Assembly: GCF_963506605.1 (NCBI RefSeq)
Contig: NC_083279.1
Coordinates: forward strand, 62,744,001 to 62,808,000
From: Zootoca vivipara
Taxonomy: Eukaryota
Direction: 5' to 3'
DNA: 64,000 bases
Of this stretch, positions 1 through 64,000 are shown piece by piece. A program made the position numbers and the translations under genes. The notes beneath the pieces are model-generated. The model saw nothing but the letters and a program-made list of their open reading frames with translations. It made no database searches and had not been told where the DNA came from. Positions within the stretch are counted from its first letter, which is position 1. Every line of letters begins with the position of its first letter.

Positions 1-422
1 AAGAAAAAAAGAGAAGCAGAAAGGGAGGAAAAGAGAAATGACACATTATGGAGAAAAGGGGCAACATAGCAAAAAACCTATAAAGGAAAAATATCATTTA
101 CATTGTCGTTCAATAAATGTAAACAAACCCCATATCTCAATAAATCTGTTTTCTTGATTTTTATGTATTGTGTTTCTGTCCTGCGTATGTTTTATCATTA
201 AGACAGTTTGTCAGGTTTTCCTTAAACAATCAATTATAGTAGGAAGTCTTTATTTTTTTCTATTTTCATGAAATACACTGATTTGCTGTCGCTAGCAGTG
301 TAGTAATGAGCTGCAAATCAGTATTAACGACTTCAGAATGAACTTTGGTGACGCACATGCACACACATACACACAACAAAAAATCTTATACTGTATTAGC
401 AGAGAACTTCCATCTAAATTTA

Positions 423-651
423 CAGTGGTACCTCTGGTTAAGAACTTAATTCATTCCGGAGGTCTGTTCTTAACCTGAAACTGTTCTTAACCTGAGGTAC
501 CACTTTACCTAATGGGGCCTCCTGCTGCCGCCACCACGCCACCGCTGCACAATTTCTGTTCTCATCCTGAAGCAAAGTTCTTAACCCGAGGTACTATTTC
601 TGGGTTAGCAGAGTCTGTAACCCGAAGCGTCTGTAAGCCGAGGTACCACTG
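423..651. mobile_element. Tc1/mariner (Tigger-like) non-autonomous MITE
   Basis: TIRs CAGTGGTACCTC...GAGGTACCACTG flanked by TA on both sides. Confidence 0.85.
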
Positions 652-1152
652 TACAGTGGATGGGAAAGACATCTAAGGCCCTAGTTGGCTGAAACAACTG
701 TTGTTCCTGTGCTCCCCCTACTGTTCACTTCCAGGTGTGCACCCACATTTTTTGAATATTCCATTGCAGGGAGAGAGAGAAATGTTATTGGGTGGCTTAT
801 TTGTTTGTTGTCAGCAAACAAAGCTCCTTTACATTTGGTGCTCTGCTGGCTTTATTTCCCTTCCTGCTCTCATAACATGAGAACAGCATAAGCCAGTAGT
901 TGACAAGGGAGTTTCCTGCTGCAGAAGAACAGCCTCACAAGGGAGATGAGACTGTTTGCCCTCTTTTTTTTTGAAAGAATAAAAGGGAGATATGACTTAC
1001 AATCCTCAAAATGGGGAACATGCATTCTTCAAAGAAGAAGAAGAAAATCAGCTTCAAGATATTGCTACAGAAGAAGGGGAGGCCTGGCTTGTATTCAATT
1101 TCCTTCCTTTTTTGCCCCATGAATGGAACAGAACAGAAGCCACCCTAGCCGT

Positions 1153-1242
1153 CATAGCTGCCAAGTTTTCCCTTTTCTCGCGAGGAAGCCTATTCAGCAT
1201 AAGGGAAAATCCCTTAAAAAAAGGGATAACTTGGCAGCTATG
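1153..1242. mobile_element. 90-bp hAT-type micro-MITE (CATAGCTGCCAAG family)
   Basis: TIRs CATAGCTGCCAAGTT/AACTTGGCAGCTATG; 8-bp TSD ctagccgt/ttagccgt; near-identical copy at 29033. Confidence 0.8.
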
Positions 1243-1420
1243 TTAGCCGTAATGGAAACCATGCTAAATGCCCAAGATACAGTGAATATGCTTTAAGAAA
1301 GCTACTCCATACTTGCTCAGGGGCATGTTTCTTTTTTCATTATTACATCACAGATTTCAGGACTCAACCCCAATAATAAAAACAGAGTCAGGTGGCTACA
1401 AATGTACACAGAGGAGACCT

Positions 1421-1475
1421 CATAGAATCATAGAGTTGGAAGAGACCACAAGGGCCATCCAGTCCAACTCCCTGA
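1421..1475 (-). mobile_element. CR1 LINE 3' terminal fragment
   Basis: catagaatcatagagttggaagagaccacaagggccatccagtccaac is the reverse complement of a CR1 3' end with (ATTCTATG)n tail; same sequence at ~47955-48020. Confidence 0.7.
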
Positions 1476-1715
1476 CAAGCATTTCATTTTTATTTTGTTA
1501 CTGTCTTTTAATATTGTAATTTGCTATCTGTTTCATGTGCCCCAGGACTGATTGTAAATTTATGACTCCTCAGGATTCCCCACAGCTGTATTATATTCTT
1601 AGTTTCCTTGATTTTGAAAACATGTCAGGTAGCCACAAACGATGTTGATGGTGTGAAAATGCATTTACTATTATGGGTTGTATTCAGACCTAGCCATACT
1701 TGGAAGACATCCACG

Positions 1716-1888
1716 CAGGGCCATCTCAAGCATGTCGGGCACCCAGGCGCCGTGGTGCGGAGATCTCTCCGGCACCGCCACAATGGTGGGCGGGCGCAGC
1801 GTGCAGCACGGCTTCCGCACGGCGCCCCGCTGCTGGCCCGGCACCCTGGCGCTCCACGCCACCCAGCCTACCCCTAGAGCCGGCCCTG
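1716..1888. mobile_element. GC-rich hAT-type MITE
   Basis: Termini CAGGGCC...GGCCCTG; 8-bp TSD catccacg/catccatg. Confidence 0.75.
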
Positions 1889-1951
1889 CATCCATGGAAA
1901 TCAATGGGAAATGAATTACTCATGATCCAACCCTGTATATTTCTTCCATTT

Positions 1952-3160
1952 GTTGTTGTTGTTGTTTAGTCGTTTAGTCGTGTCCGACTCTTCGTGACCC
2001 CATGGACCATAGCACGCCAGGCACTCCTGTCTTGCACTGCCTCCCACAGTTTGGTCAAACTCATGTTCGTAGCTTCGAGAACATTGTCCAACCATCTCGT
2101 CCTCTGTCGTCCCCTTCTCCTAGTGCCCTCCATCTTTCCCAACATCAGGGTCTTTTCCAAGGATTCTTCTCTTCTCATGAGGTGGCCAAAGTATTGGAGC
2201 CTCAGCTTCACGATCTGTCCTTCCAGGGAGCACTCAGGGCTGATTTCCTTAAGAATGGATAGGTTTGATCTTCTTGCAGTCCATGGGACTCTCAAGAGTC
2301 TCCTCCAGCACCACAATTCAAAAGCATCAATTCTTCGGCGATCAGCCTTCTTTATGGTCCAGCTCTCACTTCCATACATCACTACTGGGAAAACCATAGT
2401 TTTAACTATACGGACCTTTGTTGGCAAGGTGATGTCTCTGCTTTTAAAGATGCTGTCTAGGTTTGTCATTGCTTTTCTCCCAAGAAGCAGGCGTCTTTTA
2501 ATTTCGTGACTGCTGTCACCATCTGCAGTGATCAAGGAGCCCAAGAAAGTAAAATCTCTCACTGCCTCCATTTCTTCCCCTTCTATTTGCCAGGAGGTGA
2601 TGGGACCAGTGGCCATGATCTTGGTTTTTTTGATGTTGAGCTTCAGACCATATTTTGCGCTCTCCTCTTTCACCCTCATTAAAAGGTTCTTTAATTCCTC
2701 CTCGCTTTCTGCCATCAAGGTTGTGTCATCTGCATATCTGAGGTTGTTGATATTTCTTCCGGCAATCTTAATTCCGGCTTGGGATTCATCTAATCCAGCC
2801 TTTCGCATGATGAATTCTGCATTTCTCCATAATCCAGCACATGTTTGCTATTTGGTCTCTGGTTCCTCTGCCCTTTTGAAATCCAGCTTGCACTTCTGGG
2901 AGTTCTCGGTCCACATACTGCCTGAGCCTGCCTTGTAGAATTTTAAGCATAACCTTGCTAGCGTGTGAAATGAGCGCAATTTTGCGGTAGTTGGAGCATT
3001 CTTTGGCACTGCCCTTCTTTGGAATTGGGATGTAGACTGATCTTCTCCAATCCTCTGGCCATTGCTGAGTTTTCCAAACTTGCTGGCATATTGGGTGTAG
3101 CACCTTAACAGCATCATCTTTTAAAATTTTAAATAGTTCAGCTGGAATATCATCACTTCC
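1952..3160 (-). mobile_element. Bov-B / RTE-clade LINE, 5'-truncated, with internal deletion
   Basis: RT translation (NLRYADDTTLMAESEEEL; YIPIPKKGSAKECSNYRKIALISHASK), (CAA)n tail, 13-bp TSD atttcttccattt at 1939-1951 and 3187-3199; RT segment between WIMEK and IMRKAG missing at ~2820. Confidence 0.95.
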
Positions 3161-3604
3161 AATATCATTTCTTCACTTCCAATATCATTTCTTCCATTTA
3201 CATGCTGCCTTTCTATTAAGGTAGCCAAGGAAGTTTACAATTTTAAAATACCAAAATGAGAAAGAAGAAGAGAGCATAAAAACAGCAAATCTCAAACAAA
3301 GTTTCCACAGGCTGTTTGATAGTCCCTTTAGGAGCTGATGATATGGATCCCTTGATCTGGATTTTTCACTTTGGCCTTCCTTCCAGCCGCATGTTTTAAA
3401 TAGGCTCTTGGGAAGGTGTGAGGAGAAACTCCCTTTAAAGTTATTTTGAGCCATTGTTTATTTCCTCAGGAGCTCCTTGATGTAGGATTCTTCCCTTCTT
3501 TACTAGTGCAAATCATGGAAGGGCATACCTTAAAAATCTGCATTATCACAACGACAGATGAGCCATCAGTTTTGTGAAGGGCCTGTTGTGTGCCATAGAC
3601 TAAG

Positions 3605-3778
3605 CATAGTTGCCAAGTTCCGGATTTGGAAATGGGCAGAGCGGCACCAGAAACATGGCCACTGGCAGGAGCTGTTTTCCGGGGGATTTATGGGATATAA
3701 ATCCATTTGGGAGACCAGCGGGAAACGGTAAGAAAATACGGGGTTTCCCCAGGGAAAACGGGGTACTTGGCAGCTATG
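3605..3778. mobile_element. hAT-type MITE, CATAGCTGCCAAG family (longer member)
   Basis: TIRs catagttgccaagt...acttggcagctatg; right half shared with the 30444-30861 element. Confidence 0.7.
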
Positions 3779-5003
3779 GCCATAGAGTGTGTACATCTTT
3801 GGGTGCCATTTTGATTTTCTGCCTCTGTCTTGGGCTGACCTGGCCTGTTGATGGATGCCACCTGCTGTTCAGCATCGCTTACTCAGCATCAAGCACTCCC
3901 AAATCCACCACCGGGCAATACCTTTATTTGGACCAACCAAAACGCCACAGTTCTCCAAAACTAAATGTTATACACAAAGGGGGTGGAAGATGGTTGTTAA
4001 GCAAATTGGGCTGGGTGTTGTAGTCATGGGGATCTGCAGTTAGGCTTCATGCCACGATGGGAAACTGCAGACTGACTGGATTAGTCTTGGCTAGGTGGTG
4101 TTTTCAGATTACATCCAGGATTCTGGGACGACGCAGCATGCATTCCAGATCTGTTTCATGCCGTAAGCAAAACACACAGCTTCCTGGTTAGGCAGAAAGC
4201 AGGATTAAGACAAAACACGGCAGTCTTTATGTTAGCATAGGTGGGGATTAATTTTGGGTGGTGTGAGATAGAAGGGAACGTAAGCCTCAAAAACGCAAAC
4301 TTCCGCTTCAGATTCGAAGAAATCGAATGACAATTTGATTCTACAACACAACCCTTAATTTCTTTCTTTTTTTATGTGAAAGTATGTCCCACACTGCTCA
4401 GTTGTCTGTGTGTTTTAAATTGCCTCACGCCAAAGCATTTTCTCACATTACGGTATGTACCCTAGTTGTCAGAAAATGGCGTATTTCCACACTTAAGACC
4501 ATGAATGGATTGTTATAGATTGGGGGAACCCCTCCTCCCAAACCCTAGAAATAAATGGTAGGATTTTGATTATTTGGGATATGAAGGAGGAAATACCAGC
4601 TGCAGAGGAACTCCTGGGCTAGCCTACATGAAACAACCTGGCATTAAGAAACTACAGGGCCATTGAGGACCATTCAAAATGCAAGAGAACTGTCCTTCCC
4701 CACTGCCCTGAGGTGTGAAGAGAGAAGGTTGGAAGGATACCAAGATAACTTGGAGGGATGTGACAGGAGGAGTTTGGGGCCTTTAAGTTTAACATGAGGC
4801 TTGTAATAGCTGATAAAAAGAGCAAAATGCAGCATCGCTGAAGGCAGGCTGAAACCCACTGTTGCCAGAGGTTTATATGCACATGCATTTTTCCATCAAG
4901 GCAAGCAAGATGCAATATCAGGACACATTCCAGCCAGGCAAAAGCACTTGAGGACAGTGTCCGGAGCAGGGCTGGTGGGAAGCATGATAAGAAAACATAT
5001 TAT

Positions 5004-5017
5004 CCACTAGATGGCAC
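5004..5017 (+). promoter_or_regulatory. Candidate CTCF motif
   Basis: CCACTAGATGGCAC fits the CCASYAGRKGGCRS consensus; a second same-orientation motif acactagatggcga lies at 5407-5420. Confidence 0.5.
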
Positions 5018-5088
5018 CATTACCATTTCCTTGTAACCACAGATAAACATTGTTGTCTAAAGTGATTTCAAGGTCAGTTAATCTAAGG

Positions 5089-5301
5089 CAGAGGTAGACA
5101 GCCTAAGGCCCGGGGGCCGGATCCGGCCCACTCGTCTTCTCAATCCGGCCCATGGACAGTCCAGGAATCAGCGTGTTTTTACATGAGTAGAATGTGTCCT
5201 CTTATTTAAAATGCATCTGTGGGTTATTTGTGGGGCATAGGAATTCGTTCATCCCCCCCAAGGTCTGAGGGACAGTAGCTGAAAAAGGTTGCTGACCCCT
5301 G
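5089..5301. mobile_element. hAT-Charlie-type MITE
   Basis: Termini CAGAGGT...ACCCCTG with perfect 8-bp TSD atctaagg (5081-5088, 5302-5309). Confidence 0.85.
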
Positions 5302-6159
5302 ATCTAAGGTCTTGTCCGCACCATTTCAAAATTCACCAGGGACTCAGGTGTACAGCTGCAAATAAAACATTTTAAGTGTGTTTGTAAAGTGCAATATACA
5401 AATGTGACACTAGATGGCGATGGTGAGCTATGGCAAATTCAATATATATTTTTCCCCCAAAACTTTTTTTTAAAAAAAGCATTTTCACTGTGTTTTCAAT
5501 ATGTGTGGATATGAAGAGAAAACAGAGCTTTCTTTTTCTTTTTGAAAAGCAATGATGTTTGATGCCTCATGGTTTTGGTTACAAATTGTAATAATAAAGG
5601 GGGTGGGGGGGAAAATGAAACCAAACAAACATTTCACTTTGTATGTTTCTTGCTCCTTCCTCTTCTTGCAGGAAACATGTGGTGTTTGTACTGACCAAGT
5701 GACATACTGGTTTATCTGGAGCTGAAATCTGCTTTTCTACTAACCAATAATAACAAAAAAAAGTTTTTTCTAAATAAATTGCACACCCCTTTGCTGTGTA
5801 ATGTGCATTTGCCATATCAAGGAATTGGGGGTTATCCCATTTTCCCCTGCATCTTATCTCCTCCTCTTTGCTACTTCTGTACACTCCAGAGCACCAACAA
5901 GCCCAAAGCCTCATCTTTTCTCCCTGCTTCTTCAATTTGAAAAAGCTTTCCTTATTTCTTTTCCTCCTGTTCCTTAGTTCCCGTTGGTGTGTGCTTACTT
6001 GTTGCAAAGCATTTGAAGCAGCAGTGTGTGATGCAGTCTAGTAATAATGAAAAAGCAACACGGCAAGTCCCAAGAAATACAAACAAACAAGCAAACAAAA
6101 CCCACACACTCCTTTTCAGCTCATGAATTTCCCTTCTTTCTGCTGCAAGCGGTACATGG

Positions 6160-6485
6160 TGGGAAGTGTGGTGTGGTAGTTGTAGTGTGGTTGCTTATAC
6201 CAAGTCACTGGCAAGATATTAAAAATAGACAGTGTCACACAAGATGCGGAACAAAAGTAAACATGTGTGTGGTCCTTGGACAATGATATGTGGGAACAGT
6301 GAACAAACCGGACAGCTATGGCAGCATGAAGGGCTGTGGTGCACAAAACAGATTTGGAAAATGTGAATTTTCAGCTGCGGTGCAGATGAGTCCTAAATTT
6401 GCAATCCTGCACGGAACCGACACCAGGCTGATAGATGCAAACCAAGATCGTTCTGTCTGACCCCTGTGGACCAAACCACATGGTG
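6160..6485. promoter_or_regulatory. Candidate lymphoid enhancer (ETS-RUNX cluster)
   Basis: GGAAG directly followed by TGTGGT, then further TGTGGT/AACCACA motifs at ~6172, 6186, 6268, 6335 and 6474. Confidence 0.3.
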
Positions 6486-7439
6486 TGCATATTTCATCAA
6501 AAGCCTCCACAAAAAGAAGACCCCTCTTTAATATGGACATGCACAAGATTCAGCTGAAGCCTGAGACCTGAACAGAATTTGGCCAGTTTTTTGGGGGGGG
6601 TAGATCCTGGTGTCCTCTAAGCTAGGTTGAGGCAGCCACTGATTGCCTTGGGTCAGGTGGCCCAGAACAATTTGTTGTTGTCAGGGTGAGGGGTATCAGA
6701 CAGGAGAGGCAGACATTGAGCAGGAAGAAGGAGAGGTCAGGCAGGGGAAAGGCAAAACCATGAAAAGACCTAGGAGCGTAGGCACATACCTGACTGGTTG
6801 TGCCTTTCACTTAGAACAGTTGTGGTTGAAGACAAAGGGCAGAAGTATGGTGCCCCAAGGAGAAGTCGTAGATTTAAGAGCAGGAGGGACGCAAAATCTG
6901 ACAACCAGCAGAAAATAAAGACCCTGGAATGTCACTCCATGTTGAAGATTGTCACACCAAGAATACAGACCAAGGTACAAGCTGAGTGGGTGTGCTGCCT
7001 CTGATCACATATGTGCATAAGTATGTACATAATTCTATTTGTATACCAGCTTTCCACAGTTCAAACTATGCTCCAGGCAGCTTACAACATGAAAAAAATG
7101 CATGACTGCAGCATAACAAAAATAGTCATAAACAATAAATTGAACAAGTTCTACATAAATCAAATCTAAATCTAGAATAAAGATACAAAAAGCAAGAGTA
7201 GCAATAACCTCCCCCCCACAATAAAAAAAAAATCCAAACAACACCCCAGCCCAAGGGTCTGTTCAACAATCTCAGCTTGTAGAGCTGGAGTCAGTCAGGG
7301 CCCCATCCTCCCAGGCTAGGTGGGAAAAGGCCTGCAAGGCAGGGAGCAGGTCTTCCAGGACTCACAGCCTAGAAGATAAGGGCCAAGGCTTGCTCTAGTG
7401 TCTGCATAGGATTAGTCCATCAGTTGCAAGCAGCAATCT

Positions 7440-7660
7440 CCAAGAGGTAGAAGGGAGCTCTTCAAGTGATTGACTAGAAATCAATGTCCCTAGGAAATTC
7501 AGATCACTACTGCTGCTCATTCAAGGAGAGTGGTATGATTAGCACACCATCAACGTAGATATGAACCACAATCATCATCAGATGGGTCACCAAAACCACC
7601 AAGACCTTAGTGAAGATCCTGGGTGTGGCCAAGTCTGGTATTGTGTGGGCTACAACTGAA
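7440..7660 (-). mobile_element. Decayed DIRS-like retrotransposon RT fragment
   Basis: Minus translation DLATPRIFTKVLVVLVTHLMMIVVHIYVDGVLI and LNFLGTLI resembles the DIRS RT pattern GLATAPRxFTKVL..HL...IY.DD.LI / EFLG..ID. Confidence 0.5.
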
Positions 7661-7888
7661 ACTCAGGGAGGGGTGATGACGTTGTTAGAAAACATCTTAC
7701 CAGGTACCATTTTCACCAACAATTAAGCAACAGGGCCACGTACTCCTCTTTAAAGAGTGCAGACTTTCATTCCTTTACAGTATTACATTAATGCCAGTCA
7801 GTGTGAGAATGAGTTTAAGGGTTTGCTAAACTGAAATTAACAGTGAATGTGATACCGTACATACTGTTTAGTCTAAGTCAATCTCTAA

Positions 7889-7893
<5 letters not shown>

Positions 7894-7960
<67 letters not shown>
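7894..7960. repeat. Compound (CT)n(GT)n microsatellite
   Basis: Directly visible. Confidence 0.95.
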
Positions 7961-7962
<2 letters not shown>

Positions 7963-8041
7963 TGTCCAGTAGCACCTTAGAGACCAACTAAGTTTGTTCT
8001 TGGTGTATAAGCTTTCTTGTTCATTGCACACTTCTTCAGAT
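7961..8041 (-). mobile_element. Penelope-like terminal-repeat fragment with degenerate hammerhead-like core
   Basis: tccagtagcaccttagagaccaactaagtttg motif; the minus strand reads CTGAAGA-agtgtgcaatgaacaa-GAAA. Confidence 0.4.
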
Positions 8042-8123
8042 CTGTTGTTTGCTTTCATGTTGCCCTCTTGCCCATGTTTTACTTATTTTGTTTGTGAGAT
8101 TGGCCATGTCTGTTAGAAGATGC

Positions 8124-8140
8124 TCAGAGGCGTACGTCAA
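8124..8140 (-). CDS. Candidate terminal coding exon of CD2-like gene A ((V)DVRL*)
   Basis: Strong polypyrimidine acceptor ttcctattctattgctttcctgcttctag, phase-1 compatible with exon 5; no independent support. Confidence 0.3.
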
Positions 8141-8333
8141 CTAGAAGCAGGAAAGCAATAGAATAGGAACATTCTGGCTTATGAATGCCCTCACACCAGT
8201 TTGCATATTGTTTGGGGAAATGTGAACAGAATTTCTCCCCCCGCTGAGTGTTTGCTTGCCCTGCAATACACCATCACATTATGTCAACCACAATGGACCG
8301 CAAACAAATACTCAGCTCAGACATGATTCAAGT

Positions 8334-8533
8334 NNNNNNNNNNNNNNNNNNNNNNNNNNNNNNNNNNNNNNNNNNNNNNNNNNNNNNNNNNNNNNNNNNN
8401 NNNNNNNNNNNNNNNNNNNNNNNNNNNNNNNNNNNNNNNNNNNNNNNNNNNNNNNNNNNNNNNNNNNNNNNNNNNNNNNNNNNNNNNNNNNNNNNNNNNN
8501 NNNNNNNNNNNNNNNNNNNNNNNNNNNNNNNNN
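8334..8533. other. Assembly gap
   Basis: Run of N; further gaps at 51555-51697 and 52873-53014. Confidence 1.
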
Positions 8534-8559
8534 AAACTCATTTTAAATTTGGGTCGATC

Positions 8560-10368
8560 ATGGGCTGCAGCAAGCGTTTGAGGGAGAAGGAAGAGCCTTT
8601 GCCCCTCCCTAAGCCAAAGTTAAAGAGAACAGACCTGCAAAGGGGCAAAGGAGGGAGTGGCCAGGCAAATTCTCAGGCTGAAGTAGAAACCTACAACCGC
8701 TTTCTCCCTCTGGAAGACCTTGAAACATCCCATACCCTGAAGGCACAGTGCTCTTTCTCTCAATCAAGAGTCCAAATGAGTACACCAAAAATCAAGCAGA
8801 CCCTTTTGGCCGAGGAAGCAATGCCAGACCCAGCGGAATGCCTCAGAAGTGAGCAGTTGCATTTGATTATCAGGACTCTTCATTGTATTTTTTAAAAAAT
8901 GGATGAAATATCCTTACAAGTATCTAACCTCATGCAGAAAGTTGGGAACCCTGAACCCAATCCATTACAAAGTCTACCCTATGAAAGAAAGCCTCCAGTT
9001 GACCAACCCCCCAAAGTTGAAAACAGGAGGAAGCATAAATATTGTTCAAATAACCAATTAAATAAACAAGTGTTAGTCCTGCATCCAAAGAAAATCTGCC
9101 TTTCAATTTGGAATGGAACAAGAAAATGGCTAAATTTAGAAGGGGCAAAGGATTGTTTAAGCAAAATTTTAAAGATCAAGCACCAACAAATTGACCTACA
9201 TGCGGTGCTTCCTCTCTTACAGCGAGATGGCCTCCTTAAAGTGATACTAGCCTTTCATTCCTCAGAGATTCCTTTTGAAATAGTGCGTCGGAAAAAGACT
9301 TTAGCTACAATTAACATCATCCCTACGAGGGTGTTTGAGGACAACACGATTAAACCTCTATTATGCAGAGTTGCCGGAAATACTCCTCCAAGAGCAGAAT
9401 GCCCTATCATATCAAGAAATGAGATTGACACCCAATCTTCCCAGTCAAATCTACCCCCTCTCCGAACATCTGAGGGGCCTGATCCTGATAATCTGCAAAC
9501 ATCCCTGGATGAAAATGCACTTATCATCTCCTTTGGTGACCTCCCGCTGAAAGAGCAAGCAGAAACAATACAGAGACTTGATATGCTCAAATCACAATTT
9601 CTGCAAGTACATAATAAAATTAAGAACCAAAATAATCTGGTTGCAACGTGTCTGTTGGAATCAGATGACCTCCTTCAATTTAGCCCAATACCTAAATCTA
9701 TGGTTGCTCGGCAAGCTCCAGTGATGCAGGCGATGCCTGAAATGAACACTGTCCTGCGAGAGGCTTCTCCACCACCCTTACAAATAAATCTTGACCCACT
9801 TTCTCTGGAGATCCCAGTGATGGAGGATGTCCCTACCCACCGACATGATCCAAATTATCCTTCGACGCATTCTTCTATGCCAGATCTTGAACCTTCTTCT
9901 ACATCAGATAAAATAACATCTAACCTACAAATGAACATTCAAAGGAGCTCTCTTTCAATATCTGGCCCACCAAGGGGAACTCGGTCACCCCAACAAACAC
10001 GGGATGATCCTACTACTATATTACAAGACTTTAGGGAGGATTTGATTGAAGATCCGATGGGCCATATAAATAAAATTATCCAACCTCCAAAGGAAATTCC
10101 AGTTAGTGGTACTACCTCTGCTGACCCTTTCTTCACTCCCCTGAGTAATGCCCCTTTACATCTATCAACTTTTTCTGAAAAGCTGATTATTCCAGGCCAA
10201 GGAGTTACCTCTAGTGGAACGAGCGTACCAACCTCGCAGCTAAATCATCCCAACAAATCTATTCTGCTAGGATGTTCTGCTCGGTCGCTACCCTCCCAAA
10301 GAAAAATTACAGATTATTTGGGGGCTGAAATTCCCCTCAACTCAGAGCCCCTTCCCCACCTGAATTGA
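8560..10368 (+). pseudogene. LINE ORF1 (~600 codons) with one in-frame TAA at 8893-8895
   Basis: ATG at 8560 and the 489-aa ORF from 8899 share a frame, separated by one stop; lies directly upstream of ORF2. Confidence 0.7.
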
Positions 10369-10398
10369 CTATCAAATAACCAACCTAAATACCCCCCT

Positions 10399-13300
10399 AT
10401 GCTATTTTTATGTTGGAACATCGCAGGATGGAGAGGGAAGAAATTCGATCCTGACTTCTTGAAATTTATAAACTCATTTCAGATAATCCTCCTCCAAGAA
10501 ACCTGGGAAGAGGAGGCGATTGAGATAAATGGTTACGATCTTATTTCACTTCCAGCATGCCCCTCTCCCAAAGGTGGACGTTCTAGAGGGGGCCTGACGA
10601 TAGCCATCTCCCTCAAACTACAGGCAAAACTCACGCTTGTAAAATCATTTCCTCCCTACGCTATCACAGGCTTGATTTCAGGAGGAAAATTTGAGTTACT
10701 GATTACAAATGTTTACTTCCCCCCTGGGGGCCAACTGTCAGATCTCCATCTTAAATGGGAAACCCTCGAGGATCATTTATCTTCCTGTTACACCAAGTAC
10801 CCGAACGTCCCCTCATTATTGGGTGGTGACTTTAATGCTCGTACAGGTGCAAATTGGGAGGCTCTAACCAAGGACAAGTGGTGGGTTCCCTCTGGCCACC
10901 AAAACCTGGACCTATTTCCACTTGCACAGAGACTATCGAAAGATGATAGAGTGAACAAAGCGGGTGTTCTTCTGTATCAACTAATAATCCGTCTAAACCT
11001 AATTATTTTAAATGGTAATTGTCCCCCTGATATTCCTGGCGAATTCACCCATTTGAGTACAATCTCAAACAGTGTTCTCGATTACTTAATAGTCTCTAGG
11101 GATTTATTCTCAAATTTAAAATAGAAAATGTTCAGCTAAGCGACCACCTCCCCTTGGTTGCCAAACTCTCCTTGGATTGGCAGCCGGTTGAGACTATGCA
11201 TCCCACACATTTGGGAATAAATGCTGTCGCCCAAGTGAGAGGAATAAAATGGTCCGTAGTCCAGGCCCAAAAATATATGGAATTCTTCCAAAAAGAAATA
11301 GTTAAAATTGATATCGTTCCCACGTTAGACTCATCTGAATATAACAATACTTTGAATTTATTTTCCTCATTCATGGAAGATTTTACGTCCTTTTTTACAG
11401 TACCAGCACATCGGGTAAATCGGATTCATTTTAAGGCTGGTGCTCCTTGGTTTAATCTACAATGTAAGCAGGCTAGATCTTACCTTTGTGCCATTTATAA
11501 TGATTACAAGTCATCTGGTGCTTTAGTATTGCCTCCGAATTATCAGCAAGCAAAAACTGCATATAAGCAGGTACAGAAAATTGCCAAATATGAGTGGCAA
11601 AAAAATCGATGGCAGGCGCTAATTGCTGCCTCCCGATCTCAAAGTTCACGGGAATTCTGGCATCTGGTTAATAGAAGATCAAAGAAGTACCCTTTGACAG
11701 TTATCCCTGCCCCGGTTTGGGAATTATTTCTAAAGAAATATTTTTCGTTGACAGAACCTTCTACTCATTCTTCTGATGATTTAATCAAGCACCTACCCAT
11801 CTGGCCAAATACTGAACCGGATGAAATTTTAGACTTAATCTCCAAACTAAAAACTGGTAAAGCCCCCGGGCCCGATCTGGTCCCAGCGGAGGCCATAAAA
11901 CTTCACCCTGCCTGGTGGGCAAAAATTCTTGCTGTTATTTTCGATGCTATAAATGCCACTGGTCTCGTACCAAAAACGTGGAAGGATGCCATCATAGTCC
12001 CAATCTATAAAAAAGGTTCCCCAGACGATCCGGGGAACTACAGAAATATCAGTCTTTTGTCAATTATTGGGAAAATATATGCACGTTTTCTTTTAACCAG
12101 ACTTGTTCAATGGTCCGATGAAAACCAGCTGATTGGCCCTGAACAAGCTGGATTTAGACCAAATCATTCAACTACGGACCATGCAATAGTTCTGTATCAT
12201 TTAGCTCGGAAATATTCATTCCCAACGCGAGGCCAGCTTTGTGCGGCCTTCATAGATCTAAAGGCCGCGTTTGATAGTATACCTAGAAGGTTATTATGGG
12301 AAAAACTGGCACGCTGGGGCATAGATGGAAGGCTACTGTGGCTGATGATTCAACTCCATGAAGGGTCGGCTGCCAGGGTGAGGATCACTCCTGCTGGTGA
12401 CCTTACAAATCCTGTATCTATCAATAGAGGAGTCAGACAGGGGTGTATTTTAGCCCCTTTCCTGTTTAATTTATTTATCAGTGACATGAGGGCACCCTTA
12501 GCCGAATCCCAACTAGTCATCCACGCCCCCCGCCTGGCAAATTATAGATGTCCATTGCTGTTATACGCGGATGATGCCGTGATTCTCTCTTTCTCGAGAG
12601 TCGGACTTAGGAGGGCCCTTAAAATTTTTGCTTCATATTGTAAATCAAATTTCCTTACTATAAATCAAGCCAAATCAAAGGTTTTAATTTTTTCAAGAAG
12701 TCGGAAAACCTATAAGTGGGAACTGGAGGGGAAACCCATTGAACAGGTTCACAAATTTCAATATCTGGGTGTCTACTTCCAGTACAACATGGGCTGGAAG
12801 GCACATATCGCATATACCCTAAATAAGGCCAAAGCTCTTTCGTTCGCACTGTTGCGCTTTTTCTTTTCTGACGGAGCTCTTCATGTCCCATCAGCCTTAA
12901 AGGTATATAATGCTAAAGTGATCGCGACAATGGCCTATGCTGCCCCGTTATGGGGGGCCTCTGTAAACCTGATGTCCTTGGAGATAGTCCAAAATCAATT
13001 TCTGAGACACCTATTAAAACTGCCCCAGTGTGTGAGCAATTCAGCCATTCGCTTAGAATTAAAAATCCCTTCTCTAGAAAACGCCCTATGGAGGCGTATT
13101 TTTTGTTATTGGTTGTCCTTGCGACACAGACTTTCAAAACTCTATCTTATCCAATGTCTCTGGCGAGACAAATTCGCTAGCCCATGGGCAGAGAAGATAC
13201 ATACAAAAATCGTGTCCTATGGACTGTCTCCATCGGACCTATTGAAACTAGATCTCGCCTCGGCCAAAAGAACACTTACGCAAAAACTAGATGAGTTTGA

Positions 13301-13742
13301 TCTCCAACAAAATGTCATAATGGGAAGTGGTACATGCTCACCGCTGAATCTTGGTATACGGCTTACACCGCAGATTCCATCTTATTTGTCATCTTTATCT
13401 GTTGCGGCCCACAGATTTGCTTTTACTAAAGCAAGATTTAACGTTTTTCCATCCAACGTTATGGGCAACAGGTTTACTAAAGGACAAATTTCAGCATTAT
13501 GTGCATGTGATAACAAAACTATAGAATCTCTCCATCATATATTATTCTGTTGTCCCTTGCACACGGACTCCCGGACCAGATTTCTACTTCCCTTAATAAC
13601 AGAAAGTTTGACTGAGAACTTGGAGTCTCAGTTAACATATCTGCTACAAGACAGCGACCCTAGCAGAACACTGCTAGTAGCAAGATATTTGGTTACAGTT
13701 CTCTCATACAAAAGGAAAAATGGTTTACTTCATGATTACTGA
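10399..13742 (+). pseudogene. LINE ORF2 (APE + RT), one frameshift near 11112
   Basis: WNIAG, LQETW, GGDFNAR, LDYLIV in the first frame; SDHLPL, KAPGPD, FIDLKAAFDSI, GVRQGCILAPFLF, LLYADD, YLGV in the shifted frame. Confidence 0.92.
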
Positions 13743-14246
13743 AAATCTGTTCTATTACCCGATTTATAGCGGAAACTTGTCGAAACAAACGTACTGTTCC
13801 ATCTATTTTATCCAAGGAATTATTGCAAATTATATCTGTTTATATGTATTGAATTTTTAAGTCCTTTTTAAACTTTATTTACTCTTGCTTTATTTTATCC
13901 TGTCTTGCCCAGTGTTTTTTGTACATTGTGTTGCATAAGATTATATTGTGGGCCTTTGGCCGTAATAAAGATTTCATTTCATTTCATCAGTCCAATTGAA
14001 ATCATTATGGAAGAGCTCCAGCATACAAGCGATTATTGTGGAGGAACTCTATATGATTCCATTTGGCCATGTGGGGAGCTGCTCTACATGTTACTCTACT
14101 GTTTTGTGGAATGGCCACCACACAAAAACTGTTGCATGTAGCTTTTGGAAGGTCGCCGTTTCTGCATCCCTGAACTACACAAACACATTTAGTCCCACAC
14201 AGCTTTGCTCTTTAATAACAGACAACAATGACATAACTGTACCTAC

Positions 14247-14366
14247 CAGGATTGGGGGTACTGCCAACAAGGGCATCTGTGGTTTCACAGTGGTCTCCAT
14301 TAGGAGGACTCTTTGGTTCTTCACTGGAAATGGCAGACAGGGTTATCCCCTCATCCTTTTCATCTT
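14247..14366 (-). CDS. CD2-like gene A exon 5 (acidic cytoplasmic segment)
   Basis: ctttccaacag acceptor, GTAGGT donor, 120 nt, phase 1-1: EDEKDEGITLSAISSEEPKSPPNGDHCETTDALVGSTPNP. Confidence 0.7.
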
Positions 14367-15839
14367 CTGTTGGAAAGCATAATGAGAGACTGAAAGGGGG
14401 CAAATCAATTAATCAATTAATATGGGTGAGGTAGAGTTTCGGCTTTGTGGGTATTCCTTCACCAATGCTAATTGCTGTCTACTAAACTGTACCCGACCTC
14501 TCCATAAAACACCCAAATCACCCCCCAAAAAATTCCATGTACAATTGCATAGTTATTGTCTTCAAAGGTTGCCATGCTTCATAGAGCAAAATAGCAGGTG
14601 CCCTATTTTACATCAGAGGTGGCTAACCTGTGGCCCTCTACTGGGTGACATCTCATCCAAGAGAACATTGGCCAGGCAGGCCGAGGCTTTGGGGAGCTGA
14701 AGTTCAGCAACATCTGGAGGGTCACAGGAACCCCGCTTTCACCTGTGGGTTTGTTTAGGATTGAGGAATTGTTCACATGTAGCTAAACTGTTGATTATTT
14801 TTATGAGGATGACCCAGTAAAGGGCACTAAGAGAATAAGAATTATAGGCAAAGAGGAGAAGAAAACTACCAAAATGCATACAGTGAATAGTGGGTATAAG
14901 CAGTTTATTTCCAACTTGTATTAACTCTAGTTTAAGAAGGGCAAGGTCTCCAGGTGGTCTCCTGATGCCCCGTTGGAATAAGATCAGTAGGTCTGGGTTT
15001 TCCCCCATGTGGATTCTCCTAAACTTCAAGAGCAAATTGTGGAACAGGTGCCTCTTGTTCTGGTGATGCCAGAATTGAGTTCTTTCCAGAGGCCTAATCA
15101 TGCAAGGAAACCTAAAAAAAAGTGACACTTTGATGCCAACATTGCCATCATCGTGATTTGTGGTGCCTGTAGGCAAAACTTATCATGACGAAGCCTCTGT
15201 ATCCCTTCTGTTCCCATGGCATATTATGAGACCATTTCTAGTTGCAACAACTTATGCTAAGAGGAGTGTAAGAAGTTAGGGTGACGGATTTTGAAGAAAT
15301 ATCAGGTAGGCTTGATAAGAAATTTGGAAGATAGATCCCAGGTGCAGGGTCCCTTTCAACAGGTCTATGATTCTATGTGCCGAAGGAGCTGCATACCTAA
15401 AACATAGGTTAGGGATCATATGAATAAAATCATCTAAATGATCCTTGGTCCCTAAAACAAGAATGATGTAACCTTATGAGAAATATACCTTTGCAGAAAT
15501 GCAGTCAAGTGTAAAACCTGAGAGGCAGGCTGGGATGTGGGCAAAGGAGCCATGGAAAGCAAATATGAGCTTTATTCTGGCTGGTTGCAAAATCTGCCTA
15601 ACTTCAGAATTGTCACTTTTGTCACAGAGTGTAAACAACTGCAGTTATAGGAGGAGCTTAGATTCATCTATAATAACCTATTTTTTAAAAAAGAATGTAA
15701 CTGTGGTTACAGGCCTATGCATTGCTTACATGGGGAGTAAATGCGGCTGGACTTAGTAGATTTCACTTCTACGTAAACATGCAATAGGATTGCGCTTCAA
15801 AATGCAATGCAAAAAAGAAGAGGGAAAACTGCTACTCAC

Positions 15840-15977
15840 CCGCAGGCACTGGGGTGAAATGATGCTTGCTCTTCATGCAGCAGCATGTGATCAGTGAGGC
15901 AATAATGGCCAGAAGGAGAGCACCCCCTCCACACGCTACCATAATATACAGGAAGTGCGGGTGCTGCAGCAGATCTC
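15840..15977 (-). CDS. CD2-like gene A exon 4 (transmembrane)
   Basis: 138 nt, phase 1-1, AG/GTGAGT: RDLLQHPHFLYIMVACGGGALLLAIIASLITCCCMKSKHHFTPVPA; CGGG motif as in the CD2 TM. Confidence 0.88.
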
Positions 15978-17000
15978 CTGATTGAAAGAAACAAGGTTGT
16001 TCTTAAGCAGTAAAGAAACAGGAGCAACCTAAAGACAGGACTCAGGGTCACCACGATGTTAAAGGTGTCTTTGCCTATAATATGCAAGGTGTGTGGTTTT
16101 TTAATGCAAATAATGTTGGTGGGGAGAAGACCACTGTTAGTTATCAGAATCCTACCAGGCATGGAGAAGTTATGTAAGGATGCTTCTAGACTGCTACTAT
16201 GGGGGGGGGGGGCAAATTCAGGTTGCAGTCACACCCATATCATACATTTATAGCACATCTAAAGCATATGACTTCCCCACAAAGAATCCTGTGAATAGTA
16301 GTTTGTTAAGGGTGCTTTAAATCACTGGTCTTCGGCTGATGGGTTGGGACCCACTAGGTAATGAGCTACCCTTTGATCCTTCACACCTCATTTTACTTGA
16401 AATAAAATTTACTTACAAAAGAACATGATTCACTCTGCCTCCCACTTCACTTAGATCAAACTTAGGGGAAAAAAACCCACTTAAGGCTGGAAACATTCCA
16501 TTGATACATAATACAGTAATCCACTTTATAGCCTAGTATGCTTTGATTCCTTTTTATATTTTAGTTCCTAGGAATTGAAGCGGCTTTCAGTCACTAATAT
16601 CTACATTTATTACTATTAAAAAATATTCTTCTCCCCGCCACCACTGCTTTTGGAAACCAAAAGGTTCCTGGGCTCATTCTGAATTATGGAGTGCCAACAG
16701 GATTTTCCAGACCTGGTCCACTCAGTGTGGATTGCCTGCTGTGCCCCATCTATCTAGTTGCAACAGTACCGGCCCTTCCATTAGGCAACACAATTTGAGT
16801 ATCAACAAAGGGCAACAACTTATTAGTTATTTAATTTGTTGTCATTGTATTTTTACAAAGGACCGGGGTTCTGGGGTTTTCTGTCTCAGGTGACAGTATA
16901 ACTTGGATGGCCTTGGGGATTATGTACCTTGCCTTGGTAGGAATTCATGGCACCATTTTCCTGGTCAGCTGCAGACAGCAAAATGTGTTGTGCTGACCCA

Positions 17001-17205
17001 GATATCCTCTATGCTCCATGGCTGAGGGGGGGGGGGTTGAGCTTTGGGTCTTTTGTTCTGGACCTTCCTTTTTTTGAATTTATGGGTATGTTTTTTTACA
17101 TTTGTTATGTAAAAAACCATACCCATAAATTCAAAAAAAGGAAGGTCCAGAACAAAAGACCCAAAGCTCAACCCCCCCCCCCAGCCATGGAGCATAGAGG
17201 ATATC
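17001..17205. repeat. Near-perfect ~205-bp palindrome (fold-back element)
   Basis: ~100-bp arms, few mismatches, 5-nt loop (acat-ttgtt-atgt). Confidence 0.95.
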
Positions 17206-17947
17206 ATCATGAGATGCATAGAAACTTATTCAGACAGACATGTAGTGCCCATTTTAAACCTTCACCACATCAGGAGGCCACTGTTTGCTGATTCTTGCGG
17301 CTGCTGCTACACCTCTCAAATCTGTAAAGGTTGGAGAGTGCAGAAATAGTTCCCTGTGACTGAGGGGATTGAACTGCAAGGTTACTGCACCATAAATATC
17401 AAAGCCACGCACGACTGCTTGCAGTTAGCAGTCTGTGAGCAACCCATTGACTGCAATCCATTCAAAACATTCAGGGGGCAATAGGTATCCGATAAATTGC
17501 ATTCTTTGTTTGCTTGTTTTTATTTCAACTGCCTGGTCCAGGACACAGACATTAAAAAGCAAAATATATTGCCAAAATGATGAATGATTTACCCTAACTA
17601 TGAATGTCAGGTAAAGGAGATTTTATTGTGAGCTACTAATAATTCTGGTTATTTTGCAATGAATATCTAGGCAAGAATCACAAGATGGGGCCAAAATGGA
17701 AGCTGAGCCTTGGAGCATTCAGCTAATTATTCTGAGGACTGCTGTGTCAGATGTGGTGCTGGTAATAGAAAGATTATTGCATCAGTTTCAGATGTCTCTC
17801 AGTGATTTTTTAATGCTGACAGGCCTATCCTATGCTGTCTAAAATGTTCCTTCAGCAGCCAGTCATTTTAATGATTGCTTTGTATTGCTTTTATTTTTAT
17901 TTTACTTTTATTTTGTCATACACTGCCCTGATGCTTGTGAGATGGCA

Positions 17948-17999
<52 letters not shown>
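17948..17999. repeat. (TG)n microsatellite
   Basis: Directly visible. Confidence 0.95.
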
Positions 18000-18001
<2 letters not shown>

Positions 18002-18654
18002 TTCTGGGGTACATATTCAAATATGTTGTAAGATGTATTCAGACATGTTTTTCCCACTTTAACATTTTCATTAAGTTTTCCAATATACAGAGGAACAAGA
18101 AATAAATAAAAAAAAGTTTCCCCCCCCAAAAAAAACATCATGGCCTGCAAGAAAAAAATGAGAATGCTGTATGGAACAAAGTAAATAACAAACCATCATT
18201 TTCCAGAGGGCCTTTCACCAAAAGTCTTTAAAATAAGCATGGGGAAAAAAGGAAGAAATCCCCTCCCTTGTGTGTCTGTTAACTATTATCTATTAAGGTC
18301 CAGAAATTATATTTAATATCTGAAAGCTTTACAAAATCCCAATATTTGCGTATGTGGATGGGACCAAATGTCCATGTTCTTTCAGATTAGTGTATAATAT
18401 AAAGTCATTCCACATGGCAAAGTAATGGTCACTAGTGAATTGGCCTCCCATTAGCCCCAGTCAACATGGCCAAAAGTCAGGGGTGATGGAAGGAACTGTC
18501 CAACAATGTCTGGAGAGCACCCAGTAGGCAGGGAGCTGCTTCATGAATGAAGGGAAACGATTTTGTGTTGGTGAGTCAGAGAGACAGATCTGCTGATATA
18601 TAAATTCAAATAACACGTTGAAAACCCATAAGAAGAAGGTAAAATATAACTTAC

Positions 18655-18909
18655 GATCATTACCACCATTACATGACAGCTCAATGGAGGAGCTGCTACG
18701 AGAGTCTCTTCTATGGCAAGCCAGCTTTCCCTGTACCCCTTTCCCCAAAATAATGTTCTTGCCACCATCTTTCACACAAGCATCAAAATCATTTATTCTT
18801 CTCCCATTCCGAGTCCAGTAAACTCCATAATTGAATTGGCCATCTGCTTCACAGGACAAATTTGCTCTTCCATCAGGTAGACAATTGATATAAACAGCTG
18901 GAGGCTTCT
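18655..18909 (-). CDS. CD2-like gene A exon 3 (IgC2 domain)
   Basis: 255 nt, phase 1-1: EKPPAVYINC..ANLSCEA...VYWTRNG...GKLACH...IELSC; CD2/SLAM D2 four-Cys pattern plus one extra Cys. Confidence 0.9.
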
Positions 18910-20130
18910 CTAGGCAGTGGAACGAGAACAACAAAACAGAGAGAAAAACGTTACCATGACAGGACAGTGGGAACCATCATCTGAACCTTTCGTTGTTGTT
19001 TTTTTCATTTAATCCCCTATTACCTCCTTCAACTATATATAACATTCAATGGATCCTAATGGATTTTTCCTGCTGTTTGCCTCCTGAGAAATTGAAAACC
19101 CCTCATGGTCCTTGTAAACAGACCTGCTCCACTACTAAAATTTACCATCTTCTAAATTGGGATTCCAGTAATCTTCAAAAGCAAATCACATGGATTGCAG
19201 GTTCCTATTAACTTTGTTTTTAGGGGTACCAGCCCAAGGGCAGGCAATTAAGGTGCAATCCTGTATTGAAAATACAGTACAGGGGACAAGCACACTTATG
19301 TTACTTCAATACGTTGCCATGCCCATGTCAATCAAACTGCTTCACCAAACCATCAACTTAATGTTGACCATCAACTTCATCATGTCAGGAGCCACTAATG
19401 GTTGTGTGAAGTTGGTTCATATTAGCTCCAGTCCAAAGAACGTGAGCCCTCTTGTGACTTGTTGAAATCAAGCATACAGGGGAAAATATGGGGTGGTGAT
19501 TGTTGTTGCTGTTTTCCAGATCAGAAGAAATATATGGAAAATCTGAGTCACAATGTAGAAGCTGGGCAAAGGAATATTTCTGGCCAAAACATTCCCATAC
19601 AAAATGTGATTCTCGCAATTCAAGCATGCATTTGAAGTAATGAAGGAATTGGTGTTTCCTTCTTCCTCTTTGGCAAGTTGTATCTTTGCTATTTAAATCC
19701 CACTTACGTGTGTACCCAAAACACCATTGCCTTTGCTACATCAGTTGCAGTTCTGCCTGTTTGCCTTTGGGTGGCACTTAAGAGTAATGTACTTAAACAC
19801 TTGAATCATACATGCATACTTTTCTTATGGCACTTTCTTATGTTTTAACAAACTGATCCGAGAGCGAACCGTGTGCATTTATTACACTAACCAGAATAAA
19901 TTAGCTCCCTCCTTTAACCTGTTGTATACCAACCCGCATCTTTGAACGAAAACCAACACTCCCATTGATCAAACCCTGTTTAAAAGGGATATGGTAGTCC
20001 CAAGTCTACGATTGCAGCATGAATGTTGGAAAGAGCCTTTGCATCACCGTAGCTCCTTGTCTGTAAAGGGTTTACTTGTCTTCTGCAGCTGTTAAAAGCC
20101 AAGGATCCTCTGTCCATACAAGATGGAGAA

Positions 20131-20438
20131 CATACTCTCCAACATTCCTCAGATGAAAATAGGGACATTTCTCATTTACCCTCCTCAACATCCCATTTTT
20201 TGACACGCCCACCCTGGCAGAGATTTCCTATCAGAAGAAGGGCAACAGGGAGCCCATGGAGGGGCAATGGGATGCTCCCTCACTGGTGCTCGGGACAAGC
20301 ACCAGCTCCTCCTCCTCAAGCTTGAAGGTGGCAGCACTGACAGGGGAAATATGGACATTCTGGGATCAAATCAGAAGTCACGGTGGCTTTCTGAACTCCA
20401 TGACTATCCCTGGAAAATCTAGACACTTGGAGGGTATG
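20131..20438. mobile_element. Old hAT-type MITE
   Basis: TIRs catactctccaa...ttggagggtatg. Confidence 0.6.
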
Positions 20439-20494
20439 TGAGAACGTCAGAGTACTTGGGTTAAAGCAGACTGGGGGCCTTATTATTTGTGGCC

Positions 20495-20541
<47 letters not shown>

Positions 20542-20545
20542 TTAT
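20495..20545. repeat. (ATT)n microsatellite
   Basis: Directly visible. Confidence 0.95.
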
Positions 20546-21542
20546 TCACACAGTGAAATGAATTATCTGAAGCACTTGCAGCAAGCACAAATTAAAATTT
20601 GGCATGCCGCAAACCAGTTCACTTAAGGGAGATTTCTAATGCTGTGTCAAATCAGCAGGCCTGTTTGCTACATGCAGCGTCTGTCAGGTGGTGGTAGTTA
20701 TGAATGCCAGATGAGTGTGAGAGGTGATGCCCATTGGCCTCTAGAATAGTCTCCAACTGCCCCGAAAATGCCGGGACAGTCACGGAAACCCTTAAGCCAT
20801 CACAGCTTCTCACTTTGTCATGCCGAGTCCTGAATGAGCTACACTAACTGGAAATGGCTTCACGATGGGGGAAGCAAGAGGAAGAGAGAATTGCCAACTG
20901 AGTCACTTTCTCCTTCCCCCCCCCTCCTCTTCTGCTGCCATGCCCTTTGCTGCTGCTCCTGGGAGTCATAGAAAATGGAGTGGAGTAATAGAGAAAAGTC
21001 TTGTGCCAGGTCCAGGGGAGGGAGCCAGGTAGGTCGGCTGGCTAGCTGGTGGAGGAGCAGTAGCAGGAAGAGGAGGAAGGAGTGAGGCAATGGAGACAAC
21101 AACGGCAATGTCAAAAAAAAAGTCCCCCCCCCTCCCCAACAGTGATATTGAATAGAATACCTCATTTTATCTGAGGCATGTTGGAGGGTACGCTTTGGTC
21201 ATTAGGCTGTGACTCTCCAAGTATTGCTGGACTACAGCTGCCACCATACATGTTGCCTGGGACATGTTTATGGCCCTCCAACATAAGCTGGAGGGCCACA
21301 GGTTCCCCGCCTGTGTTTTAGGCTAAATGTCACTGAGTTTAAGCTTAAATTAAAGCCCACTTATTTGTAGATCACAAACTAAGGCTGCATGCTTCCTTGG
21401 AAAAAAAACTCCCATTGAACACTGGCATCTATTTTCTGAGTGAGTATGCTTAGGATCACACAGTCCGTTTGAAGCAGAACCAGCAATTAATCAACCTCTT
21501 AGATTTTGCCATTGTCGATTCCCAAATAAGGATGCTGACCGC

Positions 21543-22016
21543 AAGGAATGGATAGAATTTTGTCAATTTCAGTTTCTCTCAGCTACTCATTTTTCCCATC
21601 TTAAATTTAGTTCTCCATATTTTCACATCAGTTTGCCAACACTTTTCGAAAGGACCTCATGAAAATCCATTGGCATGTTGATACAAATTTCTCTTTTGGG
21701 TAAGAAATTTCTGCAAGCAATTTCCCCTGATATGCCAAGCAGTTTTGCAAAGCAATTTCCCTGAACACAAAGTAGTTTTGTATGTTGATTTCACTAAGAT
21801 ATGAATATATTCTGGTATATGGACTTTTGTGCATACATTACCTGGCTGAGGAACTGCTTTGCAAAATGAAAAGAAGTGCAGATTTTGAAGGATGGCTGTG
21901 TTTTGGTTCATGCATTGTTTCAGAAAGTGCAGATTCGGTATAAAATGCAAACAGGTATTAGATGTAAATGAAATCAGTTCCCATGAAAACTGATCCCAAT
22001 TTATCCCCCATCCCTA
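21543..22016. mobile_element. Old hAT-type element abutting the gene A exon 2 splice donor
   Basis: Terminus catcccta (TAGGGATG) at 22009-22016; degenerate TSD ctgaccgc/cttaccac; related inverted copy at ~62040-62360. Confidence 0.55.
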
Positions 22017-22021
22017 CTTAC

Positions 22022-22297
22022 CACACACTTTGAGCAAGAAAATTTCGCTATCATTTCCAAAAGCAAACGTATATTTCCCCTCGTCGTTTTCTGATAAATT
22101 CGTCATCTCTACAACCCCGTTCCTCAAGCACAGCCTTTTGTCACAATCATTGCAACAGTTCACCGTAAAATTCTCCGGCTCAGAACAGTTCGTTTCTTTC
22201 ATTACTTGGATGTCACTTAGATTTTTAATTTTCAAAGGGAAAGAAACATTGCCACCAGTGTCACCAAAAAGCCGTTTGAGGTTCATACAAGTCACAC
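22022..22297 (-). CDS. CD2-like gene A exon 2 (IgV-like domain)
   Basis: 276 nt, phase 1-1: GVTCMNLKRLFGDTGGNVSFPL...NGVVEMTNLSENDEGKYTFAF...FLLKVC; GxxGxxV and NLxxxDxGxY V-set motifs, no B-F disulfide. Confidence 0.88.
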
Positions 22298-22916
22298 CTG
22301 CAACAGTAATAAAAGATTTAAGTTGATTTTTTAAAAAGCAGTTTATAAACACTATTAAATAAATAAATACATATTGAAAAACGTAAGTCTAATCAAAGAG
22401 GTAACACTGTGGTCACAAACAGAAAAAGATGAGGAACCTCTCAGTTGAAGAAAACATCTGAGAACTGTATTCTTCATCCCCCCCCCCCCCTTTAGCTCAT
22501 AGCTTCATTTTATCTGAGTGAAAAGTCAGGGTGGGGGGGACGGAATCAACTTAATATTAGTTACTAAGATTGAAAGCCTTAATTCGTGAAACAGTGCAAT
22601 TCATACATTTATATGAGAACTGATCATTTCGAAGGGTACTTGCTGAGCAATTGCTGTAAATAAATGACCTAAATGTAGCTTTTAATTCAGGTAACATTTA
22701 ATATATTCTTGCAAGAAAGTATGCGGTTTGTCAGTTAAATAGTGTTGTTTTTCATGTAGCTTAAACTCTCACCCATAGTGTGTATGTATTTGAATTCATT
22801 ACTCATTGGCCTCAGAAAACATTCAATGATTTTATATGGTCCACAGATTTATACTGATTACACTATAGAATGTGTTTAGAAATGGAAATAATTACCACCT
22901 ACTTAGTTGTTTTTAA

Positions 22917-22917
22917 A

Positions 22918-22977
<60 letters not shown>

Positions 22978-22978
22978 A
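22917..22978. repeat. (AAAG)n microsatellite
   Basis: Directly visible. Confidence 0.95.
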
Positions 22979-23521
22979 TCTAAGCAGTGTTTGCAAAACT
23001 GGATGAATTCAGACTAGTTACTTTCCCTCGCTCCAATTCCCTGTCTCCAAAATTATGCACAGATATTGAAAATGACTTGGAGTATTGTTTTCAAAAGAAT
23101 TTTAAACTGGAAACCTATGTACATGGGACTTGGGCCCCTGAATGATTTTGGGGTGTTTTCATCTAGTATTCTAAATTATTTGCTCAAGGTCACACCGAGA
23201 GACAAGAAAAAAACCCTGGAATCATTGTGTTGACCACTACCCCTCACGGAAAGCCTCACAACCTCTTATTTCTCTTGCATTTACAAATGCAGTACATCAG
23301 GAGACACGGTTGCAATTAGCTTATGAGAAAATCTGTCTTACTTTGGAGTGACTGGCCATTTTCATGCTTTGGCGGTTATGACACCAGTATTTCCCTGAGT
23401 CCCGTAGACTAGCCTTCCTTTAAAGGAGAGGGGTGGCGGGGGTGAAATCTGAACGAAGAGGATAATTTCTGCTCACCTAGGCAAACCAATGCCAATTTGA
23501 TAAAAGAAAATTCCCACTTAC

Positions 23522-23582
23522 CATCAGTAATGGTCAGAATCACCAGCACGCATGGCAAGGGAAGAGAAAAGCGGAAATCCAT
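23522..23582 (-). CDS. CD2-like gene A exon 1 (signal peptide)
   Basis: ATG at 23582, 61 nt, phase 1, GTAAGT donor: MDFRFSLPLPCVLVILTITD(G). Confidence 0.85.
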
Positions 23583-23639
23583 TTTAAGCACCTTCTTGCA
23601 TCGTGTGCTGAGAAGAGGATCTGGCTTTGCTGTTAAACC

Positions 23640-23975
23640 AACGTACTAGTCAGGAAATGATGTCAGAAGCAGGAATTTAAAAAAAGAAAAGAAGAAGAGC
23701 ATATACTGGAGGGATACAAGACTAATGTACAGTCAAAACAAAGCAGAAGGGTGTTTGGTTGACTGACCTCATGCTTTAGCCACATCACCTTGATGATCTA
23801 TTTCTATGGCCCTGTATGCAGGAAGTGGGGTGTGTAAGAATAAGATTCAGAAGGAGAGATGAAATAGTGCTCTAAGCAAGTTCATCAGAGCCAACAGGAC
23901 AGAGCTAGCAAGAATCCCAAGCAAATCCTGATAGTGTGCTACTTTTTCCTATTCATTGAAGCCCTTTGTTGACTG
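23640..23975 (-). promoter_or_regulatory. Putative gene A promoter with ETS/RUNX/TCF-like motifs
   Basis: CAGGAAAT (23651), GCCACA (23779), CAGGAAGTG (23819) and CCTTTGTT (23963) just upstream of the ATG. Confidence 0.35.
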
Positions 23976-26204
23976 ATATAAACACGGGAGTGCAAAATAC
24001 AACATAAACAACCTAATCCCAATAACAGTAGTCTTAACTTAATCATACTGAGTCGTATTCAACTACTGTATGTCATACGCAGAGGATGCCCACTGAAATC
24101 AACTAACTTTTACCCAGAGTAGACCTATTGAAATTAGTGGCCATAACTAAGTTAGGACCATTCATTTCAATGGCTCCACTCTGGGCTGGTGAGGTGAATC
24201 CTGCCCAACAGAACAAGCTAGATTCAACCAACTGAATTGGATTCAGACCAAAAGCTGCAGCACATATTGGGAGTGTGTGTAATTACTCTATATGCTTTGA
24301 GCATCAATGATAGCTCAAAGAATTCTGTACCTTTACAGATGCAACCAGCAGGAACAAGCCCCAAATGCACGAGGTCTTCTTTCTGATGACAAATATTCAA
24401 CCATGAATGAACTGTGCTGTATATGAAATTCATCCAAATCTTTGACCAATTTAGAAAAGATACAAATCTGTGTTAACTCAATTTGATACCGCAGCAGTAT
24501 AGTAGTTGTAGCATACATGTCGCTGTGGAAGATTATCCTATGCAAATACCTCCGATAATACTTTGCAGATACTCACATATGCCTCAGTTGAGAGGGTCAC
24601 AATAATGGCCCAATGCATGTGTGATCCCCACCACCCAAAAAGTGCGCTCTCACAAGAATGGCCAGGCCCAGCTTCACAGTCAGCATTCTAGAGAATTCTG
24701 CCCACCCCCCAAAAGCTACCAAACTCTGTCTCTACAGGACTGGCTGAAGGTCAGGATAACTATTCTGTCTCTACACATTCTGTAGATAACTATTCTGTCT
24801 CTGCACATACAGCGGGACGGGGGAGGGGAACCTCGCTGTGATCTAAGATGTGACAAAAATAGCCTTCTGTGAGAAAGGCAGTGATCTGAAACTTCAGACA
24901 TCTGCAGGCCAGTGGAGAGAGAGAGAGAGAGAGAAGACATCTGCAATTAAGAAGTCACCCATGGGTGCACTTGCCCTTTATATTTTTAGACCAGTACCGT
25001 GCAACTGCAACCTATACGTAGACCCCACCATCCTGCCCTAAGTGAATGCACTTGATTGGGGAAAGGCTCTATATTGCATCCAATAATAATTCTGGAAAGC
25101 AACTGAGGAATGAGGAAGAAACCAGCTCTCACCATTTGGGAAATATCAGATTTATGCTACTATTTTTTCCTGGTCATTTCTATGTGTTCAATATACATTT
25201 TATTCATGTTGCAAGTCAGATGCTAAGTTGGCACTTTCTCTGAACTTTCACTTTCTCTGTCCTGGTTCTAGACTTGCCTGGTCTTCTTCCTTTAATTTCC
25301 TCCCATGGCCCAACATATCAATCTACATATGTATTTCCGCCTTCCTGGGATTGTCTCATCTTGGCATTCTTTCCAGCCTGACTTTTGCCTGGCATCCCTT
25401 TGGAGAGGAACCAGGGGAATAACCTTGAGAAGGGGGTGCTGAGTGAGATGTAGAGCAAGGGCAAGTCTCCAATCAGGATTTGAGGAATACCCATCACCCT
25501 CTGGTGAGCTTCCGTTGCAGTGGTAGCAGCGATGCTCCAAAGATGCTCCAAAACTGTCATAGTAACTAAGTGCTGACACTTTGAGCACTGGACCCAGAAG
25601 AAAAATCAAGCGGGTTCCAAGGCAGGCGAAAGCAATGGGTCCTGCCATAGTGTTGGGGCCCACAACACTAGCCCAAGGATTCCAGGGACCAGCGCTGACC
25701 ATGCTTGCACTGCCTTAGGTATCCTGAATCTGGTGTCCTCCACATATTGTTGGACTACAATTCCCACCAGTCCCAGCCACTACGTGCTGGAGGACACCAA
25801 GTTGCTGTGGTGCAACACAATCCACTTTCCCCTCTCTTGCAAAGCCTTTCTCCTGTCTCACGTTCACCATCATCAGCTTGATCACCCAATCAAGTCTATC
25901 GCTTCATCCACCTCCAAGTCTAACACACACTCCCTTTGGTCTTCCTCAGCCTTGCATGAAATGGTCAAGGTGACACCACTGAGTCAGAGAAACATGAAGG
26001 AAGCAGTGTGTGGCCAATTCATCTCACAGTCTTCCTTGGTCCCTGCTGGACTACCATCCTAAGATACGTACCCTGAGCTTACTCTAGTTATTAGTGAAAC
26101 CCACGTCCCCACCCCTTCACCCCCAAAACACTTCTGGGGCAGTATAATGCACCCATCTGTCAAGTTTTGAGCTCTCTTCTCCACACTTTTTTGAGTTCTT
26201 GTTC

Positions 26205-26426
26205 ATTCACTTATTGCATTTCTATCCCACATTTTTCTCCAAGGGACTCAAGGTGGCGACTATGATTCTCCTCTCCATTTTATCCCCATGACAACCCTGT
26301 GATGTAGCTTAGGCCAGGAGGCAGCAACTCTCCCAAGGTCATGCAGTGAGTTTCATGGCCGAGTGGGGATGTGAACCCTGGTCTCCTAGGTCCTAGTCCA
26401 ACCCTCTACCCACTACACCACACTGC
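26205..26426 (-). mobile_element. tRNA-derived squamate SINE
   Basis: Minus strand A box (cagtgtggtgtagtgg) and B-box-like ggttcacatccc, acagggttgt core, AT-rich tail. Confidence 0.7.
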
Positions 26427-28395
26427 TTCTCACAACTGTTAGAGCTCAAAAACTCAGTTGCTGCAAAATAAATCTCCACTTTATGAAACTCTTTCATAGA
26501 GAGATGCTTTATAAAAAGGAGTGGGAACTGGCAGATGCAATTCTGTTTAACACTCTGAATAGGCCTCAGCAACTGCATTTTGCATCTCCTTGTTAACTTT
26601 CCTTCTGGGAATCCTGTGTTGTTTCTCACTCTGCTGCTGAAAGGTGAGGAGGTGTTTGGATGGCAGGTTGCTTGAAAATCTGCATGAGTCTGTCTACCTG
26701 GCCAGCCAGATAACAGAAGTCGCTTTTGGGTGGATTCCAGCAAGGGAAGTGAAACAACCATGCTATCACTTTCTTTGAGATTGAAAGTGAGAAGCTACGG
26801 ATGATAAGATTTCCCCAGTTGCATTTCATTATTGTGGGCTGACTCTGTCTCACACTCTGCTCTATGGTCTCATTTTGTATGGGAAATTTCTAATTAATTT
26901 TGGGAATTGCATGTGCGTAGTTTGTCCTCGTTCATTCATGTTAGTTTCTCTCTAGCCACATGATCCATGCCCATAAGTTTGTGACTGAACGTGAGTACGG
27001 ATCATTTGAAAAGTTGGGAATGTGCACTGCCAGGTACATCAGAAAGGCATACTCTATATTGACCTTCTTGAACAAAGATTATGATTAAAATGAAAAAGGT
27101 GGTGAATAACCCAAGGCAGAGAGAGACATTACTTAAACACAAATAAGATTTATTGAGAAAAGAAAAACCGAAATTTGGACTTATAGGAAAATCAAAGAAA
27201 CATAAATTATCTGTTTCCTAATGACTTATGATACGACCCTAAACATTTCTACTCAGACACAAGCCCTATTGAGTTTAATGGGGCTTATTCCCAAGTAACT
27301 GGGGTTAGTTAGCATTAACCATGAATTACAATGAGCTACTTAAAAAGTGTAAAATTTCACACAAAGTACTGAGTGACAAATCAGGGGTTGAAAGCTAAGA
27401 AGTGCAATCTTTTGGCATCCCCATCCAGATAGGCAAGAAGGTTCAAACTAGATTTCCAAGGACAACATTTATAGTTTCAAGATGGCGGTTATTTTGGTTC
27501 ACCTACCTTTTGATCTGATGCAAATCTGACGGGCAAGTTAGCAGCTTCTACGTTCAATGTGACTATTTATACGGTCTAATGTGGCCTAAGAGCACAGTCT
27601 GCAACCATAGTTCTATATCTTGGTCATTAATGAATGATTCTGAAACACTTTATACTTATAGGTTTAGTACCTAGCAAGGGGATGTGTGTTTAGGTGTGGT
27701 TTAGGCAGGAAGCAGAGTAAAAGCCAGTCGTACACAAATCTATTTTCCATTTGGGCTGAAACTTTTGACGTGAACAAGTCAGCAGGGTTTCCTTTTTTTA
27801 AAGAAAATAAACTTTTGCTTTTTAATGCATACACTTTTAGTAACTAAATTACAATAAAACATGTTCATATGCCAATATATATATAGAAGATATATCCAGT
27901 CCAGTCCCCTTGCAAAAGCATAGCTTCAGCTTCTATAGTCTTGGATTAAAAGAAACCTGAAGAATGACAAGTCTAGCAACTCATACCAACAGCAGTTTTA
28001 ATAATGCATCCCCAATAGGCATAGACAAGGATAATTAATGATCAGGGACAATGCAAGAGGGGAAGTTGGATGATACACAATACATATTAAACATTGCTTA
28101 TTTTAATCAGGACAATACAGTACAGTTGGGTCTTAACAGATTACAACATAATATTGAATCTATACATAAAACTCACCCCATTTGCTATCTATGTAATGAC
28201 AATTTGCTGAAAGAGCAGTTTCTCATCACCTCACGAAGAGGTAAAATGGCCTTTTATTGTTTCATATTTGCGAGATTAAAATTAGTAATAAGATTTATTT
28301 TTTTACACTTTGAAAGCCTCTGCCTAGCTACTAAATGAAAAGCATCTTCTGACAAACGAGATAGCATGTTAAATAGAATTGGGTCTCAGATGATT

Positions 28396-28442
28396 TCAGA
28401 ATTCCATTGTCTCTTTTCCCATCATGCATGTGTGCTGGGTCA
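28396..28442 (-). CDS. Gene B probable terminal coding exon ((V)TQHTCMMGKETMEF*)
   Basis: atttcttccag acceptor, phase-1 compatible; AATAAA on the minus strand at ~28255 and ~28295. Confidence 0.55.
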
Positions 28443-28659
28443 CTGGAAGAAATGCATATTTATTCTCTTAATTCCATTGCATCATCAAACCTCTCACAGA
28501 ACACAGTCCACAAGATCTGGAAGAACACAGCTGCCATCCCAGCAAACAGAGTTGTCACTCCTCAGTAGACTAGCACTACAACTCCTGACATTCATACACA
28601 GTGGTGGTGATAAAGTGTTTTCTTTCTCTGAACAGAAAAATAATATGTATACATCTATA

Positions 28660-28762
28660 AGATATTTCTCACCCTGTGGTCTCCAAACTTTCCCGGCTTT
28701 CCTGCATTGCAGGGGGTTGGACTAGATGACCCTGAGTCACTTCCAACTCTACGATTCTATGA
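28660..28762 (+). mobile_element. CR1 LINE 3' fragment
   Basis: gggttggactagatgacc...ttccaactctacgattctatga. Confidence 0.7.
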
Positions 28763-29032
28763 GTCCTCCTAAAACACTAAAGTACTTATCTCCCTCTGTC
28801 TAAAACTGGGGTGAAGATCCAACAACTGAGATCCAACATCTGGATCTCCAGATGTTGGCGGAGTAGTACAACTCCTATAATTCCTGACTGCTGGCTATGC
28901 TGGTGAGATTTGATGCCCAACAACATTAGGAAGCCACACATTCACCAACCCTGGTCTAAAATAAAGAGTTCGTTTTCTCTATACAAGACTTGTCAGAGCC
29001 AGACCACAGATGCGGTGGGGTTGTGCTTTTGC

Positions 29033-29121
29033 CATAGCTGCCAAGTTTTCCCTTTTCTCACGAGGAAGCCTATTCAGCATAAGGGAATTTCCCTTAAAAA
29101 AGGGAGAACTTGGCAGCTATG
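29033..29121. mobile_element. 89-bp hAT-type micro-MITE
   Basis: Same TIRs as 1153-1242; perfect 8-bp TSD gcttttgc. Confidence 0.88.
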
Positions 29122-29987
29122 GCTTTTGCCTCGGGTGGCAGAAGTACAAGAGGCGGCACCCCATCTGCCCCACCACTTCCACCACCACCAAATTTTAATA
29201 AGAGAGAGACATTCCAGCATGCAGTGCTGCCACTCATTGGGTGAGAGGGGGGCAGGAATTGTGCAGGGGCGTGGCAGGGGCAACAGAGGGGGGACAGGAG
29301 ACAGCACATTCCCATTTCACCTCACGTGGTGAAATGAGATGCGCCACATCTGAGACTTCCCTATTTTACCACAGCTCCAATTGACATCTGGGCAGCGACC
29401 ATGCTACAAATGCTGGACATTTCTGCTGCTTTCACTGTATAGAGAGAAATTCCACCTAGTCCAGCTTTCTGTTCTCGTAGTGTCCAACCAGATGCCTATG
29501 GAAGGCCCAGGAAAGTTCTGTTGTGCTCAAGTAATTCTTTCAGGCTCCCCACAGGCATCAGGTTGCACACTATGAGGAAAAAAAACTTCCAAAATTCACT
29601 TTTGTAAGTGTCCCCCAAATTTCATGGAGGCTCAATCACTTTTAGCATATTTATATTTCAGACTTAAGCTGCTTTATGTGCTAGTCATTCTCCTTCTCCA
29701 GAAACCTGATGTGCTATGAAGATGGCCAGAATAATCAGAGAATCCTCAGCACTTTTGCCTAACTACAGTTCCCAGGAGGCTGTGGGGGTGTTAAACCAAT
29801 ATAAAACTTAATATGTTTGCAAGATAAGTATGTCCTTAGATATTTAGCCAAGCAGTACAACCTCATCTGCCTATTGCCTTATAACTAGAAAAGTCCTCAG
29901 GATGCTCAAGAGATGCTCACAGCTAAACTATTTTAGATAAAAATGTGTCTTTCCTGTCTGCAGTGTGGTTCAGTTTTGGTCACTTAC

Positions 29988-30152
29988 CTTGAAAACTAGA
30001 GATATTTAAAAGCATGGGGTTTCCTGTGTTGGGAGCTGCTGCTGCTGCTATTGCTGCTACTGCAGTCTCTTTTTCATTCCCAGTTGAAAACCATTGACCT
30101 TCTTCTCTGGTTTCTATAGCCTGTGGTTTTTGTAACTCTGGACTTGCAGTTG
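29988..30152 (-). CDS. Gene B exon 6 (cytoplasmic)
   Basis: 165 nt, phase 1-1, ttgctttcttgctcag acceptor, GTAAGT donor, open frame TASPELQKPQAIETREEG...NISSFQ. Confidence 0.7.
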
Positions 30153-30443
30153 CTGAGCAAGAAAGCAAAAAGCATGGAAAGTAAATGCTGGTTCAGCACA
30201 ACATTAACATATAAGCATGTTGTAACACAGGAACAAACAAAAATTACTAAGTACAGTACTCTATAGGGGGAATAGGTTTTAGCATCATTACACAAGGTTT
30301 CTGTATACTATGGGGCTCACTCCCAGGTAAGTAGCCTTTTCTGAAGACCATAAATAGAGGGTCCAAAATCTGCCTTGGGTCCTTACTGGAAAGAGAGAAA
30401 ACAGATTAGAAACAACAAGAAGATGCTTGGGAAATGTAACTTG

Positions 30444-30861
30444 CGTAGGTGCCAAGTTCTGGATCGAAAAATTTGGGATCAGCAGTGCCACGGCACCTGA
30501 AGTCGCTTCTACGCACTTCTGGACATGCATAGAAGCGACTTCCGATGCCGCTGTGCCCATTTCCAAAATGTCCGCAGCGCCAGAAGTCGCTTCTACGCAC
30601 TTCCGGACATGCGTAGAAGTGATTTCTGGCGCTTCGGACATTTTGGAAATGGGCACAGCGGCATCGGAAGTCACTTCTACTCATGTCCAGAAGTGCGTAG
30701 AAGCGACTTCCGGTGCTGGCGCGGCACCAGAAGAACATGGCCCCCGGCAGGAGCTCTGTAATCCAGGGGAATACAGGGTATTTTGCCATTCGGGACACCT
30801 GTGGGAAACGGTAAGAAAATACGGGGGTTTCCCGGAGAAAACGGGGTACTTGGCAGCTATG
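30444..30861. mobile_element. hAT-type MITE with internal direct and inverted GAAGTCGCTTCTACGCAC repeats
   Basis: Termini cgtaggtgccaagt...acttggcagctatg; motif repeated 5-6 times in alternating orientation. Confidence 0.75.
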
Positions 30862-30926
30862 AACTTGTGGGACCTCCTGATAAATACAAAACCATAGTCG
30901 CATTTTTTGTGAGCATGTAGCTCAAT

Positions 30927-31049
30927 GTGACCCAGCACACATGTATGATGGGGGGAAAAGACAATGGAATTCTGAAATAATCTGAGACCCAATTCTATTT
31001 AACACACTATCTCATTTGTCAGAAGATGCAGTTCATTTAGTAGCTAGGC
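30927..31049 (+). repeat. Inverted ~123-bp copy of 28322-28443 (gene B last exon and start of 3'UTR)
   Basis: Manual alignment gives about 90% identity to the reverse complement of 28322-28443. Confidence 0.9.
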
Positions 31050-32542
31050 CAGGGACATCTTTCCCGTTTGGGCAAGCTGGTTGAAGGCTGACTGGGAGAG
31101 ATGCCTTGCACTCCAGTGCTGCATTGCTGTGGGGAACAAGTCCCTCTTGAAATGACCATGCTGTAAGAGTTGGACTCCCTCCATGCAGACGGAAGGTGTA
31201 AATATGCAAATAAAACAGATTTCTTAAAGCAGTCTCCACTACATCTTCGATTCTCCAGGGGAGCTCAAACCATCAGTGAATGCCTGAAACCCCCTGGAAT
31301 CTTGCTACTGGTCGGCAGTACTTTGTTGGAGTGGAGTTTAATTTATAAGGAAGGAAAACAGGCAGAACCATCACTTCTTTGAGGTGAGTAGTCTCCAAAA
31401 AAAAAACCAAAAATCCTTGCTTCCAGAAGCTGATCTGCAGTGCTTCAGAATGTCCTACTTACTAAGTGGCACTGTTCACATGAGTATTCTGCTCGCTGAA
31501 CTGTTAAATGCACTTGGTGGCAGCAGAACACAGTGTATGAATCACCCCATAATGAATAACAAACTAAACTTGGCAATGATGCACCGACACGACCTAAATG
31601 CAAGCACAGTAAAGAAGTTCTGAGAGCTTTCTGGTTTTTTATTTGTCTTTTAACTGGCATGTAAAACCATAAGAACTGCGGAAGAGTCTAGCTAGCTCCA
31701 ATGAAACAGATTTATGTTATTGTCTATGTATTCTCTTCCATTTATATCCCATCTTTCTTCCACCCTGAATCCAAATATACATGTGGTTGCAGGAAGTCTC
31801 CAGTCCAGGAACTGAATCTCATATATTAATTTAGGCCTGCTTCACACATCATGCTAACACAAACTATGTGTGAGTGTGGAGGCTCCCAGAGAGGAGATCA
31901 CAGCAGCTTTGCTTCTCATCAGTTGCTTGGCTGCTGCACCAAACTGGGAGAGCTAAACCATGAGCCTAGGTTTGTACAACACATCAAGCCATACCATGGA
32001 GTTGGAAAAGATTTTTCCCTCAGGCACAACTGGCCCAAGACATTTCCCTCCCCCAGCCCCAGCAGCTGTGTATTTGTGTATTTGGAAGGTCAAAACTGTT
32101 GGATCTCACACATGGCTTTGTTGGTGGCCTTGAGCAGAACCTTAGGTTGCAGGGCAGTGCCAGACTGTGGGTACTGGAGGACCCATGGCCTTCTTCTGTA
32201 ACATTTGGCTTGGCTCATTTCTCTCTGTGGTCTAGAGCTAAGGATTCCCAACAGAATTTGCTGCTTTCAGCTTCTGTGGTCTGAGGTATCTCCAAAACAA
32301 TTTGTTCCGGACCCGCACACCTTGATTTGCAATAGAAACATATCACACCAAAACCACCTTTGTTTGTTGTCCTCACACAATTACCAGGGAGAAAGGTCAC
32401 ACTCTTCCGACTTCCTCCTGTCCTGCCCTCAACTGCAACATACAGAGGTCTCTAGCAGTTGGGACTCTACAATCACAGTTTTAGATCCTATGGAAGCCTA
32501 AACACATAGAGATTAGTGTACACTGGTTTCTCAGCTGTAATA

Positions 32543-33575
32543 CCGTGTTTCTCACATTATAAAACATCCCTACAAAATAAGGCATGGCAGGATTTTTCTG
32601 AGGTGGCAAAATATAAGGCATACCTCGAAAATAAGCCATACCGCAGGTCTGTGGCAAAGAAGAGGAAAAGGAAGGGGGCTGCTCGGAACCGGATGCTGCT
32701 GCTGCGTTAACCCCCAGGACCCGGCTGCAGCCTTTGCGCGCGGAGCGCGAAGCCCCGGGTCCCGGCAGGACCCTCAGCGCACAGTGCGCGAAGCCCCGGG
32801 ACCCGGCTACAGCCTTTGTGCGCGCCGCGCGAAGCCCCGGGACCCGGCTGCAGCCTTTGCGCGCGGCGCGCGAAGCCCCGGGACCCGGCTGCAGCCTTTG
32901 CGCGCGGCGCGCGAAGCCCCGGGACCCGGCTGCAGCCTTTGCGCGCGGCGCGCGAAGCCCCGACACCCGGCTGCAGCCTTTGCGCGCGGCGCGCGAAGCC
33001 CCGACACCCGGATGCAGCCTTTCCACGCGCCGCGCGAAGCCCCGACACCCGGATGCAGCCTTTCCACGCGCCGCGCGAAGCCCCCGCTTGCAGACAGTCA
33101 CCGGGCTCTAACTAAGGTATGGACTTTTTACCTCAGGCGGGGAAATGGGGTGGGGGTCGGTTGGCGGCGAGGGAGGGGCGGAAGGAATCTGAGGGGTTGC
33201 ATTCTGACACGCATCTTGCCCCCGCCGCACAAAGCGGGTTGAGGATGTGCGCCCGGCTGAGGTGCAGGCATGGGGGGGGGGAGAGAGAGCAGCAAACGTT
33301 TCCTCAGGCGATCCGAAATAGCAGGGTGACTCCCTTGCCTGCCTGCCTGACTCAATCAACTCAGCAAAACCACCTCCGCTCCCCAGCTCACTGCCCGGTG
33401 TGGGAGCGAGAGGACACACACTCGCAACAGGACACACAAAACACGATAGCGGGGGGAGCTACTGCACTACCCATGTACTGTAATAAAAATAAGACATCCC
33501 TTGAAAATAAGCCATGGTGGGTTTTTTTGAGGAAAAAATAAATATAAGACATGTCTTATAATATGAGAAACACGG
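32543..33575. mobile_element. Tc1/mariner (Tc2-like CCGT termini) non-autonomous DNA transposon
   Basis: TIRs CCGTGTTTCTCAYATTATAARACAT, TA TSD (32541-2 and 33576-7), subterminal AAAATAAG repeats. Confidence 0.9.
32712..33085. repeat. GC-rich 40-41-bp minisatellite (~9 copies) inside the transposon
   Basis: Unit cgcgaagccccgggacccggctgcagcctttgcgcgcggcg; period 41 (32721, 32844, 32885). Confidence 0.95.
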
Positions 33576-33582
33576 TACTCAC

Positions 33583-33672
33583 GTTGGTCTTGCTTTCTCC
33601 TATAAACTACTGCATAGTCAGGCACATTCTTTCTCCAACTTGCATGGCGTTGTCTTCTTGTTTTCCAGAGAA
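33583..33672 (-). CDS. Gene B exon 5 (membrane-proximal cytoplasmic, Tyr motif)
   Basis: 90 nt, phase 1-1, AG/GTGAGT: VLWKTRRQRHASWRKNVPDYAVVYRRKQDQ. Confidence 0.72.
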
Positions 33673-35451
33673 CTTAAACCATATAAAATAAAAAGTGTGG
33701 AAATGGTTTTCATTGAGAACTGAAAGCACATATTACTGGTGCCGTAGTCACTCCTAATAGCCCATCACCTCCTACTATTATTGCAGGGGTGCAGACACAA
33801 TCCCATTTCTTTCTTTGCCTTTTCTTTTTCTAGAGCAAGTGAAAGGTGGGTCACATTCCTCCTGTCCATTACAGCCTTTATGAAAATTGGCACAGATTTT
33901 AAGGGAAGCTTAGAATAAAGTCTTTCCCCAGCAGTAACTGGCTTTCCGGCATATGCATACAGAAAAACCCTCAAGCTATTTTCTTTTTAACCAACTAGCT
34001 TTGCACCACTTAAAACATGGCCTGAAATATCCGTTGGCAACTTCCTCTTATCAGGGACCCTATGAAAGCTAAGAGGACAGGAGGCACATGCGAGAAAAGG
34101 TGTGGGCGTCAATTAATTGCTCACAACCCATCACGTGCTCATAGCCTTTCAATGCTGGCAGGAGGAAAGGCGATGGATCCAATTCTTTGTATTTTCCCTC
34201 TTCAGAGGTTGAGTCTTGGTGGCTAGAGATGGGGGAGTTCAGTTCACATTTAAAGGCAAATCTATTAAATTCACAGAAGCAAAATTCACAGAACCTTCCA
34301 TCCAAAAGAAAAAGGTAATAAGACAGGGCAGATGGGCTTGATGATAGCATGTATCATGCTGTGTTCCTACGAACTGATACAAGAATTCCCAAAGGAATCT
34401 TCACCTCTTAAAATATATCTACAATAACTTGGTTTTTTAAAAAATAAGTGCATGCATATACTTGCTATCAGCTCAGTTTGTATGCCTACCTAGTACACTG
34501 TGATTCATGTTAGTAAGCAAACAATTCAACAATGCCAGCAATCCCAAAGGGGATCTTCAGTTGAAAATGTCTTACTTTAGACTCAAGGATGTGGCTCTCC
34601 CTGGCATGCGCCAGAGGGTGGCAAAGTCTGCATCCTGGTTTCAGCTAGTCACAGTGCAGGGAACTGGAAGTGACACACTGCCCTGACACACTCACTGCAG
34701 CCTGATAAAAGACGGCAGGTCATGCGGGAGAGTGTGATAGACGCACACACAAAGGGGGGGGGGCAAGGAGAAAGGATTATTGGCAAGTGCACAGCAACGA
34801 AGGACAGCTAAGAAGCAAGGAGGGGGAGAACCTCTGTCCCAGCAAAACTGCTAGAAAATAATATTAATTGTGAGTGGGAGATGGGGAAAACGGAGAGGAG
34901 AAATCTGCAGCTACAGAGACAAAGCAGAGGCAGATTGAGAGAGTTGTGAGAGAACAGCTGTGAAAGAAAAAGAGACAGCTGAGGTTACAAACTTCAGTAA
35001 GAAAAGCTGAGTGAAGTTGTATGGGCTGCAGTGATCGGAAACACCCATATGAACTATTCCAGGTCTTTGAGGCCTCCCGTGTATTGGGGGGGGCGCACAG
35101 GGGGCTCTTACATGGAACAGAAATCCTGACACACAATGGGTTGTTATGTCCGAACCAAGAACTGCATTCGCTTCAACAAACTACAGTTTAAACTGAGCCA
35201 AGATCAGAAACCGCTGTTTCAATAAACCATAGTTTGGCCCTACCCATAGTTTGGTCCACTTCAGATGTAACCAATTATGGTCAGCTTAACTCAGGAAGCA
35301 GATGAAGATCTCTTCCTCTGATGCATGTTGGAGGAGGAGAGAGGACAGGAGAATGCTTGAGTCCACGTCTTGAGTAGGCTCACTCCTATTATGCTAAAGT
35401 ACAGTTTAGCATTATGTCCAAACAGGTGTTATATGCTGACCTCCATCTTGT

Positions 35452-35487
<36 letters not shown>

Positions 35488-35697
35488 AGAGAGGGGGGGG
35501 AGAGAGAGAGTGATCCCAATGTGCTTGGTGTGCTTGTAAAAAAAAAAGTGATCAGGCTGCACATGGATTTTCATCACCATGAGATGAAAAAGGTTTTATT
35601 GAGAAAGTAAAAGAAAGAGTTGCATTAGACAACCATCTGTACCTTTTGAGTGAGTTTCCCCCATTATGGTAAGCAAGGTAAGTCAAGGAAAGATTAC

Positions 35698-35829
35698 CTG
35701 GCTTCCTCTTCCATTTTCCAACATGATATATACATGAGCCCAATAGAACAAGAAACGCTGCAACAAGAGCTCCTGCTAAGATGAAGAAGAATATACGGGG
35801 CCAACATATTGTCTTCTGTGGATTAGGTT
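35698..35829 (-). CDS. Gene B exon 4 (transmembrane)
   Basis: 132 nt, phase 1-1: QPNPQKTICWPRIFFFILAGALVAAFLVLLGSCIYHVGKWKRKP; hydrophobic span plus basic stop-transfer. Confidence 0.85.
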
Positions 35830-37008
35830 CTAAAATTAGAATGCAATTGTGAAAATAATTACCTGTTTTAACTCACTTCTGACAGGTAGTTTTACAAAGA
35901 GCTCTGTTTGTACTTTTAATGACATGCGGCGCTGTGTAAAACATTAATATTACCCTGTCAATTTATTTAATCATTTCAATTAACTACCTTGCTCTTAACT
36001 TTTTCATCAATTAACTATGTATAATAAATGTTACATGAACTCAGCTTGACGGAGGGGGGCAGCACACAAAACTATGTATTTTCATACATTGCTTAAAAAT
36101 CAGCTTCAGTCTTATACAAGCTTTCCTGGGAATAAGCCTCACTGAACTGAATGGGGCTTACCTCTGAGTAAACATGCATAAGATTCTAGACATATCCTAC
36201 CAACTCTACCAATTCTAAAATCTTTTTACAAGGAGCAATCTTAGCTAAAAACAAGTGAATCTGTTATCAAACTGATAAGTATAATTGTTTAATGTACATT
36301 GAATTGGGGGGAAATCTATAATGTGCCTATATTGCACTGTTAAGGACGACTAGAAATTTCCATTGAAACTGAAGAAGAGCCTAACAGGTGGATCATGAAG
36401 TGGGGATATGTCTCTGTGCCTCGATCACAAGATGTTTAGCTCACAGTCATATGGAAAGGATTGTATTGCAGATCTAGGCATATGCTAATCTGTAGGCATC
36501 CATATTGGGTGGGGTGTTTTCTTTTTTCCAAGCTACTGAAAAGAATGGATATATGAATCTCTGTCTCCAGCAAGCAACCTGAGACTAATGGAGGCTGCAG
36601 TGGAGGAGAGACAGAGCTTTGATTTCTAGCTCAGAATACAACATATTTGTAATCTAAGATATTTTGGCTTCTGCTGGGAGAAGTGTAAAAAATATGCATC
36701 TAACTGAAAGTAACTTTTATTGTTTTAAGTTGTTTGGAATTAAGTTCTGTAAGTGAAGCTTCTGAGCTATATTTTGGCCTGGAGAATATTTATTTCAATA
36801 CAAGAGTCGGTTTTTATTCATCCAGCAGATTACATATGTGCAATATTAATAATCTCAATAGGGTTTCCCGCTGAAACATAACTTGGTTTTCATTCATCAG
36901 GTTCTCCCTTATTACATGAAGCAACACCTAGCACCGGTAATTCCAGGTGCTTTTTGAAACATTGTGTAAGGAGGAAAAAATAATCTCTGCAAAACTACGG
37001 TATGAATA

Positions 37009-37286
37009 TAGGGTTGCCAGACTCAATAGAGAACTGGACTTCTGTGCCTTTAATTGACCTGCTCTCTTTTGAGTCTGGAAACCTTAAAGAGAAAGCAGCA
37101 GACCCTTTGCTTGGAAATTAAACAAAGGGTCTGCTGGTTTCTCTTTAAGGTTTCCAGACTCAAAAGAGAGCAGGGCAATTAAAGGCACAGAAGTGCCTTT
37201 TTTTTTTAAAGGAGACATTTTGATTAAAATGCTTTGGTTGTCTATTGAGTCTATTGTCCAGTTCTCTATTGAGTCTGGCAACCCTA
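37009..37286. mobile_element. Fold-back hAT MITE
   Basis: TIRs TAGGGTTGCCAGACTCAATAGAGAACTGGAC, long internal palindrome, perfect 8-bp TSD tatgaata. Confidence 0.92.
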
Positions 37287-37743
37287 TATGAATATCATTT
37301 TCAATTTTAGCTGCAAATCAACATTTCTAGCAGTTTCTTAACAGTGAATGAACCCAATTTCTGTTGTTCCATTTTAAGGGCAGTCTACCACACTGTGGGC
37401 ACACAAAGTTAAGTGCCTGTAGGTTCTGTTGATTACAACACAGCAAGTCAGTCCAATTGGCTTAGCATGGCCTAAAGGTACATATTGTTGGCAATGGCAT
37501 TAATAAAAAACATTAATGTCCTTCTATTCAGTAAAAGTACCAAGTTTCTTTTACTCAGAGGTAAGTGTTATTGTACTTTTCTAAAGTATTTGCAGCAGGC
37601 TCTGGTCAAAAGGAATGTATGAAAGATACACAGTTACAACAAAATTATGGTATAACCGTTCCAGTGGTTAGCTATTGCACAGATGAACCTTGTAAATACT
37701 TGATACTCATCTTTGAGCATGAAAATGCCCATCTAATACTCAC

Positions 37744-38049
37744 GTATAAGTTCCAGTTGAATTGTGTGACTGTACTGATACACACCATCCTTGGTAAACA
37801 CTTCTGCTGTGTACTGTCCGATATCCTGCACTTGAGTGGGGCACAAGCTCAAGCTGCCATTGTTAAGTATAAGACATCTCTTGGTGTCTATACAAGTTGT
37901 AATATTCTGGCCATCCACCTTTCCTATTGTGATATTGCCCTTCTTCCAAATCACATCATGAAGGTGGATTGATTGTTTTGTGGTCTTCATTTCAAGGAGC
38001 ATACAATCACCAAGTGTTCCTTTGGTGAGACTAACCTGCAGTTTGGATC
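37744..38049 (-). CDS. Gene B exon 3 (second IgV domain, CD2-family type)
   Basis: 306 nt, phase 1-1: GTLGDCMLL..VIWKKG..NNGSLSLCPTQVQDIGQYTAEVFTKDG..IQLELI. Confidence 0.9.
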
Positions 38050-38457
38050 CTGAACACAGAGCAAAAATATGTGGACATACAATTCACTTCGAGCCTCAAA
38101 AATGTGTGCACTAAGTAGATTTGAACGAATTTTGAAAACTTTTATTTCACTGAATTAAAATATTTCAATTTCAGGGGTACATTTCAAATTTCAGCCATGA
38201 AACTGAAAGCAAAGTAGTAAATGCAACTCTCAGGGAGCTATTCAATTTAAAAAGTATACTAGCACAATGCCTTTTAGCTGCACAATGTAACTTCTCTGCC
38301 CTCTCCCCATCCCATGTGCCATAAATCCGCTCCTAAATGTGTTCCTCTAACTCTCCAGCTGTTCTGACTATTATACAGCTGAATGCTGCAAATGCATGGC
38401 ACTTATTTTATAGGAATAACACACAGTCCCTTAGAAGAGGGCCTATCTGATACTTAC

Positions 38458-38757
38458 GTGTAAGCAGCAGTTCCTTTCTGTTACTGTATTGAAAGCGTCC
38501 ATCCTCACTATATGCTGCCACTGTATAATGCCCAATATCGTCCAACTGAGTAGGACACAAGCTCAAGGTGCCATTGTTATAGATAAAACATCTTTTGCTA
38601 TGGATTGTACAGTTCTGACCATTGATCATCATCCCAATCAAGGCATTGCCTTTCTTCCAAATCACGTTGTGAATGTGGATTGCTGGGTTCCTGTTCTCCA
38701 GATCAAGGAGAATACAATCACCAAGTGTTCCATTGATGAGGCTATCCACTTTGGATC
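38458..38757 (-). CDS. Gene B exon 2 (first IgV domain, CD2-family type)
   Basis: 300 nt, phase 1-1: GTLGDCILL..VIWKKG..NNGTLSLCPTQLDDIGHYTVAAYSEDG; resembles the CD2 D1 pattern GALGQDINL/IKWEK/NGTLKI/DQDIYKVSIYDTKG. Confidence 0.9.
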
Positions 38758-40971
38758 CTAAGCATGTCAATAAGATGCGATGGGAAGACATTTAATTCAT
38801 TAACACCCAAATTGAACAAAGCATACCAATTCACAAAACTGTAATTTCATGAAATCAAAATGTACAGATTTCAAGAGGACATCTAAAAATTTCAGACACA
38901 AAACACAGCACAGAAGCAAATTCAAATCTCCATAGTAAGATATGGCTGGTAAAATTCATTTCCCAGCTGTAATCAACATAATTTCAGACTTTTTCAGAAG
39001 TGAAATATGACAGCTTTAAATATAGAACATCCATTTTTAGCATTGTTATCTGACATAATTAAACCCTGGGAATGTTTATATCCAATATCTCTTTTGTTTC
39101 CTTTTTTGTTTATAATATTTTATCAATTATTCCAGGGTGGTTCACAAACTGGTCTTAAAACAGTAAAGCATCAATAATTAATATCTATCCTTTCATTGTA
39201 AGTAGTTGCAGCATCACCAGGCTTTATCCAATTGGATTCAAAGAAACTAGGGGTGGATTGTTCAAAATGGTGAGTGTAGGATACCCTCTTGAACCCAGTA
39301 ATTCTGTCACTGGCTGCTTCTTCCAAACAGTCACTGCATGTTGAAATAGTCAACCCAGACTCAAGTTTTCCCAAGCTTACGGGTGTGCCAGTATGGTGGG
39401 ACCACCCCCATAAAATGCTGAAATCCCATTAGTATGCAGTGCTGCCCCATGTAGGCTGAAGCTGTCATGGTTGGACACAACTACATATCTACATGCTCCA
39501 GTTTGTCATGGTTGTCTTGAGCATCTGATCATGCCATAAATAAGTTTGACCATGATTCCCCTCTTTCAAATAAAGCACGTATAGAAACAGGGGCATGAGC
39601 TCTGGCCAATCCTCTTTGCCACCTGGTTAGTCAAATGATTGTGTGCACGCACTGGGAGATAGCCAACCACTGTTCCTGCAGTACACTAAATTTTTATTTT
39701 ACATCGAAGCAGAGTTCTATGATAAAAGAGGTTTGCAAAATTTCAAAATGTTGGAAATGGACAAGAGCTGTCTCAGCTAAAGAGACAGGTAAAAATACTT
39801 GAAGTAAATAAATAAGAGGCCATTAAGTCCAACTCCTTGCCAGTGCTCATGATTCTCCACACACTAGCGTCCTGACCCCTGAGCTGACAACAAGCAGAGA
39901 TCAGACTCAAAATGGACAAAGAGATAAATATCTAAAATATTGTTAAACAAGCTATTTACGGTGTAACATGTTCCCTTTTCCAGGCGGTCTCACCAGAGTA
40001 TTGACTTTTGCGTGGAAAATCAGTAGATTCATCCAAAGCCTTATTTGCTGGCATGGCATCACCAAAAACTGGACCAGAAATATAAAAATAATAACATTAA
40101 GAAAAGCTGCATATCAACGATTCTTTCCACCATATGAATAGATAACCATGAATAATACCACAATCTTAAGGCAGAAATGTATTAGTTTTAGTACATGAAC
40201 CTGGAGGGCAAAGTTCCTGTTTCCTAGTTGCTTCCTCATTTTGGAGTTGACACAAGGCTTTGGACATGGGCATCTCATGGACCAGTATGAAAGCAAGAAT
40301 GCTGGATTGGATGAGAGTTTGGTCTGATCCAGCAAGGCTCTTCTGATAGTTTTCTGTAACTATTAGAGACCTTACAACCAGCTCCAGATTTTCTTCCACC
40401 CCATCACAATGACGGATGTGTAGACTTTAATCATAATTTTCGACAAAAATATGTATCCTCTCTTTCTATAAATATCTGTGCTTTTTTTAAAAAAAATGTA
40501 TGTTGTTTTTTAAACATATCTGCAATCTCATTGGCTTCAGTTTCTTTCTGTGATATAAGCACCGTTTTCAAAAATACTTTAGCTTATTGTTTTTTTTTCC
40601 ATTATCTTATTATATTAAAGAGATTTGGGGGAGGGGGTTGACCAATCTTGCAAAATACATTTGATTCCTCTTTTACCAAGGTACTTAATAAGCAATTTCT
40701 AACATAAATAGTAATACTGTGTATTAAACTTTTTGGAAATTTAATTATGATTCACCCCATAAAAATGTATCCCATTCATACACCACTTACAGTTCTGCTT
40801 GTTGGATTTACACTGCATTTGATGCAATTACAGCAGACGAAATCTTAGTACTCTGATATACGACAGTCACTGTCTAGTCCTACACATAAGCATGACATAC
40901 CAAGTCACTGACTTCCATGAAATATTTACTTGGTTGTAGTTCATTCACATCCAAGCCAAAAAGAAACTTAC

Positions 40972-41041
40972 CTTGAAGAACAAGTAGGCCTATATAAACC
41001 ATTGATGGGACAGGAAAAATAGAAAATGCTTGAGAGTTCAT
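40972..41041 (-). CDS. Gene B exon 1 (signal peptide)
   Basis: ATG at 41041, 70 nt, phase 1, GTAAGT donor: MNSQAFSIFPVPSMVYIGLLVLQ(G). Confidence 0.78.
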
Positions 41042-41769
41042 TTTGGTAGGATGCTGTAGCAGATATATTAGAACACAATATCTCTCAGAAACATCCCTAC
41101 AGTAACAGATCTTCCATAGCATTGCCTAGAAAAGATAAAGGGTTGTTCTATCTTGATTTTAAACTCTTCTTCCTAGGTTCAGTGTAACTTGTCAAAACAG
41201 AGAAGCATGGGAGAATTGGTTCTTCAAAACAGAAACAAGGCGGTTTCAACCACTGTAAGAAATACTCATGCAAATTTTTGCTAAATGTGTTACTCACATG
41301 CCTGAATGTACAGAAATAAATACACGTGAGAGCAAAAAACAGAGATCAAAGATAAGAGCTACAAAGAGCAGAGAGATGTGGACGACCAGTCCATGATTCA
41401 GAGTGAGGAACCTGAGGCAAGTGTTGAGTTGGGGTGTAATATTTAATGAGACTTTAGTAATTAATCCAGCCACAGCAGAGCATTTTTACAGCAAATCCAA
41501 TACATGTCTATAAAGAAGTAAGTCCCACTGAGTTCAATGGGGGTTATTTCTAGGTAAGTAGATATAGCATTGATTATATAGATTCAAACTCCAATAATCC
41601 AGTGCATTGTACCCAAACCTTGTTGGCCAAATTGGAATGGTGATGTGTGAAACAGAAACCATATTGAGATAGCTAGAAAATAATGCGATAAAGTCACTGA
41701 CTCTGAGCAGACCATTTATTTAATATACTTTGAACTCTTCCTTCCTCATAACCATTTTCCAGGCAATGT

Positions 41770-42255
41770 ACAGCTATTAAAACATATTCTATTATAAAGC
41801 CCTATATGGCTTAGGTCCAAGGTATCTGAAATACCACATTCCCTCATATGAAGCTGCCTGGGTTTTGAGATCTTCAGGGGAGGTCCTTCTCTTGGCCCAT
41901 CACCCTCATAGGCACACTTGGTGGGAATGGACAAAAGGGCCTTCTCAGTGGCTGCTCTGAATCTGGAGATTCTTCCTCCCTGGAGAATATAGACTGGCTT
42001 CCTCCTTGTTGTCCTTCCACCACCAGGCTTTTGAGAATTGACCGCTTTTTTAAAAGGGGCTGGTGCCATGCTGTTCCTATTGCAATTTTTTGTATATTTC
42101 AAACAAGATTTGATTATTTTAATGTTTAATTGTTTTTAATGACTGTCTTCCCCCCCCCCATGTTTTTAGAGATTTCTTGTTTTTATGTATAAGCTGCCTT
42201 GGGTCCTGTCAGGGGGGAAAAGCGGGGTATGCGTAAATAAATATTAAATAAATAA
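41770..42255 (+). mobile_element. Old L2 LINE 3' fragment
   Basis: ataaagccctatatggcttaggtcc...agggccttctcagtggctgc...gcggggtat followed by (TAAA)n tail. Confidence 0.65.
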
Positions 42256-42486
42256 GTAGTAGTAGTAGTAGTAAACAATTCCCGTAAGAGGACCATTCAA
42301 CAAGAAGAGCAGGTTAGACAACCCTAATTATGAACAAATTACTTGATATTCAATTTTTTTAAAATACAGACTTCCATACTTTCAGCAATAAACTAACCAG
42401 TTGCAATCCTGTACCCACGAGAATAAGCCCCACTGAACTCAATGGGACTTATTTTTGAGTAGACATGCAGTGAGTTGCACTAACAC

Positions 42487-42622
42487 CAGGCATCCCCAAA
42501 CTGCGGCCCTCCAGATGTTTTGGCCTACAACTCCCATGATCCCTAGCTAACAGGACCAGTGGTCAGGGATTATGGGGATTGTAGGCGAAAACATCTGGAG
42601 GGCTGAAGTTTGGGAATGCCTG
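42487..42622. mobile_element. 136-bp hAT-type MITE
   Basis: TIRs CAGGCATCCCCAAACT; flanking direct repeat cactaacac; second copy at 56060-56195. Confidence 0.85.
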
Positions 42623-42701
42623 CACTAACACTGTGCAAGCACCAGGGCAAACAGGAAAACCTATGAGAAGAGAATGGGTTAAATTAACCTAGGAACACAT
42701 A

Positions 42702-42878
42702 CAGTCATACCTTGGGTTAAGTACACTTCAGGTTGAGTACTTTCAGTTTACCGGTAAGTACTCCGCGGACCCATCTGGAACGGATTAATCCACTTTCCAT
42801 TACTTTCCATGGGAAAGTTCGCTTCAGGTTAAGTACGGACTTCCAGAACCAATAAGTACTTAACCTGAGGTACCACTG
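42702..42878. mobile_element. Tc1/mariner MITE
   Basis: TA-CAGTCATACCTT...GAGGTACCACTG-TA. Confidence 0.8.
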
Positions 42879-42880
42879 TA

Positions 42881-43456
42881 CAGTGGTACCTCGGTTTATG
42901 AACACAATTGGTTCCAGAAGTCTGTTCATAAACTGAAGCATTCATAAACTGAAGCGAACTTTCCCATTGAAAGTAATGGAAAGTGAATTAATCTGTTCCA
43001 GACGGTCCGCGGAGTACTTAAACTGAAGCGTTCATAAACTGAAGCGAACTTTCCCATTGAAAGTAATGGAAAGTGGATTAATCCGTTCCAGGCGGGGCCG
43101 CGGAGTACTCAACCTGGAGCGCACTTAACCCGAAGCATGGGTGTAATTGGTTCCGGAAGTCTGTTCATAAACTGAAGCGTTCATAAACTGAAGCGAACTT
43201 TCCCATTGAAAGTAATGGAAAGTGGATTAATCTGTTCCAGACGGGTCCACAGAGTACTCAACCTGGAGCGCACTTAACCCGAAGCATTGGTGTAATTGGA
43301 TCCGGAAGTCTGTTCATAAACTGAAGCGTTCATAAACTGAAGCGAACTTTCCCATTGAAAGTAATGGAAAGTGAATTAATCCATTCCAGATGGGTCCGCG
43401 GTGTTCGTAAACCGAAAATTCATAAACCGAGGTGCTCATAAACCGAGGTTCCACTG
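42881..43456. mobile_element. Tc1/mariner MITE with four internal repeat modules
   Basis: TA-CAGTGGTACCTCGGTTTATGA...AAACCGAGGTTCCACTG-TA; repeated ttcataaactgaagcgaactttcccattgaaagtaatggaaagtg. Confidence 0.88.
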
Positions 43457-43498
43457 TACAGTACTTTATATGAATGATGGTAAGATATGTTTACATGG

Positions 43499-43512
43499 TT
43501 GCCATCTAGAGG
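43499..43512 (-). promoter_or_regulatory. Candidate CTCF motif (reverse)
   Basis: Minus strand CCTCTAGATGGCAA; a forward motif CCACAAGATGGTGC lies at 46723-46736. Confidence 0.45.
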
Positions 43513-44649
43513 CCAGAAGGCAAAAGTGTTTTGTTTTGTTTTGAGGAAAAAGCTGGCACTGAGCATGCTCAAGGCCTGTGTTCTTGGGAGCGGTTCCAAG
43601 ATGGATGCCACAGTAAAAACTGTATAAAATAAACCAAGAAATAAAAGCAGTTCTAGTTCATCTTATCACTGTAGCCTGCATTCACTGTTCTGCCCTGCTC
43701 TCCATTTTGGCATACTGCTGTGGCTGCTTCCAGAGAAGCCTTTAACACTCCCTGGCTTCCTCTTGGAATTGCCCCACTTCTGCCCAAGCTATTGCTGTAG
43801 CATTTGCTGACACAATTGATTCCTGCTCTGTGTTCATATTATTACAAATGCAGCACTTGCATCTTACTAGCGGTGTTTGGAACGAAATCTAATTTAGCTA
43901 AAGCTTAATTCTGAGCATCCCCTGGGGAACCAGCAGTAACTCTGTGTGTCCGTTACAAACGGACCTTTTCCCGTACTTCGTTACTTATTGTAAAGGAGTA
44001 CAGGGCAGGCTGCCATATTTTGCTCGGCATGAAGGGCACCGTGAGGTAGATTCAGGTGTAGATCAGTCTCAGTAGTGAAGTAAACATTAAACATCTTGAA
44101 TACACTGGACTAAAGTTGAACCACTAAACACCAGGGACTGAGCTCTTGTGCCTCAACACTGGGATGGTGAATCCTCATCCTGATCTCATCTGTCCTACAG
44201 CACTATCTCTTAAAAAATATTGGATTCACACTGTGCGCACACACATAGTTATGTGTATTGGGGGGGTAGTTGCTCTTTGCTTTGGGAGGGGAGCAATGGG
44301 GGGCTGGTCTTTTTTTTCTGGGCAGCAACAGCTCCCTGTCTTCTTGTGGCTGTATGGTTCAAAATACTCAGGATTAAATATGTCTTGATACTTTATTGGC
44401 CAGGAGGTGTTGGTGCAAATAAAATAACTCCTCAGGAGGGAGCCTCTGAATGCTTAAAGGGTTGTGCTACTTATCATGACTGAAAATATTTCACTGGTTC
44501 CCAATCTGGACGGTACCTACACAAACCTGAATTCTGTGTTGTGCCTGTGTGACATCACTTCAGAGCCAGGATCCAGCCTGTCCACTTGCTTGGGAAAAGG
44601 TCTTGAGAAAACTCAAGCAGGAGCAGTGTCCCAGGAGACATCAAGTTGA

Positions 44650-45215
44650 GAGTCTGTATGTTCCGAATATGGCAAGAGCTTTAAGTTGGAGCATCTGACT
44701 TGGCCGTGCGCCAGAGGATGCACTCTGGAGAAAAGCTCTTTTAAGTGTACTGAGAGCTCACATCTCACTTGGCCCCTGAGAATTCACACTGGACAGAAAC
44801 CATATATGTGTCATGAGTGTGGGCATAGCTTCAATCAGAGACCCAATCTTACCAAACATTGGAGAATATATATGGGCCACAAGCCCTGTGTTTGCAACGT
44901 GTGGAAAAATAATCAGTGCCAGCTCCACCAGTAGCAAAGGATGCACACAGGAGAGAAGCCATAAAAGTGTCCAGAATGTGGGAAGAGCTTCAGCCAACCA
45001 TCTCATGTCACTCATCACCAATGGATCCACAGTGGAAAAAAGCCATAAATGTGTGTGGAGTGTGGGGAAAGCTTTGAGCAGGGCTCAGATCTCATTAACC
45101 ACAGAAGAACCCACACTGGTGAGAAGCCCTATAGCTGCAACCAGCTATACCTCAGTAGGTATTCCAGCCTTATTAAATGCCAGAGAATTCATACAGGAGC
45201 ACATTTGTATATGTG
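44650..45215 (+). pseudogene. Decayed C2H2 (Kruppel-type) zinc-finger array
   Basis: HTGQKPYMCHECGHSFNQRPNLTKHWRI and [29 protein letters not shown], with stops, frameshifts and lost Cys/His. Confidence 0.85.
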
Positions 45216-45589
45216 TGATGATGCAGGAAATGTTTCTGGTTCCAGCCCAGGCATAGAAACACTATGCTTGACATAATTAAATCTGAATGACAAATGCCCT
45301 TTGGTGATGGGCAAGGGGTGCTCAGGAAGTATACAAAAACTAGAACTGAAACATAATCCAGACAAGGTAGAGTTGATCATGCTGGGTAGCCCAAGTACCT
45401 ATAAAGGGATGGAAATGCCAGTGTTGAATGACTCCTCCACCACCACCAATAGATCGAGTTTGTAGCTTGTGAACATTCCTGGACCTAGACCTCTTGGATG
45501 GACAAGTCAAGGCAGTTTCATCAGCTTTGACTGATTTACCATCTGTACCCTTTTCTGGGACAGAGGGTCCTGCATACTGTTGGGGGCAT

Positions 45590-45780
45590 GCCATGCCCTG
45601 CTAATTTCCCAACTGGAGTAATGTGATGTCCTCTATATGTAACTGCCTTTGAAAGCTGTGCAATTAGTTCAGCATGCGGCAGCCAGATCGATCTCTGTTG
45701 TTAAAACTGCATGTAGCACTCCAGTTCTGCAATATGCTGAGATATGACTGAACATAGCACATCTGTGATCTGAAACATTT
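45590..45780 (+). mobile_element. Highly decayed L2 ORF2 fragment
   Basis: ccatgccctgctaatttcccaactggagtaatgtgatgtcctctat... resembles HAL.ISRLDYCNALY..LPLK...QLVQ.AAAR. Confidence 0.6.
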
Positions 45781-48700
45781 CTTGCAGAAGAAAACAGGTG
45801 GACTAACACTGGGAAGAAACAGGAGGTCAGGCATACTCACCATACTGATCAGCTCCAACAAAAAGCTGGGTTTGTTTCTTCGTGCTAATATGCTAAGTTC
45901 TAAAGCTGTGGTGTGGAATAGAAAAATGAAGGTGATGCTCATCACCAGGGCTGCTCTTAATATTGTAAATAACAGTATTGGGGAGAGAGAGAAATTGCTT
46001 TATAACTGCTTAGCAAAACTCTTTGAAGTAAAGCCATTATTGTTTCCATTTGATAAGAGAATTATGGCTTCAAGACGGAAGGCCTTTTCACTCGTGTCTC
46101 CTCCTGCAATGTGTAGGGATGGACTGGCATCACACCCACTGATTTGCACCTGACCATGAGTTCAGGACCAGTGAGAAAGGCTGCAGACTTCATTCAATAT
46201 GTGCTCTTAATATAGGTCTCTCAATCGATTTTTAAAGATTCTGTGATAAAGGCTTTCAAGCACCAAGAGAAACAGGGAAGGAGGGCAGGAGGTGGGCCAG
46301 ACCCCTATCCACATCACAAACACTGGATATCAATGCCCCTCATTTTTTCACCTGGGAATTCTTTCTAATACTACCATAGTAGTAATTTAGCTCAACCCTA
46401 GGACAAAATGCTTATGCACTGCATTGTCCGGTACTGGCTTTGAAGCCACTTTAGATGCATGTAGCAATTTCCCCAGCACTTGCACCAATTTTCAGGGCCA
46501 CGGTTAGCGTTTCTAAGCAACGGATGTCAGGGAAGGGGAAAGGGTAACTTATTTTACAGCTGCCTCTCTAAAAAGCAATGAAAAATGCTGGTGTGATCCA
46601 AACTATATATTTACTTATAGGAATGCCGTCTTGATTTCAATGCAATTTACTCTTAAGTAAGTAGACTTAGGATTACAACTCTGTCCGTCATGCTAGAAGC
46701 AACGTTAAGATGCCTCATATGTCCACAAGATGGTGCTGTCATCTCAAGAATGTATTCCAACTGTGTGTGATAGCCAAGGCTAGGCAGGAAGCAAAAAGCG
46801 TCTTGTGGTCACTGGATAGAAAATAGCCAACATACCTAAGGCATTTGTTGCAGTATTGTATTGGATGAGTGCTCCCTTCCCCCCTCCCCCATGAACTGTC
46901 TTTCTTGTAAGCATAGTGTTGCAATTAACGTGAAATGCGATCGCCTGCAACATGGCAGGATCTGCCATACCAAACATATTCTATCAGTTTATGACTAAAC
47001 TAAATCAATCTGTGGCACAAAAAGAAGACAAGAGCTCAGTCAGGAATAGAAGTGGCAGTGCACAACTGTGTTGTGAGCAGACTCTTCAGGAGCCTGCACA
47101 GATAGCTCAGCTATTTTTGTAACATTAGGTTTTGGCAGGATTGAGAAGCTGCTGGAACAGAAACAACAAATGCATTTTATATATTTGTTTTAGATATTCT
47201 GCCTTCCTTCCACGAGCACGTTCAAAACAGCATACATAGGTTTTAAATGGTAATATCTTATTAAAGCACTGACCAGACCCAGACCTATTTAGCTTCAGCA
47301 AGGTTCCTGTATTACGGTATGTGCTTTCAGCCTATGCCTTGAGGCTAGAATGATAGGACCAGAAACATAAAATGCAACCAAAGGAACCTCCCAAATACTC
47401 CCAAACTGTTGACCAACCTGCCTTTCCTGCCTCTTATTGTAGTCACTTAAACTAAGATTGCAGTCCACTAAAAAGGGGTCACAGGTGGGAATATTTGTTT
47501 GCAGGAAGCGGACCAAGTGTTCTCAGACAGTGGCGGCCTGCCGACAGTTCCTAATTTTTAAGTACTGTACTCCTTTTCAAGCTGCTGCTGGTCTGAGCAA
47601 TGCCACTTGGGACTGGCCAGCTTCAAGGCAGTATGCAATACCCTGTTCAGTTTTGTCTTCACTGCTTCCTCAGAAGTGCTAGAGCCCAGGCAGGGGTTAC
47701 AGCAGTCAGACATCACGCTCAATTTTGTCTACTTAGCCCAAGCATAAAACAAGTTTTTGAGGATCACGTGCCACTTCTGAACTAGATCTGCCTTCCCAGA
47801 ATTGTGGCAGATTCTTGGGCTATTAACGCTTTAGAAGAACAAAATGTGAACAATGAAGTAACTTTCAAAGCTGGTGTTTCACCCAACCTATTTATTGTTC
47901 AAATTTTCTGTTGCCTTATTGAATGGCCGCAGCCAGTTACCAGAAAAGGAGCAATCATAGAATCATAGAGTTGGAAGAGACCACAAGGGCCATCCAGTCC
48001 AACCCCCTGCCAAGCAGGAAATATTGGTCCTTGTAGAAGTATAAAAGCCATGGCTATTTTCCCCTCTTTTGCACCCTGATTTTCTCATTCTAGGTCTGTT
48101 GTTGTCTACTAGTTGGCTTTATTAAGAAGAAGAAAATCATTGTCGAGAGAGTACTGTCAGCAGAACCGAAGCTTGAGCTCTGCTTACGAAAGGGCCAATC
48201 AGCAGAACTAGCTGGAGCCTTTTATGGCTATAGTTCAACTGTAAGGCAATGCTGATACATCATATCAGACAACAGTGAAATAACATGGCACATTCTCATT
48301 ACAGCAAAAATCTACTACGTTTCACTTTCAAAACAAAACATTAATCTCACTGGTGGCTCCCTTTACTGAATGAGAAGGACATTTTAAAAAAATAAAATCA
48401 GGAACTCGAATGTGTTCCTCAATATTACCCTGTCCTCCTTAGTGCAGTGCCCCCAGGTCTCAGTTTTGGATCATTTCCAGATAGGTGTAGAATTCATTTT
48501 GCAGTATTTCTTGAAAATGCCATTTCAAGAAGTCTCAGGATGAGAAGAAAGAGCAAATGGTGAGAGCCCCTTGAACCTGTGGCAACTTTCCCTGTCAAAT
48601 CTAGGGTGCAGAGCAGTACAAGTGAGAAGTCAGTCATATCGGGGAGGGAATATACATCATACAAGAAAGCAGCTCCCATAATACTGTGGGTTCCAAGATG

Positions 48701-48978
48701 ACTGAGGATAAAAATATGGAGACACCATCTTTGCTGGGAGATCAGAAGATTAGCTTGGCAAAAGAAATCTTCTCCATGTTTCATTTCCTTGTCAACTGAG
48801 CTTCCCCTTTCCAAGGTGTTGACTGGATGAGAGCAATTGGTTGGAACTAGCTTCTCTATTCACATGATGAAACAGACAAGAGTCTGACTATTATCAGGTG
48901 AGAACACACATCTTGTGACTCTGCAGTATCATTGTTTCTGTTTTCCAAGTCCATTAACACAACTCTTCTGCAACAGCA

Positions 48979-49014
48979 TCACACCACGAGGGACATCCTT
49001 GTTGGGAACTCATT
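48979..49014 (-). CDS. ILDR2: ILDR2 terminal coding exon (NEFPTRMSLVV*)
   Basis: 36 nt, phase 0, strong acceptor; angulin-family C-terminal SLVV PDZ-binding motif. Confidence 0.95.
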   Translation of the reverse strand, partial: NEFPTRMSLVV

Positions 49015-50720
49015 CTGAGGGGGAAAAGAGAGGCAAACACTGTGAAACATTAAATTGCAAGTCTCATAACATGAAGAGAAAAATGTATCCTCAGCAGGGA
49101 ACAAAATTTGGGTGCTTGGCTTCTGCTTTCAGAAACCTTAAGAGGCCTCTTACAGTGGGGCTTCCCCACATGCTAACTAGCTTCATGGTGGCATTTTTCA
49201 GATCTTTCTATCTTTAACCACCTGCCCATCAATCGCACAACCTCAGTATGAAGGGGCAAATTCGTACGACGTTCTGAAAGCCTGCTGGAAGACCCCTTGT
49301 TTTCATTCCTGGTTCAAACCATGCCTAGGGTAATTGTTCATTTAAGTGCTTCATCATGAGCGCAGGGTGCAGTTTCACAAGGCTCCACACAACCTGCTTC
49401 AGGAAGGCTTTTGATGGCATTGTCTATATTCAAAATTAACTGCTCATCCAGATTTCCTTTTGTGCCGCACTTTCCATGCACAGCCCCACACTTTAAAGTT
49501 CTGTGTCCAAGTGGTGTGGGTTTTTTTGGGGGGGGGGAGTCCCAGTGCTTTCCCTGGGAAAATCCACATTTACCACTGAATTGGAGCAAACGGCAGTCTG
49601 CGAAAAACCTGGTTACCATTTGCTTCAATTCAGTTGTAAAACACGAGTTGTTCTGGGGGAAGCACTGGGTAAAAATGAAAAACCACTCGGACCTGGACCT
49701 GGAAAGCCAGGACCTGTACCTAGAAATGTGGCACAAAAGGAAGTCTGGATGAGTCTAGATTAAAAACCAAATATCTCACCACAAGTACAAGGGTCACAGT
49801 AGCTCCTTGTAAGCTGCCAGATGGCACTTGGGCCTTCCTTTCTCCATCACCCAAGCCAGCATAATTGCACTAACTGATCTTCCTCAGATCAATAATTCTC
49901 TAGTTATACATGTGTGCTCTCAGTACATCTTTATGGCCAGAGCTGCCATGAATGCTCTTCCTTTTACTGAGTGATCAGTGGGCAATTTTCTGACTGATCA
50001 GACACAAACTGCACCAGGCAGCCTTCTAAATTAATTTGACACATCAGTGGATTATCAGCTAGTGCAAATACACTTTTAACTACTCAACAAGTTATAAGCA
50101 ACAAGTTATTAAGAAGGAAATACATAGGCCATCAACTTTCCCATCCAACAACACCAGTACACAGATAGTTAACAACTGTTCCAACTGCTCAAAAAATAAG
50201 ATGAACAAATGCCACTTCCAAACGTTGTCTAGACTCTGAACTTTGGAAACTTTTAAAAGAATTGCCTTTCTACTCAGGTCACTAGGATCAAATCAAGCAA
50301 CTTTTGCTTTCACCCATCATCAGTTACCCAAAATTCATTTACGATTTACTAAAATTAGATTAGTTTGCTTCCTTTCTCATTATCAGCCCCTAGCCTGACA
50401 CCTTCTGCTCAAGATATTCCTCTTTGTACTCCTCAGTTCTCCTAATCAAGGCAGATTTTTTTTATAATGCATTTTGTACTCAGATTCCAAGGCCTAAGAC
50501 TGAAACATGAAAGTGGCCACAATTTTCAGGCTCCCCCTGCAACAGGTGTGCAAGCAGGGCTGAGATCTTTCCCCAGTTGCAACTTGAGTAACAGAACCAG
50601 AGTACAAAAACATTGACTACGAAGCGGCCCTAAGTTGCCCCATCAGCCCAGAACCTAGCCACCCTGCCTGGTGATTCTTGCTCAGCCCATTTGGATCAGG
50701 AGTGTCAGACATGGCCTCAC

Positions 50721-51414
50721 TGTTTTCTTGGGTTCTTTCTTCCTTTTCTTATCTGAGTTATTCAGGCTAGGTTGCTCTCTGCTTCTGTATGAAGGGCCTC
50801 GGCTCAACTCCCTTTCGCTGTATGGCGGCAGAGTGTCTTCCCCTTCCTCTTGCTGTGGAGGTTGCTGTTGTTGCTGCTGCTGGTGGTGCTGCTGCTGCCC
50901 TGGTTTGTACGTGGATGGTGGCGACCAAGCATAGTATGTCCCTCCTCTCTGGCTGGATTGTGAGCTAAACTTTGAAGGTGTCCCGCCATGATCACCACCT
51001 TCATCATAGCTTCGCGATTTCCTCTCAAGGGCGCTGGTAAGGTAGGAGTGGTCATACTTCTGACTCCCTCCCGGTGTCCGACACACTAGCCTAGGCAAGT
51101 GTTTCTCTTCGTGGGTACGCCTCCTGGGTGGGCTATACGTCCAGCCCCGATCCGAATCTGTCAACGGCTCACGATTTCCTGCCCTGTGCTTGCCATAATA
51201 CTCATCGGATGAGTTTTCTGGGTGTTGCACTGCACCTCCACGTGCTCCCCTGGATCCTGTTCTCTCAAAGCGCCGGGGCTCCTGAGTGCCTTCTGTCCGA
51301 CAGACGTGCTGACTGTAGGACTCGGCAAAGGCTGCAAGTTCATCCATGGAGACAGCCGGCACTCCCATGGGGAAACTCTTCCTCGAGAGCATTTCTGATT
51401 TGCATCTCTGCTGG
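50721..51414 (-). CDS. ILDR2: ILDR2 large cytoplasmic exon
   Basis: 694 nt: KSEMLSRKSF..VPAVSMDELAAFAESY, KYDHSYL, YYAWSPPSTYK, LPPYSERELSRGPSYR, KKRKKEPKKT. Confidence 0.95.
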
Positions 51415-52430
51415 CTGAAAGAGACGGGAAATGGTTCGTGTTTTTTGTTTCAAATCAGTAAGCCAGTCTTGTAACTGGACTTGCCTGCTCACCTAGGTTG
51501 AGCAAGCAATAAACCCCAAGTGAAGCACCTGATATCCAGCAGCCTAATATCCTTNNNNNNNNNNNNNNNNNNNNNNNNNNNNNNNNNNNNNNNNNNNNNN
51601 NNNNNNNNNNNNNNNNNNNNNNNNNNNNNNNNNNNNNNNNNNNNNNNNNNNNNNNNNNNNNNNNNNNNNNNNNNNNNNNNNNNNNNNNNNNNNNNNNCCC
51701 AAAGGAGCTTAGGAGAAGAAACAACAAAGAAGTAAAAAGAATACAATTAAAATAAAGTAAAACATATTAAAAACATTTAAGAACAATGAAGAATATTTTA
51801 AAGCATGTAAAAACAGTCATATAACCTCACAACAACTAATAATTTCAAGGTTGTTGCGAATAGGATCTTTCACCCGTTAGGTGTTTGAGTGAACAGGTTA
51901 TTTCAAAAATTCCTCTTCAATGTTTATAATGAGGGAGTGGGGAAAGAGAGAGACGCCTCACCAGGGAGGGCCTTCTCTGGTTTGTTTTAATTCATGCTGG
52001 GAGAAAGTTTGGGATAGAAAGAAAATAAATAAAGGAAATTCCACAAATGGGAAACCGCTACTAAGAAGGCCCTGCTGTGGGTCAGCACCAACGAGGGAGC
52101 ATCCAACGGCAACAGCATCAACCAGGCCTCCCCGCTGATTGTAGGACATTTTCAATCACTTTTTATATTAATCTCTTCTCTGGATGTAAACACACCTGAG
52201 TCCTTCAACTTTTATTCACAGGAATTTTTCTCAAAGCCCCTCACCATCTTTGTCACTTTTGACTCTTACTCTTTTCATTGTCATTCAAGCACCTCCCTCT
52301 ACCCCCCCTCCTAAAAAATTTGGACCGCAATAATAAGAAAGAAAAAGGAGGGAAATCAGGAAAGCAAAAGGCATTCTCCTTCTCCCTCCCTCCCTTCCTC
52401 CCCCCCCCTTCTCCCAGGAGCTGCACTCAC

Positions 52431-52641
52431 CTGAGCCTCAAGCTGCCCCTCTCTGCCCTGTAGTCAGAACATGTCTGTGGCCTAGATGTGCCACCTCCAC
52501 TGATGACTCCTGCCCAGTATTCTGCATCACCATCCATGTCTCCTGAAGGGGGAAGCGGCTTCCTGCGCACCTGGCGGTAAGATTGGCGGAAGTTGGCATC
52601 TTCCTCATGCAAGGAGCTGAGCTCTGAGATGGTGTTATTGT
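52431..52641 (-). CDS. ILDR2: ILDR2 exon (YNNTISELSSLHEED...)
   Basis: 211 nt, phase 1-2, canonical splice sites. Confidence 0.95.
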
Positions 52642-53071
52642 CTGGGATGAAAGAAGGCACAGAAATGCTGGAAACCATGGAGATGATAAAAATAACTCAG
52701 AATAAACATTGGGAAAAATAGCAATCTAACACTCATGGATTATTGGAGACCCTTCACATACCGGAACAGAATTAATTCATATGAAGGAGTTCTTCAAGAA
52801 ACACTAGATTTTGTATAGAATATCTAAATATTGTATAATCCTTTCTGGATGGATTATTATCTGTAGAATTTGNNNNNNNNNNNNNNNNNNNNNNNNNNNN
52901 NNNNNNNNNNNNNNNNNNNNNNNNNNNNNNNNNNNNNNNNNNNNNNNNNNNNNNNNNNNNNNNNNNNNNNNNNNNNNNNNNNNNNNNNNNNNNNNNNNNN
53001 NNNNNNNNNNNNNNAACCATCCCGAGACCCCCAAGTATAGGCTGGTATATAAATTCAATAAATATAATAAA

Positions 53072-53154
53072 AAGAAGAAGAAGAAGAAGAAGAAGAAGAA
53101 GAAGAAGAAGAAGAAGAAGAAGAAGAAGAAGAAGAAGAAGAAGAAGAAGAAGAA
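53072..53154. repeat. (AAG)n microsatellite
   Basis: Directly visible. Confidence 0.95.
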
Positions 53155-53431
53155 ATAAAATAATTATCAATGCTATACAGATCAAATCTGCAATTTTAAA
53201 AAATGAGGATACATGACTAAATGACTAAATGATATTTTATTTCTGGATAGGTTTGCTGCAATAAAGGCACTAAAAAGCAGTAATCTAAGACAGTATAGGG
53301 CATCTGCCTAATAGGCAGGCAGTTCCAAAGCATTAGTGCTGCCACACAACAAGACAAACTACAGAACAAACATTAAATGGCACTTGTAAAAGCACTAATT
53401 CAGGAAAATATGAGGAAAAGAGTGGTTCCAA

Positions 53432-53823
53432 AGAAGGTAAAAAGGGAAAGGGAAAGGACCCCTGGATGGGTAAGTCCAGTCAAAGACGGCTATGGGATTG
53501 CGGAGCCCATCTCGCTTTTCAGGGCAAGGGAGCCAGCGTTTGTCCACAGACAGCTTTCCGGGTCATGTGGCCAGCATGACTAAACTGCTATTGGAGCATG
53601 GAGGACCATGGCAGGAGCCATAGTGCACGGAAACGCCGTTTACCTTCCTGCCGCAGCAGTACCTATTTATCTACTCGCACTGGCATGCTTTCGAACTGCT
53701 AGATTGGCAGAAGCTGGGACAGAGCAATGGGAGCTCACCCCGTCATACGGATTCGAACCGCTGACCTTCCAATCAGCAAGCCGAAGAGGCTCAGTGGTTT
53801 AGACCACAGCGCCACCCGCTCCC
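53432..53823 (-). mobile_element. Sauria SINE, full length
   Basis: 5' GGGAGCGGGTGGCGCTGTGGTCTAAACCACTGAG, B box GGTTCGAATCC, CATGCTGGCCACATGACC core, ACCTT-type tail. Confidence 0.92.
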
Positions 53824-53933
53824 TTACAGACCCATAGAACCACATGGCTAGCTCTATGTGTCAGTGAGAGATGTAGTACTGTATCTCACCATCAATAGTC
53901 TTTCATGTAAGAAAGTAAGAAGTTCTTGGAAAT

Positions 53934-54656
53934 TATTTTATTTATTTATTTATTTATTTATTTATACCCCGCCCATCTGGCTGGGTTTCCCCCGCCACTC
54001 TGGGCAGCTTCCAACAAACACCAAAATACATTAAAATATCACAGTTTAAAAACTTCCCTAAACAGGACTGCCTTTAGGTGTTTTCTAAGTGTCAGGTAGT
54101 TGTTTATCTCCTTGACCTCCGATGGGAGGGCGTTCCACAGGGTGGGCGCCACTACCAAAAAGGCCCTATGCCTGGTTCCCTGTAGCTTGGCTTCTCGCAG
54201 TGAGGGAACCGCCAGAAGGCCCTCAGCGCTGGATCTCAGTGTCCGGGCTGAATGATGGGGGTGGAGACGCTCCTTCAGGTCCGAGGCCGTTTAGGGCTTT
54301 AAAGGTCAGCACCAACACTTTGAATTGTGCTCGGAAATGTACTGGGAGCCAATGTAGGACTCTTAGGACCAGTGTTATATGGTCTCAGCGGCCACTCCCA
54401 GTCACCAGTCTAGCTGCCGCTTTCTGGATTAATTGCAGTTTCCGGGTCACCTTCAAAGGTAGCCCCACGTAGAGCGCATTGCAGTAGTCCAAGCGGGAGA
54501 TAGCTAGAGCATGCACCACTCTGGTGAGACAGTCTGCGGGTAGGTAGGGTCTCAGCCTGCATACTTGATGGAGCTGATAGACAGCCGCCCTGGACACAGA
54601 ATTAACCTGCACCTCCATGGACAGCTGTGAGTCCAAAATGACTCCCAGGCTGCGCA
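53934..54656 (-). mobile_element. L2 LINE 3' fragment
   Basis: RSLGVILDSQLSME...ISRLDYCNALYVGLPLKVTRKLQLIQ; (TAAA)n tail. Confidence 0.92.
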
Positions 54657-55873
54657 TTTCTAACTTGGCGTGAGGGTCTGCTGCTCAAAAGGAAAAAGTT
54701 ACAGGGAATCAACAGGACATGCTCCAGCCCCTGAGTGCACCCAAGTAGATTTTTTGGGATTCTGAATGCAAAACCAATGTGAACACTGTATTATTGCTCA
54801 TAAAGATTTCCATGTGCATTTTTTCACAGGTACTCCTCCATAGCAATAAAACATAGAAGCAACCTACTGTGTGTCAGAATTAAATGCATTCTGTCTCACT
54901 CTTTCTGGAGTGGGAGAAAGACCAGCTCTGTGTGATTAACCAAACTTAGCTTTTTAAAATGACGTGTTCTTTCCCTCCCATCACCCCCATTGCCTAACCC
55001 ACTGCACATAGTGACATCTGGATCCTAGGCATCCCAATCTGGAGGAAACCTTTTTATAGTATTTATTGTGGGTGGAAATGGCAGCATGTTCAGTGATGAC
55101 TGCTTGAGTACACCATGTAATTTTTTAGTTTTTCCCCTCAGAGCTGTGATTAAAGCCATTCCCTGAGTCTGTCAAGTGATTGTGGCAGCTTGTATATCTC
55201 TGACAGCCAGGACCAAGTGGCACTAATGGGCTGAATCGATTGAATGTGTATGCTAAAAACAGAGGGCAGCATTTTTATCTGTATTTTTTTTTTAAAAAAA
55301 ATCTGTATTAGACGTATCTGAATGGACTTGGTGAGTCAGTGACTTGGACCACCTCAGTATGTAGCAATTTATTTCCTGCCGTCTTTTGCTAGAAATGATG
55401 GATGTGTACAGACATACATAATGTGGTGGTGAGCCCTATGTGGAAATGCACTCACTGTGTTTTTCTCTCCCGGACTGAACTCAGAAGAAACCTTTCTGTG
55501 TCTTTACAGCAGAAGGCAATTGTTCACAGTGCTGGTTGGTGGAAACTGATGGCATTACTAACTCACTTCCCAGCCCTTTCCTGGAGCACTTTTTTCAATA
55601 TTTTAGAAACTGTTTCCAGTTTTTTTTAAAAAAAAAATGGCAGGGAGGGAGATGAATGTGCATGTGATGCAATTAAGAAAGGTGGATATCTTGTTGAAGA
55701 AACATGTTACTTTGCATCCTGTTAGTAGCCCAGTCTTCACCAAATAGTTTATATCAGTGTGATCACCATTACAGGTTAAGGGGACAGGGGAGTTTGCATT
55801 AACATTCCATTCTATTTTGAATGAAACAATGTTGGGTTTTACGAGAAATAGCGGGACAAGTTCCATCTCTTAC

Positions 55874-55987
55874 ATCTCTCTCGCATCCTCCTCGCTGGGT
55901 CAAATTGAGCCAGTTCTTTCTCGACATAGTACAGCACCTTCATAGAATCTCTCTCTTTGTCGGCCTGGATTCGGTAGCCTTTCCGCA
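55874..55987 (-). CDS. ILDR2: ILDR2 exon (VRKGYRIQADKERDSMKVLYYVEKELAQFDPARRMRER)
   Basis: 114 nt, phase 1-1; diagnostic conserved peptide. Confidence 0.97.
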
Positions 55988-56059
55988 CTGTTGGAGAAGT
56001 AGTAAATAACTGGTCAGTATGTATTCTTCCCAAAAAATAACTTTCAAGTCCTCCTAAAG

Positions 56060-56195
56060 CAGGCATCCCCAAACTGCAGCCCTCCAGATGTTTTGGCCTA
56101 CAACTCCCACGATCCCTAGCTAACAGGACAAGTGGTTGGGGAAGATGGGAATTGTAGTCCAAAACATCTGGAGGCCCGAAGTTTGGGGATGCCTG
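56060..56195. mobile_element. 136-bp hAT-type MITE
   Basis: TIRs CAGGCATCCCCAAACT; perfect 8-bp TSD tcctaaag. Confidence 0.9.
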
Positions 56196-57247
56196 TCCTA
56201 AAGTATCAAAACAGGATGCCTAACTAATTCCTGATCAGGGGAGAACAGAATCTTATGTGTTCGTTAACTCAAAAGCCACAGGCAAATTCATGAACAATTG
56301 CACACTTCCAAACCTTGAAGATTTCAGTGGAAAAATCAACACACTCTTCTCTGGCACTGAAATAAGTGGACCTTTAAAATATGGAACTATAAAGTGTGGG
56401 ATCATGCCTAATTTGAATAACAGTAGTGAATGTGTTTCCTCAAACATTGTGTTCATTGTGTTCATTTCCCCCTGCCGACAAGAGTGTCTATGACATGGTG
56501 TTTCTTCTAATATGAATGTCTCTTTATTATTACGATAAAACTTTATTCATCTTACCCGTTTAGGAAAGTGACTTTTAAACTGCTAGTGACCTTGATGGAA
56601 ATTAGAGTGGCATTATACAGTCATCATCTCTTGTAGTCCCAGAGGTTATTTTGGCCTTTGGATATCTATTTGGGTAGCTTGCATAATTTCTGTAATTGTC
56701 AGGGAAATTAGTCATCCTCCCCCCCCCCCGGCCCATTGCAACTGTGTAGTAGGAAAAATATATATCCTATTTTGTTGAATGTAGATACTAATATCAGAGT
56801 GAGTTTAGATCTGTTGACTGATCCCAAACCATTAAGGAAGACACTCCTAAAATAAAAAAATGAGCTTAATGAGGCTTACTCCCAAGTACGTGCAATATAT
56901 TTGCAGCCTTAAAGAAATGTCTAGTGTGGTCAGTAAAGTTCAGCCAGCATTTGATTCCATTAGTTATTCCATATAAATCAGAGGTGATTATAGTAACCCA
57001 TGCGACAGTATTTATAACAATTGCCCATGCCTAGTACCTGAGAAGTGAGAGGGTGCGAAGGATTTAGCCGTGCTTTATAATGTATGCAACCAATTTGAAG
57101 TAGTTTCAGAGAAGCAGACCCAACACCATGTCCAATAACAATGAAATGAAAAATGCAGTGGGTTGTTTGTTTGTTTTTCAAAGTATGTGTCAATTGAGCA
57201 TCCTACTTCAGCATAGCGATCTCTGTGCAGTGACATTTAAAGTGTGT

Positions 57248-57279
<32 letters not shown>

Positions 57280-58344
57280 CTGTGGTCTAACATGTTGGGT
57301 TGTTTATGATACTTTTCAGTTCAATATAATTCTGCTTTTGGTCAAATGTTGATTTATCACTCCTGAATCTGCTCCAGATCTTTTCGTTAATAATGAAATA
57401 ATATTTTAACAGTTCCCCTTAACTCATCCATTCTTACTTTGAGTGGAGGAGAGCAGAAATGCACAGATTATTTGAACCCTTTTTTCCAATGACTTTTCCA
57501 ATGATCCCTCAAAAGGTCAGTACCCTAGTACATGGGCACAGGAGCTTTATTGCCAGCACTTGGTCATCAATTGCTTTTTCAGGAATGTCATCCCAGTGCT
57601 GTTATTACCAATTAGATTCTTCCTTCCGAAATGCCACGTGCAGTTTCAAGAGCTAGTAGTACAAGCATTTGATCCTAAAGTATTTGCACAGGACTGTTGA
57701 TAAAGAACACGTGCCATTTTCTTTGGCTGCCTATCACTGATAAGCAAAAAGGCATGTTGCGCTATCCTAAGCACGTTCCACTACATTCAAGAGAACTTGC
57801 TCCTGACTAATGTCCATAGGATTGCACAACACACACACCCTTAATCACAGATCAGTACTGATTCAAGGCATGTGTGACATAATCTACCCTGAACCAAAAG
57901 CACATGGAAGTATGCACTAGGCATGCTGCCACCACACTGAACACTTGAAAGGGGGGCATGGTTTTCTTCTAAAAAGTTCCAGGCAAAATATGTGGTGGAA
58001 AACATATAAAATACCATGAGTTTTTGTTCATGAGTGGTAGAGATGAAGCAGAGGGGCAAAAAGGATTTGTGTTTTTACTTTGCATGATTATGCAAACTCA
58101 CACATTTCTTAATATTGAAAGACAACTGTCCATCAAAAAACAGACAAAGAAGTTTGTACCTTATTTTTCAGGAAAAGTCAGCCTTTCCTAATCTTGAAAC
58201 TTTCCCAGTTAGAATGAGGATATCCCTTGGATTTGTTAATTTAATTACATGTGAATACACTTGTATACATTTCCCTCCTATTCTGCTTCATTTGAGGGCC
58301 CTGGTGATATATTCTGACAAAGACCCAGAAAGCATCCGGATTAC

Positions 58345-58524
58345 CACTTTGTCCTCCGGCGCTGGATTCACTTGCTGCCAAAGCAGGAAGGTGTGACTTC
58401 TCCATCAGGACAGTATGAGATGGGACTCCAGCCGCAGAGTGGACAGAGGGAATATAATAAGGCCCGGGGACTGATGTAACAGTTGAAGGGTATCCAGCCT
58501 TCGCAGCCTTTCCTGCTTCATACA
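58345..58524 (-). CDS. ILDR2: ILDR2 exon (LYEAGKAAKAGYP...)
   Basis: 180 nt, phase 1-1, canonical splice sites. Confidence 0.95.
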
Positions 58525-59654
58525 CTGAAGAAAAAATGTAATAATTAAAAACGAAGCATTCACCCTGTAGTGCTTCCCATTTGTAACTCCTCTTGATTTT
58601 AGCAACAGAAATTGCAACAGCCAATTGATTCTTCCAAGGTCTTTTAAATGAGATGATACTGAACCCATTTTAAACAAACAAGCTCAGCAAGTGTCATCGG
58701 AAATGTTTTCATGTTTCAGAGATACTATGGTCTAAATATCTTCAGCAGCAAAAATCAGGTTCAGGTCATAACAAGACTTTCTATCAGGTATATTTCTGCA
58801 AAGTAATCAGAGGATTTGTTTATTTAAAAAGGGGATTCATTTAAAAAAATTAAACCACCGAGTAAACAAATGCAGAACCTAAATGAAATTTGAGGGAAAT
58901 TGCCCAGAAGCCTAATTAGCAAAGAGCATTCACCATGTAAATAGATTCTGTTTAATTTATCTTATAGCATCGTAGCAGTTCACCTTTAATACTATTGGAA
59001 GCCTCAAGCATGTATTAAAAGCCTGCAACTAGTTGGCCAAAGATTCCAATTTATATCAGAATGGGATTTGGCTTCTCACAGCAGACACAGATGTGCACTG
59101 AGCATTCATGTGACTGATATTTCTTTCCACACAGTCACCCTGATCCAGCAAGATCTGTGTGTGGAAGAAAACTTCTGTGCAAGCAACCAGATGGATTTAA
59201 GATGCACACCTGGCTGCTCATTTACTGTACATCTGCATTGCTATGGACATCCAGGCACCATTCAGCTGACTAGTCCATCTTTAGATTTATCTAACATATG
59301 TTCATTTGGCTTCTGCTGTTGATTGAAGTCACTCACAAACATCGAGACATCAAAATTCATCAGTAATTATGCAGTCACTTTTTTTATAAAAAACACACAA
59401 CAACAACGACCTTTTCAAAGTTAACAGTAAAAACAATGGGTTGATTCCATTGCTGGCTTTTGAAAATCCCCCTATCTACTGTATTTTCTATTTTCCTTCT
59501 GTTCAGTGGGTTCACCAACCCTCATGAGGTGTTTCCCAGAAGGAAAAGGCAGCTGCAGTAGAGGATAAGACAAAAATCAAGTGCCCCAATTTGCACAAGT
59601 GTATTTGCTTACTACTGATGGAAAGCCACCACTGGATGCAAGAGACCCAAGGAA

Positions 59655-59801
59655 GCTGCCTTTGGTCCATCTAGTTCAGTATTGTCTACACTAACTGACA
59701 GCAGCTCTATAGGATTTAAGAAAGAGTTCTTTCCCATGCCAGAGTTTGAACCTGGGACATTTTGCATGCAAAGCAGATGCTCTACTATAGAGCTACAGCC
59801 C
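59655..59801 (-). mobile_element. tRNA-derived SINE
   Basis: Minus strand gggctgtagctctatagtagagcatctgctttgcatgcaaaatgtcccaggttcaaactc (tRNA-Ala-like head) plus a SINE body. Confidence 0.7.
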
Positions 59802-60309
59802 GACCCTATACAGATACATACAGTACTCCTCTCATTCAAACCACAGAAAGCCTGAACAAATAGATGGGCCTTAATGGGTTTTTCAAAAGGCTAGCAGGAA
59901 GGAATACTGATAATCCTCTTTCCAAAGGGCTGTTCAAAAGGTGTTTTAAAGCCTCATAAGAACTACCGGTAGCTGCTCCACTCCATCCAGAGACCACAAG
60001 TTGAACATAGCTGCTGTTGGATTACAGCCAATCTATTTTGCAGTCACCCCATGGATGATTGACATCCATATGAAACTCTGCTCTGTGAAAGGTCAACCAA
60101 TACACGTTTGGCTTCTCAGTTCCCAAGGCAATTGGTCAGCCTGATTTTAATGAGCAACAATACTTCAGGGCTGACAGCTGGATCCTTCAGTTCCATGAGA
60201 AGCACAGGAGGAGAAATATCAATTTAGCAATGAATGCAGCAAGGAAGGTGGTGTATCTACACAAAAAAGTGCTTCACAATTTGGCCCACATTGTGAGCAA
60301 GTCACTCAC

Positions 60310-60456
60310 GTGCCCGTGGACAGCAGCAGGTATCTGGGCAGCAGGGGCAGCGGACGTAGCAGCAGCAGCTATGAGGGCAACACTGGCACCAGCAGATCCC
60401 AACCAGGAGGAAGAAGAGGAAGACCCCCAGGATCACCAAGCCCACAAACACCCACT
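60310..60456 (-). CDS. ILDR2: ILDR2 transmembrane and Cys-rich exon
   Basis: 147 nt: [49 protein letters not shown]. Confidence 0.97.
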
Positions 60457-61809
60457 CTAGAAAGAGAGAGAGACAAATGTGTCAAAATGTTAGGACCGTT
60501 AGCCACTGCCAGTTAAGACTATTTAGATTAATTCACTCTGTGGGTGTGGGTGTGTATTTACAAAAAACCTCGGAATAAGTGTCTTTGGGGAAAACTAAAA
60601 GAGATGTAAATCAATTGAATTTGATAATTAAAAAAAAATCTATTAATGCTTAGAAGGAAAGGCCATCTTAAATATTTTTCACTCCATACAGGCAAACCCC
60701 TATTTATGCATGTTCAATAAGTACGCAACCACGCACAAAGGCATCATACCGAACCTGGAAATGACCTGGAAACGTCACGAAAACATCACCAAAAGTGCAG
60801 AATGGGGCAGGGGCCCAGCCCCCTCATAAAAAAAAACTGCCACGGCCCCTAGGAGTCAGTGCCTATGCTATGATCTATAGATTGCTTCCATTACACTTAA
60901 TGTTTACCTGGGGACCCAAATAAAGCTTTAATTATCCAAATATTGTACTGCCCCAAGAAAAGAAAAGTGCTTTTGCCCATCTCTCATAGCAAAAGCCAAA
61001 AAAGCAATAGGTAGGCACAGACAGCAATCTACTAAGTAGTAAATGGCAGTGATTTTAAGAAGATAGAAGTTCTTCCATACAGCGTTGTACAGTTGTCTTG
61101 TGTTCAGTTGTATGTGCAAGTTAGGATTTTCCTGGTAGTAGCAGTCTCCAACTACACCAACATAGGGATACACACAACAGCTTTATATAAACAACACTGG
61201 AGTATCCATCGCAGCAATGGATTGAATAATACCCTAAATCTATATTGCCCATAGGGTTTTTGAAACATCAACCCACAAATGCTACCAAACCGCCTATCCA
61301 TCTATGTCTGCATTCCACAGGGTAGCTTTAGCTGTGGGACGCTACTGAACAAAAAACTTAATTATTTGCCAAAGCTGCTTCTAGACTGTCACTAATTTGC
61401 GGGTAGAATGCAACATAGCAATTGTTTGATGCAACATCATACAACCTCCCTGCAAACAAATCAGAGAGAATACTCAATAAACAGCGGGCACCATAAAATC
61501 TCCCTGCAAACTTTGTGAAAACAAATCTGGATGAAAGCTCGATGGACAGGTTGGTATGGAAGTGATCCAAGTGAATGGTCCCACAAGTAACAACAAAGTC
61601 ACCGTTGTCCTTGCATGCTGCATGTCACTTGCTAAAGCCCCGTTTGTTCTCCCCAATTGCTAGTTGCAAGCAGTTGCAAGCAGTTATGGAAAAGACGGGG
61701 AATCAAGGGCACATGCACAAACTAGGAACAGATGAATGCACAAGATGCTGTGGTTGAATGGGAAGATAAAGTAGAGGAAGAATGGATGAAGTGTTAGATG
61801 ACTGAGTAC

Positions 61810-61866
61810 CTGGCATAATCTCCACAGCAAAACTGGGCAAGAGATCAGCAAGCAGCCCTGTCCTGC
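61810..61866 (-). CDS. ILDR2: ILDR2 57-nt stalk exon (GRTGLLADLLPSFAVEIMP)
   Basis: Phase 1-1; peptide matches the ILDR2 stalk as I recall it; upstream Ig exons lie outside the window. Confidence 0.93.
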
Positions 61867-64000
61867 CTAGAAAAGACAGAGGAGGGGAAAGAAGGAGAGA
61901 AGTTAGTGCAGGAAAATCACTCCCTTGCCTCAGCATGAAGCCTGCTCTTATGTTATGGGATGAGGAAGACATTTGATTCAGTTTCACATTTAGAAGTGAC
62001 TTCACACTTTCCAAAACAGTACAAGAACAAACCCACAGCCATCCTGCAAAATTCGCATTATTCCGAATTTTGCAAATGAGTTTGCCAGCAAAGTAATGTG
62101 TAAAAAAATGTACCTACTGGAGTAAAGTGTGCGTAAAAAAGCATATAATAGTGAAAATAACATACAAAAATTATTCTGTTAGAGAAAACTACTACCAAAA
62201 GGGGTATATTAGGAAAGATTACGTACAAAAATATTATTAAGAGAAATTATCACTAAAATGCTGATGAATTTTCATGAGGACTTTCTTTTTTTAAAAAAAA
62301 GTTGTAAACTGATATGTAAATGTGGAGAACTGAATTTAAGATTAGAAAAATGAGAAACTAGTATGATTCATGTGTGCTTTCTCCCCTTTCTTATTTCTCA
62401 GTGAACTCTACAGGAATGGATGCAGTTCCCTTTCTGCACATCTTTAAATTGATACTGATTTAAAATAGGTAAATGGTAGATATATGCAATAGCTGCAGGA
62501 AGCACTGCTTCATGGGAAAAGTAGTAACTATACATATTACATTGTTTAGCTTCATGCATGCATATGTCTCTTAATGAAGCAAGACAAAAATAATCATTTT
62601 GGCCTAGACTTTCAGTATATATGGACTATTCCTTTTGAGACTTTATTATAGGTAGCAGCCATAAATTCTGCATTGAGCCTGCATAGATTGCTTCAAGTTG
62701 ACATGGAAACAACCTGCCTCAGCAGTGCTTTACAGAAAGGAAAGGCTTGACATTGTAAAACAGTGCTGTCTGCGTACTCCACATTTGTGTTAGTAGCAAC
62801 TTGGGTCATCCCAACCTTGATTGCCTCTGGTACTTTTAGAGACACCTGGGGGGGAAAACCCAGAGATGCAGGGAGTTGGGGATAAAGTCTCTTAAAGAAA
62901 ACTGATATTCCTAAATTTAGCATTGTAATCTGGATTTTTTGTTGTTGCAGCTAAAATGGAAAATGCAAAGAGCTGAATGATTTTCACCATTGATCCTGGC
63001 TCTTGTGAATACCCCAGCAATACAAAACATTGGCCCAATTTCAACAAAAACATAATTTTATCAGCATGGTAAGTGGTAACCTGTACAGAGTTTAACATTT
63101 TCACCTTCTACATTTATGCATCTATATTTTGTTACAGCTCTTGATTAAATGGTTGCAATTGAACATTTTCATATCCAATTCAAGAGCCACCTCATTAGCA
63201 TGATTAGATATCATCCTGAGACCTGCAGGTTTCTTAATTGGTCAAAACGTTAATCTCCACAAGGAGCCATCCCAGTGTCAAAATAATGCACAAAATTAGT
63301 GTGGATGACCTACAGTAGGATGTTCAGATAGAAATGTGTATGGATTAAGTTTCTTGGCACTCAGAAGCTCCACAAGTGCACCATGAAATGGCAAGAAAAT
63401 GACAGTCATCTTGAATACAATGTTATGTTGCAACTTGCTCTTAGTAGACTTACACTGCAATCCTAATGCATCTTCATTTAGCAGTGCTATTGGATTCAAT
63501 GGGATTTAATCCCAGGTAATTGGATTACAATCCAAATACTGTAGTCATTTTGCTCTACTGTATTTATTTAGAATCCATTCATGAGAAAGGGCAATATTTT
63601 ATCTTCAGAAAGTTATAGGCCACTGGCTACAGGATTCTGGATACAAACTCTGTCTCCACATCAGTCAGCGAGTTCTGCATTAAGCAAAATTTAGACTAAT
63701 ATCACCAACTGGAATTAAATTATTTCCTACTTCTAGTTTTCCCCATTGAATAAAAAAGAGGGCTATACTTATTAAGACTACAGTGTATGTTTCTGGTCCC
63801 CTAACTATTGGCTATTGTCAAAGCAACAATAAAAGCACTGTAAAGTCTAGTAATGCTTTGCTACCTGTTACATTTCATCAAAGCTGCTGTTATATCACCA
63901 CTGTAACATCATCAATCATGAGTGGCTCTTGGAGCCATAGTGGAACATGAAACTGATTCTGCAGATAATGCGCTCACATTTCCTTATAACAATAATTGTT

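What the first reader, a model, noticed from the sequence alone, without database searches (positions are those of the whole stretch)
14247..23582. CD2-like paralog with a Trp-less, Cys-rich V domain and no proline-rich tail
Seen: 61-nt leader, V, C2 and a TM with ACGGGALL, all CD2-like. The V domain has DIQVMK where CD2 has DIKWEK and a C-x9-CC-x2-C-x4-C cluster. C2 has a fifth Cys, the TM ends in CCC, and the tail is acidic without PPPPGHR or PPLPRPR motifs. Inference: not a canonical CD2 ortholog but a repurposed duplicate, possibly a palmitoylated, disulfide-linked ligand or decoy. With gene B it could form a linked receptor-ligand pair analogous to CD2-CD58.
Basis: partly seen in the sequence, partly recalled or inferred. 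Interest (0 to 1): 0.7.

Follow-up and report, generated by a model that had tools for sequence, protein, structure and literature searches.

The report
Lizard counterpart of chicken chB6 (Bu-1)
This lizard gene is the counterpart of chB6 (Bu-1), a known CD2-family surface marker of chicken B cells, not a newly repurposed CD2 copy; it likely works as a lipid-anchored, disulfide-linked signalling co-receptor on B cells, and it lacks the short tail motif that chicken chB6 needs to trigger cell death.

Summary
The features are real, but the gene is the lizard orthologue of avian chB6/Bu-1. A zebra-finch protein listed in print as a chB6 orthologue hits only this gene's exons in the genome (4 of 4 matches), aligns full length (35%) and groups with it (95/97). 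Relatives occur across squamates, tuatara, birds, turtles, crocodile and amphibians, so the CCC site, acidic tail, fifth C2 cysteine and Trp-less V domain are family traits. The tail is better conserved than the ectodomain, which argues for a signalling receptor, not a ligand or decoy. The PxxP death motif of chicken is absent in 23 of 23 squamates (in print); CCC and two other tail motifs are kept. One open point: chicken CD2 lies within 20 kb of chB6, yet no proline-tailed CD2 was found in 864 kb here; neighbour B (V-V-TM, no C2) may be a remodelled CD2.

The parts
23522..23582 (-). Gene A (chB6 orthologue) exon 1, 61-nt leader
   Evidence: ATG at 23582, GT donor; matches N-termini of relatives
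22022..22297 (-). Exon 2, V-type Ig domain without the C-strand Trp, with a five-Cys cluster
   Evidence: weak V-set; strand pattern
18655..18909 (-). Exon 3, C2-type Ig domain with five Cys; Cys157 is shared with zebra-finch chB6
15840..15977 (-). Exon 4, transmembrane helix, CCC at residues 229-231 (likely palmitoylated), start of tail with F-x-PVP motif
14247..14366 (-). Exon 5, acidic tail part with conserved SPPNG motif; ends in a GT donor; site of the chicken PxxP reads TPNP
   Evidence: a sixth exon (61 residues in P0009) was not found in readable sequence
8896..13990 (+). LINE retrotransposon downstream of exon 5, antisense to gene A (in intron 5 if exon 6 lies beyond it): 490-codon ORF1-like frame, endonuclease, reverse transcriptase in a second frame
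   Evidence: ends approximate
40972..41041 (-). Neighbour gene B exon 1, 70-nt leader
38458..38757 (-). Gene B V domain 1; best PDB matches are CD2 structures
37744..38049 (-). Gene B V domain 2, an internal duplicate of V1 (57% identical)
35698..35829 (-). Gene B transmembrane exon; no C2 exon found between V2 and it
29988..30152 (-). Gene B predicted first tail exon (not proline-rich; ends in a donor, later exons unresolved)
   Evidence: prediction only

Best explanation
Gene A is the lizard orthologue of avian chB6 (Bu-1), an old CD2-family membrane protein, and it likely acts as a palmitoylated, disulfide-linked co-receptor in B-cell membrane rafts that tunes receptor and adhesion signalling through its conserved acidic tail. 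Shown here: six-exon V-C2-TM-tail design (five exons in the window, the sixth from a named record), orthology, conservation of CCC, F-x-PVP-x-E/D, SPPNG and terminal D-x-FPDP motifs, and loss of the chicken PxxP site. Inferred from chicken: B-cell expression, raft location next to the B-cell receptor, dimer formation (Cys157, the conserved fifth C2 cysteine, is my candidate for the interchain bond) and integrin activation on cross-linking. Because the PxxP motif is missing, the lizard protein would signal without the SH3-dependent death output described in chicken.
For: XP_012425496 (P0186) is named as a chB6 orthologue in PMC11882424 Fig. 4 legend and came up in my profile search as a member of a 64-member bird cluster. 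In the own genome it gives 4 matches of 7 candidates, all four in gene A exons. Full-length alignment 123/351 identical, E 1e-65. Tree of V-C2-TM: gene A, 10 other squamates, tuatara, crocodile and two birds form one clade, 95/97. Register matches: CCC and PxxP are 51 residues apart in chicken (228-230, 279-282) and finch (227, 278); lizard CCC is at 229. Tail composition is the same in lizard and finch (24% D/E, 12-13% P, no Tyr). Identity to five bird rows: V 26%, C2 33%, proximal tail 57%, tail end 53%. CD2-family fold: Foldseek rank 1 is the CD58 structure 1ccz, rank 4 CD2; profile matches human CD2 over both domains, E 5e-9. Chicken data: passages in PMC4031500 (dimer, raft, integrin), PMC11882424 (SH3 motif, caspase 8), PMC10826067 and PMC11617357 (B-cell expression).
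Against: Chicken chB6 itself and tetrapod CD2 were not available as stored sequences, so the link runs through the finch protein and the trees lack the proper outgroup; the clade that includes amphibians is weak (66/87). No expression, palmitoylation or dimer data for any lizard. The sixth exon was not found in this assembly's readable sequence, and a LINE lies just downstream of exon 5, so the full-length transcript is taken from a predicted record. The V domain is fast-evolving and partly degenerate in snakes, so ectodomain function may differ. One source names a relative 'T-cell surface antigen CD2' (P0005). The model is of moderate quality (mean pLDDT 59.6).
Confidence: 0.82

Rival explanations
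1. Gene A is the lizard's true CD2, with a replaced tail; database labels such as 'T-cell surface antigen CD2' are right.
For: It sits directly 5' of, and on the same strand as, the PTGFRN-like gene, the place of human CD2 (neighbour names and human order recalled; exons). No other V+C2 CD2-family gene in 864 kb. 61-nt leader and a GGG-containing TM. One relative is labelled CD2.
Against: Chicken has both chB6 and CD2 within 20 kb (PMC4031500 passage), and gene A matches the chB6 orthologue in all four exons scored, tail included. 0 of 23 squamate and 0 of 15 bird relatives carry CD2 tail motifs. Six exons against five for CD2 (PMC5990624 passage).
Confidence: 0.04
2. Gene A is a chB6 orthologue whose job has changed in squamates: it serves mainly as a ligand or adhesion partner, perhaps for neighbour B.
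For: PxxP site absent in 23 of 23 squamates and tuatara. V domain remodelled: Trp lost, up to six Cys. B is a linked CD2-family gene whose V1 resembles CD2. The ligand of chB6 is not named in the passages I read.
Against: The tail is the most conserved part among squamates (88% proximal, 77% end, against 48% for V), unlike a passive ligand. Birds, where chB6 signals, also lack the Trp (5 of 5 rows). Linkage alone is weak evidence of binding.
Confidence: 0.12
3. This assembly's allele is truncated: exon 5 reads through its donor to a stop 12 codons later because exon 6 is lost or cut off by the LINE.
For: Exon 6 not found in readable DNA; a read-through frame ends at 14212; a LINE begins about 250 bases after the donor.
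Against: The donor is intact, the five exons have no lesions, and the named record that is identical over all five exons has the full tail. Unreadable stretches in the window make absence unprovable.
Confidence: 0.08

Closest known systems
chB6 / Bu-1 alloantigen (chicken LOC396098, NP_990513; zebra finch XP_012425496)
   Same: Two Ig domains, TM ending in CCC, acidic tyrosine-free tail of about 110 residues, fifth C2 cysteine, Trp-less V domain, same motif register, reciprocal match.
   Different: PxxP SH3 site lost (TPNP); V domain has five clustered Cys against two in the songbird rows; 12 ectodomain Cys against 8 in chicken.
CD2 (human 1hnf, rat 1hng)
   Same: V+C2 fold, leader-V-C2-TM exon order, GGG in the TM.
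   Different: No proline-rich tail, two tail exons, CCC, C-strand Trp lost.
CD58 / CD48 ligands
   Same: Fold; 1ccz is the top Foldseek match.
   Different: Long conserved cytoplasmic tail; the gene next to the IGSF3-like locus here is a B7-type V+C gene, not gene A.
SLAM receptors
   Same: V+C2 design; chB6 is placed in the wider CD2/SLAM family.
   Different: No tyrosine in the tail, so no ITSM.

Membership tests
chB6/Bu-1 orthogroup | Reciprocal best match to a published chB6 orthologue | tested here: met
   (finch protein; chicken protein not stored)
chB6/Bu-1 orthogroup | Groups with chB6 in a tree | tested here: met
   clade 95/97; no tetrapod CD2 in the tree
chB6/Bu-1 orthogroup | Two Ig-like domains, CCC at the TM end, acidic tail | tested here: met
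chB6/Bu-1 orthogroup | PxxP SH3 site 51 residues after CCC (feature of birds, turtles, crocodilians; reported absent in lizards and snakes) | tested here: not met
   0 of 23 squamates, 15 of 15 birds, 4 of 4 scored turtles; agrees with PMC11882424. A clade-level loss, not a mark against orthology
chB6/Bu-1 orthogroup | CD2 gene within about 20 kb, B7/CD80-type gene nearby | tested here: inconclusive
   A CD2-family gene (B) lies 6-17 kb away but lacks C2 and a proline tail; B7-type gene about 530 kb away
chB6/Bu-1 orthogroup | B-cell expression, disulfide dimer, raft location | not testable with these tools
   chicken data only
CD2 (canonical) | Proline-rich tail with PPPPGHR and PLPRP motifs in one exon | tested here: not met
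CD2 (canonical) | V domain with C-strand Trp and no Cys cluster | tested here: not met
CD2/SLAM family (wide sense) | N-terminal V domain without the B-F disulfide plus C2 domain with two disulfides, type I membrane protein | tested here: met
   (C2 Cys conserved; D-x-G-x-Y followed by no Cys); disulfide pairing itself not measured
SLAM subfamily | Tyrosine switch motifs in the tail | tested here: not met
   no Tyr in the 114-residue tail
CD58-type ligand | Short or absent tail; position next to IGSF3 | tested here: not met
   (feature list recalled)

The most novel reading that the evidence does not exclude
Squamates have lost canonical proline-tailed CD2: the only CD2 descendant at the locus is gene B, rebuilt as a V-V-TM protein without C2 domain or proline-rich tail, while chB6 lost its death motif and kept other tail motifs (F-x-PVP-x-E/D, SPPNG, D-x-FPDP, the last echoing D-x-FP-x-P tails of caecilian, gar and paddlefish relatives) that would be the family's real ancestral signalling core. 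The lizard T- and B-cell co-receptor pair would then be rewired in the lineage already known to lack gamma-delta T cells.
Probability: 0.22. Interest if true: 0.7.

Novelty: new member of a known kind. Interest (0 to 1): 0.3.

Why it matters
It gives a name to an 'uncharacterized' gene present across reptiles, birds and amphibians and offers a candidate B-cell marker for lizards and snakes, where reagents are scarce. The squamate form is a natural deletion of the chB6 death motif, and it points to conserved tail motifs that chicken work has not tested. It also corrects one published wording: the CCC site is kept in 19 of 23 squamate records. The larger question, whether squamates still have a canonical CD2, is raised but not settled.

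Tried and rejected
Complex prediction of the A ectodomain with B V1: no answer (score 0.00, alignments not used, controls not run); no evidence either way. RNA: no RNA holder listed; laying X7-X10 on gene A and X7, X11, X13, X14 on gene B gave repeat-derived reads, next to no depth on the exons and no exon joints; tissues unknown, so uninformative. Hunt for canonical CD2 in the genome: Pfam C2-set gave 1 match, a VCAM1-like exon by recall, so the search is insensitive; a tail-motif DNA pattern gave 4 matches against 4 for the control, none CD2-like; Pfam 2B4, B V1 and a pipefish CD2-like protein gave titin-like, L1CAM-like or chance hits. These do not show absence. Pfam scan of 145 of 228 ORFs between the window and the PTGFRN-like gene found no Ig exon. 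PDB search could not name the PTGFRN-like exon. Pfam Orthoreo_P10 hits on the TM exon are below cut-off and reflect TM plus Cys. Mammalian orthologue: none among the named hits, but only 20 of the 150 listed hits (467 in all) were looked up, so absence from mammals rests on PMC11882424. Literature: 'chicken CD2'+CD58 0 papers; squamates+CD2+gene loss+T cell 0 papers; listings showed no paper on lizard chB6 beyond PMC11882424 or on squamate CD2 loss. Earlier scan notes: none on this place or sequence; those concern other loci and were not used.
Full report
Observation. The finding describes a minus-strand gene of five exons, 23582-23522, 22297-22022, 18909-18655, 15977-15840 and 14366-14247, all with proper splice ends and phase 1. 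The 283-residue product is identical to residues 44-326 of the named Zootoca vivipara record XP_034971381.1 (P0009). That record and its relatives continue for about 61 more residues after the donor at 14247. This last part is acidic and ends in a D-x-FPDP motif; it is not a CD2 tail. I did not find that exon in the readable window, in 200 kb downstream or in the genome. The window has unreadable stretches, so its place is open. A LINE starts about 250 bases after the donor, on the other strand.

Distribution. A search with the Podarcis relative gave 22 proteins among 1219 candidates: 21 named squamate records (geckos, skink, cordylid, lacertids, amphisbaenian, anguimorphs, iguanians, snakes) and one unnamed fragment. 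A profile search of 1.84 billion representatives gave 467 hits, 150 listed. I named 20 of them: they include tuatara, a 64-member songbird cluster, tortoises and other turtles, a crocodile, two caecilians and a newt, then more distant CD2-like genes of sturgeon, paddlefish, gar and teleosts. The gene is therefore old, not a lizard duplicate.

Identity. A paper listing led to chB6. Funk 2025 (PMC11882424; parts 1-3 of 4 of the text read, figures not seen) names XP_012425496 of zebra finch as a chB6 orthologue; that accession is P0186 in my bird cluster. P0186 searched against the own genome gives 4 matches of 7 candidates, the TM, C2, tail and V exons of gene A. It aligns with P0009 end to end, 123 of 351 identical, E 1e-65. 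In a tree of 31 V-C2-TM rows, gene A lies in a clade with ten other squamates, tuatara, crocodile and the two birds (95/97); adding turtles gives 89/87, adding amphibians only 66/87. No tetrapod CD2 and no chicken chB6 sequence was available for the tree. The register fits: chicken CCC 228-230 and PPMP 279-282, finch CCC 227 and PPKP 278, lizard CCC 229. The fold is of the CD2 family: in the AlphaFold model (mean pLDDT 59.6, most Ig-domain blocks 70-87) Foldseek ranks the CD58 structure 1ccz first and CD2 fourth, and the family profile matches human CD2 across both domains at E 5e-9, below several multi-Ig proteins that score by summed repeats.

The odd features are family traits. CCC: 19 of 23 squamate records (two read CSC, two models skip the TM exon), 15 of 15 birds, 3 of 5 turtles, 2 of 3 amphibians, CCY in tuatara and crocodile. 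The C-strand Trp is absent in 19 of 19 squamate rows, tuatara, 5 of 5 birds and crocodile, and present in 4 of 4 turtle and 2 of 2 caecilian rows; a side-necked turtle has both the Trp and a Cys cluster (P0035). V-domain Cys run from 0 (tortoises) through 1-2 (geckos, birds) to 5-6 (lacertids, skink, tuatara). The fifth C2 cysteine is shared with the finch. The tail is better conserved than the ectodomain: identity to gene A among 18 squamates is 48% in V, 60% in C2, 88% in the proximal tail and 77% at the tail end; among five birds 26, 33, 57 and 53%. F-x-PVP-x-E/D occurs in 21 of 23 squamates and 15 of 15 birds, D-x-FPDP in 18 of 23 and 15 of 15. The chicken PxxP site is absent in 23 of 23 squamates and tuatara, present in 4 of 4 scored turtles (one not scored) and 15 of 15 birds (a fixed window scored only 11 of 14 birds). 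[quoted passage not shown]

How it likely works. For chicken chB6, Li et al. 2014 (PMC4031500, passages) report a disulfide-linked dimer at the surface, a likely palmitoylation site, closeness to the B-cell receptor and integrin activation on cross-linking. Funk reports SH3-motif-dependent apoptosis, caspase 8 pull-down and no early phosphorylation change (the primary papers of 1996 and 2017 were not seen). Expression is on B cells and some macrophages and is lost in plasma cells (PMC11617357 and PMC10826067, passages). By orthology I infer a heavily glycosylated (seven sequons), raft-anchored dimeric co-receptor on lizard B cells, with Cys157 as a candidate interchain bond and signalling through the conserved tail motifs, but without the PxxP death output. 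None of these steps was tested in a lizard.

Neighbourhood. Going down the contig the order is an ILDR-family gene (Pfam LSR; ILDR2 by recall), B, A, then three multi-V genes of one family at 62.66, 62.58 and 62.36 Mb (PTGFRN, CD101 and IGSF3 by recall), then a B7-type V+C gene at 62.23 Mb, which fits the linked CD80 of chicken. A local CD2-family profile over 864 kb found only exons of A and B below E 0.01. Chicken CD2 lies within 20 kb of chB6; here the gene within 20 kb is B. B has a 70-nt leader, two V exons, no detectable C2 exon, a TM exon and a predicted tail exon that is not proline-rich; its 3' end is unresolved. Its V1 has CD2 structures among its best PDB matches (1cdc E 4e-4, 1hng E 1e-3; the top row 1t6w is a rat CD2 variant by recall), but V2 matches CEACAM1 better and CD2 only at E 0.5. 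In a V-domain tree the two B domains pair with each other (100/100) outside the chB6 rows; the deeper branches are open. So B may be a remodelled CD2 or a separate paralogue, and my genome-wide searches for CD2 were too insensitive to show absence.

Verdict. Gene A is a new member of a known kind, and lizard and snake relatives are already mentioned in print. What is added is the positional and reciprocal evidence, the amphibian relatives, the retained CCC, the unstudied tail motifs and the open question of where squamate CD2 is. Interest 0.3; the CD2-loss reading has probability about 0.22 and would merit 0.7. Supplements of the papers were not consulted; the alignments in the figures of PMC11882424 and PMC4031500, which I could not see, may already show some of the tail motifs.

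Noticed in passing
window 29988-41041 (-): Gene B: CD2-family gene with two duplicated V domains, no C2 exon and no proline-rich tail found; lies where chicken has CD2 relative to chB6; 3' end unresolved.
   Followed up: partly
G000:C4:62144001-63008000: No canonical proline-tailed CD2 and no CD58-like gene detected in 864 kb around the window, IGSF3-like locus included.
   Followed up: partly
window 8896-13990 (+): Near full-length LINE downstream of exon 5; the endonuclease (251 codons) and reverse-transcriptase (880 codons) parts are in different frames.
   Followed up: partly
window 48982-60481 (-): 3' half of an ILDR-family gene (Pfam LSR, E 2e-24); ILDR2 by recall, here next to the CD2-family pair rather than its mammalian neighbour.
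   Followed up: partly
window 44650-45273 (+): C2H2 zinc-finger remnant with stops and frame changes between gene B and the ILDR gene, likely a pseudogene.
   Followed up: no
G000:C4:62229200-62231290 (-), loci L081-L082: B7-type V and C exons just beyond the IGSF3-like gene; may be the gene called CD80 in chicken.
   Followed up: no
P0023, P0025, P0028 (snakes): Snake orthologues have a shortened, degenerate V domain while TM and tail stay conserved.
   Followed up: no
P0048, P0195, P0148, P0172: Caecilian, gar and paddlefish relatives carry acidic D/E-FP-x-P(P) tail motifs (three repeats in one caecilian) that resemble the amniote terminal D-x-FPDP and, by recall, EVH1-domain ligands.
   Followed up: partly
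P0003, P0026, P0029, P0035, P0047: Several database models skip either the TM exon or the C2 exon; all exons are phase 1, so such isoforms stay in frame. Could be real splice forms or model errors.
   Followed up: no
window 32640-33110 and 30500-30730: GC-rich tandem repeats inside the gene B region that give long spurious open frames.
   Followed up: no
window 1969-3140 (-): Fragment of an RTE/BovB-type LINE with a reverse-transcriptase match (type recalled).
   Followed up: no

Follow-up and report, generated by a model that had tools for sequence, protein, structure and literature searches.

Gene identity and exon structure

Is the minus-strand gene at positions 28396–41041 of the window (the whole 64-kb stretch of Zootoca vivipara DNA analysed here) a genuine receptor with an ectodomain of two V-set domains and no C2 domain, and, if it is, how did this arrangement arise and what is it used for? 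The gene is not new, as NCBI already annotates it in Z. vivipara as LOC118085352, with near-exact agreement of the exons, under the name "uncharacterized protein" only; we found no paper on it. When the window exons are compared with the NCBI Zootoca protein (P0131), 98 of 99 residues of the first V domain (V1), all 101 of the second (V2) and 42 of 43 of the transmembrane (TM) exon are identical, and the Podarcis models are matched by all eight window exons. NCBI models with the V1-V2 order exist for Zootoca, three Podarcis species, Lacerta agilis and Pogona, all named "uncharacterized protein", so that an architecture originally proposed as undescribed in squamates is already annotated. Five lacertids and Pogona have intact copies of both V1 and V2.

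We read the exon borders from the minus-strand sequence of the window. Every junction is in phase 1 with canonical splice sites, and the protein consists of a signal peptide, an N-terminal piece of 25 residues, two V-set domains, a TM helix and a tail of ~130 residues with two alternative ends. The leader exon (40972–41041), coding for the signal peptide, starts with the ATG at 41041 and ends in phase 1 at the donor G/GTAAGT (the slash marks the exon border), with 23 of 23 residues as in P0131. It is followed by a mini-exon of 75 nt (39994–40068; 25 residues, phase 1/1), which has a polypyrimidine tract, the acceptor CAG/ and the donor G/GTGAGA, agrees with P0131 at 24 of 24 residues and is present in every NCBI model starting at the leader (Zootoca, Podarcis). 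Next come V1 (38458–38757, 300 nt) and V2 (37744–38049, 306 nt), both Vb-type V-set exons (a class explained below) and both, as predicted, in phase 1/1; each begins after the acceptor AG/GATCCAAA, and the donors are C/GTAAGT and C/GTGAGT, respectively. The TM exon (35698–35829, 132 nt), the sequence of which was read, is also phase 1/1, as are cytoplasmic exon 1 (33583–33672, 90 nt), read directly and matching the Podarcis models, and cytoplasmic exon 2 (29988–30152, 165 nt), which has at its end the motif LNISSFQ, common to the turtle, alligator and bird homologues. Terminal exon a of the long isoform (28494–28627) ends in ...DCVL before the stop at 28494–28496 and matches Podarcis X1 and Lacerta at 38–41 of 43 residues; terminal exon b of the short isoform (28396–28442), with a stop ending at 28396, matches P0131 at 14 of 14. 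The seven exons of the original prediction do join into 1110 nt (369 codons and a stop), but the mini-exon and terminal exon a had been missed.

In Podarcis and Lacerta, V1 is identical at 94–96 of 99 residues and V2 at 94–95 of 101. Between the window and Podarcis muralis the V exons are 93–95% identical, as against 80–91% for the other exons, and are thus, leaving aside the short terminal exon b, the best conserved part of the protein.

Both domains have the V-set fold and lack the canonical disulfide between strands B and F, in agreement with the CD2/SLAM-type V domains that had been predicted. The B-strand cysteine is retained in V1 and V2 (GDC), while the F strand of each reads Y-T-V/A, with no cysteine. 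There are four cysteines and three N-glycan sites per V domain, the cysteines at matching positions, and by eye the two domains diverge most in the B-C, C'-C'' and F-G regions. The AlphaFold model, with a block-mean pLDDT mostly of 60–85, predicts beta sandwiches at residues 81–175 (V1) and 181–277 (V2) and the TM helix at 287–317. Its best structural matches are V-set domains, and the top ten include CD58 (Z 13.1, rmsd 1.9), CD48, NTB-A and CD84. The tail exons hold no ITSM-like motif (TxYxxV/I) and, by eye, no ITIM, ITAM or proline-rich run, and for this reason function is read here from relatives only.

Tandem duplication of the V exon

The protein sequences of V1 and V2 are 56% identical (tblastn E 1e-32), close to the ~50% estimated originally, and their DNA sequences 73%. 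Alignment of 38930–38441 with 38231–37727 gives 68% identity over 516 nt, the likeness reaching ~175 nt into the upstream introns, which fits the intron similarity previously noticed at an offset of ~700 bp. On the minus strand, each unit consists of its V exon with 17 nt of downstream sequence and a stretch of upstream intron, which measures ~173 nt in the first unit (V1; 38441–38930) and ~182 nt in the second (V2; 37727–38231). In a DNA run from a separate study, contigs with SNPs relative to the window cover V2 into V1 (37260–38549). Since these independent contigs span both V exons, the duplication is not an assembly artefact, and the proposed genomic tandem duplication stands, in units of ~0.5 kb.

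The predicted absence of a C2 exon from the interval separating V2 and the TM exon (35830–37743) was borne out by three approaches: this interval contains no Ig-like open frame, its ten longest frames have no Pfam match, and tblastn with 13 homologues, five of them with C2 domains, found no C2 exon in it. The orthologous NCBI models also join V2 directly to the TM exon.

A sauropsid family with all-V ectodomains

A profile search returned 85 proteins, including C2-less ones with two to three V domains from emu, duck, plover, softshell turtle and alligator, which have a common tail motif (E 1e-19 to 1e-23 for the family). The homologues of birds, turtles and crocodilians have ectodomains of V domains only, arranged as Va-Vb-Vc (birds) or Vb-Vc (alligators); the V-only ectodomain is therefore not specific to squamates. 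These proteins are an unstudied group of reptiles and birds with all-V ectodomains, represented for example by emu LOC112979290 and alligator LOC102561689 (again "uncharacterized protein" in NCBI), and the bird members sit on the largest chromosome at 205–226 Mb. The lizard gene has the traits of the family: V domains of Vb type (GDC ... WKK ... NGSLSLCP ... G.Y), a V-only ectodomain, one TM segment and tail motifs of the LNIS(T/S)FQ and DC.LP types.

The squamate V1 and V2 domains all fall into one clade of the tree (96/94), within Vb and separate from Vc and Va. As both lizard V exons belong to the Vb group, squamates have duplicated Vb and lost Vc, and it is these two changes only that are specific to squamates. 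A possible relic of the lost Vc exon is found on the minus strand at 36513–36545, encoding the 11 residues FFSVAWKKENT. It is the sole match, besides V1 and V2, of a Vc HMM to the six-frame translation of the 64-kb window; the match is weak and only marginally significant (E 0.008–0.02 for a search within the V2-TM intron), and in tblastn 9 of the 11 residues are identical to duck and plover Vc.

The chB6-like neighbour and the probable link to CD2

The immediate neighbour, 5 kb downstream on the same strand, is a chB6 (Bu-1)-like V-C2 gene (14248–22388, minus strand) with a CCC motif in its TM exon (15835–15984). In tblastn the turtle protein P0163 matches this neighbour in the TM segment (64% identity, E 3e-17), the tail (62%, E 3e-9) and the second Ig domain (E 1e-8). 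The same CCC-bearing gene corresponds, in the lizard, to a turtle V-C2 protein listed by NCBI as CD2, and the leader and Va of the duck family member are 48% identical to the leader and V of that turtle protein. chB6 is described as a V-C2 protein that has a CCC palmitoylation motif following the TM segment and a PxxP SH3 site (PMC11882424), and in chicken it lies within 20 kb of CD2 (PMC4031500). CD2 proper is absent from the 64-kb window.

The links of the V domains themselves to CD2 are weak in sequence. Rat CD2 domain 1 matches the V1+V2 profile over its full length with E 1e-4 to 7e-4, compared with 5.6e-5 over part of the domain for mouse CEACAM1, and Pfam Receptor_2B4 scores 22–24 bits on full proteins against a cut-off of 21, with single exons below it. 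It is the CCC-bearing V-C2 gene 5 kb away that makes the V-V gene a probable member of the CD2/chB6 cluster rather than a CEACAM. We also considered the V-V gene as chB6 itself and rejected this identity, as it has no C2 domain, no CCC and no PxxP; its TM exon ends in ...GSCIYHVGKWKRKP, without CCC, while the neighbour carries that motif, and so the V-V gene is a paralogue. Taken as a whole, the locus in our judgement probably contains a genuine, conserved gene that encodes a type I membrane glycoprotein and belongs to a sauropsid all-V family paralogous to chB6 (Bu-1)/CD2.

Isoforms and alternative explanations

All Zootoca, Podarcis and Lacerta models splice V1 to V2, and both V exons are held by every lacertid model compared (nine distinct Podarcis isoform sequences, one from Zootoca and one from Lacerta). 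No annotated lacertid isoform departs from the others in V1 or V2; the differences are in the TM exon, which is skipped in the X4 models of two Podarcis species, and at the 3' end. In three RNA runs of unspecified tissue, of each of which 6% was read, depth over the exons was zero in two and about two reads' worth in the third, with no spliced reads at the locus; the trace reads of run X9 fall on both V exons, with the orientation that a minus-strand mRNA would give. Because no spliced read was seen, the V1-V2 junction rests on the NCBI gene models and on conservation.

One could suppose that V1 and V2 are cassette exons from which splicing regularly makes V1-only, V2-only and V1-V2 products, switching the binding domain or the length of the ectodomain. 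V1, V2, the mini-exon and the TM exon are indeed all phase 1/1, so every combination is in frame, as predicted for the V cassettes, and the skipping of the TM exon in Podarcis and the divergence of V1 and V2 in the B-C, C'-C'' and F-G regions would suit such a switch. However, Ig-domain exons are as a rule phase 1/1, so that this says little here. One old Pogona model, XP_020666840.1, does join its 5' exon straight to V2, skipping V1, but it comes from an older annotation, the Pogona models are incomplete (no leader and no TM exon) and the newer one has both V exons. Together with the retention of both V exons in all lacertid models and the lack of junction reads in the three near-empty RNA runs, this makes regular switching unlikely.

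Still less probable, in our opinion, is that the V-V gene is a CEACAM member with several N domains, comparable to tuatara CEACAM1L4 and the mouse PSGs, and no relative of CD2 or chB6. The partial match to mouse CEACAM1 is the best PDB profile match by E-value, some relatives bear the NCBI names "CEACAM5-like", "CEACAM3-like" and "PSG22-like", mouse Ceacam23 (E 6e-14) is the only mammalian protein among 30 named matches, and CEACAMs consisting of N domains only are predicted in reptiles (PMC13278318). Per domain, however, the V of the turtle chB6-like protein reaches 46 bits as against 29 bits for mouse Ceacam23, the lizard leader has an exon of its own with a phase-1 end, the gene next to the V-V gene resembles chB6, and a non-exhaustive check of the 64-kb window showed no genes that flank the CEACAM locus. 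Moreover, ducks have intact members of the multi-V family, and ducks and chicken have no complete CEACAM gene, the CEA locus of birds containing only CEACAM1, between LIPE and BCL3 (Zimmermann and Kammerer).

That one V exon is a dead duplicate kept by predictors because it is in frame, or that the whole gene is an unexpressed pseudogene, is very improbable: the almost absent RNA depth, the sub-threshold single-exon Pfam scores and the incomplete Pogona and Lacerta models would agree with it, but the V exons are open with canonical splice sites, are 93–96% conserved across lacertid genera (above the TM segment and tail), have a V1/V2 dN/dS of 0.40 at dS 0.68, share their cysteine positions with three N-glycan sites each, and both carry X9 trace reads on the expected strand.

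Proposed history and function

We propose for this real, conserved V-V gene that in squamates the Vb exon with ~0.2 kb of upstream intron was duplicated in tandem and the membrane-proximal ancestral Vc exon was lost. With Vc gone, V2 would now take the place held by C2 in CD2 or chB6. V1-V2 is presumably the normal product, and the V-V protein may serve as a leukocyte surface adhesion molecule or co-receptor, the distal V domain binding a cell-surface Ig ligand via its GFCC'C'' face, as CD2 binds CD58, and the proximal V domain preserving the two-domain span. The tail would signal via its conserved motifs, independently of tyrosine phosphorylation, and skipping of the TM exon could provide a soluble form. 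Duplication of Ig exons is common, and JAML, CD226 and the multi-N CEACAMs are known examples of V-V receptors; the lizard gene would represent a clean, datable case of an immune receptor in which a duplicated exon replaced another domain (from Vb to Vb-Vb, Vc being lost).

chB6 is a classic B-cell marker of chicken that is not known to have a ligand or a mammalian homologue, and the partner of CD2 outside mammals is not settled either. The all-V family, found beside a chB6-like gene in this lizard and having a leader and first V domain akin to those of a turtle chB6-like protein, is thus an obvious candidate partner or paralogue. One may speculate further on a sauropsid-only branch of CD2/chB6 in which V replaced the C2 stalk, squamates duplicating the ligand-binding Vb and discarding Vc, and in which the phase-symmetric cassettes (mini-exon, V1, V2, TM) yield decoys in soluble form as well as receptors that differ in their binding domain, the protein perhaps being a counter-receptor for the chB6-like neighbour or for CD2; we regard this full scenario as a long shot.

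Comparison with known systems

The V-V gene resembles CD2, CD58, CD48 and the SLAM receptors in its V-set domains without the F-strand cysteine of the canonical disulfide and in having leader, V, TM and tail in separate phase-1 exons, and rat CD2 domain 1 is its best full-domain sequence match. In contrast to those proteins, which are V-C2, or V-C2-V-C2 in Ly9, its membrane-proximal domain is a second V; it has neither an ITSM nor the proline-rich CD2-type tail, and each lizard V domain has four cysteines at non-canonical positions. With chB6 it shares the type I membrane Ig layout, a probable place in the CD2 cluster and, in the multi-V family of turtles, crocodilians and birds, an acidic tail rich in cysteine and proline, but it has conserved motifs of its own, LNIS(T/S)FQ and the DCVLP type. 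JAML and CD226 (DNAM-1) likewise have V-V ectodomains and are the top Foldseek matches to the two-domain model, with low TM-scores (0.2–0.4) and 14–17% identity, so that the likeness is that of a generic tandem-Ig arrangement only; both contain the canonical disulfides, and their loci are unrelated. The multi-N CEACAMs and PSGs (mouse PSGs, Ceacam23, tuatara CEACAM1L4) also carry V-type domains in tandem that lack the canonical disulfide and go back to exon duplication, but at another locus and with another layout of leader and N exons.

Gene structure and tandem duplication of the V exons

The gene (NCBI LOC118085352) lies on the minus strand and opens with a 70-nt leader exon (40972-41041, ATG at 41041), followed by a 75-nt mini-exon (39994-40068), two V-type Ig exons, V1 (38458-38757, 300 nt) and V2 (37744-38049, 306 nt), a transmembrane (TM) exon (35698-35829, 132 nt), tail exons 1 (33583-33672, 90 nt) and 2 (29988-30152, 165 nt), and two alternative terminal exons, a (28494-28627, 134 nt), which belongs to the long isoform, and b (28396-28442, 47 nt). 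Read directly at the exon borders, all acceptors are AG, all donors are GT and all junctions are in phase 1. The original prediction joined seven exons, ending with terminal exon b, into a protein of 369 aa; these exons hold, and their lengths do total 1110 nt (369 aa and a stop), but the mini-exon and the alternative terminal exon a had been overlooked. The mini-exon has a good polypyrimidine tract and the donor G/GTGAGA, and is present in all NCBI models that begin at the leader. By eye it resembles Va, the first V position of the bird, turtle and crocodilian homologues (DFP...W-K against DYP...W-K-K), but a Va HMM gives no match and its interpretation as a Va relic was dropped.

The duplication of V1 and V2 is real and old. 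Both exons start with GATCCAAA, their proteins are 56% identical (tblastn E 1e-32), and at the DNA level 38930-38441 aligns to 38231-37727 with 68% identity over 516 columns, the similarity extending ~175-180 nt into the upstream introns and 17 nt beyond each donor, as expected from the genomic tandem duplication proposed originally. Contigs of a DNA run from another study, carrying their own SNPs, span V2 into V1 (37260-38549), so that the tandem arrangement is not an assembly artefact; 75-95% of the words of the region are present in six DNA runs from two studies. Comparison of V1 with V2 gives dN 0.27, dS 0.68 and dN/dS 0.40, so both have evolved as coding sequence during most of the period after they were duplicated. 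A third V copy was not found by tblastn within the 64-kb window.

The 3' part of the gene carries several repeats. Within tail exon 2 (30020-30060) a GCA-rich repeat encodes a ten-residue run, ETAVAAIAAA, which is missing from the NCBI Zootoca protein and is probably a length polymorphism or a gene-model artefact. A 99-nt inverted repeat (28322-28420 and 30951-31049, 91% complementary) encloses terminal exon a together with tail exon 2 and overlaps terminal exon b at its final 25 nt, and the intron between the two tail exons contains a perfect-centre palindrome (30493-30716) of two 112-nt arms, 92% complementary, with a 0-nt spacer.

Annotated orthologues, isoforms and splicing

The window exons were searched singly, and the NCBI protein of the gene (P0131) served as the full-length stand-in for searches and fold; residues identical between the two are 23/23, 24/24, 98/99 (V1), 101/101 (V2), 42/43 (TM) and 29/29. 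A profile of V1 and V2 searched against 1.84 billion representative proteins matched 85, the top cluster being 'uncharacterized protein LOC128412891/LOC114595955' of Podarcis raffonei, P. muralis and P. lilfordi, and a word-based search added P0131 itself, Lacerta agilis LOC117045096 and a newer Pogona model. V1 is followed by V2 in all lacertid models. Across lacertid genera V1 is conserved at 94-96 of 99 residues and V2 at 94-95 of 101, each with four cysteines, in matching positions, and three N-glycan sequons, while the TM exon (37/43 in P. muralis) and tail exon 2 (43-45/54) are less conserved. No papers mentioning any of six LOC identifiers were found. The gene is real, conserved and already annotated, yet unnamed and unstudied.

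The predicted product has a signal peptide, two V-set domains with N-glycan sequons, one TM segment and a tail of ~130 aa. The gene has alternative C-termini, and one annotated isoform does not contain the TM exon. Among lacertid isoforms X4 skips this exon, giving a predicted soluble form, X2 uses an acceptor inside it, and the choice between the two terminal exons also varies.

Could splicing switch between V1 and V2 forms, as suggested originally? All cassettes are in frame, but this is the norm for Ig exons. An earlier Pogona model (XP_020666840.1) joins a 5' exon directly to V2, but the newer one has both V1 and V2, and since both Pogona models are without leader and TM exon the lead is weak. 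We read ~6% of each of three RNA-seq runs from the same species. Two of them (X7 and X8) gave zero depth on the exons at this coverage, and the third (X9) gave ~302 letters (about two reads) on V1 and V2, with no listed junction and in the orientation that a minus-strand mRNA would give. The V2 bin has 110 of these letters, the adjacent bins have zero and V1 has 31+161, a distribution which, as a matter of arithmetic only, would fit one read pair spliced from V1 to V2. We regard a splicing switch as improbable.

An all-V family in sauropsids

The original prediction that no C2 exon lies between V2 and the TM exon is borne out: the 1.9-kb intron has no Ig-like open frame, its ten longest frames give zero Pfam matches even at E 10, and tblastn with 13 homologues, five of them with C2 domains, did not find C2 there. 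A Vc HMM (Vc being the third V position of the homologues), run on the six-frame translation of the entire 64-kb window, matched V2, V1 and only one other site, 36513-36545 on the minus strand, in the expected place for a Vc exon. Here FFSVAWKKENT aligns with FFQVVWKKENT over 11 aa (E 0.008-0.02 within the intron), and from this short match the site may possibly be a relic of a lost Vc exon. A weak second HMM match at ~36860-36927 overlaps the margin of a high-copy repeat and was disregarded. The repeat itself, also in the V2-TM intron, is a transposon-like element (36912-37303) with internal inverted repeats. Its DNA word depth is very high, and other copies yield RNA reads that continue into unrelated sequence.

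Homologues, nearly all of them named 'uncharacterized', exist in birds (emu LOC112979290, duck LOC101800308, goose, gull, crane, owl, ostrich, kiwi, plover and hoatzin), turtles (Pelodiscus LOC142820268 and proteins of Caretta and Mauremys) and crocodilians (alligator LOC102561689). In the sequences that we read or aligned (emu, kiwi, plover, duck, two turtles and two alligators) the protein has one TM segment and no C2, its V-like domains number two or three, and its tail contains the shared LNIS(T/S)FQ motif together with DCVLPEFD-type repeats (Cys-acidic-Pro). A maximum-likelihood tree built from 28 V domains groups all squamate V1 and V2 in a single clade (96/94) inside the Vb group, separate from Vc (98/99) and Va (100/99), so that lizard V2 is not the orthologue of Vc; the node bearing on the order of the duplication and the lacertid-agamid split is a polytomy. 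Judging from this tree, squamates appear to have duplicated Vb and lost Vc.

The overall interpretation offered originally, of a V-V CD2/SLAM-like receptor with an undescribed squamate architecture, is therefore supported in part. The tandem duplication and the V-V ectodomain without C2 stand, but NCBI already annotates V1-V2 in Zootoca, Podarcis and Lacerta, and the V-only layout is shared with birds, turtles and alligators; what is specific to squamates is the Vb duplication with the Vc loss.

Domain affinity and proposed function

The one Pfam family above threshold on full proteins is Receptor_2B4 (22-24 bits, cut-off 21); V-set matches fall below threshold. The V1 and V2 profile, searched against PDB sequences, finds rat CD2 domain 1 with a full-domain alignment (E 1e-4 to 7e-4) and mouse CEACAM1 with a partial one (E 5.6e-5). 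An AlphaFold model, built on a 13-sequence alignment, has beta sandwiches at residues 81-175 and 181-277 and a TM helix, with block-mean pLDDT mostly 60-85. VIA-align places B7-2, CD58, CD48, NTB-A, JAML, TIGIT and CD84 all within one Z unit (CD58: Z 13.1, rmsd 1.9, 93 aligned), Foldseek on the whole model puts the V-V receptors JAML and CD226 on top, as generic tandem-Ig matches with TM-scores of 0.2-0.4, and ESM Atlas neighbours are generic V-set only. Sequence and predicted structure thus point to a 'V-set of CD2/CEACAM kind' without deciding between CD2 and CEACAM.

By analogy with its relatives, the product would be a leukocyte surface adhesion molecule or co-receptor. The distal V1 might bind a cell-surface Ig ligand via its GFCC'C'' sheet, as in CD2-CD58 and 2B4-CD48, and V2 would preserve the two-domain span, a role played by C2 in CD2 and chB6 and by Vc in archosaurs and turtles. 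Since the differences between V1 and V2 concentrate, by eye, in the B-C, C'-C'' and F-G regions, V2 may also bind in its own right. Candidate ligands would include the chB6-like product of the gene next door, CD2 and the protein itself. Neither an ITSM nor a proline-rich run was found in the tail exons.

Probable placement in the CD2/chB6 cluster

The leader and Va of the duck family member are 48% identical (E 3e-26) to the leader and V of a turtle V-C2 protein of 329 aa, named CD2 by NCBI (P0163), whose counterpart is a gene in the window 5 kb downstream on the same strand (14248-22388). The TM exon of this neighbour (15835-15984, minus strand) is 64% identical to P0163 (E 3e-17) and reads ...ITCCCMKSK, CCC after the TM being the conserved chB6/Bu-1 palmitoylation motif (PMC11882424); its tail exon (14248-14373, minus strand) is 62% identical, and the match of its second Ig exon has an E of 1e-8. 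The V exon is highly diverged (2 bits against a Va/chB6-V HMM, no PDB match). Pfam and PDB searches with the neighbour's exons were uninformative or VH-like, and it is the match to P0163 that identifies it as chB6-like. In PDB, the open frame over its second Ig exon (18464-18976, minus strand) matches variable regions of antibody heavy chains 932 times (best E 1e-5), unexpected for a presumed C2-type exon. The window showed no further Ig gene; it also holds extended open frames of LINE-type reverse transcriptase and a run of C2H2 zinc-finger-like ones at 8896-13739 (+), 1969-3172 (-) and 44650-45273 (+).

On chicken chromosome 1 chB6 lies <20 kb from CD2 (PMC4031500), and bird members of the family map to the largest chromosome at 205-226 Mb. 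The alligator members XP_006262334 and XP_006018947 have accession numbers 18-22 from those of the chB6 orthologues XP_006262352 and XP_006018969 (cited by Funk), a closeness that may point to linkage.

The comparison with CEACAM is unfavourable: in ducks and chicken Zimmermann and Kammerer did not find any complete CEACAM gene, the bird CEA locus holds CEACAM1 only, between LIPE and BCL3, and CEACAM N exons encode part of the leader (PMC13278318), all unlike the gene described here. Together with the likeness of the duck protein to P0163, the chB6-like neighbour and the proximity of chB6 to CD2, this probably places the gene in the CD2/chB6 cluster. Within it, the gene differs from CD2/SLAM receptors in C2 and tail, and from chB6 in lacking CCC and PxxP, and we file it as a paralogue in this cluster with an all-V ectodomain.
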